This document shows, piece after piece, positions 1 to 61,668 of a DNA stretch of 61,668 bases. Position numbers and translations under genes: made by a program. Below the pieces are notes generated by a model, which made no database searches, was not told where the DNA came from, and saw nothing but the letters and a program-made list of their open reading frames with translations. Each line of letters opens with the position of its first letter. Positions within the stretch are counted from its first letter, which is position 1. This DNA comes from Chloroflexota bacterium (GTDB taxonomy: Bacteria > Chloroflexota > Limnocylindria > Limnocylindrales > CSP1-4): the NCBI GenBank assembly GCA_003171255.1, contig PMYK01000013.1, forward strand, positions 1 to 61,668, in the 5' to 3' direction.

Positions 1-786
1 GTCGCGAGCCATTCGCCGGGCCTGGCACCGGCCGCCCCTTCGGCCTCGCCGTCGTCGTCCGTCGTCTGGGATCCGGGCCAGGATGAAGTCCTGGTGCCGC
101 ACACGCAGATGCGCCGCGGGATTGCCGCCCAGATGACCCGCGCCGCCGCCATCCCAGTGGCTCACAGCACATTTGAGGCCGACATGTCGGCCGTGGTGAA
201 GCTCCGGGTCGAGCAGGCCGACGCGTACAAGGCTCGCGAGGGCGTCGGGCTGAGCTTCCTGCCGTTCGTGGTCAAGGCCGTCGTCGAGGCGCTGCATGGC
301 AATCCCAACCTCAACGCCCATTACACGGAAGACGGCCTTCTACGCAAGCGCCGAATCAACATCGGCATCGCCATCGCCGTCGAGAACGGTCTGATCGTGC
401 CCGTCATCCACGACGCCGATCAGCTGTCGATCAACGGAATCAATCGCGCCATCCAGGATCTGGCGGCTCGGGCTCGGACGAACAAGCTTCGGCTCGACGA
501 CATTCAGGGCGGCACCTTCACCGTCGACAACACCGGCTGGTTCGGGTCGGTCCTGACCGTGCCGATCATCAACCCGCCCGAAGTCTGCATTCTCACGACC
601 GAGGCGGTGGTCAAGCGGCCGGTCGTTCGCGAGACGCCCGACGGCGACGTGATCGCCGTGCGGTCGATGATGAATCTCGTAGCCGGGTACGATCATCGGG
701 CGACTGACGGCGCCCAGGTCGGGCGGTTCGTCCGCGACGTGATCTGCTGGCTCGAGGCGGTCGGGCCCGACTCGCCGATCTACTAG
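1..786 (+). CDS. 2-oxoacid dehydrogenase E2 (dihydrolipoamide acyltransferase), C-terminal part; 5-prime end lies outside the window
   Basis: Frame 1 is open from base 1, giving an Ala/Pro/Ser-rich linker followed by the catalytic domain. The active-site motif DHRATDG lies near the C-terminus. lipA follows directly downstream. Confidence 0.85.
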   Translation, partial: VASHSPGLAPAAPSASPSSSVVWDPGQDEVLVPHTQMRRGIAAQMTRAAAIPVAHSTFEADMSAVVKLRVEQADAYKAREGVGLSFLPFVVKAVVEALHGNPNLNAHYTEDGLLRKRRINIGIAIAVENGLIVPVIHDADQLSINGINRAIQDLAARARTNKLRLDDIQGGTFTVDNTGWFGSVLTVPIINPPEVCILTTEAVVKRPVVRETPDGDVIAVRSMMNLVAGYDHRATDGAQVGRFVRDVICWLEAVGPDSPIY

Positions 787-803
787 AGGCTCGTCCGTAC
801 CCG

Positions 804-1904
804 ATGTCCGATTCGACAGAGTTCCGTCCGGCTCCGCGTGCGCTGCCGCCGACGGTCGCGCTGGGCGGCGGCACATTCGAGCCCGCAGTCGACGGCTCAG
901 CGGCGCCGCGCCGCCACCCCGACTGGATCAAGGCCCGCATCCCGTCGGGCGAAACCTACCAGGAAGTCCGGCGGCTGCTCCACGGTCTGACCCTGCATAC
1001 CGTCTGCGAGGAGGCCCACTGCCCGAACATGGGCGAGTGCTGGGACGAGCGGACGGCGACCGTGATGATCCTCGGCGACACCTGCACCCGAGCCTGCGGG
1101 TTTTGTGCCGTCAAGACCGGCAAGCCGCTCGTCCACGACCTCGATGAGCCGCGTCGCGTGGCAGAGGCGATCAGCGGCCTTGGACTAGACCACGTGGTCA
1201 TCACCAGTGTCGCCCGTGACGACCTCGACGACGGGGGAGCGGGCATCTTCGCCGAGACGATCCGGCGGCTGCGGGCCGCCTGCCCGGGCATGGGCGTGGA
1301 AGTGCTGATTCCCGACTTCAACGGCGAGGAAGCGCCGCTCCGGACGGTCATGGCGGCCGGCCCCGACATCCTCAACCACAACGTCGAGACTGTCGCGCGG
1401 CTGCAGAAGCCGGTTCGGAAGCGGGCGCGATACGATCGATCGCTCGATGTCCTGCTGCGGGCGAAGGCGTACACGCTCGAGCTTGGCGCGGCCGACTCGG
1501 CCCTGCCGTCGATCCACACCAAGTCGTCGATCATGGTTGGGCTGGGCGAGACGCGGCCGGAGCTGCGCCAGACGTTCCTCGACCTGCGGGCGGTCGACTG
1601 CGACATCCTCACGATCGGGCAGTATCTGCGACCGTCGGCCGAGCATCTGCCGGTTGAGCGCTACTACCATCCCGACGAGTTCGCCGAGATGCGTGAGGAG
1701 GCGCTTGCGCTGGGGTTCCGCCATGTCGAGTCGGGGCCGCTGGTTCGATCGAGCTACCACGCCCGCGACCAGGTGCCCGATGCCGAGGCACGCCGCGCGG
1801 CACGCGAAGCCGGAACGACGGGTTCGTCGGTGGCCGTTGGGCCGCCAGTCCGGCGTGCCCCCACGATCGCCCCGGACGGTCGACTCGTGTATCGTCCCGA
1901 CTGA
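804..1904 (+). CDS. lipA: lipoyl synthase (radical SAM)
   Basis: Carries both LipA cysteine clusters: CEEAHCPNMGEC (auxiliary cluster) and CTRACGFCAV (CxxxCxxC radical-SAM cluster). Sits next to the E2 gene. Confidence 0.9.
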   Translation: MSDSTEFRPAPRALPPTVALGGGTFEPAVDGSAAPRRHPDWIKARIPSGETYQEVRRLLHGLTLHTVCEEAHCPNMGECWDERTATVMILGDTCTRACGFCAVKTGKPLVHDLDEPRRVAEAISGLGLDHVVITSVARDDLDDGGAGIFAETIRRLRAACPGMGVEVLIPDFNGEEAPLRTVMAAGPDILNHNVETVARLQKPVRKRARYDRSLDVLLRAKAYTLELGAADSALPSIHTKSSIMVGLGETRPELRQTFLDLRAVDCDILTIGQYLRPSAEHLPVERYYHPDEFAEMREEALALGFRHVESGPLVRSSYHARDQVPDAEARRAAREAGTTGSSVAVGPPVRRAPTIAPDGRLVYRPD

Positions 1905-1932
1905 GCCAACCGACCCCACACCACCAGCGGGG

Positions 1933-2086
1933 ATGCCACGGTGCTGCCGGTCGGGGGGCATCCAGGCTGCCGGTCGGATCGACTGGCTCGTGCGACTGCC
2001 CAAGGTCGAGCTGCACCTCCATCTCGAGGGCGCCATCCTCGATGCCGCGTTGTGGGAGCTGATCTGCAAGTATCCGCGGCCTGGCG
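1933..2086 (+). pseudogene. N-terminal remnant of an adenosine/AMP deaminase-like gene
   Basis: The frame from ATG 1933 reads ...RIDWLVRLPKVELHLHLEGAILDAALWELICKYPRPG. This is the metal-binding N-terminal signature (LPKxELHxHLEG) of adenosine deaminases. Similarity stops after about 35 codons and the frame runs into tandem repeats. Confidence 0.5.
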
Positions 2087-2187
2087 CTCGACGCGGTCGA
2101 GAGTTGCTGGCTGCCGCCCGTTCGGAAGGCCGAACTGCGGGCCCGTCTGGTCGGCGATCGCGCCTGGACCGGGTAGGCCCGCCCGCC

Positions 2188-2270
2188 TGGCCGCTCGCCT
2201 GGCCGCTCGCATGGCCGCTCGCATGGCCGCTCGCATGGCCGCTTGCATGGCCGCTCGCATGGCCGCTCGT
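2188..2270. repeat. 12-bp tandem repeat (TGGCCGCTCGCA), about 7 copies
   Basis: Read directly: units begin at 2188, 2200, 2212, 2224, 2236, 2248 and 2260, with 1-nt variants. Confidence 0.95.
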
Positions 2271-2350
2271 GCCCGCCTCCGGCTCGTGCCCGCCTCCGGC
2301 TCGTGCCCGCCTCCGGCTCGTGCCCGCCTCCGGCTCGTGCCCGCCTCCGT
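2271..2350. repeat. 17-bp tandem repeat (GCCCGCCTCCGGCTCGT), about 4.7 copies
   Basis: Read directly: units begin at 2271, 2288, 2305 and 2322, with a partial unit at 2339. It abuts the 12-bp repeat. Confidence 0.95.
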
Positions 2351-2391
2351 CCGATAAGTCTGAGTGAAGCGTCGCGGGCCATGCTGCGCCC

Positions 2392-3219
2392 ATGGATGAC
2401 CCTCGAGTCGGTTCGGTTATGCGCGCAGTTCGCATTCGGCGCGGCCTCCGCCAGGCAGACGTGGCGGTGTTGGCCGGAGTGAGTCAGGCGATCGTCTCCC
2501 AGATTGAGAAAGGCGATCTGGAACGGACTTCGCTCCGCCTTCTCCGCCGCGTCGCTGCAGCCGTCGGCGTCTCGCTTCCGTTCGCGCCACGGTGGCGCGG
2601 CGCCGAGCTCGCGAAGCTGCTCGACGAGAAACACGCCGCGATGGTGCGAGAGGTTGTGACGCGGCTGTCGGCTCTCGGCTGGGTCACGCTGCCCGAGCAC
2701 ACGTTCAGCGTGCGCGGCGAGCGCGGATCGATTGACGTTCTCGCCTGGCTCCCGGCGCCTCGGGCGCTGCTGGTCGTTGAAGTCAAGACACTGGTCGCCG
2801 ACCTGCAGGATCTTCTTTCCACCCTCGACCGCAAACGCAGACTGTCTCCTTCTATCGCTGTCGAGCTCGGATGGAGGCCGCTGCTCATCGGCACGGTTCT
2901 GGTGATGCCCGGCGAGACTCAGGCCCGCAATGCCGTTGAACTCTACCGACCGGTGTTCGACGCGGCGTATCCGGCCAGGGCACGACAGGTTCACCGATGG
3001 CTGGGGTGCCCCGAGCGCGATCTGCGTGGGATCTGGTTCCTCCTCAACTTCACCGCCGGTGGTGCAAAGCGACGACAGGGCGGCTCGATGCGGGTCAGAC
3101 CACGATCGGACCGACGATCTGCGGGCAGGTTACGCTCAAGCGCGGGGCCGCCCGAGCAATGTGCGCCCGGATCAACTGGTAGAGCCGATGGTTCGCCTGC
3201 TCACCATCACTTGCGGTGA
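2392..3219 (+). CDS. XRE-family HTH protein with a C-terminal PD-(D/E)xK-like nuclease-fold domain
   Basis: N-terminal HTH: IRRGLRQADVAVLAGVSQAIVSQIEKG. Downstream, GSIDVLAW...LLVVEVKT matches a D...E-x-K nuclease pattern. An alternative start is ATG 2419. Confidence 0.6.
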   Translation: MDDPRVGSVMRAVRIRRGLRQADVAVLAGVSQAIVSQIEKGDLERTSLRLLRRVAAAVGVSLPFAPRWRGAELAKLLDEKHAAMVREVVTRLSALGWVTLPEHTFSVRGERGSIDVLAWLPAPRALLVVEVKTLVADLQDLLSTLDRKRRLSPSIAVELGWRPLLIGTVLVMPGETQARNAVELYRPVFDAAYPARARQVHRWLGCPERDLRGIWFLLNFTAGGAKRRQGGSMRVRPRSDRRSAGRLRSSAGPPEQCAPGSTGRADGSPAHHHLR

Positions 3220-3286
3220 AGATGAGCAATCCGGATGGCGACGCTCCCGCATAGCATCGCGCCCGGTGAAGTTGAGCAATCTCGGC

Positions 3287-3367
3287 CACGCGGTCACGCC
3301 ACGCGGTCACGCCACGCGGTCACGCCACGCGGTCACGCCACGCGGTCACGCCACGCGGTCACGCCAC
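3287..3367. repeat. 13-bp tandem repeat (CACGCGGTCACGC), about 6 copies
   Basis: Read directly: units begin at 3287, 3300, 3313, 3326, 3339 and 3352. Lies between the convergent 3-prime ends of the HTH gene and the ABC ATPase gene. Confidence 0.95.
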
Positions 3368-3377
3368 CGGTCGTCGG

Positions 3378-4199
3378 CTACAGGATCTTCGAGAGGAACG
3401 TCTTCGTGCGCTCCTGCGAGGGTGCGCTGAAGACCTGGTCCGGCGTGCCCTCTTCGACGACCACGCCGTCGTCCATCATGACGACGCGGTTGGCCACTTC
3501 ACGGGCAAATCCCATCTCGTGGCTGACCACGATCATCGTCATGCCCTCGCGGGCGAGCTCCTTCATGACCTCCAGAACTTCGCCGATCATCTCGGGGTCC
3601 AGAGCCGAGGTGGGCTCGTCGAAGAGCATCAACGCCGGCTTCATGGCCAGGGCACGAGCGATGGCAATGCGCTGCTGCTGACCGCCCGAGAGCTGGTTCG
3701 GGTAGACGTTCTCCTTGGCCGCAAGCCCGACTCGCTCGAGCAGCGCCCGGCCGACTACGCGAGCTTCCTCTTCCGGAATGCCTCGAACGTGGATCGGCGC
3801 CTCGACGATGTTCTCGAGGGCCGTCATGTGCGGGAAGAGGTTGAAGCGCTGGAAGACCATGCCGATCTCCTGGCGCTGCAACGAGATGTTCTTCTCCCTG
3901 TCCTCGACGAGTTTCCCGCCTCCCGTCTCGCGATAGCCGATGAGGTGGCCGTTGACGAAGATCCGGCCACCCTGGATCTTCTCGAGGTGGTTGACGCAGC
4001 GGATGAACGTCGTCTTGCCGGATCCCGAAGGACCGATGACGACGACGGTCTCCTGCCGCTTCACCTGCAGACAAACATCTTTCAGGACGTGCAGGCGCCC
4101 GAAGTACTTGTTGACGTCGCGAGCATCGACGACGACGTCCGTCTCCGGACGCGGGACGCCGCCGATTGCCCCGAGGAGATTGTCCGAAACGGTCGTCAT
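3378..4199 (-). CDS. polar amino-acid ABC transporter, ATP-binding protein
   Basis: Walker [13 protein letters not shown] signature LSGGQQQR and Walker [13 protein letters not shown]. The start overlaps the permease stop by 4 nt. Confidence 0.9.
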
Positions 4200-5092
4200 T
4201 GTTCGATCGGCGCCCTTAGCGACATGAATCGAGCCGCGAAGCCCTTGTTGCGGGGACCAACGCCCGATGAATTGGATGTGGTGGTGCCGCGGGAGAAGCG
4301 ACGCTCGATGCGACTCTGGACGACGCCCCAGATGGTCGTCAGGATCAGGTACCAGACGGCGCAGGCGGCGAACAACTCGAACGTGGCGTAGGAGTGCCCG
4401 GCGGATACGGAGAACGTGTTGTAGAGCTCGAAGATGCTCAAGGCGCTCAACAGCGAGGTGGTCTTGAGCATGTTGTTGAACTCGTTGCCGAGCGGCGGAA
4501 TGATCACTCGCGCCGCCTGAGGCAGGACGATGCGGCTCATGGTCTGGCCGTACGTCATGCCGAGCGATTTGGCAGCTTCGGTCTGGCCGGGGTCAACGGC
4601 GAGGATTCCGGCCCGAACGATCTCGGCCATGTAGGCGCCTTCGTTGACGCCGAGGATGACGATGCCGGCGAGGACCTGCGGCAGGATGTCGATCGGGCCC
4701 GCGACGACGGTCGGCCACCTGAACAACCCGGCCGTGGCCAGGCCGTAGTAGAAGAACGACAGCTGGACGAGCAGCGGTGTCCCCCGGAAGACCCAGATGT
4801 AGAAGTTGGCTACCAGGCGGAAGGGCAGGAATTTGGCCATCCGGCCCATCGCGGCGAAGACGCCCATAGTCACGCCGATCAGCTGTGCGATAACGGAGAT
4901 GCCGATCGTGAGACCCAGGCCGTTGATGATCGCGCTGTCGGGCTTCAGCAGGGAGTCCCAGAAGAACTGCGGCCTGATGTTGTAGGCCGCCTTTCCGGAA
5001 GAACAGCCCGTGACGACCAGGGCGACGAATACAAGGCACCCGACGAGCAGGGCCCGCCGGGTGCCGAAACGGTTCAAGAAGGACGCGGTCAT
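4196..5092 (-). CDS. amino-acid ABC transporter permease (HisM/GlnP type)
   Basis: Multi-TM protein with an EAA-like loop ([23 protein letters not shown]). Lies in an operon with the ATPase and the binding protein. Confidence 0.85.
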
Positions 5093-5120
5093 CGCGTCAG
5101 TGTCCTATCGGACCGTAGAA

Positions 5121-6071
5121 CTACGAGCCGGACGTGCTGGTGACGGCGCCGGACTGGACGCCCCACGTGGTGAGGATCGTCTTGTAGGTGCCGTCGTCGA
5201 TCATCTGCTGCAGGGCGGCCTTGACCGCGTCGCGCAGTTCCGGATGGTTCTTGGTGACGCTGATGCCTTCATCGCCGCGCTCGACGGTGAGGCTGGGCAG
5301 CATCTCGAAGGCGCCGTTGCCGTTGACGACTTCATAGCCCGCGACGGGCTCGTCGGTGAAGTGGGCAACGACGGTTCCGGCCTGGAGGGCCAGCAGCGCG
5401 TCTGTGTCGGCCGCGAAGACCTGAAGCGTGATGTCGGGCTTGCCGGCCGTCTTGCACTGGGCATCGAGACTGGTGTCGGCGGTGTAGTCGCCGGTGCCGG
5501 CGATGTGGTCCGCTTCCACGGTGCCCTTCTCGGCTGCGACGGTCTTGCCGCACAGATCCGTGACTGCGGCGATGCCGCTCGGGTTGCCCTTGAGCACGAC
5601 GAACGACTGGCCGGCCGCGAAGTACGGGATCATGTCCACGGCCTGCTTGCGAGCGTCGGTGATCGTCTGGGCCGAAATGATGATGTCGCACGAGCCGCCG
5701 GTCAGAGCCGGGATGATCGTGTCGAAGACCGTTGAGCTGACGCTCACCTGGAGGCCGAGGCGCTTGGCGATCTCAGTGGCGAGATCGATGTCAGAGCCGA
5801 CTGCCTTGTTGTTCTTGTCGAGGCTCTCCTGAGGAGGGTATGACGTGTCGGAGCAGACGGTCAGTGTGCCGGCCTTGATGAGCTCAGTGGCGGGAACTGT
5901 CGGCAGCGCCGCGGCCGACTGGGCTGACGCCGAGGTGGGCGCGGTCGTGGCCGCGGGCGCAGTCGTGGGCGCGGCAGTCGGCGAAGCTGTGGCAGCTGCT
6001 CCCGAGCACGCACCGACGACGATTGCCGCCGCGGCGAGAAGGCCGGCGATGCGGAATCGAGATGAAGTCAC
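5121..6071 (-). CDS. amino-acid ABC transporter substrate-binding lipoprotein (family 3)
   Basis: The ORF is open to 6278, but GTG at 6071 has a GGAGGA Shine-Dalgarno sequence 5 nt upstream. That start gives a signal peptide plus lipobox (LLAAAAIVVGAC). The mature part resembles periplasmic binding proteins. Confidence 0.8.
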   Translation of the reverse strand: MTSSRFRIAGLLAAAAIVVGACSGAAATASPTAAPTTAPAATTAPTSASAQSAAALPTVPATELIKAGTLTVCSDTSYPPQESLDKNNKAVGSDIDLATEIAKRLGLQVSVSSTVFDTIIPALTGGSCDIIISAQTITDARKQAVDMIPYFAAGQSFVVLKGNPSGIAAVTDLCGKTVAAEKGTVEADHIAGTGDYTADTSLDAQCKTAGKPDITLQVFAADTDALLALQAGTVVAHFTDEPVAGYEVVNGNGAFEMLPSLTVERGDEGISVTKNHPELRDAVKAALQQMIDDGTYKTILTTWGVQSGAVTSTSGS

Positions 6072-6327
6072 GAGTGTTCCTCCTGTCCTCCGGGGACCGC
6101 CAACACTGCTCGTCGTCCGCCCCAGCGACGCGCAGGTGGGTCTTGAGTGGGCAGCGTAGCCGCAGCCGGGAATGCGTGCAAGGTGTCCACGACGTCGGTG
6201 GTTGCGGCTCGGTTGCATCTGGACCCCTGGACCTCCATCGCGAGCCCCTGGCGTGCGCTGGGCGCCCGAATCGGCCATCGAGTCGGTCGTGCACGGATCG
6301 CCGCAGGCATATCACCGCGGAGTGGCT

Positions 6328-7395
6328 ATGCTCTGGCCAATGGTCCGCCAGCTGCCCCGCCGGATGCCGCTCGCCGAGCTTCATTGCCACCTCGGCAGCG
6401 CCGTCACGCCGTCCGTGATGTGGGGCATCGCCCACGAGCAGGGCATCAAGCTGCCGACGAAGGATTACTGGGAATTCCGCCAGATGATCACCGCCTCGCC
6501 GACTCGGGGCCACTCCTTCGACGGCTACCTGCACCTGTTCCACTGGACGGAGCTGATCCAGTCGTCGCCGCTGGCCATGGAGCGCTCCGTGTACGAGGTC
6601 GTCGGCGGCGCCTATCGCAAGAACAACGTCACCACCATGGAGTTGCGCTTCAACCCCATGAAGCGCAACCGCGGCGGCGAGCAGGATCTGGACCACATCA
6701 TCGCGGCGTCGCTGCGCGGCATGGATCGGGCAACTCTCGAGTACCCGATCCGCCCGGGCCTGATCTTCTGCCTGGATCGCGCCTTCCCGTTCGACCTCAA
6801 CGAGATCGTCGTCGAGAAGGCCATCGTGTGGCGGGATCGGGGCGTCGTCGGCATCGACATCGCCGGTCCCGAGTCGTCGACTTTCCGCGTCGCCGACTAC
6901 AGCAAGCTCTTCCGACGGGCTCGCCAGTACGGGCTCGGGATCACCGTCCACGTCGGCGAGGCAGGGCCGGTCGAAGAGGTGGGTCAGGTGATCGAGCTGC
7001 TGGAGCCGGACCGAATCGGCCACGGCGTCAAGTCGGCCTACGACCCGCGGACGATGGCCATGATCCGCGAGCGCGGCATCGTCCTGGAAATCTGCCCGAC
7101 CTCGAACCTGCAGACCGGCGTGGTCTCGGGCTGGGAGGAGTTCCGCTGGATCTTCGACCAGTTCCGCCGCAACGAGATCCGGTTCGCGATCAGCACCGAC
7201 GGCCCGGAGATGCTGCGGACCTACATTCGTGATGAACTGGCAACGCTCGGCCGACTCGGCATCCTCTCCTACGAGGAGCAGGTCCAGGCAGCCCAGACGT
7301 CGCTCCAGGCGTCGTTCGTACCAAAGGTCACCGACGTTGTGGCCGCCGCACGCAAGCCGGCGACGCGCCAGGAAGTCGAGCGCGAGGAGGCATAG
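6328..7395 (+). CDS. add: adenosine deaminase family protein
   Basis: N-terminal LAELHCHLGSAV metal-binding motif, then GIDIAGPE, ITVHVGE and GHG..., and AISTDGP near the C-terminus. ATG 6328 was chosen over the ORF start at 6172, which adds a non-homologous Arg/Trp-rich extension. Confidence 0.8.
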   Translation: MLWPMVRQLPRRMPLAELHCHLGSAVTPSVMWGIAHEQGIKLPTKDYWEFRQMITASPTRGHSFDGYLHLFHWTELIQSSPLAMERSVYEVVGGAYRKNNVTTMELRFNPMKRNRGGEQDLDHIIAASLRGMDRATLEYPIRPGLIFCLDRAFPFDLNEIVVEKAIVWRDRGVVGIDIAGPESSTFRVADYSKLFRRARQYGLGITVHVGEAGPVEEVGQVIELLEPDRIGHGVKSAYDPRTMAMIRERGIVLEICPTSNLQTGVVSGWEEFRWIFDQFRRNEIRFAISTDGPEMLRTYIRDELATLGRLGILSYEEQVQAAQTSLQASFVPKVTDVVAAARKPATRQEVEREEA

Positions 7396-7478
7396 CCGCG
7401 TGGGCGCCACTGACCGGGCCGGCGACCAACGGGCGGGCGACCACGGGGCGGGCGAACAACGAGTGAGTCCGGAGCCGC

Positions 7479-8423
7479 CTACCGCTCGAGCGGCTCGACC
7501 CTGTAGGTGCAGCTTCGGCCACCGGACGGGATGTGGCACTCGCGCGTGACCTTCGCGCCGAGGACCTCGCCGATGAGCTGCAGCTCTTCCTCGCAGGCGA
7601 TCGGGTATGAGCCTGACACGCCGGAGATGGCGCAGTTGTGCTCGGACAGCCAGATCGTCCCGTCCGGATCGCGAGAGGCGCGCCCCAGGTAGCCCGTATC
7701 GTCCTCGTAGACGGCGACTTCGCGGACCCTCTCCCAGAGCGAAGCTCCCGGAGGCAACCGGTCTGCCAGGCGGTCCGCGATGCGCGTCTTGAGCTGCTGG
7801 CGCCGCGCCTCGAAGACGTCGCGGATCAATTCTTCGCCGCCGATCGATCGAATGGCGGTCAGGAACGACTGGGCCAGGGCCCCGTAGTTGGCGGGGAAGA
7901 GTTCCTGGGCGGCGGGCGTCAGGTCGTATACGTGGCGGGGCCGGCCCACGCCGTGGCGGCTCAGACTGCGAGTCACGAGCCCTGCGGATTCGAGCGTTCG
8001 AAGCTGCTGCAGCACGCCGGTTCGGCTCGCACCGACGCGATCGGCGACCTGATCGGGCGCGGCCGGTCCGCCCGTTCGGAGGGCGTACAGGACCTCGCGG
8101 CGGAGGGTCGAGGAGGCACCCGGCCCGGGAGTTGGGGTGACGAGCGGCGTTACCGTCCGAACCCGCCGCTCAATCATCTGGGCGTCGGTCCCGTGCTCGA
8201 ACGGATGTGCCGACTCGTACTCGAACTCGATGCCGTGGCGGTGGGCTGTCGGCGATGCGGGAGTCGGGGCGGCGCTCGGGGCGGCCGGTGCAGTGACGGC
8301 CGGGCGATGTGGCGATCCGCCGGCGCTCGATGGCAGGTCCGATGGCATCGCGGGATCCTGGTCCATGGCGAGAAAAGTAGCAGTGTGAGACAAAACGTGC
8401 TCGCCCTCGGAGCGGCCCGCCAC
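7479..8423 (-). CDS. ArsR/SufR-like winged-helix transcriptional regulator with a Cys-rich C-terminal domain
   Basis: wHTH: APDQVADRVGASRTGVLQQLRTLESAGLV. The C-terminus has C-x12-C-x18-C-x8-C (NCAISGVSGSYPIAC...REC...SC). The N-terminal roughly 100 aa are Pro/Ala-rich. The start is uncertain (GTG 8423 or ATG 8366). Confidence 0.6.
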   Translation of the reverse strand: MAGRSEGEHVLSHTATFLAMDQDPAMPSDLPSSAGGSPHRPAVTAPAAPSAAPTPASPTAHRHGIEFEYESAHPFEHGTDAQMIERRVRTVTPLVTPTPGPGASSTLRREVLYALRTGGPAAPDQVADRVGASRTGVLQQLRTLESAGLVTRSLSRHGVGRPRHVYDLTPAAQELFPANYGALAQSFLTAIRSIGGEELIRDVFEARRQQLKTRIADRLADRLPPGASLWERVREVAVYEDDTGYLGRASRDPDGTIWLSEHNCAISGVSGSYPIACEEELQLIGEVLGAKVTRECHIPSGGRSCTYRVEPLER

Positions 8424-8571
8424 CCTCGCCCTCGAGACGACGGCGTGGACTCGCCGTTCTGGCTCCGTTACCGTACGATCTGGCTTGACCCGACGGTCGA
8501 ACCGGCTCGCGCGGGCAATCTGCGGCGGGCACGGGCGTTGAGGTCAGTAGTCGGCAGGTAAGGAGCCCCCG

Positions 8572-9891
8572 GTGCCACAGATTCGAGCCTTTCGCGCTCT
8601 GCGTTTCGACCCGGACGCGATTGGAGACCTGGGCCGCGTCGTCTGCCCGCCCTATGACGTGATCGGCCCGGAGTTGCACCAGACCCTTCTGGCACGCCAT
8701 CCGGCCAACGCCGTCAGGATCGATCTGCCCGAAGTTCAGGCCGGCGAGGAGCCCGACGATCGATACCGGCGAGCGGCCCGGACGCTGTCGAGCTGGCGAG
8801 TCGACGGCACGCTCCGCCAGGACTCCCACCCGAGCATCTACGTCTACGAACAAACCTATCGCGTCCCCGGCAGCGGCCAGGTTCGGATGCAGCGGGGCTT
8901 CTTCGGTCGCCTGCGGCTGGAGGATCTCTTGCCGGGATCGGGCGTCCTGCCGCACGAAAGGACGCTGTCGGCGCCGAAGGAGGACCGCTACAAGCTGCTG
9001 CGGGCCACGGGTGTAAACACGAGCCCGGTCATCGGGCTGTTCGCCGACCCGAGCGGTCGGTCGGTGCAGGCCCTGGCGGCCATCACCTCGCGGCGCCCCG
9101 ATGCCGACGTCGCCGACGACGACGCGGTCCGTCACCGCCTCTGGGCAGTGCCAGAGGACGGGCCCCAGGCCAGCTTCGTCAAGTCGCTGCTGGACGGGGC
9201 CGGCAAGAGCCCGATCACCATCGCCGACGGCCACCACCGGTACGAGACGGCGCTGCGGTACCGCGACGAGCGGCGAAACAACAAGACCGGCGAGACCGAT
9301 CCCGGCGCCGACTACGTGATGATGCTCTTCCTCGAGACGACCAAGCAGAAGCTGACCGTCCTGCCGACCCATCGCATCGCGCGGGGCCTCGGCCAGGACG
9401 GCGTCCGCGACCTGCTTGACCACGCCCAGTGGCTCTTCGACGTGAAACCCGTGGCCGACAGAGCGGAACTCGAGGCTGCATTCGGGTCGGCCGACGAGCC
9501 CGGCGGAAAGGGCCGTTTCGGGCTCTGGACGAGGAACGGCGGCGCCATCCTGCTCGCTCGCCGGGACGCCTTCGAGATGTCGCATCGGGTCGGCGGCGCC
9601 GCCCTGCATCGCCTCGACGTGTCGCTCCTGCAGGCGGCGCTGGATCGGCTGTGTGGCATCGATGCAGCCGCGATCGCCGCCGGCCGCCTCGCGTACAGCA
9701 AGTCCGTCTCCGAAGCGCTCGACTGGGTCGATGTGGCCAAAGATGGAGCGGACGCCGCGTTCCTGCTCGATCCAACGCCCGTCGTCGAGATCGCTGCCGT
9801 GGCGGCCGAGGGTGACGTGATGCCCCAGAAGTCGACCTACTTCTACCCCAAGGCCCTCACCGGCCTGATAATCAATCCGCACGAATGGTGA
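8572..9891 (+). CDS. DUF1015 family protein
   Basis: N-terminus IRAFRALRF...VCPPYDVI and central ADGHHRYETAL are characteristic of the family. GTG start with AGGAG 5 nt upstream. Confidence 0.75.
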   Translation: MPQIRAFRALRFDPDAIGDLGRVVCPPYDVIGPELHQTLLARHPANAVRIDLPEVQAGEEPDDRYRRAARTLSSWRVDGTLRQDSHPSIYVYEQTYRVPGSGQVRMQRGFFGRLRLEDLLPGSGVLPHERTLSAPKEDRYKLLRATGVNTSPVIGLFADPSGRSVQALAAITSRRPDADVADDDAVRHRLWAVPEDGPQASFVKSLLDGAGKSPITIADGHHRYETALRYRDERRNNKTGETDPGADYVMMLFLETTKQKLTVLPTHRIARGLGQDGVRDLLDHAQWLFDVKPVADRAELEAAFGSADEPGGKGRFGLWTRNGGAILLARRDAFEMSHRVGGAALHRLDVSLLQAALDRLCGIDAAAIAAGRLAYSKSVSEALDWVDVAKDGADAAFLLDPTPVVEIAAVAAEGDVMPQKSTYFYPKALTGLIINPHEW

Positions 9892-9934
9892 GGCCAGCGG
9901 AGGGCCTGGGGCACCGGGCGAGGACCATCCGAGA

Positions 9935-10816
9935 ATGAGCGACAACACACCCGACGAGCTTCATGTCGCCCGGTCCCACCCGGTCGGCACGAACGGACGC
10001 CCCATCCGCAAGGATGAGATCGAGATTCCCGAGCGCGGCCTCTACGTCGAGTCGTGGATGCCGGAGCGGCGCTCGCGTCGGCGGCCGCTGCTCTTCATCC
10101 ATGGCGAGTTGACGGGGTCCTGGATTTGGGATCGCTATCTGTCGTATTTCGCCAGCCGTGGTTGGGAAGGCCACGCCCTCAACCTGCGAAACCACTTCTG
10201 GTCGGAGACGGCCGAGATCGCGGCGGTCGACTTCGAGGACTATGTCGACGACGTCCTGGCGGTGATCGACAAGCTCGGCCACAACGTGGTGGCAATGGGC
10301 CACGGCCTGGGCGGCCTGCTGGCTCTCAAGGCGGCCGAGCGGCACTCGGTTGCGGCCGTGATCCTGCTCGACAGTGAGCTGCCCCGCGACCTGCGGCCAC
10401 CCGTTCGACCTCATGAATTGCGCGAGATTCCGGACGTCTACGGACGCGACCATATCGGCTGGGAGACGTTGCCGGAGAAGCTCCAGCGCCAGAACCGCGA
10501 TCTCACGATCGCCGACATCATCCGGCTGCAGCATCTCTTCGGTCAGAAGCCGCACGAATCTGGTCTGGTCAAACGCGAGGTGCTCGAGGGCATCGCCATC
10601 GATCGCGCCCGGCTCGTGGGCGTGCCTATCCTGGTTGTCGGCGCCGGCCTCGACGGCACCTCGTCCGCGACCGGCGCAGAACGGCTGGCCGACTGGCTGG
10701 GTGGCACCTATGAGCCGTTCGGCGCGCATTCTCACTACGGGCTCGTGATCGGCGAGACGAGCTTCCAGCAGGTCGCGGACGGCGTCCGGATCTTCCTGGA
10801 GTCGCACCGAATGTAG
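9935..10816 (+). CDS. alpha/beta-hydrolase fold protein with Gly in place of the nucleophile Ser
   Basis: Oxyanion HG motif (LFIHGELTG), nucleophile elbow reading GHGLGG instead of GHSxGG, and a late His (GAHSHYG). Confidence 0.7.
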   Translation: MSDNTPDELHVARSHPVGTNGRPIRKDEIEIPERGLYVESWMPERRSRRRPLLFIHGELTGSWIWDRYLSYFASRGWEGHALNLRNHFWSETAEIAAVDFEDYVDDVLAVIDKLGHNVVAMGHGLGGLLALKAAERHSVAAVILLDSELPRDLRPPVRPHELREIPDVYGRDHIGWETLPEKLQRQNRDLTIADIIRLQHLFGQKPHESGLVKREVLEGIAIDRARLVGVPILVVGAGLDGTSSATGAERLADWLGGTYEPFGAHSHYGLVIGETSFQQVADGVRIFLESHRM

Positions 10817-11009
10817 CTGGCGGCCGAGCTGGGCTCCGACTCCAGTGGACCTCGCGCCGCAGCGGGTAGCTTGACGCCGGCCGCAGCACGGCCGAGCACC
10901 GGCGTTGCGGCCGAGCGATTCCGGGTTGGCGCGCACGGCCGGCTCCTGCTATCATCCCGCCCGGTCCGCCCCCCGGCGGCCAGGTGTCCGCCAGCGGGCG
11001 GACTACGAT

Positions 11010-11086
<77 letters not shown>

Positions 11087-11100
11087 ATTCGCTGCTTTCC

Positions 11101-11137
11101 AACGCCCCCGGACCGCGCCCCGGGGGCGTTCTTTGTT
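11101..11137 (+). terminator. rho-independent terminator after tRNA-Glu
   Basis: 11-bp GC-rich stem AACGCCCCCGG / CCGGGGGCGTT with an 8-nt loop, followed by CTTTGTT. Confidence 0.7.
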
Positions 11138-11291
11138 GGCCGGGCGCCGCAGCCAGGGCCCGATAGCGGCCGGCCGGGTCGCGCCGCGACGGCAGGGGAC
11201 GACTGATCCGCTGCTAGCATGGCCTTGGGACCCGTGGGCTAAGGCCAAGGCGACAGCCGGGGCCGGGCCGCACCGACACACAGGAGATGAC

Positions 11292-11984
11292 ATGGCCGAC
11301 GATCCACAGCAAGCCGGTCAGTCACCGGAAGGCGCTCCGGGAGCCTGGCCTCCGCCGCCGCAGCTAGGCTATCCGCCGCAGCTAGGCTATCCGCCGCAGC
11401 CAGACTATCCGCCGCAGCCCGGTTATCCGCCGCAGCCGGGCTTTGGGCCGCAGCCCGGCTATCCGCCGCAGCCAGACTATCCGCCGCAGCCCGGTTATCC
11501 GCCGCAGCCGGGCTTTGGGCCGCAGCCGGGGTATCCACTGCCTAGCCCCTTCGCGCCTGCCGAGATCATGCCGCCGACGCTTGCGACCCGCTTCGAGTAC
11601 GGCGGTTTCTGGATCCGTAGTGCCGCCAACTCCGTTGACATGATGGCTCTGTACGGCCTCACGATTCTCCTGGCAGTCACGATCGTCGGTCTGTTATTGG
11701 TGCCCTTCCTCTGGATCGGCTATTTCCCGTTCTTTTGGTCCCGAGGCCAGACGCCCGGCCAGAGGATCTGCGGCCTCCGACTCGTTCGCGAGATCGACGG
11801 CATGCCGATCGACGGCGGCACGGCGATAGTCCGCTACCTGGTCGTCATCGCCGAGGTCATCGGCTGTTTCTTCCTGATCGGTATCCTCGGCTTCATCTGG
11901 CCGGCCTTCGAGTCGCGCAAGCGTGCCTGGCATGACATTGCAGCCGGCACTCTATTGGTCCACGCACAGCTTTACGCGCGATAG
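11292..11984 (+). CDS. RDD family membrane protein with a Pro-rich repeat N-terminus
   Basis: ATG 11292 preceded by CAGGAG. Hexapeptide repeats PPQ[LP][GD]Y. The RDD-type core has GFWIRSAANSVD, GQRICGLRLV and WHDIAAGTLLV. Confidence 0.75.
   Translation: MADDPQQAGQSPEGAPGAWPPPPQLGYPPQLGYPPQPDYPPQPGYPPQPGFGPQPGYPPQPDYPPQPGYPPQPGFGPQPGYPLPSPFAPAEIMPPTLATRFEYGGFWIRSAANSVDMMALYGLTILLAVTIVGLLLVPFLWIGYFPFFWSRGQTPGQRICGLRLVREIDGMPIDGGTAIVRYLVVIAEVIGCFFLIGILGFIWPAFESRKRAWHDIAAGTLLVHAQLYAR
11355..11538 (+). repeat. 18-bp coding tandem repeat with a 72-bp higher-order duplication
   Basis: CCGCCGCAG-NNN-GGC/GAC-TAT units. The blocks beginning at 11399 and 11471 are identical over about 57 nt. Confidence 0.9.
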
Positions 11985-12335
11985 TCGTTCAAGAGTAAAA
12001 AGGGCGGAGGGCTCGCAGCAACCTCCCTCTTTGGATGGCCTGGGCGGGTTCAGCGGGGTCCCAGGTGGTGCCTTTCGGGGCGGTCTGGCGGACTCTTGGT
12101 CGGTTCGCTCGGACCGCTCGAACAGGCGGTCGTCGAACGCTCGTTCTGTGGACAACTTGGTGGAATAGTTGGTGGAGAAACCCCTTCCCGGGCAGCCGGA
12201 GCCCGCCTAGGATGCATCGAGACCTGCCGCGGCGGAGAGACACGCGGGGGGACCAAATCCCGTCCTGGACCGGCCGTCTACCGTCACCGGGCTCTGGGAT
12301 TTGGTCTGGCACGGCTAGAGGAGCGAGTGCATCCT

Positions 12336-12698
12336 ATGGATTCGCGCAGGCACGAGGGCCTCAGCGCCACCGACGCCGCCCTCGACTTCGTTCGTTTCTG
12401 CCATCGGCGCAGGCGGGTGGGCTGGCCCGAGCTGTACGACGAGATGTGCCACGTCGCGAGCCGGGGCCTCTACCACGGATGGGGGTTCGGCGAGCTGGCC
12501 GAGCATGGCATCGCCTTCGGGCTGGCCGAGATGCCGCGTCTGGCGGCCTTGGTCTCGGAGGTCGTCAGCCAGGAAGCCGAGCGACGGCCTCGACTCCTCG
12601 TCGGGATGATGGCGTCGGTTCCGGCGCGCCCGGAGCCGCACGAGGAGGCGCCCGAGGAGAAGGGCCTCGTTGGCGCATTCATCGGGGCGGCGCGCTAG
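12336..12698 (+). CDS. hypothetical protein
   Basis: Good GC3 coding bias from ATG 12336, with GAGGAG upstream. The ORF is open from 12096, but the upstream part looks non-coding. No recognisable domain. Confidence 0.45.
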   Translation: MDSRRHEGLSATDAALDFVRFCHRRRRVGWPELYDEMCHVASRGLYHGWGFGELAEHGIAFGLAEMPRLAALVSEVVSQEAERRPRLLVGMMASVPARPEPHEEAPEEKGLVGAFIGAAR

Positions 12699-12817
12699 CA
12701 GGTTGAGACGCTGCGGTCGGTCGTCGAGAGAGGGCTGCGGCCTCAGAGATACCCGTTCTGGCGAACGTTGACATCGGCCGCCCCCTGCGTAGGCCCGCGG
12801 CGAGGTGCGTGAGACCC

Positions 12818-13045
12818 TCAGACGCGGAGCTGGCGGCGGGCCATCTCGCTTTCGATCTGGCGCTCAGCCTCGACGTAGGAGTCGATGCGATCGCGCAGCT
12901 CGTTGGCCGTGGGCGTGTACAGGTGGACCTGCTGCTGGAGGATGTAGCTCAGGCGGCGGCTCGTCATTCGGACGTGGTCCAGGTTCTTCATCAGGACGAG
13001 CGGGTCCATCGCGGCCAGGTCGCCGGGTTCGTACATGAGCTTCAT
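12818..13045 (-). CDS. small hypothetical protein (75 aa)
   Basis: Strong GC3 bias and a balanced, helical-looking composition (…LSYILQQQVHLYTPTANELRDRIDSYVEAERQIE…). Confidence 0.5.
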   Translation of the reverse strand: MKLMYEPGDLAAMDPLVLMKNLDHVRMTSRRLSYILQQQVHLYTPTANELRDRIDSYVEAERQIESEMARRQLRV

Positions 13046-13127
13046 GCGTCGATTGTATTGGCCCGGCGGTCGGGCGTCGCGGCACCGGCGCCCCGGCGCC
13101 CCGCTGGGGGCCTCGCCCCGGGCCGCG

Positions 13128-14681
13128 CTACAGGATGCGCGGCGAGCGCGGCGGCCAGTCCCAGTCGATCGGCAGGGTGGCGCCGTTGATGGCCCGGCGG
13201 CGACCCGCTTCGCTGGTGGACAGGATCAGGATGCGGTCCACCTTGGTGGCCTGGCCGGCTTCGTCGCCCCAGAGCTTGGTCATCTTGCGGCCGGCGGCCA
13301 CGTCGTCTGTCGCAATGCCCGCCAGTCGATAGCCTTCGGGCGCCGCGGCGAACTCCCAGACCGACTCGGCGAGACCGATGCCGCCGTTCGCTGGTCGGCC
13401 CCTATCCATCTCCACGTCGCCGATGACGAGGGCGATCACCGCATCGTCGGCCAGGGCGGACCGCAGCCCGCTCAGGACCTCGCGCATGAACACGAGGTAG
13501 GCGTCGTGGTGGTGGGCGTCGTCGAGGAGATCGTCGATGGCGGAGGCGTCGTAGCCGAGCAGCCACAGCCGCAACCAGTTGTAGTAGCCGTACTTGACGA
13601 CTCGGAGGTACGGCGGCGATGTGACCACCAGACGGGCCTTCTCGGGCAGGCCTCGGGCGCGCAGCGACTCGCCGAAGCGGACGCCGGCGTCGCGCGCGTC
13701 GCCGAGAAGGGCGATGCCGCGGGTGGCGGGCAACGGCTGGCGGTAGAGCCGGCGGAGCTTGTCGTCGAGAAGGGCGAAGGTGTCACGTTCAGGCGAGTGG
13801 AAGCCCGTCCGCGCCACGAAATCTCGGACGTAGCGCGGGGCCATGCTGAAGGTGTTTGGCATGACCGCCGACAGATAGCTCGCGCTCTTGCCGTGGAGGA
13901 TGCCCGTCAGCGTCGCCAGGATGAAGCGGTCGGTGCGATCGTCAGGGTCGAGGCCGGCCCGAAGGTAGAGCAGCTGGGCCAGCGTCCGGGGGTGGAAGGC
14001 GAGCGCGACTTCGGCCGCCACCGATGAGTCGGGACGTATGGCGATCGACCCCGTGCGCGCCTTCGATCGACCGGACGAGTCTGCGCCCGAGCCGGTGGGG
14101 GCGACAATCGGCCGACTGCCGGGGCCCGGGACCATGATCGAGGCGGAGCCCGGGTCGGCCACGATGGCGTCGGCGAGCTCGTTCCACTCACCGGCGTTGG
14201 CGGCCCAGGCGAGACGCAGCGACGCCACGCGGGTCTTGATGTCGGCCTTCGTGGGCGGATCGACCTTGGCCGCGGTCAATATGTGGGCGAACGGATTGAG
14301 GTCGTTGCCGGCGCCGATTCGGCCTTCGGCGCAAGCCTGGAGCGGCGTCGTGCCGCGTCCGCTGAACGGGTCCAGGACCACGTCGCCGGGGCGGGTGTAG
14401 CGGGCGATGAAGGCGTGGACCAGGCCGGCCGGGAAGCTCGCCAGGTACGAGCACATGGGGTGAAAGCTGTGGCCCCAGAGGCGCTGCTGGTCCTTCCATT
14501 CGGGCTCGATCGCCAGCTGCGGCAACTGGCTCGGGATCTGCAGGGCCAGCTGGCCGTCGATGATGAGATGGCGGCCGCCGGCGCGCGCCAATGCGGCTCT
14601 CGGTTCGAGTGCGTTGGGCAGGTCGGCCCGATCGAAATCGAGCGAGACTGATGCCACGATAGCGACCTCCGAAGAGCACAT
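13128..14681 (-). CDS. DNA methyltransferase (N6-A/N4-C type), no adjacent restriction gene
   Basis: SAM-binding motif I VLDPFSGRGTTPLQA comes first. About 250 aa later lies catalytic motif IV, VVTSPPYLRVVKYG. The I-then-IV order with a long spacer suggests an alpha-type permutation. Confidence 0.7.
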   Translation of the reverse strand: MCSSEVAIVASVSLDFDRADLPNALEPRAALARAGGRHLIIDGQLALQIPSQLPQLAIEPEWKDQQRLWGHSFHPMCSYLASFPAGLVHAFIARYTRPGDVVLDPFSGRGTTPLQACAEGRIGAGNDLNPFAHILTAAKVDPPTKADIKTRVASLRLAWAANAGEWNELADAIVADPGSASIMVPGPGSRPIVAPTGSGADSSGRSKARTGSIAIRPDSSVAAEVALAFHPRTLAQLLYLRAGLDPDDRTDRFILATLTGILHGKSASYLSAVMPNTFSMAPRYVRDFVARTGFHSPERDTFALLDDKLRRLYRQPLPATRGIALLGDARDAGVRFGESLRARGLPEKARLVVTSPPYLRVVKYGYYNWLRLWLLGYDASAIDDLLDDAHHHDAYLVFMREVLSGLRSALADDAVIALVIGDVEMDRGRPANGGIGLAESVWEFAAAPEGYRLAGIATDDVAAGRKMTKLWGDEAGQATKVDRILILSTSEAGRRRAINGATLPIDWDWPPRSPRIL

Positions 14682-14976
14682 CCGGCTGCCGGCCAGTGAC
14701 GGAAGAGATCGGAGTCTAGCACCGGTCGGACCGACTCACGAATGGGACCAAAGGAGGATTGCCAACATTTGCGCCCGGCGCGACGGAGCGCGTTTGGTTG
14801 GGGCTGCGGCTGGGTTGGAGGCCTCATCCGGGGCCGATCGCGGCCGTTGGCAGGTCGTCCGCCGGTCGATCGCTGGCCGACCGCCTACCCGGGCGACCGT
14901 CGGCCGGCCTTCCGCGGTTGCGCGACTTGGCCCATCACCGCCGGTCGGTTACGCTACCTGAGGCGTTGCACCCGGG

Positions 14977-15052
14977 GTCCCCGTAGCTCAGCGGATAGAG
15001 CGGCCGCCTTCTAAGCGGTAGGTCGTCGGTTCGAGTCCGACCGGGGACGCCA
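14977..15052 (+). tRNA. tRNA-Arg (anticodon TCT), CCA encoded; island integration target
   Basis: Acceptor GTCCCCG/CGGGGAC, D arm GCTC-AGCGGATA-GAGC, anticodon stem GCCGC/GCGGT with loop CTTCTAA, T arm GTCGG-TTCGAGT-CCGAC. Confidence 0.92.
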
Positions 15053-15053
15053 A
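15006..15053 (+). repeat. attL: 48-bp direct repeat (3-prime part of tRNA-Arg)
   Basis: GCCTTCTAAGCGGTAGGTCGTCGGTTCGAGTCCGACCGGGGACGCCAA is identical to 50008-50055. Confidence 0.9.
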
Positions 15054-15128
15054 ACCTGATTTCGTGAGTGGGACGACACGCCGCCTGTTGTTACGATCCA
15101 ACACGGCTGTGCTGCTATACTCCACCAC

Positions 15129-16049
15129 ATGCTAACAGGACATCCGGCAGTCGAAGTCGCAGGTGCCTATTCAGCCCTCCGCGACTCCTTTCGGCGCTCA
15201 CTTCGTGCCTCAAATCGCTCCACCAAGACCGAGAAGATCTACATCGGGGCGGTAGATCAGCTGGGCGCGTTCCTGGTCGGCCAAGGTATGCCAGTCGAAC
15301 CAGACGCGATCCGCAGGGAGCATGTCGAGGGTTTCTTGGTGGCTTTGCGCGAGCGCGGATTGGCGCCCGCGACCGTGTCGCAGACCTTTCGAGCTTTGCA
15401 GCAGTTCTGGAAGTTCCTGCTGGAGGAAGGCGAGATCAAGTCCTCGCCGATGGCCAACATCGGAAGGCCGCTGGTACCTGAGCAGCCCGTTGCTGTGCTC
15501 TCCCGGGCCGATCTGGAGAAGCTGCTGAAGGCGTGTGCCGGTACGACGTTCGCGGACCGTAGGGACATGGCCATCATGGCCCTCTTCATCGACACGGGCA
15601 TTCGGCGCGCCGAATGCGCTGGGCTTCGAGTTGAGGACGTCGACCTCGAACTCAACGTTGCCCGCGTCCTCGGTAAGGGCCGACGAGAGCGAACCGTCCC
15701 TTTCGGCAGAAAGACCGCGATGATCCTCGATCGCTATGTCCGAGCCAGGTCAAAGCACCGGTCCGCCGAGCTCCCCGCATTCTGGTTGGGACACGCGGGA
15801 GCGATGGGAGGCGATGGCATCTACCAGGTGGTGTCGGCCCGGGCGGAGATGGCTGGGATTAAGGTTCATCCGCATCAACTTCGACACGGCTTCGCCCACA
15901 GCTGGCTGGCAGAAGGCGGGAACGAAACCGACCTGATGCGCCTGGCCGGTTGGCGGAGCAGGTCAATGGTGGGGCGCTACGCGGCCTCGGCTGCCGATGA
16001 GAGGGCAAGGGCGGCTCACCGCAAGCTCTCGCCTATGGACCGACTGTAG
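15129..16049 (+). CDS. tyrosine recombinase/integrase (XerC/D-like)
   Basis: SAM-like N-domain, then catalytic R ([11 protein letters not shown]), HxxR (LRHGFAHSW) and GW...Y (MVGRYAAS). Confidence 0.9.
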
Positions 16050-16138
16050 CGAGGCCCAGCCAAGATGCCGAGTCGGTCAGTGCGATCAGTAGGAACAGAG
16101 CGGTATGCATATCATCGGATCAGACTAGGCGACGAGCT

Positions 16139-16546
16139 ATGAACGAGCCGACTCCCGGCCGCAGGGCTCGCATCGAAGCCCCAGATCCGGGCCAGATGTC
16201 CGCCCGCATACGCTGTTTTGGTTGCGGCCGACTGCTCGGCTGGCTCGAGCTTGAGGGGTTGCCCGGCGCAGGTGGGGCCATCGAGGTTAGCTACCGGCGC
16301 ACGGCGTTCACCGACGGCATGGTGCCTCGCGGCCGAAATGCCGCGACTAAGCTGCCCGCGTATGGCCCTCGCGGTCGAGTCCGTCAGGGGCGGGGCGGTT
16401 CCCCCAGGCGACGAGAGCCGGGCTCTCGAGGGGAGTCTTTCTGGGCCTCGCTGAAGGGTCCAGCCTACGTCTACTGCGAAGACCCCGACTGCAACCGCGG
16501 CCAGGTCGTAGATCCCGCCGATCTCGATTTGCCACCCGCTACATAG
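16139..16546 (+). CDS. hypothetical protein with a possible Zn-ribbon (CxxC ... CxxxxC)
   Basis: Moderate GC3 bias. Has RCFGCGR and CEDPDCNRG cysteine pairs. Confidence 0.4.
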   Translation: MNEPTPGRRARIEAPDPGQMSARIRCFGCGRLLGWLELEGLPGAGGAIEVSYRRTAFTDGMVPRGRNAATKLPAYGPRGRVRQGRGGSPRRREPGSRGESFWASLKGPAYVYCEDPDCNRGQVVDPADLDLPPAT

Positions 16547-16677
16547 CCAGTGCCACTCCGCTAGACTACTGACCGCGCCCGCATGAGAGCGCAACGCCTG
16601 CAAGGACGGCCAACACCCCTCAAGAGCCGCCCCGGGTCCCGTGAACCGACGTTTCGAGCGCCGGCCGAGAGGTCGGT

Positions 16678-16959
16678 ATGCCCGGAAAGCGTTCGTACGA
16701 TTCAGCCGTAATGTCACTCCGTGGTCGCATCGGCGGCCACATGACGGCGGCTCTCCACTCTCCCGTCGAAACGACTGCCAAAGCCCGAGAAGCCTTCAAG
16801 GCGAGCTTCGAGCACCAGGTCGATCCAGACGGTGCCCTTCCAGCCCACGAACGAACACGACGGGCTGAGCAGTTGCGACGTGCTCACTTCAGCCGCCTTG
16901 CCTACCTGTCGGCTCAGGCACGACGCGAGCGGGTCGGTGGAAGGACGGCCAGAGGGTGA
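16678..16959 (+). CDS. small hypothetical protein
   Basis: Coding-like composition. The stop overlaps the start of the next ORF by 4 nt. Confidence 0.4.
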   Translation: MPGKRSYDSAVMSLRGRIGGHMTAALHSPVETTAKAREAFKASFEHQVDPDGALPAHERTRRAEQLRRAHFSRLAYLSAQARRERVGGRTARG

Positions 16960-18308
16960 CGACTTCTGAGGTTCCCCCTTCCGAAAGCCGACTCAATCTC
17001 CTACAGCTGGCCGCTGATCTGGACCCGGACGGGCATGTGCAGGACGTATCTGGGGCACTTCGGCGGCTCGGCGCAAGAACTTGCGCAACGGAGTGGAACG
17101 TTGCGCGAATCTCCATCTGGGAGCCCCTGCGCCGAGGGCCAACACGTGAATCCCTAGTCCCCGGCATTCTGTACCGCCATCCGTTGGCCGCATTGAACTG
17201 CGAAGGATCCCCTGACTACAGAGACCTGATGCTGTTCCTGTTCATCGAGACGGAGTTCATGCGAGCTGGTTGTCCCGCTGACCGGACGATCAGGTTCACC
17301 CTGGCTGACGCTGCCAGAGCGATGGGCTATGGGGTCCTGGGCGGGAGCGAACGAAAGACGGCTCGGCGCGCCCTGAAGCGCCTGAATGCAGTCTCGATCG
17401 ACTCGGCGGTCCAAACGAGGTTCGGCCTCACGGGTGTGCTGGTTTGGTCGCTCATGGACGCCTACGCCTGCGGAGAAGACGTTCGCGTCCGCGTCTCGCA
17501 GGAGGTTGCGTACCTCATCACTCACGGCTGCGTCACCTTCTATGACCAACCGACACTCGGTGAACTCTTGAGGCGAGATCTGGTTGCGGCCCGTCTGTGG
17601 GTCTTCCTTGAGTCGGAGCGGCTCGACAAACTCAGGCGCTATCGCATGTTCGGAGCCGAGCCCGAGGACCCGGCGGAGAACTGGCTCCCCCCAATCACGA
17701 GACTGCTCGGCCTCCGAGATGCGAAGAGGAGCCGCGTGTTGACACGCCTCGGACGAGCGTTCGCAGTCATCGGGGAGTGCGATCGTTGCTACAGCCTGTC
17801 TGTGCGGCCTTCTGCTGACGGCAACGACTGGATCCTGCTGGCTCGGAAGCGCGCGCGCGGAACCGCGCCAGTAGACTCTCCACCGGCCAGACGGAAAGCG
17901 CCGGATGCCAGGGCGAATGACGGTCGATCGGGCGGGCAGATGGGGCCCGGCGTCAGGGCGAATGACGGTCGATCGGGCGGGCAGATGGGGCCCGGCGTCG
18001 GGGCGAATGAAGCCCCAGGCCCAGCACGAAATCGACCGTACCGTCGTCGTACATCCGATTCTACAGACGCCTATTCCGTCGTCTCCGACTTAGGTGATAC
18101 GACGTTGTCGAGTGTCCCTCTCGCGGAATGGATGCGCCGGAGTGGGATGGACGAGCGGTTGCTCCAACAGCTCAGTTGCCACGGGATGACAGATCAAGAT
18201 CGTCCGCGGGGTCGGGGCAAGAGGGATAGAGCACGCGAGAACGACGTGGTCGGGACGGTTCGATTTGCGCAGCGGCAGGTCGACCATCCCGAAGAAGGTG
18301 TCGCGTGA
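16956..18308 (+). CDS. hypothetical protein, possibly a RepA-like winged-helix replication initiator of the element
   Basis: The N-terminal two-thirds resembles replication-initiator wHTH proteins only loosely (FTLADAARAMGYG...RRALKRLNAV). The C-terminal third is disordered and holds a 15-aa tandem repeat. Confidence 0.35.
   Translation: MTTSEVPPSESRLNLLQLAADLDPDGHVQDVSGALRRLGARTCATEWNVARISIWEPLRRGPTRESLVPGILYRHPLAALNCEGSPDYRDLMLFLFIETEFMRAGCPADRTIRFTLADAARAMGYGVLGGSERKTARRALKRLNAVSIDSAVQTRFGLTGVLVWSLMDAYACGEDVRVRVSQEVAYLITHGCVTFYDQPTLGELLRRDLVAARLWVFLESERLDKLRRYRMFGAEPEDPAENWLPPITRLLGLRDAKRSRVLTRLGRAFAVIGECDRCYSLSVRPSADGNDWILLARKRARGTAPVDSPPARRKAPDARANDGRSGGQMGPGVRANDGRSGGQMGPGVGANEAPGPARNRPYRRRTSDSTDAYSVVSDLGDTTLSSVPLAEWMRRSGMDERLLQQLSCHGMTDQDRPRGRGKRDRARENDVVGTVRFAQRQVDHPEEGVA
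17909..18010 (+). repeat. 45-bp tandem repeat, about 2.3 copies (encodes RANDGRSGGQMGPGV)
   Basis: Units 17909-17953 and 17954-17998 are identical, followed by a partial third unit. Confidence 0.95.
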
Positions 18309-18323
18309 GCTGCGGCCTCTCCA

Positions 18324-18959
18324 ATGAGTGAGACGAGGGCACTGTCCGTCATTCCGCAAGGCGCTTCGCTCGTCGACCGCGAGCCGCAGGTCGTTGCTTG
18401 GGTCGATGAGCAGACCGACGCCCAGCTACTGCGGGAGGCTAGGGCGCTGCTTTCGGCGTGGAAGCGGCACTCCGAACGCGGATCGGCCGAGCGCGACGCC
18501 GCGATCCGACTCGACATCCGATGCGAGCGCCGCCTCGGCCAGTTGCCCGAAGCCGCTCCGAAACCGCAGGGCGGAGACCGCCGCCGTTCTGCGTCACAGC
18601 CCGTTACGCAGGTCCCGGGGGCCGAGCGTATGGCCCTGTCCCGGGCACGGGCGCTCGCCGCCATCCCGCAGGACGTGTTCGAGGAGAAGCTGGCCGAACC
18701 CAAGCCGAGCCGGGAGAAGCTGGTCGCCGTGGCGATAGTTCCAGAACCTACCGTCGACCCGGTGGCAGAGGAGTCCGCGCGGATACACCGCAACCTGAAG
18801 GGACCGAGCAAGGACTCCTGGCCCACCGCGTTCGATCCGTCGATGCTCAACGAAAAGGCGGTGCTGACGATCCGCGAGACGCAGGAGTCTTGGCGCCGCT
18901 GGTGCGACCGATGGGACGAGGCGCTGGCTTCTGTCCCGCAGATGAGGAGAGTGAAGTGA
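18324..18959 (+). CDS. hypothetical protein
   Basis: Coding-like composition, co-directional with the preceding element genes. Confidence 0.45.
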   Translation: MSETRALSVIPQGASLVDREPQVVAWVDEQTDAQLLREARALLSAWKRHSERGSAERDAAIRLDIRCERRLGQLPEAAPKPQGGDRRRSASQPVTQVPGAERMALSRARALAAIPQDVFEEKLAEPKPSREKLVAVAIVPEPTVDPVAEESARIHRNLKGPSKDSWPTAFDPSMLNEKAVLTIRETQESWRRWCDRWDEALASVPQMRRVK

Positions 18960-19197
18960 CCGAGTAGTTGGCCTCGAGCTCGAAGAGCCAACGCAAGTCC
19001 GGCTCAACCCCTGCGCCGGGCTCCGCCGGGCTCCGCCAGCCGGGCTTCTCACGAGGGAAGGCAGTTCTGGGTCGGCGCCAGGCTGCGGGGCCTTCCGTGG
19101 CCATGCGCCAACGATCAGCTGCCAGATCAGCTGCCAGGGGAAGCTTCAGTCCGGCTCGCAACGAAAGGCTGCGGGCCGACAGGATTCTCTTCGCAGC

Positions 19198-19695
19198 TCA
19201 GGCGCGCCGCACCTCGAAGCGTCGGATTGGCGGGAGCAGGGCCGGGTCGACGATGACCTCGTGCTCGCGGCTGTCGGCAATCTCGACTAGCAGCGCCGAG
19301 GGCGACGCGAGGACGGTCACAACCTCAACCTGCCGATACCCCTGTTCAAGCCAGCGGTCAGCGAACCAACGCGCCCGTTCGAGGTCGGTAGTCCAACTCA
19401 TTCCCCGCCGCCACCGCCCCGGACGGGTGCCTCGATACAGGCGGACGGCTTGCTTGGGCCGAAGCGGATAGTCCGCCGCGCGGAAGAGGGCAACCCACTT
19501 AGGTATCGGGAACTCTCGCGTAGGACCCTCGGCCCTCGTCCATACGGGCTGGAGGACTTCCCTGAGATCGTCGACCGTCAACCTGCCGTCGGCCACCCAC
19601 TCCACAAGCAGGTTTGGTCCTTGGCGTCGGCCCGCCTTGTCCGAAGCCGCGAAGAAGGAGAGCGTCGCGGGGGACAACGAAGGGATGCTTGTCAC
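19198..19695 (-). CDS. hypothetical protein with an R-S-ExE-like pattern (candidate ADP-ribosyltransferase fold)
   Basis: VRLYRGTRP, then GMSWTTDLERARWF, then SREHEVIVDP. These resemble the Arg, S-x-[ST] and ExE elements of R-S-E ARTs, but the R-to-S spacing is unusually short. It is the last gene of the mcrBC-strand cluster. Confidence 0.3.
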   Translation of the reverse strand: MTSIPSLSPATLSFFAASDKAGRRQGPNLLVEWVADGRLTVDDLREVLQPVWTRAEGPTREFPIPKWVALFRAADYPLRPKQAVRLYRGTRPGRWRRGMSWTTDLERARWFADRWLEQGYRQVEVVTVLASPSALLVEIADSREHEVIVDPALLPPIRRFEVRRA

Positions 19696-20000
19696 TTGGG
19701 AACCCTAGCGCCTCGCGCCACCGGGAGGCTGCGGCTTCGGGCGACGGAGAGCGACGACCATGGAGACGGTTGGCGTTCTCCGGATGCCCTGCTGCGATCA
19801 CCTCGTAGTCGACCGCGCCTGTGCCCCTCGAACTCGTCGTCGTCGACGAAGCGAACGAGGACTCGTTGCGGCTTCTTCACGCCGAGTCGAACGACCGCGA
19901 CCTGAACGAGCGGGTCCTGCCCGCGGGCGCGGCAGGCCCAGACCTCACCAGCGGCAGGTACGCTCTGGGGCGGAATGTCATTGCCCTCCAGGGCGGTCAC
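19692..20000 (-). CDS. small hypothetical protein; the 3-prime half may be frame-disrupted
   Basis: The first roughly 60 codons have good GC3 (…GEVWACRARGQDPLVQVAVVRLGVKKPQRVLVRFVDDDEFEG). After that, composition turns Arg/Ser-rich and another frame shows the better bias. Confidence 0.35.
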   Translation of the reverse strand: MTALEGNDIPPQSVPAAGEVWACRARGQDPLVQVAVVRLGVKKPQRVLVRFVDDDEFEGHRRGRLRGDRSRASGERQPSPWSSLSVARSRSLPVARGARVPK

Positions 20001-20183
20001 CAGGCGTCCTCAGGCACTCTCACCGTCTCGAACACCTCTATCCCCACCTTGGCGGAGCTCCCCCTGCCTGGGGTCGCGCAGGCCTGGAAGTAGCAGTCGT
20101 AGCTTGGATACCCGCGAGTGCGGTAGGCCCAGAACTCGCAGGCAGGACGGGTTCTTTGGTGACACTCCACGGACGGCTTCAAC

Positions 20184-20870
20184 TCATGCAGTCACGAGCG
20201 CCGAGCCTGGCGCGACTTGCCCCAACGTGATCCGAACACAGCTTTCGCCGACGCCGAACGCGTCCTTGACAACGAGGAGGCATACGATCCGATGGTCGTC
20301 TGGGTTGCCGAGTGGACCGCCGACCACCGGCTGGAGGCAGTCGATGATGTGCTTCACCGGGCCGGTTGCCACATCGCCGATATTCACCCGCGTGTCGCCG
20401 AACTCGAGAGCGACCGAGAGTGGGCCCCCCGGAGCAGGTGTCCCCTGCGCCTGAACCCAGGCGAGGAAGCGCACGTCGCGGGCGCTTGACGGCGGGCCAC
20501 CGGACCAGGTGGCCGCCAGGCTGGGAGCGGCAACCACAGACGCGACCTCGGGCGCTGGATCCGAGGTGAGCGCGATCGCAGCCCCTTCATTAGCTGCTGG
20601 ACGCTTCGTGGCGAGATACCAAATGAGCCCGGTCCGGCTTCCGCCGAACCAGCGCAGTCGGTTGATGACGGTCGAGAAGACGGGCTCACACAGATTGTCG
20701 ATGTCCGGGTGACTCGGCCACCCGTGATCGCCCCGAAGGCTGAAGTCCAACACCATCCCCGCGGAGTACTCGCCCGAGGAAGCGGGCACCTGTACGGCGA
20801 TCGCGTCCTTCCAACGGCGCTCACTAGCAGTAGCAAACGGGGCGGGTCGTCCTGCGATCAACGCCTTCAT
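20184..20870 (-). CDS. hypothetical protein with RusA-like motifs
   Basis: ATG 20870 lies 22 nt after the mcrC stop. HPDIDNLCEPVFSTV resembles the RusA D-x-D-N-L-x-K core. A second half carries PVKHIIDCL...NPDDHRIVCLLVVKD. The ORF track extends it to 21275 inside mcrC, which I reject. Confidence 0.4.
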   Translation of the reverse strand: MKALIAGRPAPFATASERRWKDAIAVQVPASSGEYSAGMVLDFSLRGDHGWPSHPDIDNLCEPVFSTVINRLRWFGGSRTGLIWYLATKRPAANEGAAIALTSDPAPEVASVVAAPSLAATWSGGPPSSARDVRFLAWVQAQGTPAPGGPLSVALEFGDTRVNIGDVATGPVKHIIDCLQPVVGGPLGNPDDHRIVCLLVVKDAFGVGESCVRITLGQVAPGSALVTA

Positions 20871-20892
20871 GTGCCGCCCTCGCTGATGAAGC

Positions 20893-22239
20893 TCATGTGA
20901 GTGACTGTGCGGCAATCCCATGACCCACGGCCGCCCGTAGCGACTCCAGCGCAGGGTACGTGCTCGTCCGTCGCTCCCGGATCGCCGACAGGGCTGCTTC
21001 GACGTCGAATGGGATAGCCCGGAGGCGCGCTGCGGCGACCCCGTCCTGGCCCTGAACCCGCAGTCTCGCTCCACCGCCGCCCGTCGAAGCCGGGTACAAA
21101 ATGAACCCACTTGCCGGGTCCGCCTCTGCTGCTTGCCGGCGCCCGTAGGCGTAGGCATAGAAGAAGACCTGGTACACGTCGGCCGGCTCGATCTTGCGCT
21201 CGTCGTAGAGCTTGTACTTGGCATCCACCGGCACGCGGCGACGCCGGCCACCTGCCACGTGCTCGAGCAGCACATCCGGGATTACCGCCGCGTACGGCCG
21301 CCATGTCGCCTCATTGAGGATCAGCGAGCGGTCGCGCCGCTGAGCCAGCACTCTGACGGTTGATCCAGCGAAGGAGTCTTCGAGGAACCGGGTGACGAAC
21401 TGCTCGAACAGCACGTTCATGTCGAGCAGGAAGGCGAACGACCGGCCACCGCCAGGAGCGAACAGATCGGCGACGCCGAGCCGCTCGATGAAGTACCGAG
21501 CGTAGGCGTGTGCAGTTCGGTAGTGGCTGTTTCGGCGGTCGTATGAGACCTCGCCAACGGCCGACGCCGGATCGAGCCCGGTGGTCGTGCAGGCATCGTT
21601 GAACACACTGTGCACCCGCGCAAGACGCCGACGCACGTCTGGATCTCTACAGACGCGGCGCGCGAGCGCGAGTCCGACCGCAAGCAGTCGATTCTCCAGA
21701 ATGTCCGTCTCGAGCTCGTCGAACCTGCACTCGAGGCGATCGACGCGCCCGAAGTGGCGCTCCACCTGCTCGGCGGGCAGCAGACGGCCGCGAACGGCGG
21801 GAAGTGTCTCCTCATGCGCAACGTAGTCCTGAAGGAGGCCGTCCCGGATGATGCGCTCGCTCGACTCGGCTAGTAGGAGGCCAAGCAGGTCCACCAGCCG
21901 TCCGGCCGGCGCCACGGCAAGTTGACGTACCGCGCCGAACCGGGCGAGAGCACCGAGTCCACTCGCGTAGTCGATCATCTCGATGACCCCGAGGTTGCCG
22001 CCCACAAGCTTGGGGACGACGCGGACCTCGAAGCCCTCGAACCTGACCACTCCGACCCACGAGGTGGGGCGCACGCGAACACCGGCCACCAGTTCGTCGA
22101 CGACCAGCCGCCCTTCGCCATCGCCGAGCGCGGCCGCCAGGAGCCGATCACGCTCGCTTAGCGTCACTCCCGGGAGGATCGCGGCCGGCTCCCACTCGCT
22201 GAACTCAAAGGTCGGCCACTCGGCGGCGACGACCTTCAT
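20893..22239 (-). CDS. mcrC: McrC-like subunit of a McrBC type IV restriction system
   Basis: Size, an ATGA overlap with the upstream AAA+ McrB-like gene, and a C-terminal PD-(D/E)xK-like segment (IPDVLLE...VPVDAKYK). Confidence 0.75.
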   Translation of the reverse strand: MKVVAAEWPTFEFSEWEPAAILPGVTLSERDRLLAAALGDGEGRLVVDELVAGVRVRPTSWVGVVRFEGFEVRVVPKLVGGNLGVIEMIDYASGLGALARFGAVRQLAVAPAGRLVDLLGLLLAESSERIIRDGLLQDYVAHEETLPAVRGRLLPAEQVERHFGRVDRLECRFDELETDILENRLLAVGLALARRVCRDPDVRRRLARVHSVFNDACTTTGLDPASAVGEVSYDRRNSHYRTAHAYARYFIERLGVADLFAPGGGRSFAFLLDMNVLFEQFVTRFLEDSFAGSTVRVLAQRRDRSLILNEATWRPYAAVIPDVLLEHVAGGRRRRVPVDAKYKLYDERKIEPADVYQVFFYAYAYGRRQAAEADPASGFILYPASTGGGGARLRVQGQDGVAAARLRAIPFDVEAALSAIRERRTSTYPALESLRAAVGHGIAAQSLT

Positions 22240-24818
22240 TCGGGCTCTGCCTCTCCTTGAGACGGGGCGCCCGGCTGGAACTCAGCGAGAAGGGCACTGA
22301 GCAGCTCGGAGGGGTCCTCGAGCTTCTCGGGCACAACCCGCTGCTCATCTACGTCCACCAACGCGGGCCCAAGGTAGGTCACAAGCTCGCGGTAGTCCTC
22401 GAAGGCGTACTCCTGAAGTAGCGGCAGGATCTCGTGCCGGAAGCGCGCCGCGAACAGGCTGGCTTCAGCTATTGGCTGATCCCCGTCCATCAGGAACGAA
22501 TGGCCGATCTGCTTCTCTCGACCTTCGACGCGCGCAATCCGGCGGTTGAGCTCACCAAGGAACGCAGCCAGTTCCAGCCCGCCGACGCGCGCTCCCTCGA
22601 GAAGACTCGTGTCAGGCATGAGCTCGATGAAGGCGAAGCGGCGACGGAGAGCCGAGTCAAGCAGGCGGATTGACCGATCGGCCGTGTTCATCGTGCCGAG
22701 CAGGAAAACGTTCGGTGGGATCGAGAACGTCTCACGACTTTGGGGCAGCACGACCGAGAGACCACGCTTGTCGAGTTCGATTAGCGTGATGAGCTCACCG
22801 AAGATCTTGGGCATGTTGCCGCGGTTGATCTCGTCGATCAGCAGGAGGAACGGTTGCTCGGGCTTGGCCTGCGCCGCGCGACAGACTCGCTTGAAGACCC
22901 CGTCGACGAGCTGCAGGTCGAGTTGCCCGGTGCCGGTGGCGACCGGCTTGTAGCCCTCTACGAAGTCCTCGTACGTGTACGAGGGGTGGAAGGTCACGCG
23001 AGTAAGCGCCCCGATCGTCTCGGTCGGCCCGAGCTGGAGTAAACCGAGCGACGAGTCGCGGTCGGCCAGCCATGAGAGAAGGTAGTCGGCCTCCTCGCCG
23101 GTGAGCGCGAAGAGAGTCCCCTGGTTGCGGAACTTGAGAGGCTCGCTCTTGGCCAGCTCGGTCGACTTCAGGAGCTCGTCATACGTCGGCCCGTTGGCCA
23201 CATGGGCTACTGGCTCGAGCGTGATCACCGGGTTTTCTCCGACGGTATGCAGGCCCTCGCGAACCTTCGCCAACGCGACGATCCGCTTGTCAGGGTTGGC
23301 CTGGTAGCCGATGACGAGATCGCCCGGTTGCACGAGCGGATAGTTCCGCTGGAGGCGACCGTAGCGGTAGTCGACGGAGCCCTCCTTGAAGATCTGGTCC
23401 CAGCTCCATTCCTTCGGGTTCGCGACCACCCACCAGACGCGGCGCTCGGCCTGCGCCGTCGAGAGTGTCCGCTCGGCTCTCGCGAAAGCCGCCGGGTCAC
23501 CCAGGAGATGGTCCGTGTCGAGCCCGGCGCGCTGAGCGAGCCACCAGACGCTGAAGCGGCGGGCGCTGTACGTCTTGCCGGTTCCGGGCGGCCCGTAGAG
23601 GATCGCCTGACCCTTCCGGCGAAGAGCCCCGTCGATGACGCCGAAGATGGGATCTGGCGGCACGACGGGCTGCTCCACCTTGGCCTTGCCGGCCGACTCC
23701 TTCACGACCGACCGGCCCGCCAGGATCCGCTGGTACTCGGCCTGGCCGATCGGGGCCACCGTCTTGAACGCCCACCGCTTGATCGGGTCGATCGAGCGCG
23801 CCTGCCTCTCGTCCCACTTGACGCGGACGGTCTGGCCAAAGCTCGGCAGATCCTCTCGTCGCTCGTACCCGGGTTCGACGACTGCGCCGATGGCGAGGAC
23901 CTCAGAAGTCCCGCGATTCGCCACGACGAGATCGCCTGGTTCGAGCTCAGTCAGAGTCCAGACCTCGTTCGCCTTCTCCGTGATCTTCGCTTGGTTGCCC
24001 TTGTACAGAGCTCCGAACGCCTCGGCGAAACGAGCCCGGAACTCTTCCTTGGAGGGATAGTCACGTAGGTCGCCGACCTCATCCCAGCCGACGCGGATGT
24101 ATCCGTTGGTCAGGCAGTCGTCCCAGAGCTCGGCGTTGTGTCCGGGGGCTATCTTGACGATCCGGGCGGTCTTGCCGGGATGGCTCCAGTGGTATAGGAA
24201 GCGTTCGATCTCGATCGTCGACCAGCCGGCGAACTCAGGACGCTCGCGCACGAGCTGCGTGAGCTTGTAGGCACCAGGCACGCCCCAGGGGATGTCACCT
24301 TCACCCTTGAGCAGCGCCCAGAAGTGCTCGAGATGGGTGTGTGAGTTGATCGGAAGCAGCTGATCCGGGAAGTAGGTGTGGATCGTCTTCGTGGTGAGGG
24401 CCGGCGCCCAGTTGATGGGCTCTATGTCGCCGATCGCGACAAGGTCGCCGGCCGCGGCCAGTTCGAGGGCACGCACGAACCCCGCGCGGGTTGCCGTCCA
24501 CGCCTCCTCCAGGTTCGAGAACCGGCGGTCAAACCACCATTCGCCGGTTCCGCGCCGCTTGAAGATGAGGAGCTTCCGCGAGGACCCGCCTGAGATGCTC
24601 CCGAGGTCCGGGGTCGCGAACTCCATCGCGTAGCAGTAGCTCTCGGTGGAGTTTTCTGTCCCGAGCGCGTATCTCTCGACGGGCATGTCCGGCCACGACT
24701 CCCGGGGGAAGCGGGCCAGAACATCCGCACGTTCGGCCTCGGCCGCCTTGACCCCTTTGGCATCGCCCTCACGTGACCAGGCTGCGAGTGCCTCTTCGAG
24801 CGTCATTGGCGTGCTCAT
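22236..24818 (-). CDS. mcrB: McrB-like AAA+ GTPase/ATPase with extra PUA/EVE-like reader modules
   Basis: Walker A ILYGPPGTGKTY, Walker B FLLLIDEINRGN, and the McrB signature LGTMNTADRS. An EVE-like segment (RVWWVVANPKEWSWDQ...GDLVIGYQANPDKRIVALAKV) sits between Walker A and Walker B. A second beta-barrel-like module lies upstream (IVKIAPGHNAELWDDCLTNGYIRVGWDEVGDL). Confidence 0.8.
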   Translation of the reverse strand: MSTPMTLEEALAAWSREGDAKGVKAAEAERADVLARFPRESWPDMPVERYALGTENSTESYCYAMEFATPDLGSISGGSSRKLLIFKRRGTGEWWFDRRFSNLEEAWTATRAGFVRALELAAAGDLVAIGDIEPINWAPALTTKTIHTYFPDQLLPINSHTHLEHFWALLKGEGDIPWGVPGAYKLTQLVRERPEFAGWSTIEIERFLYHWSHPGKTARIVKIAPGHNAELWDDCLTNGYIRVGWDEVGDLRDYPSKEEFRARFAEAFGALYKGNQAKITEKANEVWTLTELEPGDLVVANRGTSEVLAIGAVVEPGYERREDLPSFGQTVRVKWDERQARSIDPIKRWAFKTVAPIGQAEYQRILAGRSVVKESAGKAKVEQPVVPPDPIFGVIDGALRRKGQAILYGPPGTGKTYSARRFSVWWLAQRAGLDTDHLLGDPAAFARAERTLSTAQAERRVWWVVANPKEWSWDQIFKEGSVDYRYGRLQRNYPLVQPGDLVIGYQANPDKRIVALAKVREGLHTVGENPVITLEPVAHVANGPTYDELLKSTELAKSEPLKFRNQGTLFALTGEEADYLLSWLADRDSSLGLLQLGPTETIGALTRVTFHPSYTYEDFVEGYKPVATGTGQLDLQLVDGVFKRVCRAAQAKPEQPFLLLIDEINRGNMPKIFGELITLIELDKRGLSVVLPQSRETFSIPPNVFLLGTMNTADRSIRLLDSALRRRFAFIELMPDTSLLEGARVGGLELAAFLGELNRRIARVEGREKQIGHSFLMDGDQPIAEASLFAARFRHEILPLLQEYAFEDYRELVTYLGPALVDVDEQRVVPEKLEDPSELLSALLAEFQPGAPSQGEAEPE

Positions 24819-24947
24819 GCTTTCCCTCTCGCGCGTCCGTACTACCCAGATTGCTTCTCGATGCGTTCGCCAGAATCAGGTCCCGAGTCGTTCGCGATCC
24901 ACCGTCTCCGCTCAGCGTAGCCCGGCGGCGCTGCCGAGGCATCATCC

Positions 24948-24974
24948 CATCACGATATTCACCATTATCGCGAT
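24948..24974. promoter_or_regulatory. 27-bp conserved intergenic motif, copy A (upstream of mcrB)
   Basis: CATCACGATATTCACCATTATCGCGAT matches copy C at 20 of 27 positions. Its reverse complement contains GATAAT. Confidence 0.5.
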
Positions 24975-25127
24975 CGCCTGGCAGCACCCGGTGCACCCGA
25001 TCCGGCCACGGCGAGGCTGATTGGTGGCGATGCTCGCCCACTGAGTACCCTTGCGCAACTCGGCCTCCGGGGACCTTTGCCCGCCCGATGCTGCCGTGCT
25101 GGCGCGCCATGCTGGAAGCGTACCGAC

Positions 25128-25154
25128 CATCACCGTAAGACTCATTACCGTGAG
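25128..25154. promoter_or_regulatory. 27-bp conserved intergenic motif, copy B (upstream of mcrB)
   Basis: CATCACCGTAAGACTCATTACCGTGAG matches copy C at 22 of 27 positions. Confidence 0.5.
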
Positions 25155-25266
25155 TCCTGGCGGCGCTCGGTGTGTCCCAATCGAGCCTTGATCAGGCCCA
25201 TTGGCGGCAGCCCAATGGCGGCCACGACCTGAACGCGAGGAATGCGGTCCTCGCCATCCCGACGAT

Positions 25267-26562
25267 CTATGCCGGCCAGTTGATCGTCTGGTCGAGTGGC
25301 ATCGGACCCCAAGCCGGATCTTTGCCAGGGAACCCGGTTGGCGGCTTTGCGCCGTCGTATCGCCACTCATCGGGCGGGGGCTTAGCCGAACCGATCGCGA
25401 AGCACCATCCCGAGACCGTTTGCCGCCAGGCATACCAAGCCTTGCGATCCTTACGGACTACCAGGTGAATGCCATGCTCATCGGGGAGACCGCATACAGT
25501 GAAGTCGCTATTGTTGAGCTTCCCGAGCATGTCGTGGTGGTATCCACCGCCAGGGTTGGAGTACCAGCTTCCTTGGCAACTCGCGATCCATTCCAGGGCT
25601 TCGCGGGTTTCCTCGAACTCCCGCTCGTCGAGCTGTCGGCCCTCTTCGTCCGTCCCGATCAAGCCAGCGTTGTCACGCAGGCGATCGGCCACGCGCTTCT
25701 TGGCGGCTTCAGCCTCGCGTATCGACCGGCGGTAGTCGGCAACGATCTTGAGTCCTTCGCGCACCGACTTCGTCCGGGCGAGCTCCCAGCACGCCTTCGT
25801 GGCAGCCAAGGAGTCCATGTCGCGCGCAGCCAGACGGAACCCGAGAACAAGGGCCGTCTTTGCCCTCCAGCCGATCGGAGAATACGAGTTGCTCACCGTC
25901 ATCCGGGTCACCGCCGACTCGTAACTCAGCAGCAAGCTAAACGGATAGATGAACGGGAGTACTGCGAGTGTCAGCCAGATCGGGAGCAGGAGCGAAAGCC
26001 CGAGGTCCAGACCGTCTAGATCCGACAGCTGCGTACCGACTGTCCAGGTGACGTATCCGAGGAGGGCAAGGCCAATCAGCGCCGACATTCGATCGGCGAG
26101 CCGCTTCGCGGGCGCGAGCTTGGGGTTGTACTTGCCCGTTGCCGAGGCAATCACGACGATCGCGATGACCGGCTGAAGCAGGAACTCAGCCCAAAGCGGA
26201 AAGAGTGCGAGGTTCATGTAGAACCCGACGAAGACGCTGATGCCGACGGTCCGACGGGCGGTTCGCCGGTAGAAGCCTGGCTTCGCGGAGTCGCGGTTGC
26301 CGAACAGGAGGGGCAGGCCGACGGTGACCAACCAGATCAAGGTGTCCTTGGACAGACTCGTGTTCCACAAGCCAAACGCCCTGGCAGCCAACACGGCGAC
26401 GGCGACGTAGCCGACATAGGCCAGCACCGACACGATGATCGATCGAACCATGAAAGCGCGGACCAAATCCCCGATTGTCTTGCGCGCTCCTGGTCTCGGA
26501 AGGGCAACCGCGAGGATCACTCCGACCCACAGAACTGATGCGAGCTCGCGATTCGTCAGCAT
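25267..26562 (-). CDS. polytopic membrane protein with a coiled-coil and a Trp/His-rich soluble C-terminal domain; function unknown
   Basis: ATG 26562 is preceded by AGGAGGGG. It has about 6-7 hydrophobic helices, then a charged helix (REAEAAKKRVADRLRDN), then a roughly 120-aa domain (SWYSNPGGGYHHDMLGK...WYAWRQTVSGWCF). Confidence 0.6.
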   Translation of the reverse strand: MLTNRELASVLWVGVILAVALPRPGARKTIGDLVRAFMVRSIIVSVLAYVGYVAVAVLAARAFGLWNTSLSKDTLIWLVTVGLPLLFGNRDSAKPGFYRRTARRTVGISVFVGFYMNLALFPLWAEFLLQPVIAIVVIASATGKYNPKLAPAKRLADRMSALIGLALLGYVTWTVGTQLSDLDGLDLGLSLLLPIWLTLAVLPFIYPFSLLLSYESAVTRMTVSNSYSPIGWRAKTALVLGFRLAARDMDSLAATKACWELARTKSVREGLKIVADYRRSIREAEAAKKRVADRLRDNAGLIGTDEEGRQLDEREFEETREALEWIASCQGSWYSNPGGGYHHDMLGKLNNSDFTVCGLPDEHGIHLVVRKDRKAWYAWRQTVSGWCFAIGSAKPPPDEWRYDGAKPPTGFPGKDPAWGPMPLDQTINWPA

Positions 26563-26769
26563 TCGTACCCCTCCTGCTAGCAGTCTAGCGAGGACCCACG
26601 TATCCGACGACGGTGAGCTGAAACACGATCGCTCTGACGGAATAGAGACGCGAGCCACGAGGAAACGGCATCGCTAAGCGACGTCAGAAAGGGGTCCTGC
26701 CATCGCGGGGATCTTCCGAGGCCCTCAGCGCGTGGGGCCAGACATCGACGTTGGCGTCGTAGGCGCGCG

Positions 26770-26796
26770 CATCACCATGAGACTCATTATCGCGAT
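26770..26796. promoter_or_regulatory. 27-bp conserved intergenic motif, copy C (upstream of the 25267-26562 gene)
   Basis: CATCACCATGAGACTCATTATCGCGAT. Its reverse complement reads ATCGCGATAATGAGTCTCATGGTGATG. Confidence 0.5.
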
Positions 26797-26897
26797 TGCG
26801 GTCAGAATCCATTCGGCCCGCCCAGGCTCACCGTCCGATGCCGCGAGGAGGTGAGGGCGGCTCGGGTCTTGACCCCGACGAGCCTCGATGAGGCCCG

Positions 26898-27668
26898 TTA
26901 AGACTCAAGAATGCGTTCTACGTCCTCCACTGCCAGGGTGGCGGTTCGCACCGCGTGAACCGTGAATGCCAGGGCTAAGGTGTCATCGGCCGACGCCTTC
27001 ATCACTTGGCCGCCTGGCGCTACCCCAGGTCCGACTGGCGTTGTCGCAAGGAGAAGAGAAGCCCAGGGCCGGCTGTGCGCGAAGCTGCTGGCGATCGAGT
27101 AGTTGGTCTCTCCCTGATCGCCCGGCCGATTCGAGTACTGTCGGAAGAGGTCCGTAAGGTTGATCCCAGTAAGCGCACGCAGGCCCAGCGCCGTAACTTC
27201 GGCATCGAGGTCCGCTATCCGATCCGCCGCGCCTTTGGCCGGCGGAACAGGCTTTGCCTTAAGGATCTCCTCGACGCGACGCCTCTGTCTGTAATCCTCG
27301 CGCAGCCAGGAAGCAGCGCGAGCCAGTTGCTCCTCGGGCTGAACCGTTGGATCTACCAGCCAGCGGGCGACGACGCTTGATTCCATCGACGCTCGAAGCA
27401 GGGTCATGTGAGCCGACGACGGCTGAAGCCCGTTTGCTATCACATGGCGCCACGTGATCAGATGGTCGAGTGAGTTGGCTACTTGGACCATAGCGGCCCG
27501 CGCCGGCTCAGCGCCGAGTAGGGTCGACATAGCCAAGTCGGCCCTGGCCCTGGAGCCCGGTGCGAACTCTGAGAGTGAGTTGAAGGCCTCGCATCGCTCC
27601 CGCAGAACATCAACGACCGCCAACGTGGCCAGCATTTGTCCCGTGATCGCCGCGTCCTGTGTCGCCAT
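26898..27668 (-). CDS. all-alpha hypothetical protein, divergent from the SLATT cassette
   Basis: Good coding bias. No catalytic motif recognised. Confidence 0.5.
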   Translation of the reverse strand: MATQDAAITGQMLATLAVVDVLRERCEAFNSLSEFAPGSRARADLAMSTLLGAEPARAAMVQVANSLDHLITWRHVIANGLQPSSAHMTLLRASMESSVVARWLVDPTVQPEEQLARAASWLREDYRQRRRVEEILKAKPVPPAKGAADRIADLDAEVTALGLRALTGINLTDLFRQYSNRPGDQGETNYSIASSFAHSRPWASLLLATTPVGPGVAPGGQVMKASADDTLALAFTVHAVRTATLAVEDVERILES

Positions 27669-27893
27669 GGCGCCAGTCTATCGGGCAGCCCGAGCGGTGT
27701 AACGACATCATCTCTTCTCGTGCAGCGGCGCGCCTCTCCGGCGGCGGCAAGACGCAAGACGAAGGATCGAGTGCACGGGGACGTTGCAACGACGTCCGGA
27801 GTGCATTCCGCCGACCCGCCCTGTTGTTTGACACCTGGCGTCGTGGCATCAAACTGAAGGTCAGCGAGCAACCGTCACTCGCGGGGGAGGCCC

Positions 27894-28478
27894 ATGAACG
27901 AAGTGGATCGTATTACTGCACTCCGGCGTGAACTGTCGGACGAGGCCCAGAGGCTGGCCATTGACGCCGAGTACACCGGCCGCCAGCACCTGATGGCCGG
28001 CCAGCGATGGCGACGGTGGGCGTTCAGGATCGGTCTGCCCGCAGCGATCCTGGCCGCATCGGTTGGTTCGGGTGCCGCAGGGCTCACAGCACTCTTTGGT
28101 GCGGATGCGCGGATCACTGCAGTTATTGGTTTTGCCGGCGCGATCGTTGGCGGCATTCGCCTCTTTGTGAAAGCGGACGACCAAGCGGCTGCACACAGCA
28201 CCAAGGGGGCTCAGTACCTCGCCATCCGTGGAGAAGCTCGCCGCTTCCGCAAGATCGACCTGAACAGCGATGGTGACCATTCCGTGCTCACCAAGCAGCT
28301 CCACGATCTCGCAACCCGGCTGGATGCCCTGCGGGAAGTGGAGCCACGCGAGTTGCCGCCCGGCATGTACGAGAAGGTGAAGAACCAGATCAAGAATGGG
28401 AACTATTCGTACGAGAACGATCCGCTCTGGGAGCACGAGGGGGAGCCACGTGGCGACGACGGTCACAAAGGCGTTTGA
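27894..28478 (+). CDS. SLATT-like two-TM effector candidate
   Basis: ATG preceded by GGGGGAGG. An N-terminal helix is followed by two adjacent TM helices (AFRIGLPAAILAASVGSGAAGLTALF and ITAVIGFAGAIVGGIRLFV), then a helical C-terminus. Lies immediately upstream of, and overlapping, the SMODS-like genes. Confidence 0.6.
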   Translation: MNEVDRITALRRELSDEAQRLAIDAEYTGRQHLMAGQRWRRWAFRIGLPAAILAASVGSGAAGLTALFGADARITAVIGFAGAIVGGIRLFVKADDQAAAHSTKGAQYLAIRGEARRFRKIDLNSDGDHSVLTKQLHDLATRLDALREVEPRELPPGMYEKVKNQIKNGNYSYENDPLWEHEGEPRGDDGHKGV

Positions 28479-29319
28479 CGAACTACTAGCTAACCTGCGA
28501 CTTACGGAATACGAAGAGAGCATGGCTGCCGGCCGTGTTCGGAACGTCCAGAAGATCCTGACCGAGAGCTACACCTGTGCTCAAAACCCCTGGGCGATAG
28601 GGTCCTACGGACGCCAGACTCTCGTCAGATGGAAGCGCGACATCGACATGATGGTCGCCTTCGGTGACGTTTACTGGCCGACCTACCAGTACGACTCTCG
28701 GTCCTTCCTGTACGCCGTCCGAAACGTCCTGAACAAGGCATACGGGAACACGGACGTGAGCAGCAAGCAGGTCGCCGTCAGGATGCTGCTAACTGGCGGC
28801 CTTCAGGTCGATCTCGTCCCCACGTTCGTGTGTGCCTCCGGCGGTTTCTACATGCCCGACGGCCGGAAGGGCTGGAAGAAGACCAACCCTCCGTATCACG
28901 ACACCCTGATGACGGACGCAAACGTTCGTCTGGGATCAAAGCTGAAGCCGGTCGTGCGCCTGATGAAGGCGTGGAACCACGTGAACGGCCGGCACCTCCA
29001 CTCGTTCCACCTGGAAATGGTTGTCGAGCGAATGTGGCGAAATGCGACTGCGTTGCCGGCGACTCCTGCGGCACTATGCGAGAGCCTCCGTGCTGCCTCG
29101 TCGTGGGTTGCGTCCAGTCTTGCGGATCCCTGGACCGGGTCTAGCGAGATGCTCGACGCATACCTGAACGCCGACGAGCGGGCTCTCACGGTGCGCCTCT
29201 TGAAGGAGGACGCCGCCCGCGCCAAGGACGCGCTCAAGCTGGCCGAGGATGGCGAGATGGTCAAGGCGTTTGAGCGATGGAACGTCGTCTTCAACAAGCA
29301 GTTCCCCGCGTACGGCTGA
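28450..29319 (+). CDS. SMODS/CD-NTase-like nucleotidyltransferase, paralog 1
   Basis: Pol-beta NTase core IGSYGRQT...DIDMMV...VDLVP. C-terminal KPVVRLMKAWN...SFHLEMVVERMW. The GTG 28450 start (RBS GAGGGGGAG) overlaps the SLATT gene by 29 nt. The ORF is open from 28396. Confidence 0.7.
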   Translation: MATTVTKAFDELLANLRLTEYEESMAAGRVRNVQKILTESYTCAQNPWAIGSYGRQTLVRWKRDIDMMVAFGDVYWPTYQYDSRSFLYAVRNVLNKAYGNTDVSSKQVAVRMLLTGGLQVDLVPTFVCASGGFYMPDGRKGWKKTNPPYHDTLMTDANVRLGSKLKPVVRLMKAWNHVNGRHLHSFHLEMVVERMWRNATALPATPAALCESLRAASSWVASSLADPWTGSSEMLDAYLNADERALTVRLLKEDAARAKDALKLAEDGEMVKAFERWNVVFNKQFPAYG

Positions 29320-30236
29320 TGTCGCGCACAGTGTCGGCCGCCTTCAACGCTTTGCTTTCCGATCTGCAGCTGACGCCTCGACAACGTGAGCTCGCGCAGG
29401 GACGGATCATGCACTTGCGCCGGTTCTTCGCCGCCTACGCCTTGAGCCGCGAACCCTGGGCGATCGGGTCTTACGGCCGCGGAACCGTGATCCGTCGAGA
29501 ACGCGACGTCGACGTCATGGTTGTTCTGGCGGCCAAACCCTACGTCGATCGCTTCCGTCGAGACTCTCGAGCCTTTCTGTATTGGCTGCGAGACGCGCTG
29601 AACGTCGAATACGCGAACACCAGGGTCAGCACACGCAAGGTTGCTTTGTGCATGGACCTTGGCGACGGCCTTGGAGTCGACCTGGTGCCAGCGTTCGACG
29701 TCATTGAGGTGAAGGGACTCTCATGGCTCACCAGAAGACCCCTCGCCACACCCGGAGAGATGGGTTTCTACATCCCGAACGGCAACGGCGGTTGGCAGAT
29801 TACGAACCCGGCGCACCACGACGCGCTCATGCAAGCCGCAGACGTGAGACTGGCCAGCAAGCTCAAGCCGCTCGTGCGTCTCATGAAGCTCTGGAACCGG
29901 GGAGAACACGACCGGCTGAGGTCATTCCATCTCGAGATGATGGTTGAACGCGCGTGGCGCAAGACGACACAGATGCCTCCGCTTCCAGTGGCGATGAGGC
30001 ACACACTGGAGGCCGTGGCTGGCCTGACCAACCACGAGTTCTCAGACCCGTGGCCACAAGGCGGACGCCTGGATCAGTACATTGACGGGGAGACTCGCCG
30101 GAAAGCAGTGAAGGCGCTGCGGGACGACGCGCAACGGGCGACCGACGCACTTGCGTACGAGAACTCTGGCAACCAGAGGGCTGCGTTCGACCGATGGTCA
30201 GTCGTCTTTGGTCGGGACTTCACAGGGTACGGGTGA
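29319..30236 (+). CDS. SMODS/CD-NTase-like nucleotidyltransferase, paralog 2
   Basis: IGSYGRGT...DVDVMV...VDLVP and KPLVRLMKLWN...SFHLEMMVERAW. ATG 29319 overlaps the TGA of paralog 1 (TGATG). Alignable with paralog 1 over its full length. Confidence 0.7.
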   Translation: MSRTVSAAFNALLSDLQLTPRQRELAQGRIMHLRRFFAAYALSREPWAIGSYGRGTVIRRERDVDVMVVLAAKPYVDRFRRDSRAFLYWLRDALNVEYANTRVSTRKVALCMDLGDGLGVDLVPAFDVIEVKGLSWLTRRPLATPGEMGFYIPNGNGGWQITNPAHHDALMQAADVRLASKLKPLVRLMKLWNRGEHDRLRSFHLEMMVERAWRKTTQMPPLPVAMRHTLEAVAGLTNHEFSDPWPQGGRLDQYIDGETRRKAVKALRDDAQRATDALAYENSGNQRAAFDRWSVVFGRDFTGYG

Positions 30237-30525
30237 CGCCAGCGCAGCCAGGAGCCGCCAAGCGAAACGTCAATCTGTCCGCACGGTCGAGGCGAAGAGC
30301 CCGAGTCGCCAGGTCCGGCAGGCCGAGCGGACCGCGACGCGGCTGCGATGGCGGCCGAGCTTCATTTGGCACCGCTCGGGCGCGAAGCACGATAAGTTCG
30401 AGCTTCGGCCGGCTGGCACCGAAGTTGCAGCGGCCGAGTCCTCGCCCGCGCCGAAGTCCGGGTCCGAGAGGGCTCGCTGAGCGGCTATCCTTGGCTCGTC
30501 AGTAGAACAACCGCAGGGGGTCTAA

Positions 30526-32523
30526 GTGGCTGAGGTCAGAGCCGCAATCAACAATCACGCAGGGCTCATCTGGGCCATCGCTGACCTGCTCCGCGGCGAC
30601 TACAAACGCGCCGAATACCAGAAGGTCATCCTGCCTCTGGTCCTGCTACGCCGCCTCGACTGCGTCCTCGAGCCCACCAAGGACAAGGTGCTCGCGCGAG
30701 CCAAGACGATCGAGAGCGAGAACGCCCGGAACGTCGTCCTCAAGACGCTGACGGGCGTCGAGGCATACAACACCAGCCCCTTGACCCTGCACCGGATCCT
30801 GGCCGACCCGCCGCAGGTGGCCGGCAACCTGCGCGCCTGGATCGCCGCGTTCGACCCCGAGACGCGCGACGTCATCGAGAAGTTCGACTTCGATGCCCAG
30901 ATCGGCCGCCTCGACCGCGCCAAGCTGCTGTACCTCGTCCTCTCCAAGGTGACCGAAGTCGATCTGCACCCGGACAAGGTCGACAACGTGGAAATGGGCT
31001 ACGTCTACGAGGAGCTGCTGCGCAAGTTCTCCGAGCTGTCCAACGAGACAGCCGGCGAGCACTTCACGCCGCGGGAAGTCATCCGTCTGATGGTCGATCT
31101 GCTTTTCATCGAGGACGACGACATCCTGCGCACGCCGGGGACGGTGCGGACCATGCTCGACCCCGCCTGCGGCACCGGCGGAATGCTCAGCGTCGCCCAG
31201 GAGTACCTGCGCGAACTGAACCCAACGGCGGAGCTCATCGGATACGGCCAGGAGCTCAACGCCGAGACGTACGCGCTCTGCCGGGCTGACATGATGCTGA
31301 AGGGCCAGAAGGCCACGAACATCGCTCTCGGCAACAGTTTCAGCGAGGACGCCTTCCCAGGCGAACGGTATGACTACCTGCTCGCCAATCCGCCATTCGG
31401 GGTTGAATGGAAGAAGGTCCAGGATGTCGTAGGCGCAGAGCACGAGAAGCTCGGCTTTGCCGGCCGCTTCGGAGCCGGCACGCCTCGGATCAACGACGGC
31501 TCGTTCCTTTTTCTGCAGCACATGATCAGCAAACTGCGCCGGCCCGAAGAGGGCGGCGGCCGCATGGCGATCGTCTTCAACGGCTCGCCCCTGTTCACAG
31601 GCGCGGCGGGTTCGGGCGAGAGCGAGATCCGTCGCTGGCTCATCGAGAATGACTGGCTCGAAGGTATCGTCGCCCTGCCGGAGCAGCTCTTCTACAACAC
31701 CGGCATCAGCACCTACTTCTGGATCGTGACCAACCGCAAGCGCCCCGAGCGCCGCGGCAAGATCCAACTCGTGGACGCGCGCGAGTGCTTCGTGAAGATG
31801 CGCAAGGGCCTCGGAGAAAAGCGCAAGGAAATCAGTGACACGCAGATCGCTGAAGTCACCCGCCTGTATGGCGACTTCAAGGCGGACGAGCGAGTCAAGA
31901 TCCTGCCCAACGAGTCGTTCGGCTACCAGCGGATTACGGTTGAGCGCCCGCTCCGGCGGCGGTATGAAGTGACTGCCGAGACGTTGCCAGCGATCGAGAC
32001 GGCTTCAGGTTGGACGAAGCTGACCGAGCCCGAACGCCTCGCCTTGGTTCAGTTGCTTGAGCGCCTTGCCGCCTTCTCCTCGACTGACCGAACGGCTGTC
32101 GCTGTGAAGCTCGGCCCTTTGCCGAAGGCGATCGAAAAGGCCGTCTGGGAGGCGATCTCGGTCAGTGATCCCGCAGCGCCGGTTGTCAGCGATCGGAAGG
32201 GCCATCCCGAGCCCAATCCGGACTTGCGCGACAACGAGAGCGTCCCCCTGCCAGGCCCGACATCGGGTTTCGAGCCCGATCCGACCGAGCGGCTGGCTAC
32301 TGCGCCCTACAGATCCTCGGTCACTTCCTACATGGCGGCCGAAATCCTGCCGTACGTCCCCGACGCTTGGGTCGACTACTCGAAGACCAAGGTCGGCTAC
32401 GAGATCCCTCTTGCCCGCTTCTTCTACCGATACGCAGAGGTCAGATCCATCGAGGAGATCGACAGCGAAATCCGCGAAGCGAACGAGCAGATACGGCGAC
32501 TCCTGGAGGAACTGGTGCTGTGA
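30526..32523 (+). CDS. hsdM: Type I restriction-modification system, methyltransferase subunit
   Basis: N-terminal HsdM-type helical domain (LWAIADLLRGDYK), SAM motif LDPACGTGGML and catalytic LLANPPFG. Confidence 0.9.
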   Translation: MAEVRAAINNHAGLIWAIADLLRGDYKRAEYQKVILPLVLLRRLDCVLEPTKDKVLARAKTIESENARNVVLKTLTGVEAYNTSPLTLHRILADPPQVAGNLRAWIAAFDPETRDVIEKFDFDAQIGRLDRAKLLYLVLSKVTEVDLHPDKVDNVEMGYVYEELLRKFSELSNETAGEHFTPREVIRLMVDLLFIEDDDILRTPGTVRTMLDPACGTGGMLSVAQEYLRELNPTAELIGYGQELNAETYALCRADMMLKGQKATNIALGNSFSEDAFPGERYDYLLANPPFGVEWKKVQDVVGAEHEKLGFAGRFGAGTPRINDGSFLFLQHMISKLRRPEEGGGRMAIVFNGSPLFTGAAGSGESEIRRWLIENDWLEGIVALPEQLFYNTGISTYFWIVTNRKRPERRGKIQLVDARECFVKMRKGLGEKRKEISDTQIAEVTRLYGDFKADERVKILPNESFGYQRITVERPLRRRYEVTAETLPAIETASGWTKLTEPERLALVQLLERLAAFSSTDRTAVAVKLGPLPKAIEKAVWEAISVSDPAAPVVSDRKGHPEPNPDLRDNESVPLPGPTSGFEPDPTERLATAPYRSSVTSYMAAEILPYVPDAWVDYSKTKVGYEIPLARFFYRYAEVRSIEEIDSEIREANEQIRRLLEELVL

Positions 32524-33686
32524 CAAGAGCCCTTCCGGGCACCTTCCCGGTGGTGCCTCTGCGCCGAGTCTTGAAGAAGCTCGTCCGCCCTGCCGCCAGT
32601 GGGGCTGGAGTGGTGACGGCATTTCGCGATGGCGAGGTCACCCTGAGATCCCTCCGTCGCGAAGACGGGTTCACATTCTCAGATCAGGAGGTTGGCTATC
32701 AAGGTGTCATGTCCGGGGACTTGGTAATACACGGGCTCGACGCCTTCGCCGGGGCCATTGGCGTCTGCGACTCGATTGGGAAATGCAGCCCCGTTTATCA
32801 CGTGTGCGCTCCCGTGGGTCAGGCTGATGTGCGGTACATCGCGTATGCGCTCCGTGCAGAAGCCGAGGCAGGGTTCCTTGAGCTTCAGGCCGGCAATGTG
32901 AGACAACGGGCCGTTGACTTCCGGAACTGGCAAGTCCTAGCTGGGATCGAGGTTCCGCTTCCGGAGGCCCACGTGCAGAGAAGGATCGCGGACTATCTCG
33001 ACAGCCAGGTCGCAACAATCAACGACCTGATTGCGACCTACGATCACCTGCGCCACCTACTGGCCCGGCGGGAGGCCGCGAGTCTTCGGCGGATCGTGGC
33101 TGATGCTCCAGATCCGACTCGCCCGCTCGCGGTTCTCGCGGACTACGTCAACGGGTACCCGTTCAAGCCGGATGACTTCACGCCGACTGGCCTGCCCGTC
33201 ATTCGCATCCGTCAGTTGGTCGATCGAGATGCCGACCAGGATCTTTTCGATGGCTGGGTCCCTGACCGTGTATTGCTGCGAGACAGCGACTTGGTGTTCT
33301 CCTGGTCCGCGAGCCTAGAAGTCCGCGAGTGGGACCGCGGACCGGCCATCCTTAACCAGCACCTATTCCGGGTACTCGCGCATCCGGGGATCGACCCTCG
33401 ATGGCTGAGATGGGCGTTGCACGTGTTGCGGGAAGATTTCGGCGAGCTGATGCACGGATCCACCATGACGCACATAACCCAACCCATGATGCACGCGATC
33501 AGGGTGCCCGTGCCGTCGTTGGAGAAGCAGCATGACGTGGCCGCCACTGCCGACGCGATCCACGCCCAGTCATCCGATGTTCAAAGGCTGGCCGACCAGC
33601 AGATTGCTCGCTTGCGTGAGCGCCGCAAGACGATGCTCGTCGCCGCTGTCACCGGCTGTTTCGACGTACCGGAGGTGGCCGCATGA
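32520..33686 (+). CDS. hsdS: Type I R-M specificity subunit
   Basis: GTG 32520 overlaps the hsdM stop (GTGA). Has two target-recognition halves separated by conserved helical spacers. Sits between hsdM and hsdR. Confidence 0.8.
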   Translation: MTRALPGTFPVVPLRRVLKKLVRPAASGAGVVTAFRDGEVTLRSLRREDGFTFSDQEVGYQGVMSGDLVIHGLDAFAGAIGVCDSIGKCSPVYHVCAPVGQADVRYIAYALRAEAEAGFLELQAGNVRQRAVDFRNWQVLAGIEVPLPEAHVQRRIADYLDSQVATINDLIATYDHLRHLLARREAASLRRIVADAPDPTRPLAVLADYVNGYPFKPDDFTPTGLPVIRIRQLVDRDADQDLFDGWVPDRVLLRDSDLVFSWSASLEVREWDRGPAILNQHLFRVLAHPGIDPRWLRWALHVLREDFGELMHGSTMTHITQPMMHAIRVPVPSLEKQHDVAATADAIHAQSSDVQRLADQQIARLRERRKTMLVAAVTGCFDVPEVAA

Positions 33687-36670
33687 CGGTGTCCGAGCGC
33701 GGGTTCGAGGAAGCGATCACCGCCAGCCTGGTCGAGCAGGGCGGATACCGCGTCTGCAAATGGGGTACGAAACCGGAGTGGTCGGCCGACTTCGATCGGG
33801 TGCGCGGACTCGACACTGCAGAGCTGTTCGCTTTCCTGGCCGAGACGCAGCCCAAGGTTTGTGAGCGGCTGGTAGCGGTTCACGGAGGCGAAGCCGGAGC
33901 TCATCAGCAGTTCGCGGATCGACTGGCCAAGCAGATCGACGAGCGCGGCACGGTCGACGTCCTGCGACATGGCGTCAACGACCACGGCATCGAAGTCCGT
34001 CTAGCGTTCTTCAAGCCGGCCCACGGGCTCACACCCGAGCTGACCGAGCGATACCTCGCCAACCGCCTCACAGTCACGCGCCAGCTCGCGTACGAGCCGG
34101 CGGCGGCGAGGACCCTCGACCTGTGCCTCTTCGTCAACGGCATCCCGGTCGCGACGGCCGAGCTGAAGAACCCCCTCACGCACCAGACCGTCGAGCACGC
34201 CAAGCACCAATACCGAACCGATCGCGACCCGGCCAACGTCACTCTCGGCCGTCGGGCGCTGGTGCATTTCGCCGTCGATCCCGAGTCGGTCGAGATGACG
34301 ACCCGACTCGCAGGCGAGAAGACCGGCTTCCTGCCCTTCAACCGCGGCAACGCTGGCGGCAAGGGCAATCCTCCCGATCCCGATGGCCACCGAACTCGAT
34401 ACCTCTGGGAACAGGTCTGGGCTCACGACGCCTGGCTGGACCTGCTGGGCCGGTTCATCCACGTCGTGCCGGGCGAGGGTTCGACCCATGCCGCCAAGAT
34501 GCGCTCCGGCTCCACGATCTTCCCGCGCTACCACCAGTGGGACGCCGTCCGAAGGATGGAGGCGGCAGCACGCGAGGAAGGGTCGGGCCAGAGCTACCTC
34601 GTCCAGCATTCCGCGGGTTCCGGCAAGTCGAACACAATCGCCTGGCTCGCTCATCGGTTGATGTCGCTGCACGGCCTCGACGATCATCCGGTCTTCGACA
34701 AGGTCGTGGTGATCACCGACCGGGTCATCCTCGACCGCCAGCTGCAGGAGACGATCTTCCAGTTCGAGCACGCGACTGGCGTAGTGACGCCCCTCTTGCA
34801 AGACAGCACGCAACTCGCCGACGCGCTCAACGGCGACCAGTTCCGGATCGTCATTACGACGCTGCAGAAGTTCCCGTTCACGCTCGACAAGGTCAAGGAT
34901 CTCGGCCACCGGCGCTTCGCGGTCATCGTCGATGAGGCCCATTCGAGCCAGACGGGCGAGGCGGCGAAGGATCTGAAGGCTGCCCTCGGATCGGCCTCGA
35001 TCGAGGCGCAACTGGCCCTAGCCGAGCAGACCGAGGCCGCGACGACGCCGCCCGATCTCCAGGACGCTCTCGCCTCGACTGTCGCTGCGCGTGGCCGCCA
35101 GCCGAACTTGTCCTTCTTCGCCTTCACCGCGACCCCGAAGGGTCGGACCCTCGAGCTGTTCGGCCGGCTGAATGCGGAGGGCGTGCACGTGCCCTTCCAC
35201 CTGTACTCCATGCGCCAGGCAATCGAGGAGGGCTTCATCCTCGACGTGCTAGCCAACTACACGACCTACAAGCTGTACTGGAAAGTCGGCAAGGCAGTCA
35301 CCGACGACCCCGTCTACGAGAAGCGCCGAGCACGCCGGTCGATCGCCCGCTTCGTTTCGCTGCACCCGCACAACATCTCTCAGAAGGCGGAGATCATCGT
35401 CGAGCACTTTCGCGAGCACACACGCCGCAAGATCGGCGGCAGGGGCAAGGCGATGGTCGTGACCAGCTCGCGCCTGCACGCCGTCCGCTACAAGCAGGCG
35501 ATCGACCGCTACATCGCGGAGCACGGCTACTCCGACACCCGCGCGCTCGTGGCCTTCTCCGGCAAGGTGGACGACGCCGGCATCGACTTCAGCGAGTCCG
35601 GCATGAACGGCTTCCCCGAGTCGCAGACCGCGGCCCAGTTCGGCGGGCCGGAGTTCGGCGTGTTGATCGTGGCCGAGAAGTTCCAGACCGGCTACGACCA
35701 GCCGCTCCTGCACACGATGTTTGTCGACAAGACGCTCGTTGGGCTGGCCGCGGTCCAGACGCTGAGCCGTCTCAACCGGATCCATCCCGAGAAGAACGAC
35801 ACGTTCGTGCTCGACTTCCGAAACGAGGCCGAGGCGATCACCGAGGCGTTCGCGCCCTGGTATGAGACTACCGTCGCCGAGCCGACCGACCCGAACCTGC
35901 TCCACGACCTGGCGGACCGTCTTCTCTCGCTTCAGGTGCTCGATGACGTGGAGGCGCGGGCCGTGGCCGCGCTCATCGCCGACAGGACCAAGAAGATCAG
36001 CGACCACGGCGCCGTGTACGCGCAGTTGGCGCCGGCCGTGGAACGGTTCAAGGCCAAGCGCCCCGAGGAGCAGGACGAGGTCCGCGACGCTCTCGACCAG
36101 TTCGTCCGTGCCTACTCGTTCCTCAGCCAGGTCGTGGACTTCGGCGACATCTTCCTCGAGGCACTGTATCTGGCCAGCCGGGCGCTGCAGGCGTTGCTGC
36201 CGTCGGAGGGTGGCGGACGGCTGGACCTCGGATCGGAGATAGAGCTGACGCACCTGCGCCTCGAGAAGACCGGCGAGGGCGACATCGGCCCGGACACGGG
36301 CACAGGCGAACTGAAGGCGATCTACTCAGGCGAAGGCAAGCAGGCCGAGGAAGAGCAGGAACGCCTGTCCGCGATCATCTCCGTGCTCAACGACCACTTC
36401 GGCACCGCCCTCGGTCCGGCCGATCAGCTGTTCTTCGACCAGTTGGAGACGACGTGGCTCGGCGACGAGCAGCTAGTCGCGCAGGCTCGCGCCAACCCGA
36501 TCGAGAACTTCAAGCTCGTCTTCGCGGACGTCTTCCTCAAGAGCATCGCGGGCCGCATGGACGACAACGCTGACATCTTCCAGCGCATCCTCGACGACCC
36601 CGCGTTCCAGTCGATCGTGATGAACCACTACCTGCGCCGCGTGTTCACGCAGGCACGGGCGACCTCGTGA
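33683..36670 (+). CDS. hsdR: Type I restriction enzyme R subunit
   Basis: N-terminal nuclease region with DLCLFVNGIPVATAELK (PD-(D/E)xK), helicase motif I HSAGSGKS, motif II VIVDEAHSSQ, and a long C-terminal helical domain. Confidence 0.9.
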   Translation: MTVSERGFEEAITASLVEQGGYRVCKWGTKPEWSADFDRVRGLDTAELFAFLAETQPKVCERLVAVHGGEAGAHQQFADRLAKQIDERGTVDVLRHGVNDHGIEVRLAFFKPAHGLTPELTERYLANRLTVTRQLAYEPAAARTLDLCLFVNGIPVATAELKNPLTHQTVEHAKHQYRTDRDPANVTLGRRALVHFAVDPESVEMTTRLAGEKTGFLPFNRGNAGGKGNPPDPDGHRTRYLWEQVWAHDAWLDLLGRFIHVVPGEGSTHAAKMRSGSTIFPRYHQWDAVRRMEAAAREEGSGQSYLVQHSAGSGKSNTIAWLAHRLMSLHGLDDHPVFDKVVVITDRVILDRQLQETIFQFEHATGVVTPLLQDSTQLADALNGDQFRIVITTLQKFPFTLDKVKDLGHRRFAVIVDEAHSSQTGEAAKDLKAALGSASIEAQLALAEQTEAATTPPDLQDALASTVAARGRQPNLSFFAFTATPKGRTLELFGRLNAEGVHVPFHLYSMRQAIEEGFILDVLANYTTYKLYWKVGKAVTDDPVYEKRRARRSIARFVSLHPHNISQKAEIIVEHFREHTRRKIGGRGKAMVVTSSRLHAVRYKQAIDRYIAEHGYSDTRALVAFSGKVDDAGIDFSESGMNGFPESQTAAQFGGPEFGVLIVAEKFQTGYDQPLLHTMFVDKTLVGLAAVQTLSRLNRIHPEKNDTFVLDFRNEAEAITEAFAPWYETTVAEPTDPNLLHDLADRLLSLQVLDDVEARAVAALIADRTKKISDHGAVYAQLAPAVERFKAKRPEEQDEVRDALDQFVRAYSFLSQVVDFGDIFLEALYLASRALQALLPSEGGGRLDLGSEIELTHLRLEKTGEGDIGPDTGTGELKAIYSGEGKQAEEEQERLSAIISVLNDHFGTALGPADQLFFDQLETTWLGDEQLVAQARANPIENFKLVFADVFLKSIAGRMDDNADIFQRILDDPAFQSIVMNHYLRRVFTQARATS

Positions 36671-37434
36671 CGGTCTCGGACCGCGATCGCAAGATGCTGT
36701 GGGCATTGGCCAGGAACCAGTGCGCAATCTGCAAGATCGAGTTGGTCCGGGCAGCGCGTGGAGGCTCGGCGCCGCTTGTGGTGGGGGAGGAGTGTCACAT
36801 TGCCAGCCCGCGAGGTAACGTGCCACGTGGCACCTCTGATCTGCTGGGGGCAGCGCCAGACAGCTACGAGAACCTGATACTGCTATGCCCGTCTGACCAC
36901 GCGGTCATCGACAAGGCAGAAGAGCAGTATCCGCCGGAACGACTCAGGAGGATCAAGGCCGAGCACGAAGCCTGGGTCAAGACCTCACCTAACGCCATCC
37001 CCGCCCCGCTCAAGATCCGGCGCGGCGCCCCGGCCGTCCTGATCGAAGTGGAAGATGGCCCACAGCTTCTCGCTCTGGTTTGCGGGTGCCACGAGACCAG
37101 CTTGGACCACGAACCCTTGGCCTCTCAGGACGAGGTCGACCTTGTGGGCGGCTTCCTCCAACTCCTGTTCGACACCAACGACCTCTGGAGCGAAATGGAA
37201 CCGGCGTGGCGATGCCAGACCGGCTTCGGAGTCGACAGGCATCTGGATGGACTGCGCGACAGTGGATGGCGCGTGTTTGCGGCGCGGGCTCACGGCCAGC
37301 TGGTTGGCGGCGTCGAGCCTCAGCCAACCACGTGGGATACCGGCTACGTGCGTGTCGTAAGGGCAAACAGCCCTGAGATCTTCCGGATGGACCCAGCCAG
37401 CCGAGAGAGTGGCGTTGTCTCCGCTACCAAGTGA
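36667..37434 (+). CDS. HNH-motif nuclease-like protein, translationally coupled to hsdR
   Basis: CAICK...ECHIAS...NLILLCPSDHAVID (Cys pair plus H-N-H pattern). GTG 36667 overlaps the hsdR stop (GTGA). The C-terminal roughly 150 aa are of unknown function. Confidence 0.6.
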   Translation: MTVSDRDRKMLWALARNQCAICKIELVRAARGGSAPLVVGEECHIASPRGNVPRGTSDLLGAAPDSYENLILLCPSDHAVIDKAEEQYPPERLRRIKAEHEAWVKTSPNAIPAPLKIRRGAPAVLIEVEDGPQLLALVCGCHETSLDHEPLASQDEVDLVGGFLQLLFDTNDLWSEMEPAWRCQTGFGVDRHLDGLRDSGWRVFAARAHGQLVGGVEPQPTTWDTGYVRVVRANSPEIFRMDPASRESGVVSATK

Positions 37435-37473
37435 CGCCCCTCGCGATGGAGCAAGCCATGAGACCGCGCGATT

Positions 37474-38193
37474 TTAGAGACCGGCGCGATGGAGTTCCTC
37501 TTGGCTGGCCTGCAACCTCGCCCGAGACGCGGCGGAAATCTCGGCGGCGCGTTGGTCTCGGCCAGCCGGGGAGTCCTGCGTGAAGGTAGGGTCGGCCGGG
37601 AACTTCGGCGCGCTCATGTAGGTCACCTGAGCGACCATCGTGGTCGCCCGCCCGCCGGGCCAGGTTTCAGGGAGCATCCACAGCACTCGCCCGGTCACCT
37701 CGGCATCGGCTGCATGACCGCGGCGTCGCAGTTCGCCAGCGACGAGCCCCGTGATCACTTGGAGGTGGTCTAGCCCGAGTCCCCAGATGCGGCGGGCCTC
37801 GTTCTTCTCTACCACGCCGTGGTAGGTCCCTTGGACCTGATCGAGCATGGCCATGTACGCAGCCCAGGCCCGGTGGACGTCCGCAACCAACCAGATCAGG
37901 TAAGCGGCCACATCGGCCGGCAGGTCGACATCGCGAGCTAGGGCAGAGAGTTGATCGAATGCCGGCGCGGGGAACTTGTACTCGTTTGGGTCGTCGCCTT
38001 TGCGGTCGGGCTTCGCCGTGTGCCAGCGCCGGGCGTTTTCCAGTTGCTCCATCAGCGCCGCTCGCAAAGCACCCCGGACCCGCTCCTTGGCCGTCTCGAT
38101 CCGTTCCTGTCGGATCTCGCGGGCCATCCACCCGGTCGCCAGAGCCAGCGCCAGCGTAGACAACGCGACGACCGCTTCGATGCCCGTGTCCAC
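37474..38193 (-). CDS. hypothetical protein with an N-terminal TM helix
   Basis: IEAVVALSTLALALATGWMA TM segment followed by a helical domain. It is the last gene of a three-gene minus-strand cluster. Confidence 0.5.
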   Translation of the reverse strand: MDTGIEAVVALSTLALALATGWMAREIRQERIETAKERVRGALRAALMEQLENARRWHTAKPDRKGDDPNEYKFPAPAFDQLSALARDVDLPADVAAYLIWLVADVHRAWAAYMAMLDQVQGTYHGVVEKNEARRIWGLGLDHLQVITGLVAGELRRRGHAADAEVTGRVLWMLPETWPGGRATTMVAQVTYMSAPKFPADPTFTQDSPAGRDQRAAEISAASRARLQASQEELHRAGL

Positions 38194-38299
38194 CCTTGCG
38201 TTCCTCCTCGTTCCAGTCGTGGTGACTTCGCTGAGTATGCGACCTCATAGATGGCCTATCCGTCCCACGGTGCCATTTGGCCGCGTGACCGGAGAGGCG

Positions 38300-39718
38300 C
38301 TAGTACCCGTTCAGTTTCAGCGCCCGATAAGAGCTGCTCGCTCGTCGGATAGATTCCTCGACCGCGCCCTCCGGGAAGCCAAGCTCGGTCAGGAGGCACG
38401 CTTCGACGAGCACCGTGAGCCGCTCGTTCATGGGCCAGAGTTCCACCCCGGTTGTGGCGCCTGCCCCGCGAACCTCATCCCAATGCGTGTGGTAGTTCCG
38501 CGTCAAGGCCACCTCATCTCCGAACTGCCTCGGGTTCTCGCTCACGACATCGCCCAGCATCCAGCGGTGGGCTGCAACGAGGCGGTTCAGGCGATCCGCC
38601 AGGGTGAAGTCGTTAGCCGCCTTCTTGAGGGGTAGGCCAGCCCATTTGCGGTCCTTGGCTGAGAGCGTCGCCAGCACTCGTTTGACTCGGTCCTCGTGGG
38701 TTTGCGGGTCGGTTGGGTGGCCGCCGACGCGGATGCGATGGAAAGCCTCGAGCGCCTGTGTGAGGTTCAGGAGCCGATGTTCTTCGTACAGGCGGTGCCG
38801 CCTCCGCGTAGCCAAGTAGAGCTCTAGGACCGGGCGCAACTCCTTCCAGGCGCGAAGCCACGCCCCAAGGATCTGGTCTAGGGGAATGGGCGGGTTGGCT
38901 GCCGTGAACAGGATCTCGTGCGGGAGCAGCACGTGATCTCTGGGCGGCTGCGGAGGCTCGCCACGCCATAGCAACTCGACCCGAAGGTCAGGTTCTGCTG
39001 ACGACGGGCCCTTGAAGGCGACGCTTTCCATGACGCTGGGTTCGCCTGTCACTAGGCACATCAGGCTCGCCAGGGGCGTGATGTAGGACGACAACCAAAC
39101 GTCGGGCGCTATAGGCTCATCGAGGCGGAATACTGCTCGCGCCTTTCGGACAATCCGGCGCTCACGCCACCGGTCGCCTGCTAGGCTGACGTCGAGACCG
39201 ACGGTGAGCGTGCCTCCGGGGAAGGGGATCACCGTCTCGTCATCCCGACTGGCACTCAACTTCATGCCGATCGGGCGGGTATCGCGGAAGATCCACTCCT
39301 CTTCGATGGCGTCGCGGCCAAGAAAGTCGATCAGGAACTCGACCTGAACATCGGCGCCTCGAAACGTCGGCGGTTCCGGCCCGAAGTGCATCCCGACGTA
39401 GGCGCGTTGTGCCTGGAGCTCGATACTGGCGTCCCCTGGCGCCGCGAAGTGAACCTGCCGCAGCGAAACGTGGACACCTTCCAGGCTGACAAGCTTGTTG
39501 TCGCTCGTCCGTCCCAGGACAAGAGGATGGCGGACGAACGATCCCCCGAAGTGCGGAAGGATGTTTTCAGGGGTCGCTGGCTCCAGCAGCCCAGTGCCTG
39601 TGACCACGGGCGATTCATCCCAGGCGCTGTGCAGCGTGCCCGTGACGATTTCTTGCTGGCCGGGTAGCCACCACCGGCCACCCATCTCCCCGATGAACAT
39701 GCTTGCATGATGACTCAA
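38300..39718 (-). CDS. ApeA-like protein with a C-terminal HEPN-type R-x4-H motif
   Basis: The N-terminus GEMGGRWWLPGQQEIVTGTL resembles ApeA N-terminal domains. The C-terminal helical domain contains LTRNYHTHWDE (R-x4-H). Confidence 0.5.
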   Translation of the reverse strand: MSHHASMFIGEMGGRWWLPGQQEIVTGTLHSAWDESPVVTGTGLLEPATPENILPHFGGSFVRHPLVLGRTSDNKLVSLEGVHVSLRQVHFAAPGDASIELQAQRAYVGMHFGPEPPTFRGADVQVEFLIDFLGRDAIEEEWIFRDTRPIGMKLSASRDDETVIPFPGGTLTVGLDVSLAGDRWRERRIVRKARAVFRLDEPIAPDVWLSSYITPLASLMCLVTGEPSVMESVAFKGPSSAEPDLRVELLWRGEPPQPPRDHVLLPHEILFTAANPPIPLDQILGAWLRAWKELRPVLELYLATRRRHRLYEEHRLLNLTQALEAFHRIRVGGHPTDPQTHEDRVKRVLATLSAKDRKWAGLPLKKAANDFTLADRLNRLVAAHRWMLGDVVSENPRQFGDEVALTRNYHTHWDEVRGAGATTGVELWPMNERLTVLVEACLLTELGFPEGAVEESIRRASSSYRALKLNGY

Positions 39719-39757
39719 TGGCTCGGCCCGCGGCGGCCGATGCTAGTCCGTGGCATG

Positions 39758-40798
39758 TCAGCGCAGAGACGCGGCCGGCAGCACCTGCGACGACGGGGTT
39801 AACGAAGGCGCCGGAGAAGCAGGCCCGGGTTGCGAAGTCAGCGCCAACACGATTGCCACCAGCACGGCGACCGTGGACACAATCGCTGTATAGATCATCA
39901 GGTTCTTGGAGGTATTGGCGCTCTTCGTCTGCCTTTGCTGGTGTTGGTTCAGCGTCTCGAGCCGTCCACTGATCAGGATGAGCTGCTCGAGCTCAGCACC
40001 CGTTTGCTCGACGCTCGCGCTCAGGAACCCGGTCATGGCTGAGCGCAGATCCTGGAGGGCGCCGAGAGTCTCGACCTGCGTCTCGTATCGGTAGTCGTGA
40101 AAGCTCGCCGTCATTGCCACCGGCTCGGTCGGTGCCACATCGGGGACCGACATCTCTGCTATCGCCTTGAGCCCAGGCTGTGCCGCCTTGATCGCCTTGT
40201 TGAGGGAGTCGAAGTTCACGAAAGCCGTGCTGGCTTGGGCCTGGCGCATCGCATCGGCGACCATCTGTTGGTTGCGGTTGACGGCCCGCCAGATTGGAGC
40301 GTCCGCATCCAGCAAGCCCAGTCGACCAACCATTGACTCCATTTGCGACTGGAACTGCTCGATCTGCGGTCGCAGCTTCTCCGCTTGGACTCGGCCCCAC
40401 GCTCGGATCTGCTCCCTGATCTCGGCAATCGCCGGAACTTGATCACTCGGGCTGGCGATCCATTCATGCTCATGAGCCATAAACGTGGCGAGTGCCGAGC
40501 CGAGGTCATCATCGGCAAGCGAAGTGACTCGATCGGAGTCGGCTGGATCGGCAAGCTGTGGCACGAGTGTGCGAAGGGCAAAGTCGCGATCGGTGACTTC
40601 TGGGTCGTCGAGCAGCTCCAAGAGAGGCATCCATTGGCCAGCGGTGAACCCGTGGTATTGCGGGCCGTTGGCCAAGAGTGGAAACGTCCGCGGGCGACGA
40701 CGAAACGAACCTCGACGTATTGGACCGGCCGGCTCAGCCTTCGCCGGAGGGTCGTCTTGAGGGATCCCGCCTTGGGTCGTGTCGTCCAGGTCCGGCAT
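39758..40798 (-). CDS. hypothetical protein with a C-terminal TM anchor
   Basis: Acidic and helical body with one C-terminal TM helix (LMIYTAIVSTVAVLVAIVLAL). Lies 39 nt upstream of the ApeA-like gene. Confidence 0.5.
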   Translation of the reverse strand: MPDLDDTTQGGIPQDDPPAKAEPAGPIRRGSFRRRPRTFPLLANGPQYHGFTAGQWMPLLELLDDPEVTDRDFALRTLVPQLADPADSDRVTSLADDDLGSALATFMAHEHEWIASPSDQVPAIAEIREQIRAWGRVQAEKLRPQIEQFQSQMESMVGRLGLLDADAPIWRAVNRNQQMVADAMRQAQASTAFVNFDSLNKAIKAAQPGLKAIAEMSVPDVAPTEPVAMTASFHDYRYETQVETLGALQDLRSAMTGFLSASVEQTGAELEQLILISGRLETLNQHQQRQTKSANTSKNLMIYTAIVSTVAVLVAIVLALTSQPGPASPAPSLTPSSQVLPAASLR

Positions 40799-40952
40799 GT
40801 CTCGCCCCTCGCGGTCTTGTCTCGGCCGAATGTGGTTGCGGCTGAAGTCTACTTGCGATGGGCGGCGGTCCGTCTCGTCGCTTCATCCACCCAAGGGAAC
40901 TCATGCTCGGAACTGCCCTCGATCACAACGCGAGTCTCAAGTGGCTCGCCGC

Positions 40953-41411
40953 CTACTTCCTGCCAGGCCGAGCTGCGAAGGACGTCAGCTGCAGCGGTTG
41001 CCCACGAGAGCGGCAAAGGTAGTAGCTCGGCGCCCGGGCGCTTGCGCGACGGTTTTCGATCGTGCGCATGTGGCGAACAAGGACCTCGAACTGCTCCTTC
41101 AGGGTCCACCTCTTCGCCTTCGGTGTCGCCAGGAACACGGCCGACACTCCTCGGTCGCGCACTCGGACGGCGTACGCCGCGCGTTTGCGGCAGTCGAGAT
41201 CCTTCGTGACCCACACTGCGTTCCTTGCGCCGCAGAACTCGATTACATCCTCGTCCGAGGCGCCCTTCAGGTTCACATCGCTGTTCGAGACCGTGTGGTA
41301 ACCAATCAGGCGCAGCGCCTCGGCGAACGCAGCCGGGATGTTCTCATCAAATAGGAAACCGACGCCCCCCGCAGTTAGGACGTCGTCTACGCTGCCAGCT
41401 GGTGTTCCCAC
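40953..41411 (-). CDS. DUF5615 (PIN/Mut7-C-like) putative toxin
   Basis: FLFDENIPAAFAEALRLIGYH...SDEDVIEFC...VWVTKD pattern. Overlaps the upstream DUF433 gene. An alternative start is GTG 41363. Confidence 0.6.
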   Translation of the reverse strand: MGTPAGSVDDVLTAGGVGFLFDENIPAAFAEALRLIGYHTVSNSDVNLKGASDEDVIEFCGARNAVWVTKDLDCRKRAAYAVRVRDRGVSAVFLATPKAKRWTLKEQFEVLVRHMRTIENRRASARAPSYYLCRSRGQPLQLTSFAARPGRK

Positions 41412-42061
41412 TGCACAGCCAGTTCAATGTCGGACTCGGCGACCTCGAACATGTGCGCCAGGGTCACGTTGTCGTCGCCAGCGTCAACGGCCTCGCAAAC
41501 TGCCCGCGTCGTAAGCCGAGTCCCCTCGATGCAGGTGAGACCAAACTGCACAATGGGCCGCGCCGCGATACGGTCTGCTGGCCGCCAGACGACGGCCCGA
41601 CCGCCGTCGTATCCAAGGCGACCGCGGACGTCAGTTACGAGCTCCGGAAGCTCAACCAGCTTCGGCTCGATCAGCCCGGGCAGCCCCATCTGGCCCCGTC
41701 TGTTGGCAGCCAAGAACTCACCCTCAGTCGCAGGCACCCGAACCATGACGTCTCGCCCGGCGACCCAGAGCGTCTCGTGCACGAACGGATGCTCGTGGCC
41801 GGTTCGCTCGCGGAGATCGCTCTCGGCGGTGAGGATGTCCTTCATTCGCACGTGCTGTTTGGTGAGCTGTCGAACGAAAAGCAAAGACACCAACTCGTCG
41901 AAGCTGACGAGTTCTTCGCGCAACGTACCGATAGGGGCACGACGCGCCAACCAACGGCCCAGCGTGCTGGCCGGGATGGAGCCGTAGCGAGCCGACTCGG
42001 CCAATGAGTACAAGCCCACATCCCATGGGCTCGTTTCCGCTGCCGTCCGACTCATGCTCAC
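41387..42061 (-). CDS. DUF433-containing putative antitoxin with an extended N-terminal HTH region
   Basis: The C-terminus GLTCIEGTRLTTRAVCEAVDAGDDNVTLAHMFEVAESDIELAVQWE is DUF433-like. At 224 aa it is much longer than minimal DUF433 proteins. Confidence 0.55.
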   Translation of the reverse strand: MSMSRTAAETSPWDVGLYSLAESARYGSIPASTLGRWLARRAPIGTLREELVSFDELVSLLFVRQLTKQHVRMKDILTAESDLRERTGHEHPFVHETLWVAGRDVMVRVPATEGEFLAANRRGQMGLPGLIEPKLVELPELVTDVRGRLGYDGGRAVVWRPADRIAARPIVQFGLTCIEGTRLTTRAVCEAVDAGDDNVTLAHMFEVAESDIELAVQWEHQLAA

Positions 42062-42554
42062 GCCGCTCCCCCATGCAACTGCGGTTCGTCGCGTGTCAAG
42101 TGTGCCATGGTGCGTGGCTCTGGCACACGGTACTTGCGTCTCCCGTATCTGGTGGTCCTGCCGCGATCCTGGCCGCTGCCCGGCCTATCGGAATCATGAT
42201 GGACGTCACGCCGCCGCAACTGGGGCGATACGGACACACAGCCACCACGGCCCGCCCGTAACGATAAACCTCCATCTCATGCATTGGCCCATGGTCCCAC
42301 CCGGCGCGGACGATTCGCAAGAACCGGCGGAGCAGCCCACAGCGAGAGCCTGACTTCCGGGCGATCTCACGTTGGTGCTCGGTATACTGCCCGCCATGTG
42401 GGCAGCAACGGCATGGGACGACGCAGACTGGGACGGCAATCATGCCCGAGGATGGACCGTCATGGGGAGGGTCCGGGCGCGCCAGCGACTCCACCGCAAA
42501 GAGGCCGCGGATGCTCGGCGTCGGCGTGCGGATAGCGAGGGAGACTACGGCCTG

Positions 42555-43199
42555 ATGAGTGCTGCCTCGATGCAGCGAGACTATGAAGACTCCATCAAGG
42601 CCCGCTGGCACGGCGGGCCTACGGTTCTAGCTTTCCTGTTCGCTCCCCCAGATTCTGACGCCATTCGCAGACTCGATGCTCGCGGCGACTACTTCGACCT
42701 TCGCACCGGGGACACCTGGGACCTCTTCTTCCCCGGCTACTACCGCTCAGCAGAAGGCCGCGGCTTCGAGTCACAGACGCACGCGCACCCCGTGGGCGGC
42801 AACTTCGCGGATGACTGGTACTTCAACGCTAGTGACTTCAACGAGATGCGCGAGCACGTCGAGAGATGCTCCGAGCGGCGGTGGGAGTACTCGGGCGAGA
42901 CCGACCTAGTGCTGGTCAACGGCTGGTTAGCCGAGGGTGGAGAGCCTACGATCGACTGGACCTCCACGATCTCCGGACAGATCACCGACCAGGCAGCCGG
43001 CGCCAAGACCCTGACTGTGGCAGGCGTCATTGAGCGGATCACTCGCGACCTTGAGAGCGCCACCGAGGATGTCTCGTACGGTGTCGGCGAAGTCACAGAC
43101 GGACCACATTCGCCAGAAGGCCACGCCTCACGTGACTTCGTTGTCAATGCCCTGGCCGGCATCGCGGCAGCTCTTGGGGCTCGGGTCCTAGGCGCCTGA
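42555..43199 (+). CDS. hypothetical protein
   Basis: ATG 42555 with GAGGGAG 11 nt upstream. Good coding bias. No recognised motif. The ORF is open from 42372. Confidence 0.5.
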   Translation: MSAASMQRDYEDSIKARWHGGPTVLAFLFAPPDSDAIRRLDARGDYFDLRTGDTWDLFFPGYYRSAEGRGFESQTHAHPVGGNFADDWYFNASDFNEMREHVERCSERRWEYSGETDLVLVNGWLAEGGEPTIDWTSTISGQITDQAAGAKTLTVAGVIERITRDLESATEDVSYGVGEVTDGPHSPEGHASRDFVVNALAGIAAALGARVLGA

Positions 43200-43270
43200 A
43201 CGCTTTCGGGCATGGCGCGGACGAAGCGAGCCATCTCTACGGTCCGGAGGCTTGGAGCGGCCTGAGAGAA

Positions 43271-43338
43271 CCAGCCGGCCGCTGAGGGGGTAGCGACCGG
43301 CTGGCCAGGCACGACCCGGCGCCGAGAGGGGAGGCGCC
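43271..43338 (+). repeat. dual-hairpin motif, copy 1
   Basis: Hairpin CCAGCCGG-[ccGCTGAGGGGGTAGCga]-CCGGCTGG, followed by GGCGCC-[GAGAGGGGA]-GGCGCC. Confidence 0.6.
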
Positions 43339-43429
43339 GTCCACGCTGTGCTTCAAAGTCCACTTCGGGCTGCGACGGGTTGACGCCTCGGCTGAGTGAG
43401 AAGCAAGCGCGTCAGGGCCGTGGACCGGC

Positions 43430-43690
43430 CTACGGGCTAGGTTCGCCGTGCTCCGCATCCGCGATCAGCTCCGAGAGCGGCAGGCCGAGCGCCTGTGCGA
43501 TACGCAGGGCGTTGACGAGGCCCACGTTCCGGGAGCCTCGCTCGACGTCGGCGACGTACGACCGATACAGCGGCACCTCGTCCGCGAAGGCCTCCTGAGA
43601 CAGACCTCGTTCCTTTCGGCGAGCGCGTACGGCCTCGCCGAACCGTCGAAGGAACTCCTTGTCGTCGCTTGTCAGCATGTCGCAAGCCAA
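43430..43690 (-). CDS. XRE-family HTH transcriptional regulator
   Basis: RKERGLSQEAFADEVPLYRSYVADVERGSRNVGLVNALRIAQALGL is a classic HTH_3 pattern. Confidence 0.8.
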   Translation of the reverse strand: MACDMLTSDDKEFLRRFGEAVRARRKERGLSQEAFADEVPLYRSYVADVERGSRNVGLVNALRIAQALGLPLSELIADAEHGEPSP

Positions 43691-43843
43691 CGTCTCTGTC
43701 GACTATCCGTCCACCTGATCGGAGTGACATTTCAACGTCAACCAGGTACGGTAAGAACGGCAACCACGCCGATCTGAGACATCTAGAAACTGATGCGGAT
43801 CGACTGCCCAAGACACGAAACTGGACAGGAAGGGGATTTCTCG

Positions 43844-44782
43844 ATGCCGATCGCGAGTAGGTGCTGGAAGTGGTCAGAGCCGAAGTTGCGGACAGGGCCA
43901 ATGGCCGTACGGGCGGTGATCGTCACGCTGCTCGCCGTCGGCGGCTTCTTCTACGTGCTCATGGGACCGCTGGTCTTCGACGCCGCCTACTGGCTGCTCG
44001 GGAAGGTCGTCCGCATCCAGGCGGACCGCCGTGTGCGCATCGGGGCATCGCTTGTCCTGGCCGTCGTGTACCTGGCTTCGATGGAGTACATCGGTCTGAA
44101 CGAGAAGCCTTCCACCCAACCCGGCGCGACCTCGACAACGGCGATTGCGGCCGCGGCGAGTCCGACAGTGAGCGTCACTGCAGCAGCGACTCCGACGATC
44201 GTAGTGACTAGTGCCCCGACGGCTACCCCGGTGCCGACGCCGACGCCGGGCGCCACATCCACCATTACGGCTTCACCGAGCGTCGCGCCGTCGCCAAGTC
44301 CAACAGTCAATCCACATGCCCTAACGGTGGCGAATGTCACTCAGTCGCTTCAGGACAATCGGCATCTCATGGTCTCCGCAAGTCTCCAGAATCTGAAGGT
44401 GACCATTGAGCCAGGCGACCAGATCGTAGACGTGGAGGTTCATCCGACCTCGGTCTGGAACGAAGTGTGGTTCCTCAAGACGGCCGGGGCAAATGCGCTC
44501 GTCGCGTCGAAGGCCATCTTGGGCTGGTACCCGACGGTACTGAGGATTCAGGTCACGCTCGACGCGGACTTCACCGATCAGTTCGGGAAATCCACCACTG
44601 AGCCGGGGGTCTGGATCATCTTCACGAAGGAGACGGCTCAAAAGTTTGACTACGCCGGAATGGCGAAGCTGGACTCCGACGCAATCTTCTGCGATGCGGA
44701 CAGATACTGGGTCCACCCTGCCATCTGGAAGAACATCAGCATCAGTGATCGCGGCTGCATGACCAGCCCGACGAAGGGATGA
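43844..44782 (+). CDS. membrane-anchored protein with a Thr/Pro/Ala-rich linker and a C-terminal extracytoplasmic domain
   Basis: ATG 43844 preceded by GGAAGGGGA. Two TM helices are followed by a T/P/A/S linker and then a roughly 170-aa beta-rich domain. Confidence 0.55.
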   Translation: MPIASRCWKWSEPKLRTGPMAVRAVIVTLLAVGGFFYVLMGPLVFDAAYWLLGKVVRIQADRRVRIGASLVLAVVYLASMEYIGLNEKPSTQPGATSTTAIAAAASPTVSVTAAATPTIVVTSAPTATPVPTPTPGATSTITASPSVAPSPSPTVNPHALTVANVTQSLQDNRHLMVSASLQNLKVTIEPGDQIVDVEVHPTSVWNEVWFLKTAGANALVASKAILGWYPTVLRIQVTLDADFTDQFGKSTTEPGVWIIFTKETAQKFDYAGMAKLDSDAIFCDADRYWVHPAIWKNISISDRGCMTSPTKG

Positions 44783-45015
44783 CGGACCCGCGTTCAAGCG
44801 CGGAGAACGAGCCGGGCCGCTGCCTATCAAGCCCTGAGGGCCAAGATCCTCTCGACGATGTAGGCAGTGAAGCACGCACGCGTAGGAAGCCCTGTGCGTG
44901 GTCGGTTCGACCAAGCGGCGAATGGGGGCCACCCCGGATGCGATCGTCGCTCCTCTTCGCCGTTACGGTGCCGAGAGGAATGCCACGGCGCTCGGTGCCT
45001 GGCCGTGCATGGAAG

Positions 45016-45076
45016 CGCCCGCCGGCTGAGGGGGTAGCCGACGGGCGCGAGCGAGGCCGGCGAGGGGGAGCCAGCC
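45016..45076 (+). repeat. dual-hairpin motif, copy 2
   Basis: Hairpin CGCCCGCCG-[GCTGAGGGGGTAGC]-CGACGGGCG, followed by GGCCGGC-[GAGGGGGA]-GCCAGCC. The 14-nt loop is identical to copy 1 and the stems differ. Confidence 0.6.
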
Positions 45077-45262
45077 TGCATTGCCTACATTCTAGACTGG
45101 CTGAACCTGGCCTACGGTGACGATGGTGAGGGCATACAGTCACGAGGGCACGCAGCCGTGACGACGGTGGCGGAGGCACGCAGCCACAACGCCACGCCGC
45201 CGCGAAGGGGTGATTCAGGCGGGAACTCGGGAGCCGATCGTCGTCTGACGCGAGAATCGTAG

Positions 45263-45288
45263 GTTTCGGGGTACTAGTGCCCCGAAAC
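45263..45288. other. near-perfect 26-bp palindrome / hairpin
   Basis: GTTTCGGGGTAC-TA-GTGCCCCGAAAC, with 11 Watson-Crick pairs plus one G-U. Confidence 0.7.
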
Positions 45289-45641
45289 GCCTGATTCCGG
45301 CCCAAACGCGCCCGCCGCTGTGGCATTGACGCGCGGTTTCGTGTGGATCGGCGTCGAGATTGACGCCTCCCACGCTCAGCAGGCGACAGAAGTTGTCGTG
45401 AGACAGGCATTGCCACGGCCCCCACGAGCATCCCAGCCGTCGAAAAGGCAGCGGCCGGCGGTTCGCACAAGGTCCAGTACAGCCGCCACGGCCTCGCTGA
45501 CCTCATGCGCCGACATTCCTGCGGCCACCAGGCCGACCTCAGAGGTCAGGTCCGCCACTTCCTGACTTACCCCCGAGTGGCAAATGGACTCAATAAACGC
45601 CAACTATTGGCCGTCGATTAGTGGTCCACTACAATATACAC

Positions 45642-46787
45642 ATGGAAATGGTGGTTCTCCTTCCGCGAGATTTGGAGTCCACCAGCCCTCACGACCCGAC
45701 GTGGAGCCTCGTGATTGCCGCGTTCCTCCAGGAGCGGGGTTCGCGGACGGGGAGCCGCCGGACGGTCGAGACATACGCTCGGATCCTCCGACGCTTCCTG
45801 CGAACCGTCGCCGATCCAGCTGCGGTGACCCCGCTCGACGTTCACTGTTTTGTGCACGCGGCCACTCAGGACGCCCGTCCACCTGCCCCGTCGACGATCC
45901 TGACGCGGCTCGCCGCCGTCGGCGGCTTCTTCAGCTTCGCGGTGAGGATGCGAGCCCTTGAGGCGAACCCGGCAGCCGTTGTTGGACGGCCGCTGGTTCG
46001 CGCTTCCCGACCGCGGGGTCTCACAGGGGCTGAGATCGGCCGGCTGCTCTCCGTCATCCCCGAGACGCCGGTGGGACTGCTCGACCGTGCTCTCGTCATC
46101 ACGGCGGTCCTGACCGGGCTCCGTCGGACCGAACTCGTGAGTCTGCGGCTCGCCGGGACGGCGGACCGAGACCGTGTCTTCTGTGAGGTCAGGACGAAGG
46201 GCGGGGCTGTACGCCGATGCCAGCTCCCAGATCCCGCATGGAAGGCGATCGTCGCAGCGGCCGAGGCGCGCGGTGTTCCGATCCCGAGCGAAGGCGAGCG
46301 TCCCTTTTCGGTTTCGGACAGCACCTGGTATGCCCACCTCCGGCGCTATGCGGCAGTCGCCGGCTTGGCAGGCGTGTCGCCGCACGTCCTTCGGCACACC
46401 GCGGCCAAGTTGCGGAGAGAGGGCGGGGCCAGCATCGAGGCGGTCTGCGGGCTGCTCGGTCATCGCTCGATCGCCACGACGGCGATCTACTTGCGTCGCC
46501 TCGAGGATGAGGCGGACGACGGTTGGCAGGGCGTGGCGCAGACGTTGGGCCTCGGGAGCGCCCTGGGAGGGCCCACACCCGAAGGGGGCAACAGAACGTC
46601 GGCCGGGCCGCACTTGCGGTCGCGGCCGGAACAAGTAGCACGACGAGGCGGCTGCGCAAACAGCCGCCTCGCCATTTGGAGAGGAGCGCAAGCAAGTGCA
46701 CCCCATCCCCGGTCAGATCGTACCGCCGCCCGTCGGCGACACTGGAGGCGATTCGGCAACTGGCGCGCCAAGGCCCGTCCAGCTTGA
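45642..46787 (+). CDS. second tyrosine recombinase/integrase
   Basis: N-terminal SAM-like domain (TVETYARILRRFL), then catalytic LTGLRRTEL, HxxR (LRHTAAKL) and GH...Y (LLGHRSIATTAIYL). The last roughly 90 codons are low-complexity and overlap radC, so the true stop context is uncertain. Confidence 0.8.
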   Translation: MEMVVLLPRDLESTSPHDPTWSLVIAAFLQERGSRTGSRRTVETYARILRRFLRTVADPAAVTPLDVHCFVHAATQDARPPAPSTILTRLAAVGGFFSFAVRMRALEANPAAVVGRPLVRASRPRGLTGAEIGRLLSVIPETPVGLLDRALVITAVLTGLRRTELVSLRLAGTADRDRVFCEVRTKGGAVRRCQLPDPAWKAIVAAAEARGVPIPSEGERPFSVSDSTWYAHLRRYAAVAGLAGVSPHVLRHTAAKLRREGGASIEAVCGLLGHRSIATTAIYLRRLEDEADDGWQGVAQTLGLGSALGGPTPEGGNRTSAGPHLRSRPEQVARRGGCANSRLAIWRGAQASAPHPRSDRTAARRRHWRRFGNWRAKARPA

Positions 46788-47331
46788 TCGTGACGCCTTG
46801 GCGGTTACCGCCCGATGTCCGCATTGCCGCGGCCAACTCGAACTCTCGGCCGTCGGTACCCGCTGGCAGGCCCGTCGTCCGAGCGACGTCGCCGATCGCC
46901 TGATCGCGCAACTCGGTTCCCTCGAACGGGAGGAGCTCCACGTTCTTCTGCTTGACACCCGCTGCGGGGTCATGGCCCAGGAGCGCGTCTACCAAGGCAA
47001 CGTCTCCTCGTCGCTCGTGCGGGTTGGCGAGTTGTTCACCGCGGCCGTCCGGCGAAACGCCACGGCCATCCTGCTCGTTCACTCGCACCCCTCGGGCGAT
47101 CCCACCCCGAGCCCGGATGATCTGCGCCTTACCGCGGAGGCAGTGGCCGCGGGACGCCTGCTCGACATTGCTCTCCTTGACCACCTGATCATCGCGGGAT
47201 CGGCCTACGTCAGTCTGCGCGAGCGCGGCGTGGCGTTCGGCGATCCGGGTGACCACCATGCGCGCCCGTCTTGGCCGACCGAGTCCGCCGCGCCGGCCCG
47301 GCTGCGGCTCGAGAACGGAGGCCAGCAGTGA
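46696..47331 (+). CDS. radC: RadC-like JAB/MPN domain protein
   Basis: JAMM motif LVHSHPSGDPTPSPDD plus upstream E (EELHVLLLD). The start is uncertain. Confidence 0.8.
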   Translation: MHPIPGQIVPPPVGDTGGDSATGAPRPVQLDRDALAVTARCPHCRGQLELSAVGTRWQARRPSDVADRLIAQLGSLEREELHVLLLDTRCGVMAQERVYQGNVSSSLVRVGELFTAAVRRNATAILLVHSHPSGDPTPSPDDLRLTAEAVAAGRLLDIALLDHLIIAGSAYVSLRERGVAFGDPGDHHARPSWPTESAAPARLRLENGGQQ

Positions 47332-47921
47332 GCGCGTACTACAAGATGACGACGGTCCATGGCTACCAACTCGACGAGGTCGTTTCGAGTGTCCAGAAGC
47401 TGATCCGCCGCGGGATGGCGGACGAGGCGATCTGGTTCGCTATCGAGATGAACGAGTCGGGGTTCGGTGCCTACTGCTGGCGTCGTCTCCTGATCATCGT
47501 CAGTGAGGACGTCGGGATCGGCGACCCGATGGCCGCACCGATCGTCTGTTCGCTCTGGCAGATGTCGATCGAAATCTGGAAGCACGACAAGGCCAACGCC
47601 GCCGACAAGGAGCGGGTCAAGTGGAACGGGGACGCGCTGCTCGAGGCGGTCTGGTACCTGGCCCACGCGGCCAAGAGCCGCGAGATGGTCGATGCGTACG
47701 CGGTCATCGAGCAGCGGGTGGCCAAGGGTGAGCGAATGACCATTCCAGATTTTGCTCGGGACCAACACACGGCCAGCGGCCGAGCCATGGGCCGCGGCAT
47801 CGACCACTTCAACGAGGAGGGCGACAAGCTCGAACCGTTGGCTGAGATCGACGGCAACAAGTGGTGCCAGGCATGGGAGGCCGAGCGGCCGACCGCCAAG
47901 GACGCGGCTCCTAGCGCATGA
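47328..47921 (+). CDS. hypothetical protein resembling the MgsA/RarA C-terminal helical domain
   Basis: AIWFAIEMNESGFGAYCWRRLLIIVSEDVGIGDP resembles the MgsA_C segment. GTG 47328 overlaps the radC stop, with GGAGG 6 nt upstream. Confidence 0.5.
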   Translation: MSAYYKMTTVHGYQLDEVVSSVQKLIRRGMADEAIWFAIEMNESGFGAYCWRRLLIIVSEDVGIGDPMAAPIVCSLWQMSIEIWKHDKANAADKERVKWNGDALLEAVWYLAHAAKSREMVDAYAVIEQRVAKGERMTIPDFARDQHTASGRAMGRGIDHFNEEGDKLEPLAEIDGNKWCQAWEAERPTAKDAAPSA

Positions 47922-48033
47922 GCCGCTGGCGGCATCGCGGGATGGTCCGCTCGACCAACAGGATCTACTCGACCGACTCGGCGCTGGCCCCGAGCGATTG
48001 CGGGTCAGGGCCAGCTACGAGGAGGCTATTGAA

Positions 48034-48411
48034 ATGGCATGGGCAACTTTGACTGTCGACGGGACGATGGAGTTCCACGACGGTATCCCAGGGCTGCAGG
48101 AGTTGCAGCAAGTCGTCGGCGGCTACGTTGACGCAATCGAATGCTCGATCGCTGGTTCGCCGGCCACTGCTTGGATCAACGAAGAAGGCAAACTGGTCAG
48201 TGACCCCGAGCGCAACTGGAAGGTCGACGTGATCTGCCCGTTGGCCGGGGACTGGATCGCCGGCAACGTGGCCTTCACCGGCGGCGTAGGTCCGGAAGGA
48301 GAGACGCTGGGGCTCGGCGACGCCCAAGTGGCTGAACTGCGGCGCATCGACCGTGACGTTCACGTGATCCTGCTCGACCAGGACAGCTCGATCGGCGCGG
48401 TGATCCGATGA
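48034..48411 (+). CDS. DUF3846-like protein
   Basis: ATG 48034 preceded by GAGGAGG. The pattern GTMEFHDG...LQELQQVVGGYVDAI...AWINEEGKL is typical of DUF3846 proteins on mobile elements. Confidence 0.5.
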   Translation: MAWATLTVDGTMEFHDGIPGLQELQQVVGGYVDAIECSIAGSPATAWINEEGKLVSDPERNWKVDVICPLAGDWIAGNVAFTGGVGPEGETLGLGDAQVAELRRIDRDVHVILLDQDSSIGAVIR

Positions 48412-48791
48412 ACAGGGTGATCGTCTCGGGACGGATGACCAACGACCCGGAGCTCCGCTATCTGGCGAGCGGTGCCGGAGTCGCCACGTTCATCGTGGCA
48501 ACCAACGAACGCCGCGATGAGTCGGCTCCACTGCCAATAGAGCGCCAGGAACATGTCCCTGTGGTCGCCTGGGACCGTCTCGGGATCGTCTGCGGTGAGG
48601 TGCTCGCGAAGGGCGCGCAAGTCCTGATCGAGGGTCGGCTCCAGACGCGCCAATGGGACGATGATCGCGGGAGCAGACACTGGAAGACTGAGGTGGTCGC
48701 CACCTCCGTCGAGGTACTGTCGAGTCCCGCCAGGCGGCGCCAGTTCGACAAGGCGCTGGAGACCGAGGCCGCCAAGGGTCGAGCGGAGTAG
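48408..48791 (+). CDS. ssb: single-stranded DNA-binding protein (no acidic C-terminal tip)
   Basis: OB-fold start MNRVIVSGRMTNDPELRYLASGAGVATFIVATN...VVAWDRLG...GAQVLIEGRLQTRQWDD. The C-terminus lacks a DDDIPF-like tail. Confidence 0.8.
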   Translation: MNRVIVSGRMTNDPELRYLASGAGVATFIVATNERRDESAPLPIERQEHVPVVAWDRLGIVCGEVLAKGAQVLIEGRLQTRQWDDDRGSRHWKTEVVATSVEVLSSPARRRQFDKALETEAAKGRAE

Positions 48792-48853
48792 AGCTCCGAA
48801 CATTCCGCACGGAATAGTCGCGAGCGCCGCCGCATCGTAGTTCGAGGTGACTG

Positions 48854-49138
48854 ATGCCTAGCCTGACCCTCAACTGCCCGTCCTGCGGCCACCACCTGGT
48901 CGCCGCCGACTTGGTCGGCTGGCTCGCCGTGTCCGAGACGCCCACGCCCGAGCCGGGGAAGTCAGAGCCACTCCTGATGTCCCCCGATGCCGCCGCGGCG
49001 GCCATCGGGCTGTCGCGCTCGACCCTGTATCGGCTGATCCGCACCGGCCAGATCCAGGTGGTGCGCCCTGGCCGTGAAGTCCGCGTCTCGCGCCGGGCGC
49101 TGGAGCGGTATGTCAGCGAGCATGAAGGCATCGGCTAA
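48854..49138 (+). CDS. excisionase-family HTH (MerR-like) with an N-terminal CxxC
   Basis: AAAIGLSRSTLYRLIRTGQIQVVRPGREVRVSRRALERYV. Confidence 0.7.
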   Translation: MPSLTLNCPSCGHHLVAADLVGWLAVSETPTPEPGKSEPLLMSPDAAAAAIGLSRSTLYRLIRTGQIQVVRPGREVRVSRRALERYVSEHEGIG

Positions 49139-49152
49139 GCACGAGGTGACAC

Positions 49153-49440
49153 ATGGCGAACCTGGCGATCCGCTGCCCGAACTGCGGGCACGCCCTCCTG
49201 AACATCGACGAGCCGTCGAGGCCGGCGCCGTTGCCCGCCCCGGCGCACACGGCCCAGGGCGTCATGGCCCCGCCGTTTGTCACGCCGATGCAGGCCGCGG
49301 AGCTACTCAGCGTCGGAAAGAACACGATCTACGGCCTCATCGCCGGCGGCGAGATCGGCGTCGTGAGACTTGGCAGGCTCATCCGCATTCCCCGCGAGGA
49401 ACTGGAACGCTTAGCGGCCAGAACGGAAACCCGCCCGTAG
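49153..49440 (+). CDS. excisionase-family HTH, paralog, with an N-terminal CxxC
   Basis: AAELLSVGKNTIYGLIAGGEIGVVRLGRLIRIPREELERL. The N-terminus CPNCGH parallels CPSCGH of the neighbouring gene. Confidence 0.7.
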   Translation: MANLAIRCPNCGHALLNIDEPSRPAPLPAPAHTAQGVMAPPFVTPMQAAELLSVGKNTIYGLIAGGEIGVVRLGRLIRIPREELERLAARTETRP

Positions 49441-49457
49441 TCCGCCGGGGTCGATCG

Positions 49458-49895
49458 GTGAGCGAAGCGGACGCCTCTAGACCGGAACCCTGGTGGATGG
49501 ATCAGCCACCGACCGTCACCGACCCATGGTGCAAGCGCACGGTGGTCTGGGTGCCGCCACCGATTGAGGATCGGATCAAACGTCAGCAAGCGTGCTTCCT
49601 GGTGGGAGGCGTCCCGTCGTCGGTACCGACAAGGAAGGTGCGTGGTGCCGGCTGGAGCTTGGATCTGACGGCGAGGCAGGTCCGCGAGTGCATATCCATT
49701 CCGTTCACGCTCGTCGAGTACCAGCACGTTGGGCCGGCACCGATCGGAAGGCTGCCTCAGTATTCAGCCTTCATCATCCGCGTGGCAAACCGAGGCACCA
49801 TTCGCAAGGAACTGGAGCGCGTCTACGGGCTCTCAATGCGCACTCTGTTTGCCGACCCGGGGGGTCTTGCGGACTACGGAGAGGCGTTCAGGTAG
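49458..49895 (+). CDS. hypothetical protein, possibly a C-terminal fragment of an FRG-domain protein
   Basis: EDRIKRQQACFLVGG resembles the R-I-x-x-Q-x-G-x-F signature near the end of FRG domains. The expected N-terminal part is absent. The start is uncertain (GTG 49458 or ATG 49497). Confidence 0.3.
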   Translation: MSEADASRPEPWWMDQPPTVTDPWCKRTVVWVPPPIEDRIKRQQACFLVGGVPSSVPTRKVRGAGWSLDLTARQVRECISIPFTLVEYQHVGPAPIGRLPQYSAFIIRVANRGTIRKELERVYGLSMRTLFADPGGLADYGEAFR

Positions 49896-50007
49896 TCTCC
49901 GCCTCAGTGGCCGTACTTCGGGTAGACGGGGCGGTAATCACGACACGATAACTGGACACAAAATGCTTGCCCTCCCACGAGGGATGCCACTACGCACAGC
50001 CGCTGTG

Positions 50008-50055
50008 GCCTTCTAAGCGGTAGGTCGTCGGTTCGAGTCCGACCGGGGACGCCAA
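50008..50055 (+). repeat. attR: 48-bp direct repeat (duplicated 3-prime part of tRNA-Arg)
   Basis: Exact copy of 15006-15053. The upstream tRNA 5-prime half is absent here. Confidence 0.9.
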
Positions 50056-50068
50056 CTCCCGTCCTCGC

Positions 50069-50725
50069 CTAGTAGGGCCGCCGGCCCCCCGAGCCGTCGA
50101 AGACCCAGGCGTGGCCCTCGGTCAGGGTGATTTCGGCGCCCTCCACTTGAAGCAGCGCGTCGTCCTCGAGCGCGAGCACGGGTGTCGCCTGGAAGTGGCG
50201 ATATTCAGCCAGGGTATCGTCGCGCTCGGCCCGCGCTTCATCGACCGGGTAGTGAACGTTGACGCTGAAGGGGAGGAGCCCGAGGCCGGCGAAGTCACGA
50301 CAGCCGCAGGGGTTGGCGTCGTTCGAGTTGAGAATATCGAGGCCGCATAGAACGGCCCCGGCGCTGAACCCGACGTACGGCAGGCCGTCGCGCACTCGGT
50401 TCGCGATCTCGACCATGAGTCCTGCTCTCTGGAGCCGGTCCGCGAGCACGAAAGTGTTGCCGCCGGGGACGTAGAGCAGCGCGATCCGGTCGAGCGTCCG
50501 CAGCATCGAGTCCCGGCTGGCCGCCAGCGCGTCGATCAGCTCGATCGACGCGATGCCCTCGAATGCGGCACGGTTCAGCTCCAGGTGGTTGTCACCGATC
50601 GCCGCCGCGGGCAGATATCCGACGCATGGTTCCGCCACCCCGGCCATGAGGTCACGGCTTGCGGCGAGCAGCCTCGACAGGCGGTCACCAGGCATCGACA
50701 TCAGCTCGAGTCGCATCTTGCTCAT
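50069..50725 (-). CDS. peptidase S51 (dipeptidase E / cyanophycinase-like) family protein
   Basis: LLYVPGGNTFVLADRLQRAGL and the nucleophile segment PYVGFSAGAV. Confidence 0.65.
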   Translation of the reverse strand: MSKMRLELMSMPGDRLSRLLAASRDLMAGVAEPCVGYLPAAAIGDNHLELNRAAFEGIASIELIDALAASRDSMLRTLDRIALLYVPGGNTFVLADRLQRAGLMVEIANRVRDGLPYVGFSAGAVLCGLDILNSNDANPCGCRDFAGLGLLPFSVNVHYPVDEARAERDDTLAEYRHFQATPVLALEDDALLQVEGAEITLTEGHAWVFDGSGGRRPY

Positions 50726-51741
50726 CGGTCGCTCTGCACGTTAGCCGCGAACTCCAGCGCCGCCTCGATGGCGTCCCGCTGCCGATCCGGGCCCGTCCCG
50801 TACCAGGGCACGCCGAGGACGACGCGGTCGGCCACGCTCGCCCATGCCCGGAGGCGGTCGGGGGCTTCGTCGGGACGGCCGGCGATGGCGATCGAGTCGA
50901 GCAGTTCGTCGTCGATCAGATCGGCCATGCGGTCGTGGTCGCGGTTCACGAAGGCGCGCCGCAGATCGCGCGGCAGGGACGCGCGGTCGTGGAGTTCCAG
51001 GATGGACTTGTACGAGGGCGTCGTGGCGTAGAAGGCGATCTGGAGCCGGGCGGCTCGTCTGGCCGCGGCGGCATCGTCGCCGATCGAGACGAGCGCCATG
51101 GCCGTGATCGGGCACGAGCCGTCGGTCCGGCCGGCACGCGCAAGACCCGCGCCGATCTCCGGCATGACCATCTCGTGAAGGTAGCGCGGCGACGCGAGCG
51201 GATGGCCCAGCAGCCCGTCGGCGACTTCACCGCAGACGCGCGACATAACCGGCCCGACGGCCGCGACGAGGATCGGGGTGTCGCGGCGGTCCGGGCGCAG
51301 CGGGCCGTGGAACGTCGGCATCGTGATCCTGTAGCTCTCACCCTCGTGCACGACCGGCTCGCCGCGGTTGGCCGCCCAGACGGTTCGAACCGCCCGAACG
51401 TACTCGCGCATCTGCGGCGCGGGCTTCTCGACCCGGACCGAGAATCGGGCCTCGAGTACGCGCTTGACCTGGGGGCCGAGGCCGAGCTGGAATCGATCGC
51501 CGGACAGCTCGTCGAGATCCCAGGCGGTCATCGCCGTCACGGTGGGGGACCGGGGAAAGGCCAGGGCGACGGCAGTCCCGACGGCGATGCGCGACGTGGC
51601 CGAAATGGCGGCGGCGGCCTGGACGAAGGCGGTCCTGTCGAGCTCCGCGAGCCACACGGATTCGAGCCCTGCCGCCTCGGCCCGAGCGGCGAGCATGGCA
51701 ACTTCGTTCAGATTCCCGCCGATTGCGAGCCCTACTTTCAT
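50722..51741 (-). CDS. LLM-class (luciferase-like, probably F420-dependent) oxidoreductase
   Basis: MKVGLAIGG...AEAAGLESVWLAELD...IAVGTAVALAFPRSP pattern. The stop overlaps the downstream gene by 4 nt. Confidence 0.75.
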   Translation of the reverse strand: MKVGLAIGGNLNEVAMLAARAEAAGLESVWLAELDRTAFVQAAAAISATSRIAVGTAVALAFPRSPTVTAMTAWDLDELSGDRFQLGLGPQVKRVLEARFSVRVEKPAPQMREYVRAVRTVWAANRGEPVVHEGESYRITMPTFHGPLRPDRRDTPILVAAVGPVMSRVCGEVADGLLGHPLASPRYLHEMVMPEIGAGLARAGRTDGSCPITAMALVSIGDDAAAARRAARLQIAFYATTPSYKSILELHDRASLPRDLRRAFVNRDHDRMADLIDDELLDSIAIAGRPDEAPDRLRAWASVADRVVLGVPWYGTGPDRQRDAIEAALEFAANVQSDR

Positions 51742-51876
51742 GGCAGCGACTCTAGCGGCTCGAAAGCCTGGCCGTAGCCGTCAGCGCCGCGTCGACGCAC
51801 CAGCCTTACGTGGGGAATGACATCGCTCCGATCAGGGTGGGAAGGATCGGCGAGGTCGCGGTGACGATCGCCACGC

Positions 51877-53322
51877 CTACCCCGCGCCCGACAGCACCAT
51901 GATGCGCAGCTCGGTCATGTCCTCGATCGCGTAGCGAACGCCCTCGCGACCCAGCCCGGAATCCTTTGAGCCGCCGTAGGGCATGTGGTCGATCCGGTAT
52001 GTCGGCACGTCGTTGACGATCACGCCGCCGACCTCGAGCTCCTCGAAGGCGGACCAGGCGTGGGCCAGGTCGTTGGTGAAGACTCCCGCCTGCAGACCGT
52101 ATCGGCTGTCGTTGACGGCTCGAATCGCGGCGCCGAAGTCCTCGAACGGGAAGGCCACCACGACCGGCGCGAAGGCCTCGTCGCGGCAGACCCGGGCGTC
52201 CGGCGGAGTGTCGACCAGGACCGTCGGCGCGAAGTACGAGCCTTCGGCCGTGCCGCCGGTGAGGATCCGGCCGCCCATCGAGAGCGCCTCTTCAACCCAT
52301 ACCCGCGCTCGCTCGGCTGCCCCGGCATCCACCATCGGCCCGATGTCGGTCGTGGGATCGAGCGGGTCGCCCAGGCTCAACTTCCGCGCGCCCTCGACGA
52401 AAAGGCGCATGAACTCGTCCCAGAGCTCGTGGTGTACGAACAGCCGCTGGACGCTGATACAGACCTGGCCGGCATAGCTGAAGGCACCCAACAGCGTGCG
52501 TCCAACGGCCCAATCGATGTCCGCCGATCGGTCGACGATGACGCCGGCATTGCCGCCGAGCTCCAGCACTACCTTCTTCTTGCCGGCTCGCTCCCTCATC
52601 GTCCAGCCGACCGATGGGCTGCCGGTGAATGTGAGCAGCTTGAACCGATCGTCGCCCACCATCCGGTCGCCGATCGCGCGCGTCATCGGCAGAATGCTGA
52701 CCGAGCCTTCGGGGAGTCCCGCATCGGACACGATCTCGGCCACCCTCAACATCGTCAGCGGGCACTTGGAGGGCGGCTTGAGGACGATCGGATTGCCCGC
52801 TGCGATCGCCGGCGCGAGCTTGTGCGCGGCCAGGTTGAGCGGGAAGTTGAAGGGACTGATGGCCGCGATCGGGCCGATCGGGAAGCGGCGGGTGATGCCG
52901 GTCCGGCCTCGCGAGGCGGGGTTCAGGTCGAGCGGAATGACCTCGCCGCCGATGCGCTCCGCCTCCTCGGCCCCGATCCGGAACACCAGCACGGCGCGGT
53001 CAACTTCGGTCAGCGAATCGCGGATCGGTTTGCCGGACTCGGTGGCGATGAGCCGGCCGATCTCCTCGCGCTGCTCGGCGATGCCGGCGCTGATCCTGCG
53101 GAGGGCGGCGCCTCTCTGGTAGGCCGGCAGCTTGCGGGTCTTCTCGAACGCGTGGACGGCCGCGGCCACGGCCTGCTCGTATTGCTCGGGAGTGGCGTAG
53201 TAGGTGGCGCCCGCGGGCTCGTCGGGGCGGGCCGGGTTCGTGACGATCAGCATGTCCGGCGATTCGACCCAGCGGCCGGCGAGGTAGATGGGGTGGGGGA
53301 CTGTGGAGGACGAAACGGCCAC
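51877..53322 (-). CDS. NAD(P)-dependent aldehyde dehydrogenase
   Basis: ELGGNAG (catalytic Glu), GQVCISVQR (catalytic Cys) and FTGSPSVG. GTG 53322 (GGAG 9 nt upstream) gives 481 aa. The ORF track start at 53562 adds a low-complexity extension overlapping another ORF. Confidence 0.85.
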   Translation of the reverse strand: MAVSSSTVPHPIYLAGRWVESPDMLIVTNPARPDEPAGATYYATPEQYEQAVAAAVHAFEKTRKLPAYQRGAALRRISAGIAEQREEIGRLIATESGKPIRDSLTEVDRAVLVFRIGAEEAERIGGEVIPLDLNPASRGRTGITRRFPIGPIAAISPFNFPLNLAAHKLAPAIAAGNPIVLKPPSKCPLTMLRVAEIVSDAGLPEGSVSILPMTRAIGDRMVGDDRFKLLTFTGSPSVGWTMRERAGKKKVVLELGGNAGVIVDRSADIDWAVGRTLLGAFSYAGQVCISVQRLFVHHELWDEFMRLFVEGARKLSLGDPLDPTTDIGPMVDAGAAERARVWVEEALSMGGRILTGGTAEGSYFAPTVLVDTPPDARVCRDEAFAPVVVAFPFEDFGAAIRAVNDSRYGLQAGVFTNDLAHAWSAFEELEVGGVIVNDVPTYRIDHMPYGGSKDSGLGREGVRYAIEDMTELRIMVLSGAG

Positions 53323-53353
53323 GGTCAGCGGCTCCGGTGTTGGGGGCGCGTGC

Positions 53354-53575
53354 TCAGGCGGTGGCGCCGCACTTGGGGCAGAGGAGTCGACTGACGGTGC
53401 AGTCGAGCCCGCAGCTGCCGCCTCGGGCGCAGGTATCGCACTTTGGGTTGTTGTGCTCGGCGATGGCCAGCTCGCCGCAGCGGTCGTACCAGATTCCCTT
53501 GCCTCTTCGCCGCAGGCGCTCTCCATCGCCTTCCATGAGACGAAATGAACCGCGGAACTCAACGACAGTACTCAC
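53354..53575 (-). CDS. small Cys-rich hypothetical protein
   Basis: GC3 bias is good from ATG 53536 onward (MEGDGERL...). It has 7 Cys, including CDTC and CPKC pairs. The start is uncertain (53575 or 53536). Confidence 0.35.
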   Translation of the reverse strand: MSTVVEFRGSFRLMEGDGERLRRRGKGIWYDRCGELAIAEHNNPKCDTCARGGSCGLDCTVSRLLCPKCGATA

Positions 53576-53686
53576 GCCCGAGACGATACAGCCTGGCGCC
53601 GCGAGGGGTTGCGCGGCTTGACATCAGCGCCGAGCGGTAGAGACAGACTCGGGACGGCCGCGAGCGGCCGCGTTGACCGGCAGCGG

Positions 53687-54751
53687 CTACGGCTGAAGCG
53701 TGAACGTGCCTTCGGCCAGGACGTTGCTGCTGGCGTCGAGTGCTCTGATCGTATGGTCGCCGATGTCGAGCGACCCGCAGAGGGTCGAGCTGTCGGTCGT
53801 GCCGGTCGAGAGCCACGTGCCGTCGGCCTGCTTCACGAAGCCGTCGGCGGCAGTCGAAGTGTTCTGGATCGCGCCGTCGAGCTCCGAGCTGATCATCGCG
53901 CTATCCGGAATGGTGCCCGGCAGGACAACGCTTAGCGAGACAGACACGCTGGCGGCGGAACAGCTCATCTTGGACGGTTTGATGGTAACCGTGCCCTGTG
54001 CCGGCGGCTCGGGCGTTGACGTGGGCGTGGGGGCTACCGGCGTGGGAGCGGCGGGCGAGGGGCTGGCCGACATTACGAACGTGAAGGCTCCCTGCGCCAG
54101 AACCTTGCCGTTCGCATCGACGAGGCGGGCCGTGTGGACGCCGGCGCCCATGTCGCAATGGGTGGAGCCGGTGGGATTGGTGTCGCTCACGGACCAGGTG
54201 CCGTCCGGCTTCTGCGCGAAGCCGAACTCGGCGACGGTCTGAGTGATGACAATCGTGCTGTCGATCTTGTAGGTGACGCTATCGGTGCCCTTCACCGACG
54301 AGGGCAGGACGATGGTCGTCGTGTACGGCTGGCTCGGGCAACCGATGGTCGAGGGCTTGAAGACCACGCTGCCGCCGCCGGGAATGCTGCTGCCCGTGGC
54401 TCCGCTCGCACCCGGCGAGCCCTTCGAGTTGTTCATTGCGAGGATTGCCCCAGCGACGATCGCAACGATGACCACGCCGCCGACGAGCAGCATGACGGGG
54501 CTGATACCGGATCGGGCCGGCGCCGCGAGCGGCGCAGCAGGCGGCGTTCCCCAGGCCTGCGGCTGGTCATAGGCAGGCGGCGGGGGTGGAGGCGGCGCTC
54601 CCCAGGCCGGCGGCTGTGTGGCGGCGGCGGCTGCCGCGGGGACGGCGGCGGAAGCCGCAGGTATGACAGTCCCGCAGGTTGGGCAGAACCGCTGCCCGGC
54701 CGCGCCAATCGAGGCTCCGCAGTTGGAGCAGAAGCCGAACCCGGTCGCCAT
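53687..54751 (-). CDS. zinc-ribbon / Pro-rich / single-TM protein with two tandem extracytoplasmic repeat domains
   Basis: MATGFGFCSNCG...FCPTCG zinc ribbon, Pro-rich linker, TM helix VMLLVGGVVIVAIVAGAIL, then two roughly 100-aa repeats sharing KPS..C...DGTW...C...H..R..D....VLA.G.FT. Confidence 0.65.
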   Translation of the reverse strand: MATGFGFCSNCGASIGAAGQRFCPTCGTVIPAASAAVPAAAAAATQPPAWGAPPPPPPPAYDQPQAWGTPPAAPLAAPARSGISPVMLLVGGVVIVAIVAGAILAMNNSKGSPGASGATGSSIPGGGSVVFKPSTIGCPSQPYTTTIVLPSSVKGTDSVTYKIDSTIVITQTVAEFGFAQKPDGTWSVSDTNPTGSTHCDMGAGVHTARLVDANGKVLAQGAFTFVMSASPSPAAPTPVAPTPTSTPEPPAQGTVTIKPSKMSCSAASVSVSLSVVLPGTIPDSAMISSELDGAIQNTSTAADGFVKQADGTWLSTGTTDSSTLCGSLDIGDHTIRALDASSNVLAEGTFTLQP

Positions 54752-54873
54752 TGACGTGACCCTCCGACTTGCCAAAGATGGCCCGAAGATTAGGTCCGGC
54801 CGGGCGAGCACCCCGATCGGCGTGCGACCGACCAGCCCAGCGAGAACCGGCCCATTCTAGCGGGCGGCGACCG

Positions 54874-55536
54874 CTACGGGACGACTGCTTGCGAGGTCTC
54901 TCGACTCCCAAGGCTGGCGATCCAGATCAGCACCGCCGGCATGAGCGCGGCGACGACCTCGAAGGGGAAAGGAGCCAGGCCGAGCGGGAGCGACCCGCGG
55001 CCCCGGTCCACAAGCGAGATCCAGCCCGCTCCGGTGTCGGCCAGGATCAAAGCCGGCCCGGCGACGCACAGCCAGTAGAGACCGATGGCACGCAGGATCC
55101 ACGCTCGTCTGGGCGACCAGCCCCCAAGCGCCACAACACCGGTCAGGGCGAGGCCGGCGCCGGCTTCGAGGGCGAATACGAGCGCCGAAGGTTCGATGGC
55201 GTAGCCCTGGTCCATAAGTTGCGAGAAGGCGCCGCCGGCAGCCGCGGCGCCCGCACCGAGGGCCGCCAGACCGGCCGCCGCCACCACCAACACAATCCGG
55301 CGAACCCGCGTGCCGCGCGCGACCGGCGCCCAGGGCTGGGCGTCGGGGCCGGCGGCGCTTCCGCCGATGGCATTGCCCACAAGCACGAACGCAACGAGCA
55401 CGACCGCAAACGGGATTCCGACAAGAGCGAGTACTTCCACGTGTGCCTCAGCGCCTGCAGATGGTGGAGCGGTCGCCCGCTCACCCATGTCTCGATTGTG
55501 GCTGGGTTGCAGGGTTGTCGCTTGCTGCGCATGCAC
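54874..55536 (-). CDS. hypothetical polytopic membrane protein
   Basis: Several Ala/Gly/Leu-rich hydrophobic segments. The start codon is uncertain. Confidence 0.4.
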   Translation of the reverse strand: MHAQQATTLQPSHNRDMGERATAPPSAGAEAHVEVLALVGIPFAVVLVAFVLVGNAIGGSAAGPDAQPWAPVARGTRVRRIVLVVAAAGLAALGAGAAAAGGAFSQLMDQGYAIEPSALVFALEAGAGLALTGVVALGGWSPRRAWILRAIGLYWLCVAGPALILADTGAGWISLVDRGRGSLPLGLAPFPFEVVAALMPAVLIWIASLGSRETSQAVVP

Positions 55537-55693
55537 CCACCGAAACGGCTACCCCTGCCGAGGGTAGTCGGACACGCCGATGCCCTCGAAGGTGCTACCG
55601 TCTACGCGGGCGCGACCGGTATCCGGACGCGACCCCTCGGCCCGACCCTACTACGCGGCACGTCCGCGACCTGCAGAGGGGTACTGTTTCCGG

Positions 55694-56320
55694 ATGACCA
55701 ATCGCTGGCGCGGATGCCTGCTCGAGATCGTCGAGACCGTCGTCCTCACCGTCCTGATCTTCTTTCTCGTTCAGCACTTCGTCGCCCAGCCGTACCAGAT
55801 ACTGCAGGTCTCGATGGAGCACACCCTCGAGCCCGGCCAGTACGTTCTCGTCGACAAGCTCTCGCCCAACTTCAGCGACTACAAGCGCGGCGACGTCATC
55901 GTCTTCGAGCCGCCAAAGGGCTACTTCGAAGACGGGCAGGACGTCCCCTTCATCAAGCGAGTCATCGGCTTGGCTGGAGATCTGGTCGAGATCCACGACG
56001 ATGCCGTCTATGTGAACGGTGTCAAGCTCAACGAGCCCTATGTCTTCGAGGGGCAATCGACGACGCCTTTAGGCCTTTCGAGCTGGCGGATTCCGGCGGG
56101 CGATCTGTTCGTGATGGGCGATCACCGTCAGGCCTCGCAGGACTCGCGTGTCTTCGGACCGATAGCGAAATCGACGGTGATCGGGCGAGCCTGGCTGCGC
56201 TACTGGCCGATGTCGGGCTTCGGTTGGATTCAGTCGGCCCAGTACGCGGGCGTCCCGGACGCATCGGGTGCGCCGCCGGCGGCGCCCTCGGCCTCGCCTT
56301 CGGCCTCGCCTGCGCAGTAG
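55694..56320 (+). CDS. lepB: signal peptidase I
   Basis: TM anchor, catalytic-Ser box VSMEHTL, FIKRVIGLAGD (Lys box) and VMGDHRQASQDSR. ATG 55694 chosen. Confidence 0.85.
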   Translation: MTNRWRGCLLEIVETVVLTVLIFFLVQHFVAQPYQILQVSMEHTLEPGQYVLVDKLSPNFSDYKRGDVIVFEPPKGYFEDGQDVPFIKRVIGLAGDLVEIHDDAVYVNGVKLNEPYVFEGQSTTPLGLSSWRIPAGDLFVMGDHRQASQDSRVFGPIAKSTVIGRAWLRYWPMSGFGWIQSAQYAGVPDASGAPPAAPSASPSASPAQ

Positions 56321-56334
56321 GTTGCGGGCAAGGC

Positions 56335-56967
56335 TCAGACTGCCTCGGCCAGCGCCTCGGCCTCCGGCTTGCGGGCGGCCAGCCGCTCGACCGCACCGAA
56401 CCACGACCGCTCCAGGATCTCCAGCTCGAGACCCTCGGCCAGGACGTGGTCCAGCGGCTCGCGGAGCAGGTGATCGCCCATTCTGCGGAGCGTGAACGGC
56501 TCGGCGAGTCGCTCGATGATCCGAAGGATTGAGTTGGGGCTGCGGACATGCTCGACGAGCAGCAGCCGACCGCCGGGGCACAGGACCCGAGCGGCCTCGG
56601 CCACCGCACGTCGATCATCCGGGATCGTGCACAGGGCGAAGCTGGACACGACCGTCTCGAAATGGTCGTCGGGGTAGGGGAGGGCGGTGGCGTCGCCCTG
56701 GTGGATCGTCGCGTTCATGCCCAGTTCGTTGGCGCGCCGCTGGGCCGCCGATGCCGCAACTTCGCTCAGGTCGATCCCGGTGAGACGCACGTCGGGCGCA
56801 TAGAAGGGCAGCGTTCGCCCGCGACCGATGCCGATCTCCAGGGTGTCGCCTTCCGCCTTGCCGCACAGCCAGCGCAGATTGGCGTCGCCGCGCCCTGGCG
56901 GCGCGGTTGCGGTCCGTCGATCGTAGATGCGACGGATCCGCTCGGTTTCGGCGTCGTTGGCTGGCAC
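56335..56967 (-). CDS. class I SAM-dependent methyltransferase
   Basis: Motif I TLEIGIGRGRT and post-I LTGIDLSE, with a Methyltransf_11-like layout. Confidence 0.75.
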   Translation of the reverse strand: MPANDAETERIRRIYDRRTATAPPGRGDANLRWLCGKAEGDTLEIGIGRGRTLPFYAPDVRLTGIDLSEVAASAAQRRANELGMNATIHQGDATALPYPDDHFETVVSSFALCTIPDDRRAVAEAARVLCPGGRLLLVEHVRSPNSILRIIERLAEPFTLRRMGDHLLREPLDHVLAEGLELEILERSWFGAVERLAARKPEAEALAEAV

Positions 56968-57090
56968 GGATCAAAGGTAGCCAGTTGCCTCGCCAACGGG
57001 AAGGGCGCTTCAGTCGCGTCCCGGGCTCTGGCGCGTCAATTCGTTGGAGTGCTGTAAAGGCGCGGCCCCGGCATCGCACACTACAGGGGC

Positions 57091-57609
57091 ATGGAGGCCG
57101 TCACGGTGGGGCCGATGATCGACGCAGAGGGGTTCGACTCTCGATACGCGGCCCTGTTCCGCGATCTCGTCGCCCTGGCGAGGGCCCTGGGCGCTGGACC
57201 CGACGCGGAGGACGTGGCTCAGGATGCCTTGCTTCACGCTCGCAGTCGGCTTCATCAGCTGCGCGACCCGGAGAAGCTGCGGGCCTGGGTTCGGACGATG
57301 GCCGTCCGCGGGGCCAGCCGTGCCCGCCGCCGGCGAGTGGCTGAAGCTGGGCCGGGCCAGATCGAACGGCTACCGCTCATCGAACTCCCGGACGTCGACG
57401 TGGCCGGCGCCATCGCCAGCCTGCCCGAGCGCGAGCGGGTAGCGGTGACGCTCGTGTTCGGTCTCGGCTACCGCCAGGACGAAGCCGCGGAACTGATGGG
57501 CATTGCCGCCGGAACCGTCTACTCGAGCATCTGGCGGGCGCGCCGCAAGCTGGCCCGCCTGCTCGCCGACGAGCCAATCTCGGGGTCGGTGGAAGGGAGT
57601 TCCCAATGA
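57091..57609 (+). CDS. ECF-type RNA polymerase sigma factor
   Basis: Region 2 (DAEDVAQDALLHA) and region 4 HTH (YRQDEAAELMGIAAGTVYSSIWRARRKL). Confidence 0.8.
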   Translation: MEAVTVGPMIDAEGFDSRYAALFRDLVALARALGAGPDAEDVAQDALLHARSRLHQLRDPEKLRAWVRTMAVRGASRARRRRVAEAGPGQIERLPLIELPDVDVAGAIASLPERERVAVTLVFGLGYRQDEAAELMGIAAGTVYSSIWRARRKLARLLADEPISGSVEGSSQ

Positions 57610-58442
57610 GTCGAGTTGGAGACTGGTTGTCCAAGCATCCCTCGGGCGGGCACCTCCCCGAGCGCCGGATCTACGAGCTTTCCGGAGCGACTCCGGCGGC
57701 CGGGTCGGCGGCCGAGCAGGCCCACCTCGATGCCTGCGCTCGCTGCGGCAGGCTGCTCGTCGGCTACCGCCGAGCAGAGTCGATCCTGAGCGGAGGCTGG
57801 GGCGATCGGCCGATCCGGGCCGGAGCGGGGAGCGCCGTGGGCGACGAAGCGTTCAGCCGCCTACGGGTCCGCCGGGTTGGGGTTGCGGGTTCGGCTGGCG
57901 GTGCACTGGCGAAACGCTGGGCGGGGACCGTCGCGGCGGCAGCGGTCGTCGTCGGTGTGGCTGTCGGCGCGGGCCTGATCGGTCTCCGGGCCGGGGCGCA
58001 AGGTGGCGGGTCGGCTGGGGTGCCGTCGCCGCTCTCGAGCAGCCCGGGACCCTTGCACTCTGCGTCGGAGTACCCGACTGGGAGCTTCCCGGTGTACGTC
58101 ACCCAGGCGGGAGACACCTGGTCGTCGATCGCCGCGAGGTTCAACCTGAGCCTGCTCGAGCTCGAGCTCGCGAACCCGCAGATCCAGGACCCCAACCTGG
58201 CAATCAAGGCCGGCCAGCTCCTCTACATCCCACCCTCCGGCCTGGCGACCCCGCCCAGCCCGACCTTCATGCAGTACTGGGTGAGGCCCGGCGACAACTT
58301 CTCGAAGATCGCCAGCCAATTCAACCTGAAGCTCTGGGAGCTTCAACTCGCCAACCCGCAGGTCAAGGATCCCAACCACATCGTTGTGGGCGAGGTCCTC
58401 AGTATCCCGCCAGCCGGCCTCCTGACGCAGCCGCCCGGCTGA
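57606..58442 (+). CDS. ZAS-type anti-sigma factor with a TM helix and two extracytoplasmic LysM domains
   Basis: ATGA overlap with the sigma gene. H-x3-C-x2-C (HLDACARC). TM AAAAVVVGVAVGAGLIGL. Two LysM repeats (YVTQAGDTWSSIAARFNL... and YWVRPGDNFSKIASQFNL...). Confidence 0.75.
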   Translation: MSRVGDWLSKHPSGGHLPERRIYELSGATPAAGSAAEQAHLDACARCGRLLVGYRRAESILSGGWGDRPIRAGAGSAVGDEAFSRLRVRRVGVAGSAGGALAKRWAGTVAAAAVVVGVAVGAGLIGLRAGAQGGGSAGVPSPLSSSPGPLHSASEYPTGSFPVYVTQAGDTWSSIAARFNLSLLELELANPQIQDPNLAIKAGQLLYIPPSGLATPPSPTFMQYWVRPGDNFSKIASQFNLKLWELQLANPQVKDPNHIVVGEVLSIPPAGLLTQPPG

Positions 58443-58603
58443 CCGAACCGCCGCGGCTCCCGCCGCCGCCCGCCGCCCGCCGAGCGCCGCCCGCCGAGCG
58501 CAGTCCCAGGCGGCCGCGAGTACCGGAGCGAGCACACCTAAAGGGGTGTGAGCGAGGAACGCAGAGGCCAACGCCGGAATGCGCCGGCCGGCGGCGCTCG
58601 GCT

Positions 58604-60085
58604 TTAGTAGTCCGGCAGGACCGACTCGCCGAACATCAGGTACTTGTCAACGGCGCGGGCCGCCAGGCGCCCTTCGTTGATGGCCCAGACCACGAGCGAT
58701 TGGCCGCGCGAGCAGTCGCCGGCCGAGAAGACGCCCGGCGTGGTGGTCATGAAGTCGTCGTCGTGGACGATGTTGCCGCGGTGGTCGAGTTTGCAGCCGA
58801 AGGCCTCGGGCAACTCGGGCGCCGGCCCCACGAAGCCCATCGCGATGAGAATCAGGTCGGCCGGGAACGTCTGCTCCGTGCCGGGGCACTCGCGGATCTC
58901 GGGTCGTCCACCGGGGTTGTGGACCCACTCGATTTCGACTGTGTCGATCGCCTTCACGTTGCCGTGCTCGTCGTCGACGAGCCGCCGCGTGTTGAGGAGG
59001 TAGTGGCGCGGATCGGCGCCCCACAGGGCAGCGGCCTCCTCCTGGCCGTAGTCGAGCTTGTAGACCTTGGGCCATTGCGGCCACGGGTTGTCCGAGGCGC
59101 GGGCGTCGGGCGGCTTGGGCAGGATCTCGAGCTGGACGACGCTCTTCGCCCCCTGGCGGATGGCCGTGCCGACGCAGTCGGTGCCGGTGTCGCCGCCGCC
59201 GATGACGATCACGTTCTTGCCCGCCGCCGACAGATGCGTTGCCGATCCGCCAAGCAGAGCCTTGGTGTTGGCAACGAGGAAGTCCATCGCGAAGTGGACC
59301 CCCGCCAGTTCGCGGCCCTCGACCTTGAGGTCGCGCGGGATCGTCGAGCCGGTGGCGAGCACGACGGCGTCGAAGTCCCTGACCAGCTTCTCGGCTTCGA
59401 TGTCGCGGCCGACTGCGGTACCGGTGACGAAGTGGATGCCCTCGGCCTCGAGCAGCTTGACGCGCCGCTCCACGACCGACTTGTCGAGCTTCATGTTTGG
59501 GATGCCGTACACGAGCAGGCCGCCGATACGGTCGTCGCGCTCGTAGACGGTGACCTCGTGACCGGCCTTGTTCAGCTGCGCTGCCGCGGCGAGTCCCGCC
59601 GGCCCGCTGCCGACGACCGCGACCTTCATGCCCGTTCGGGCCAGGGGTGGCTCGGGGACGACCCAGCCTTCGAGGAAGGCGCGCTCGATGATCTCGTTCT
59701 CGATTGTCTTGATGGTCACCGCCGGCTGGCTGATGCCGAGCGTGCAGGAGCCCTCGCACGGAGCCGGGCAGACGCGGCCGGTGAACTCGGGGAAGTTGTT
59801 CGTCTTCTGCAGCCGGATGAGCGCCTCGCGCCACTGGCCGCGATAGACCAGGTCGTTCCACTCCGGGATCAGGTTGTGGATCGGGCAGCCCATGGCCAGG
59901 CCGTTCACGAGAACGCCCGTGTGGCAGTACGGCGTACCGCAGTCCATGCACCGGGCGCCCTGCTCGCGCAGGGTCTTCTCCTCGTAGGCCGGGTGGGTCT
60001 CGGCCCAGTCCTTGACTCGCTCGAGAGGCGGTCGAACGTGGGCCGGTTCGCGCCCGAACTCCATGAAACCAGTCGGCTTGCCCAT
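58604..60085 (-). CDS. gltD: glutamate synthase (NADPH) small subunit
   Basis: N-terminal Fe-S Cys clusters (CMDCGTPYC and CPAPCEGSC) and two Rossmann GxGxxG motifs ([12 protein letters not shown] and [11 protein letters not shown]). Confidence 0.9.
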
Positions 60086-60087
60086 CG

Positions 60088-61668
60088 TCAGTTCCCCGCC
60101 ACTCGGCGCGCGTCCATCACGTTTTCGTCGAATGCCGCCATCTCGGCCTCGTCCTGCGAGAGCCCCTTCTCGCGCATCCGGGCCTGGGCCTCCATGACGC
60201 GTCGATAGTCATTCGGGACGACGCGGATGAACCGGCTGACGGTCGTGTGCCACTCGTCGAGGAGCGCCTTTGCCCGCGGGCTGGCGGTGTACTCGACATG
60301 GCGCTCGAGCAGGCGGCGGATCTCCGCGACTTCCTCGGGATCCGACAGCGGGAGGAGCTGGACCATCTCCTTGTTGCAGACTCGCTCGAAGCCGCCGCCG
60401 GCAGCCCCGCCTTCGCCACTCTCGTCGAGGACATAGGCCACTCCGCCGGACATGCCCGCGGCGAAGTTGCGGCCCGTCTTGCCGATGACCACGACGCGAC
60501 CGCCGGTCATGTACTCGCAGCCGTGGTCGCCGACGCCTTCGACGACGGCGCTGACGCCCGAGTTGCGGACGCAGAACCGCTCGCCGGCGATGCCTCGGAT
60601 GTAGGCCTCGCCCGAAGTGGCGCCGTAGAAGGCCACGTTGCCGGTGATGACGTTGTCCTCGGCCACGAAGGTGGACTCGCGCGGCGGGAAGAGCACGATC
60701 TTGCCGCCCGACAGGCCCTTGCCGATGTAGTCGTTGGCGTCGCCTTCGAGGGTCAGGGTGATGCCCTTGGGGATGAAGGCGCCGAAGCTCTGGCCGGCGG
60801 TACCGCGGAAACGGAGGCTTATCGTGTCTTCCGGGAGACCCGCGCCGCCGTAGCGGCGAGTGACCGCGGAACCGAGCGTGGTGCCGACGACGCGGTTGAC
60901 GTTGCGGATCGGCAGCTCGGCCTCGACGCGTTCGCCGCGTTCGAGAGCCGGCTCGCAGAGCGGCATCAGGGTCGTCGAGTCGAGCGACATCTCGAGCTTG
61001 TGCTCTTGCCCGATCTGGCAGGTCCGGAGTGTCGTCTTTGGCAGCTGCGGCTGGAAGAGGATCCGGCTGAAGTCAAGGCTGTGGGCCTTCCAATGGTCGA
61101 CGGCCCGACGCATCTCGAGACGCTCGGAGTGGCCGACCATCTCCTCGAAGGTCCGGAAGCCGAGCTGCGCCATGTACTCGCGGGTTTCCTGGGCCACGTA
61201 GGTCATGAAGTTGACCACTGCCTGCGGGTCGCCGGTGAAGCGCTTGCGCAGCTCCGGGTCCTGGGTCGCGATGCCGACCGGGCAGGTATTGAGGTGGCAG
61301 GCTCGCATCATCACGCAGCCGAGGGTCACGAGTGGTGCGGTCGAGAAGCCGAACTCCTCGGCACCCAGCAAGGCTCCGATGACGACGTCGCGGCCGGTCT
61401 TCATCTGGCCATCGACCTCGACCGCCACGCGCGAACGCAGGTCGTTGATCAGCAGGACCTGGTTCGTCTCGGCGAGGCCGAGTTCCCAGGGCAGACCGGC
61501 GTGCTTGATCGACGACAGCGGCGAGGCGCCGGTGCCGCCGTCGTGGCCGCTGATCAGGATGACGTCGGCGTGGGCCTTGGCGACGCCGGCGGCGATCGTC
61601 CCGACGCCAACTTCGGAGACCAGCTTCACGGAGATGCGGGCGTCCGGGTTGGCGTTCTTGAGGTCGTG
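60088..61668 (-). CDS. gltB: glutamate synthase large subunit, C-terminal part; 5-prime end lies outside the window
   Basis: FMN-domain segment [12 protein letters not shown], Fe-S Cys [13 protein letters not shown] and the C-terminal GXGXG beta-helix domain. The frame is open to the window edge. Confidence 0.9.

Follow-up and report, generated by a model that had tools for sequence, protein, structure and literature searches.

Operons that combine a CD-NTase with a SLATT gene are experimentally validated Type I CBASS, e.g., EcCdnF04-SLATT6; SLATT-type operons give strong defence, and multi-effector Type I CBASS, such as VvCdnG09-CapV-Cap5, also exists (bioRxiv 10.1101/2023.05.21.541620). Phage escape from Type I CBASS is operon-specific and common to operons with closely related CD-NTases (bioRxiv 10.1101/2023.05.21.541620), and this tracking of cyclase relatedness points to the cyclase as the sensing component; phage recognition by minimal (Type I) CBASS cyclases is still a largely open question. 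The window analyzed here, a 61,668-nt stretch of Chloroflexota DNA, contains at 27894..30236 a three-gene operon in which a two-TM gene of the SLATT_4 family is followed by two full-length CD-NTase/SMODS genes. It resembles EcCdnF04-SLATT6 and EcCdnF05-SLATT6 in its compact combination of CD-NTase and a ~170-200-aa two-TM protein; like the Type I SLATT operons, it lacks Cap2/Cap3 (E1/E2/JAB) and HORMA/TRIP13 genes, and it comprises three genes only, with no type IV ancillary genes. Unlike EcCdnF04/05-SLATT6, it carries a second cyclase gene, diverged from the first and tightly coupled to it, an effector of SLATT_4 instead of SLATT_6, and cyclases closest to clade D/C structures instead of clade F. 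With a cyclase that retains an intact active site and an adjoining gene from a recognized effector family, the features by which CBASS is identified in sequence, the cassette is a predicted Type I CBASS that departs from the canonical one-cyclase-per-operon layout. What is unusual is the second cyclase; the remaining parts fit known Type I CBASS with a 2TM effector. A preliminary description of this DNA had proposed a nucleotide-signaling defence cassette of SMODS/CD-NTase and SLATT proteins that was not yet described; the first point is supported by the SMODS, SLATT_4, and PADLOC matches given below, and the second by the absence of any two-cyclase CBASS from the searchable full-text literature, where the one match concerned two catalytic aspartates of a CD-NTase; an earlier passing mention outside that literature is possible.

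The SLATT gene (27894..28478, forward strand, as are all parts of the cassette) encodes 194 aa, and a Shine-Dalgarno-like GGGGGAGG can be read 5' of its start codon (27883..27890). CD-NTase 1 (28450..29319, 289 aa) most likely starts at the GTG at 28450, as judged from the GGGGGAG run upstream and from the PADLOC cyclase profile, which begins at that residue; this start overlaps the 3' end of the SLATT gene, stop codon included, by 29 nt. CD-NTase 2 (29319..30236, 305 aa) begins with an ATG at 29319 that sits on the TGATG closing CD-NTase 1. The overlap, the TGATG junction, and the two full-length paralogs had all been noticed before; their ORFs are confirmed, with final lengths of 289 and 305 aa, and independent gene calls in other assemblies of the same organism (L134/L135) give exactly 194, 289, and 305 aa. 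The three genes are shown, on the reading of these junctions, to be translationally coupled. A promoter scan found no sigma-70-like promoter. About 100 nt past the CD-NTase 2 stop, a GC-rich hairpin with a T-rich tail behind it (30340..30357) resembles a terminator and may be where the cassette transcript ends; it is a consensus match only, with 4 such sites against 2.0 expected.

The SLATT protein, a predicted pore-forming CBASS effector, matches NCBIfam NF033632 SLATT_4 with 80.7 bits (cutoff 55; 9.6e-23; profile positions 1-153/154) and the PADLOC CBASS "2TM" effector model PDLC00712 at 1.1e-28 (positions 10-167/171), along with three further 2TM models (00710, 00677, and 00706), the four together spanning 1e-28 to 5e-10. 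It contains two hydrophobic segments (~46-70 and 72-95), and its AlphaFold (AF2) model is all-helical (helices 3-64, 72-120, 129-148, and 158-167; pLDDT 69.6), with no beta-strands. These features bear out the SLATT layout of the preliminary description. Its further remark, that an effector without a sensor domain would be odd, does not hold: the protein can be aligned with CBASS 2TM models from end to end, and having no separate sensor domain is therefore normal for this type of effector. The Pfam SLATT families gave no match even at E <= 10, which we regard as a sensitivity gap and not as grounds to withdraw membership, since the NCBIfam SLATT_4 model does match. A fold search of the model against the PDB returned generic helical bundles only (best E 0.49), and phmmer against the PDB was uninformative. 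Seventeen SLATT homologs were found, the copy in the single-cyclase locus L052 being 83% identical; SLATT_4 is matched by 7/8 SLATT-position genes tested in related loci, the exception being the L049 gene call, and length and domain layout are unchanged between one- and two-cyclase loci.

Both cyclases score above the Pfam SMODS gathering threshold (4.2e-19 for CD-NTase 1 and 1.6e-11 for CD-NTase 2) and match the PADLOC cyclase model PDLC00823 over its full length (2.9e-62 and 4.9e-57, respectively); profile searches of the kind suggested earlier recover SMODS in Pfam and SLATT in NCBIfam. The two proteins are about 42-45% identical to each other (BLASTP 42%, 4e-87). Against the NCBIfam equivalog CBASS_cyclase_b (NF041117), they reach 139.7 and 141.5 bits, below its 200-bit cutoff; both are related to that equivalog family but lie outside it. 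The active site (G51 S52, D64 and D66 of the DxD motif, and the third Asp, D121) is present in both, and the G-S pair, DxD, third Asp, K173, S185, H187, and E189 are invariant in 78 relatives (54 pos1, 5 pos2A, and 19 pos2B sequences). Both enzymes are apparently active and catalytically intact, as the Pol-beta catalytic set noted at the outset had implied, and the idea that one is a degenerate pseudo-enzyme was rejected because these residues are invariant in every lineage. The AF2 model of CD-NTase 2 (pLDDT 93.1) finds its best PDB fold match in Pseudomonas aeruginosa CdnD (6p8u/6p82; Foldseek E 6.5e-19, TM 0.74-0.80, 23-24% identity). The ranking of PaCdnD, then BfCdnB and EcCdnC, at 16-24% identity, is nearest-structure evidence only for clade D/C. 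P. aeruginosa CdnD and Escherichia coli CdnC (6p82, 6p8j, 6p8u, and 6p80) are the best sequence or fold matches of both cyclases (phmmer ~1e-10) and have the same catalytic architecture; they belong to Type III CBASS, with HORMA + TRIP13 control and a NucC nuclease partner, and no such genes stand at the cassette.

The paralogs differ in two features that recur beyond this locus. CD-NTase 2, of lineage pos2A, carries a lineage-specific insertion of ~16 residues (29697..29762, delimited by alignments) directly after the strand of the third catalytic Asp, predicted as a low-confidence loop (pLDDT 63-65); CD-NTase 1, of lineage pos1a, has no insertion. The insertion is found in the window, L056, L057, L137, L138, L140, P0056, P0064, and L136_p1 and is absent from all other lineages. 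The net charge is +6 for CD-NTase 1 and +11 for CD-NTase 2; across loci, insertion-bearing paralogs range from +5 to +17 and their partners from -2 to +6, and most single-cyclase relatives are basic (+7 to +16). We considered L136_p1 as a chimera and rejected this, as pos1b is its nearest lineage along the entire sequence, in spite of the pos2A-type insertion, and no clear recombination breakpoint was found.

The order of SLATT, cyclase, and cyclase recurs at 12 distinct loci, many of them distantly related and from other environmental genomes, against 7 single-cyclase loci of the same clade; because the loci were gathered by peptide-pattern scans, these counts are no unbiased census. The synteny on which the preliminary description had made its proposal depend is therefore conserved. 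The cassette is complete in the window (equivalent to L134/135), L049/50, L051, L056/58, L057, L136, L137, L138/39, and L140; in L066 and L067 the first cyclase copy is cut by the contig end, and in L060/62 the second copy is frameshifted while the first is intact. Gene order and the TGATG/ATGA cyclase junction are kept in nearly all loci, with TGATG or a 4-nt overlap in the window, L051, L056, L136, L137, L138, and L140. Bootstrap values are 100% for pos2A and for the pos2B core and 80-92% for pos1b, in a neighbor-joining tree only, whose deep nodes are weak (31-62%) and fix no number of duplication events. Lineages are paired regularly, 1a with 2A and 1b with 2B. Identity inside a pair is 45-48%, while orthologs between loci are 60-70% identical; the tree and the low identity within pairs exclude a recent local duplication. 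The paralogs thus represent old, well-separated lineages, each conserved on its own, and the layout is, on this comparison, an old conserved family and not a one-off. In plasmid and phage collections, we found distant cyclase homologs only (<=31% identity). The effector's closest relatives (L052, L001, L002, and Streptomyces L004-L011) have exactly the two-gene Type I layout. L052 combines a pos1a cyclase 74% identical to CD-NTase 1 with its SLATT gene; pos1b cyclases stand singly with SLATT in L001, L002, and L064, and a pos2B cyclase does so in L063. A pos2A-type cyclase alone with SLATT was not seen among the collected loci.

Such losses, evident in the 7 single-cyclase loci and the frameshifted second copy of L060/L062, would be expected if the second cyclase were a redundant remnant that affects dosage only, left by a tandem duplication or by another CBASS operon whose effector was lost; adjacent complete CBASS operons do occur elsewhere (L023, L102, and L142). 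We consider this very unlikely, as paralogs only 45-48% identical have kept every catalytic residue in all lineages, as the pair, its order, and its junction were retained while orthologs diverged to 57-70%, and as one lineage has acquired conserved specific changes in the form of its insertion, its charge, and seven substitutions that are fixed. If the pair were simply redundant, the cassette would extend the list of CBASS architectures only modestly.

The reading that we prefer, to which we give an even chance, is a Type I CBASS abortive-infection module in which two sensor-synthases serve one effector. Each cyclase would stay silent until it detects its own phage-derived cue, whereupon either would produce the same, or a cross-recognized, cyclic oligonucleotide. 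The nearest solved relatives of the cyclases are clade D/C enzymes, and Ye et al. are said to have found in 2020 that clade D/C enzymes make cyclic trinucleotides. The nucleotide would bind the SLATT protein at its cytoplasmic helices, and the protein would then oligomerize and permeabilize the inner membrane, killing or arresting the cell ahead of phage release. Two diverged cyclases could widen the range of phage cues detected and make escape by a single mutation harder, and the paralog with the insertion and the strongly basic charge is a candidate sensor of a different, possibly nucleic-acid, ligand. The occurrence of pos1a in L052 and of pos2B in L063 alone with SLATT argues that one cyclase of at least the pos1 and pos2B lineages suffices to drive the effector. 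Since lineages of both positions occur in this way, we favor two independent phage-sensing cyclases that feed one effector over an obligate heteromer; the lack of any pos2A-type cyclase on its own counts against this choice.

In the heteromeric alternative, CD-NTase 1 and CD-NTase 2 would form an obligate heterodimer or hetero-oligomer whose single product is read by the SLATT protein, either one oligonucleotide, possibly mixed or longer, built stepwise in the two active sites, or a product of one subunit regulated by the other. The conserved order, the coupled TGATG/ATGA or 4-nt junctions, the regular pairing and co-divergence of the lineages, and the conserved asymmetry between basic and neutral partners fit a stoichiometric complex equally well; the lineage-specific insertion lies beside the active site, both active sites are retained, and the mostly basic charge of single-cyclase relatives hints at one function split between paired cyclases. 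Such a complex is nevertheless unlikely in our judgment, given that cyclases of the pos1a, pos1b, and pos2B lineages are each found singly beside a nearly identical SLATT gene, that the first copy in L060/L062 is still intact beside a frameshifted second, and that the closest solved relatives, PaCdnD and EcCdnC, are single-cyclase enzymes; no report of a CD-NTase heteromer was found in the searchable literature. The "heteromeric or two-signal" system of the preliminary description therefore stands as a possibility and not as the best-supported reading, the pos1-type cyclase of L052 and the pos2B-type of L063 occurring alone with SLATT. With two diverged, apparently active cyclases, one effector, and relatives that have lost either copy, the family offers a natural experiment on whether trigger specificity depends on the cyclase alone, whether heteromers of CD-NTases can function, and whether immunity can become broader or escape-proof through duplication.

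Opposing rather than parallel inputs would also be compatible with two active cyclases on one effector. One constitutive cyclase would make a nucleotide by which the effector is kept inactive or which acts as bait, the other would be a conventional activator, and phage sponges or nucleases (Acb1, Acb2, Tad-like) that deplete the nucleotide would release the effector, a Panoptes-like logic built from CD-NTases. Panoptes (mCpol OptS + S-2TM-beta OptE) has inhibitory or decoy signaling with membrane effectors (PMC12657218, PMC12657230), and its nucleotide-controlled effector disrupts the inner membrane (PMC12657218). Panoptes, Cap15-type CBASS, and, by prediction, the present cassette employ a small nucleotide-controlled membrane effector, and both Panoptes and the cassette reside in defence islands (PMC12657218). 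However, the Panoptes synthase is an mCpol, whereas those of the cassette are CD-NTases, and the Panoptes/Cap15 effector joins two TM helices to a beta-barrel sensor (PMC12657218), whereas the SLATT protein is all-helical; neither Panoptes component is present here. Positive activation is implied by the single-cyclase relatives, whose SLATT protein is essentially the same, and the sequence gives no sign of constitutive activity. Inhibitory logic is thus not indicated for the cassette, and we hold it to be highly improbable.

A 35-kb tRNA-Arg integrative island carries the cassette, and the attR repeat of this island was located by direct pattern search; the only Rfam matches are two tRNAs. Upstream lie McrC (PF10117, 1.3e-41) and a McrB-like AAA_5/EVE protein, downstream HsdM, HsdS, and HsdR, so that the flanking ORFs are McrBC, two ORFs without matches, and HsdMSR; the earlier report of a defence island with McrBC on one side and Type I R-M on the other is thereby borne out. 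Cap2, Cap3, HORMA, SAVED, and SLOG, all but HORMA already noted as missing, have no match in the two upstream neighbors tested, with the rest of the island partly scanned. Two neighbors were rejected as components. The gene at 36667..37434, a possible second effector of Cap5 type, matches only the HNH domain, is translationally coupled to hsdR, and has no homolog adjoining the cassette in L001-L133, for which reasons we consider it apart from the cassette; the upstream ORF of 256 aa (26898..27668) recurs in L064 only, which is too weak.

A candidate for linkage, repeatedly seen with the cassette, is the uncharacterized multi-TM gene at 25267..26658 on the reverse strand (ORF of 463 aa; homologs begin at M33, giving ~431 aa and a start near 26562). 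The protein contains 5-6 TM helices and a coiled coil, its C-terminal domain is rich in W, C, and H, and it has no match in Pfam, PADLOC, NCBIfam, or the PDB. Full-length homologs adjoin the cassette on its upstream side in L140, on its downstream side in L137, and also in L059, and remnants do so in L136; position and orientation of the gene vary among these loci. These observations raise the prospect of two signals and two effectors, in which CD-NTase 1 would act on SLATT and the insertion-bearing CD-NTase 2 would act on, or be controlled by, the ~430-aa protein as a second membrane effector or membrane-located sensor. When clusters from 1.84 billion representatives are ranked by closeness to the window protein, the cassette-adjoining copies fall in the second and third; every locus with the full or remnant TM gene and a visible second cyclase has an insertion-bearing cyclase, and VvCdnG09-CapV-Cap5 offers a precedent for multiple effectors. 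We nonetheless judge this arrangement rather improbable: the window copy is encoded on the other strand and separated from the cassette by a further gene, the gene is absent from L056 and L138, which have the same cyclase pair on ample flanks, and the protein has no recognizable nucleotide-binding domain. Moreover, its family is very large (3219 representative clusters), with distant members on Haladaptatus and Arcobacter plasmids that have no cyclase or SLATT nearby. More broadly, it is possible, if doubtful, that the cyclases are not interchangeable, acting either as an obligate heteromer, with a product that neither would make by itself, or as two arms (CD-NTase 1 to SLATT, CD-NTase 2 to or from the multi-TM protein). 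If the two-arm reading were true, the real unit would be an undescribed four-gene, two-input or two-output CBASS, and tying this unannotated family to CBASS would be its first functional handle.

Two cyclases also stand near each other outside the window family. In Bacteroidetes loci L023 and L102, a 2TM + cyclase unit lies beside a cyclase + E2 + 4TM unit, and the cyclases match different PADLOC models; as each apparently has its own effector, these are two systems side by side, in contrast to the window family, where two paralogs of the same clade have a single SLATT effector in common. Rhizobium plasmid pRspNXC24a (L142) carries a cyclase, a 4TM gene, a second cyclase, and a 172-aa ORF with no PADLOC or NCBIfam match, and thus has at least one effector, the 4TM. 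On the marine contig L083, which ends straight after the second cyclase, a 4TM gene is followed by two cyclases, and this locus is possibly an independent analogue that uses a 4TM effector.

The cassette consists of three co-directional genes, delimited from the ORF list and the raw sequence. The SLATT gene (27894..28478, plus strand, 194 aa) carries a GGGGGAGG run seven bases 5' of its ATG and overlaps, through its stop, the first cyclase gene, NTase-1 (28450..29319, plus strand), by 29 nt. The NTase-1 ORF has an alternative in-frame ATG at 28396; we place the start at GTG 28450, giving 289 aa, because the PADLOC cyclase profile begins at residue 19 of the ORF, which corresponds to this GTG, and because GGGGGAG precedes it. 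The second cyclase gene, NTase-2 (29319..30236, plus strand, 305 aa), starts at the ATG inside the TGATG that ends NTase-1. Gene calls in independent assemblies of the same organism (L134, L135) give exactly 194, 289, and 305 aa; the tight coupling, the 29-nt overlap, and the TGATG junction reported in the preliminary description are borne out.

Both cyclases score above the Pfam SMODS gathering threshold and give matches that span the whole of PADLOC cyclase model PDLC00823 (3e-62 for NTase-1, 5e-57 for NTase-2), which upholds their earlier identification as SMODS/CD-NTase enzymes; against NCBIfam CBASS_cyclase_b, each scores ~140 bits, below the equivalog cutoff of 200. The two share 42% identity by BLASTP. 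The AlphaFold2 model of NTase-2 is confident (pLDDT 93.1), with P. aeruginosa CdnD as its top PDB match, followed by BfCdnB and EcCdnC (E 6.5e-19, TM 0.74-0.80), and a sequence search against solved structures agrees with this fold match. Across 54 sequences from the first gene position (pos1), 5 from the second-position lineage that includes NTase-2 (pos2A), and 19 from the other second-position lineage (pos2B), the G-S motif, both DxD aspartates, and the third aspartate are invariant, as are, among several core residues, N146, K173, S185, H187, and E189 (NTase-1 numbering). Both copies are accordingly intact, as first proposed, at every catalytic position, and judged by sequence they are predicted to be active enzymes.

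The 194-aa protein matches NCBIfam SLATT_4 at 80.7 bits, above the cutoff of 55, with 153 of the profile's 154 positions aligned, supporting its earlier placement in the SLATT family, and it covers almost all of the PADLOC "2TM" model of CBASS effectors (1.1e-28); it has no match in Pfam. It contains two hydrophobic segments, and AlphaFold2 predicts four helices and no beta strands (pLDDT 69.6); neither sequence nor fold searches of the PDB found a similar solved structure. The preliminary description regarded an effector without a sensor domain as unusual; this is, on the contrary, the normal state of the SLATT/2TM effector class, and that appraisal thus leaned partly on an ordinary feature. 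Effector length and layout are unchanged between one- and two-cyclase loci.

By its predicted products the cassette is a Type I CBASS, since it combines cyclase and effector and since profile searches of the operon and flanking ORFs found no Cap2/Cap3 or HORMA/TRIP13 genes. Among known systems it comes closest to SLATT/2TM-effector Type I CBASS, from which it departs in a single defining feature, one cyclase per operon; we regard it as a conserved, testable twist on CBASS and not as a new kind of system. The papers open to full-text search yielded no description of two cyclases sharing one effector. Most other multi-cyclase loci resemble two complete systems side by side, as do L023 and L102 of Bacteroidetes: an operon of cyclase PDLC00820, E2, and 4TM adjoins a second cyclase, PDLC00769 (L023 5998..8961; L102 3380..6891), accompanied in L102 by a 2TM gene of its own. 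This side-by-side arrangement is recurrent in Bacteroidetes, with more than 20 loci in our scans. The Rhizobium plasmid pRspNXC24a (L142 768..4525), which encodes a DncV-like cyclase, a 4TM protein, a cyclase, and a 172-aa ORF that neither PADLOC nor NCBIfam recognizes, may likewise be two adjacent systems. A marine contig (L083 2426..5039) that encodes a 4TM effector and two cyclases, and ends right after them, may represent an independent analogue of the two-cyclase cassette.

To define how widely this layout occurs, relatives were gathered by protein search (84 matches for NTase-1, 58 for NTase-2), by scans of one genome per GTDB species and of metagenomes, and by exact-protein look-ups, and each locus was then scored against both a cyclase-clade HMM and the SLATT protein; the resulting layout counts reflect pattern-seeded scans and short contigs and are not a census. 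Within the close clade, both cyclases are complete in the window (= L134/L135) and, beyond it, in L049 (= L050), L051, L056 (= L058), L057, L136, L137, L138 (= L139), and L140, so the SLATT-cyclase-cyclase order, whose conservation the preliminary description had proposed checking, does recur. The first cyclase is cut by the contig end in L066 and L067, and the second is frameshifted in L060 (= L062). Loci with sufficient flank and a single cyclase are L001, L002 (= L061), L052 (= L053/L054), L063, L064, L068 (= L072), and L070 (= L071), with a 4TM effector replacing SLATT in L068. Three additional pairs are suggested, each by two homologs on what is, judged by its equal length, apparently one contig, and in every one of the more distant Streptomyces relatives (31-35% identity) SLATT accompanies one cyclase. 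Signs of decay were seen at L049 4353..4998, where the SLATT coding region of L049/L050 is broken into two frames beside IS110 and DDE transposases, and at L060 3952..4828, where a frameshift, the same one in two metagenome contigs, splits the second cyclase of L060/L062.

A neighbor-joining tree of position-labelled cyclase sequences (200 bootstraps) yields four lineages. The pos1a lineage holds the first cyclases of the window, L056, L057, L137, L138, and L140 and the single cyclase of L052 (bootstrap 57%), and pos2A holds the second cyclases of the same six two-cyclase loci (100%). The pos1b lineage contains the first cyclases of L049, L051, L060, and L136 and the singles of L001, L002, L064, and L065 (80%, or 92% without L136), while the pos2B core comprises the second cyclases of L049, L051, L066, L067, and L136 and the single of L063 (100%). 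Pairing is regular, pos1a with pos2A and pos1b with pos2B, and the two cyclase genes meet at TGATG in five loci and overlap by 4 nt in another two. Because partners within a locus share 45-48% identity, less than the ~60-70% between orthologs of different loci, the duplication long predates locus divergence, with the pair inherited as a unit; the deeper nodes are weak (31-62%) and compatible with one duplication or two. Repeated loss of one cyclase is evident from the single-cyclase loci nested within pos1 and pos2B and from the frameshift in L060.

The data show which genes the cassette holds, how they are coupled and conserved, and that the active sites are intact. We favor, with moderate confidence, a scheme in which two independent sensor-synthases feed one SLATT effector, mainly since in at least three lineages (pos1a, pos1b, and pos2B) one cyclase appears to suffice: L052 pairs a lone pos1a cyclase, 74% identical to NTase-1, with a SLATT protein 83% identical to that of the window, and pos1b and pos2B cyclases are found alone with SLATT_4 genes. 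Both cyclases would make the same, or a cross-recognized, signal, which SLATT would bind; pore formation by SLATT and cell death would follow. SLATT-type Type I CBASS operons defend strongly against phages, and phages escape Type I CBASS in an operon-specific manner, with escape shared by operons whose CD-NTases are closely related (bioRxiv 10.1101/2023.05.21.541620). As escape tracks CD-NTase relatedness, a second, diverged cyclase would broaden the range of triggers and hamper escape. The main rival, an obligate heteromer of NTase-1 and NTase-2, fits the coupling, fixed order, regular lineage pairing, and charge asymmetry (described below) equally well, and no lone pos2A cyclase was seen among the loci collected; we nevertheless consider it unlikely.

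The paired cyclases differ in several respects. Alignment reveals a homologous insertion of ~16 residues in pos2A, directly after the strand bearing the third catalytic Asp, which forms a low-confidence loop in the NTase-2 model, and at seven positions pos1a and pos2A are each fixed for a different residue. Insertion-bearing cyclases are strongly basic (net charge +5 to +17) whereas their partners are near neutral (-2 to +6); single-cyclase relatives are mostly basic (+7 to +16). This correlation, over ~30 sequences, suggests a division of labor within the pair. The insertion is present, too, in the first cyclase of L136 (L136 1960..2877), which groups with pos1b throughout its length, is the most basic of the set (+17), and has a pos2B-type partner; the insertion in this protein may be ancestral or transferred.

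Near the cassette, a minus-strand ORF of 463 aa (25267..26658) encodes a multi-TM protein that probably starts at M33 (~431 aa), the query residue at which the alignment of every homolog begins. Predicted features are 5-6 TM helices, a coiled coil, and a C-terminal domain that is conserved and rich in W, C, and H; the protein has no match in Pfam, PADLOC, NCBIfam, or the PDB. L140 has a full-length homolog (48% identity) immediately upstream of SLATT, and L137 has one (43%) immediately downstream of its second cyclase; L059 retains a fragment upstream of SLATT, and L136 has frameshifted remnants, also upstream. The copies vary in position and orientation relative to the cassette. A search of 1.84 billion representative proteins shows a very large family of 3219 clusters. 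Ranked by closeness to the window copy, the second and third representatives stand for the L140 copy (91% identical to it) and the L137 copy (identical to it); the closest (70%) is on a 3.3-kb contig ending 200 nt upstream of the gene. We consider the protein a candidate partner: it might act as an additional effector or as a membrane-located sensor for the insertion-bearing cyclase. Two observations speak against strict functional linkage: L056 and L138 lack the gene, and no cyclase lies near the distant family members carried by plasmids of archaea and Arcobacter. An RDD-family gene adjoins the closest homolog on contig L145. Between the multi-TM and SLATT genes is a 256-aa ORF (26898..27668, minus strand) with no family match, a homolog of which (36% identity) occupies the same divergent position upstream of SLATT in the single-cyclase locus L064.

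The cassette rides on an integrative island of ~35 kb, marked by tRNA-Arg(TCT) (14977..15052) followed by a tyrosine integrase (15129..16049) and by a direct repeat in which 48 nt from the 3' half of the tRNA recur (15006..15053 and 50008..50055; zero matches expected by chance). G+C is 0.62-0.66 within the island vs. 0.68-0.70 outside. The defense-island setting recognized earlier is confirmed, as both McrBC (McrB with an EVE domain) and a Type I R-M system are on the island. The 860-aa McrB-like GTPase (22236..24818, minus strand) carries, ahead of its AAA_5 motor, the EVE domain and N-terminal regions that match PADLOC PD-T4-1 and PDC-S02, suggesting a modified-base reader fused to McrB. 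A 255-aa product (36667..37434, plus strand), likewise encoded on the island by a gene whose start overlaps the hsdR stop, has a Cap5-type HNH nuclease at residues 1-106 (PADLOC PDC-M68A, 3.7e-22; PDB 9om4 and the Cap5 entries 7rwk/8fm1); its C-terminal ~150 aa have no match and are not recognizably SAVED, and no homolog of the gene adjoins the cassette in loci L001-L133. A further defense gene of the island, ApeA-like HEPN (38300..39718, minus strand), matches Pfam ApeA_NTD1 and HEPN_Apea and the PADLOC candidate system PDC-S58 (2.4e-42). Elsewhere, the cassette neighbors BREX (L052), AbiE and Type I R-M (L140), or transposases (L049), and it behaves as a mobile defense module. Just outside the island are tRNA-Glu(CTC) (11010..11086), an RDD-family membrane protein (11076..11984), and an N6_N4 DNA methylase (13128..14681).
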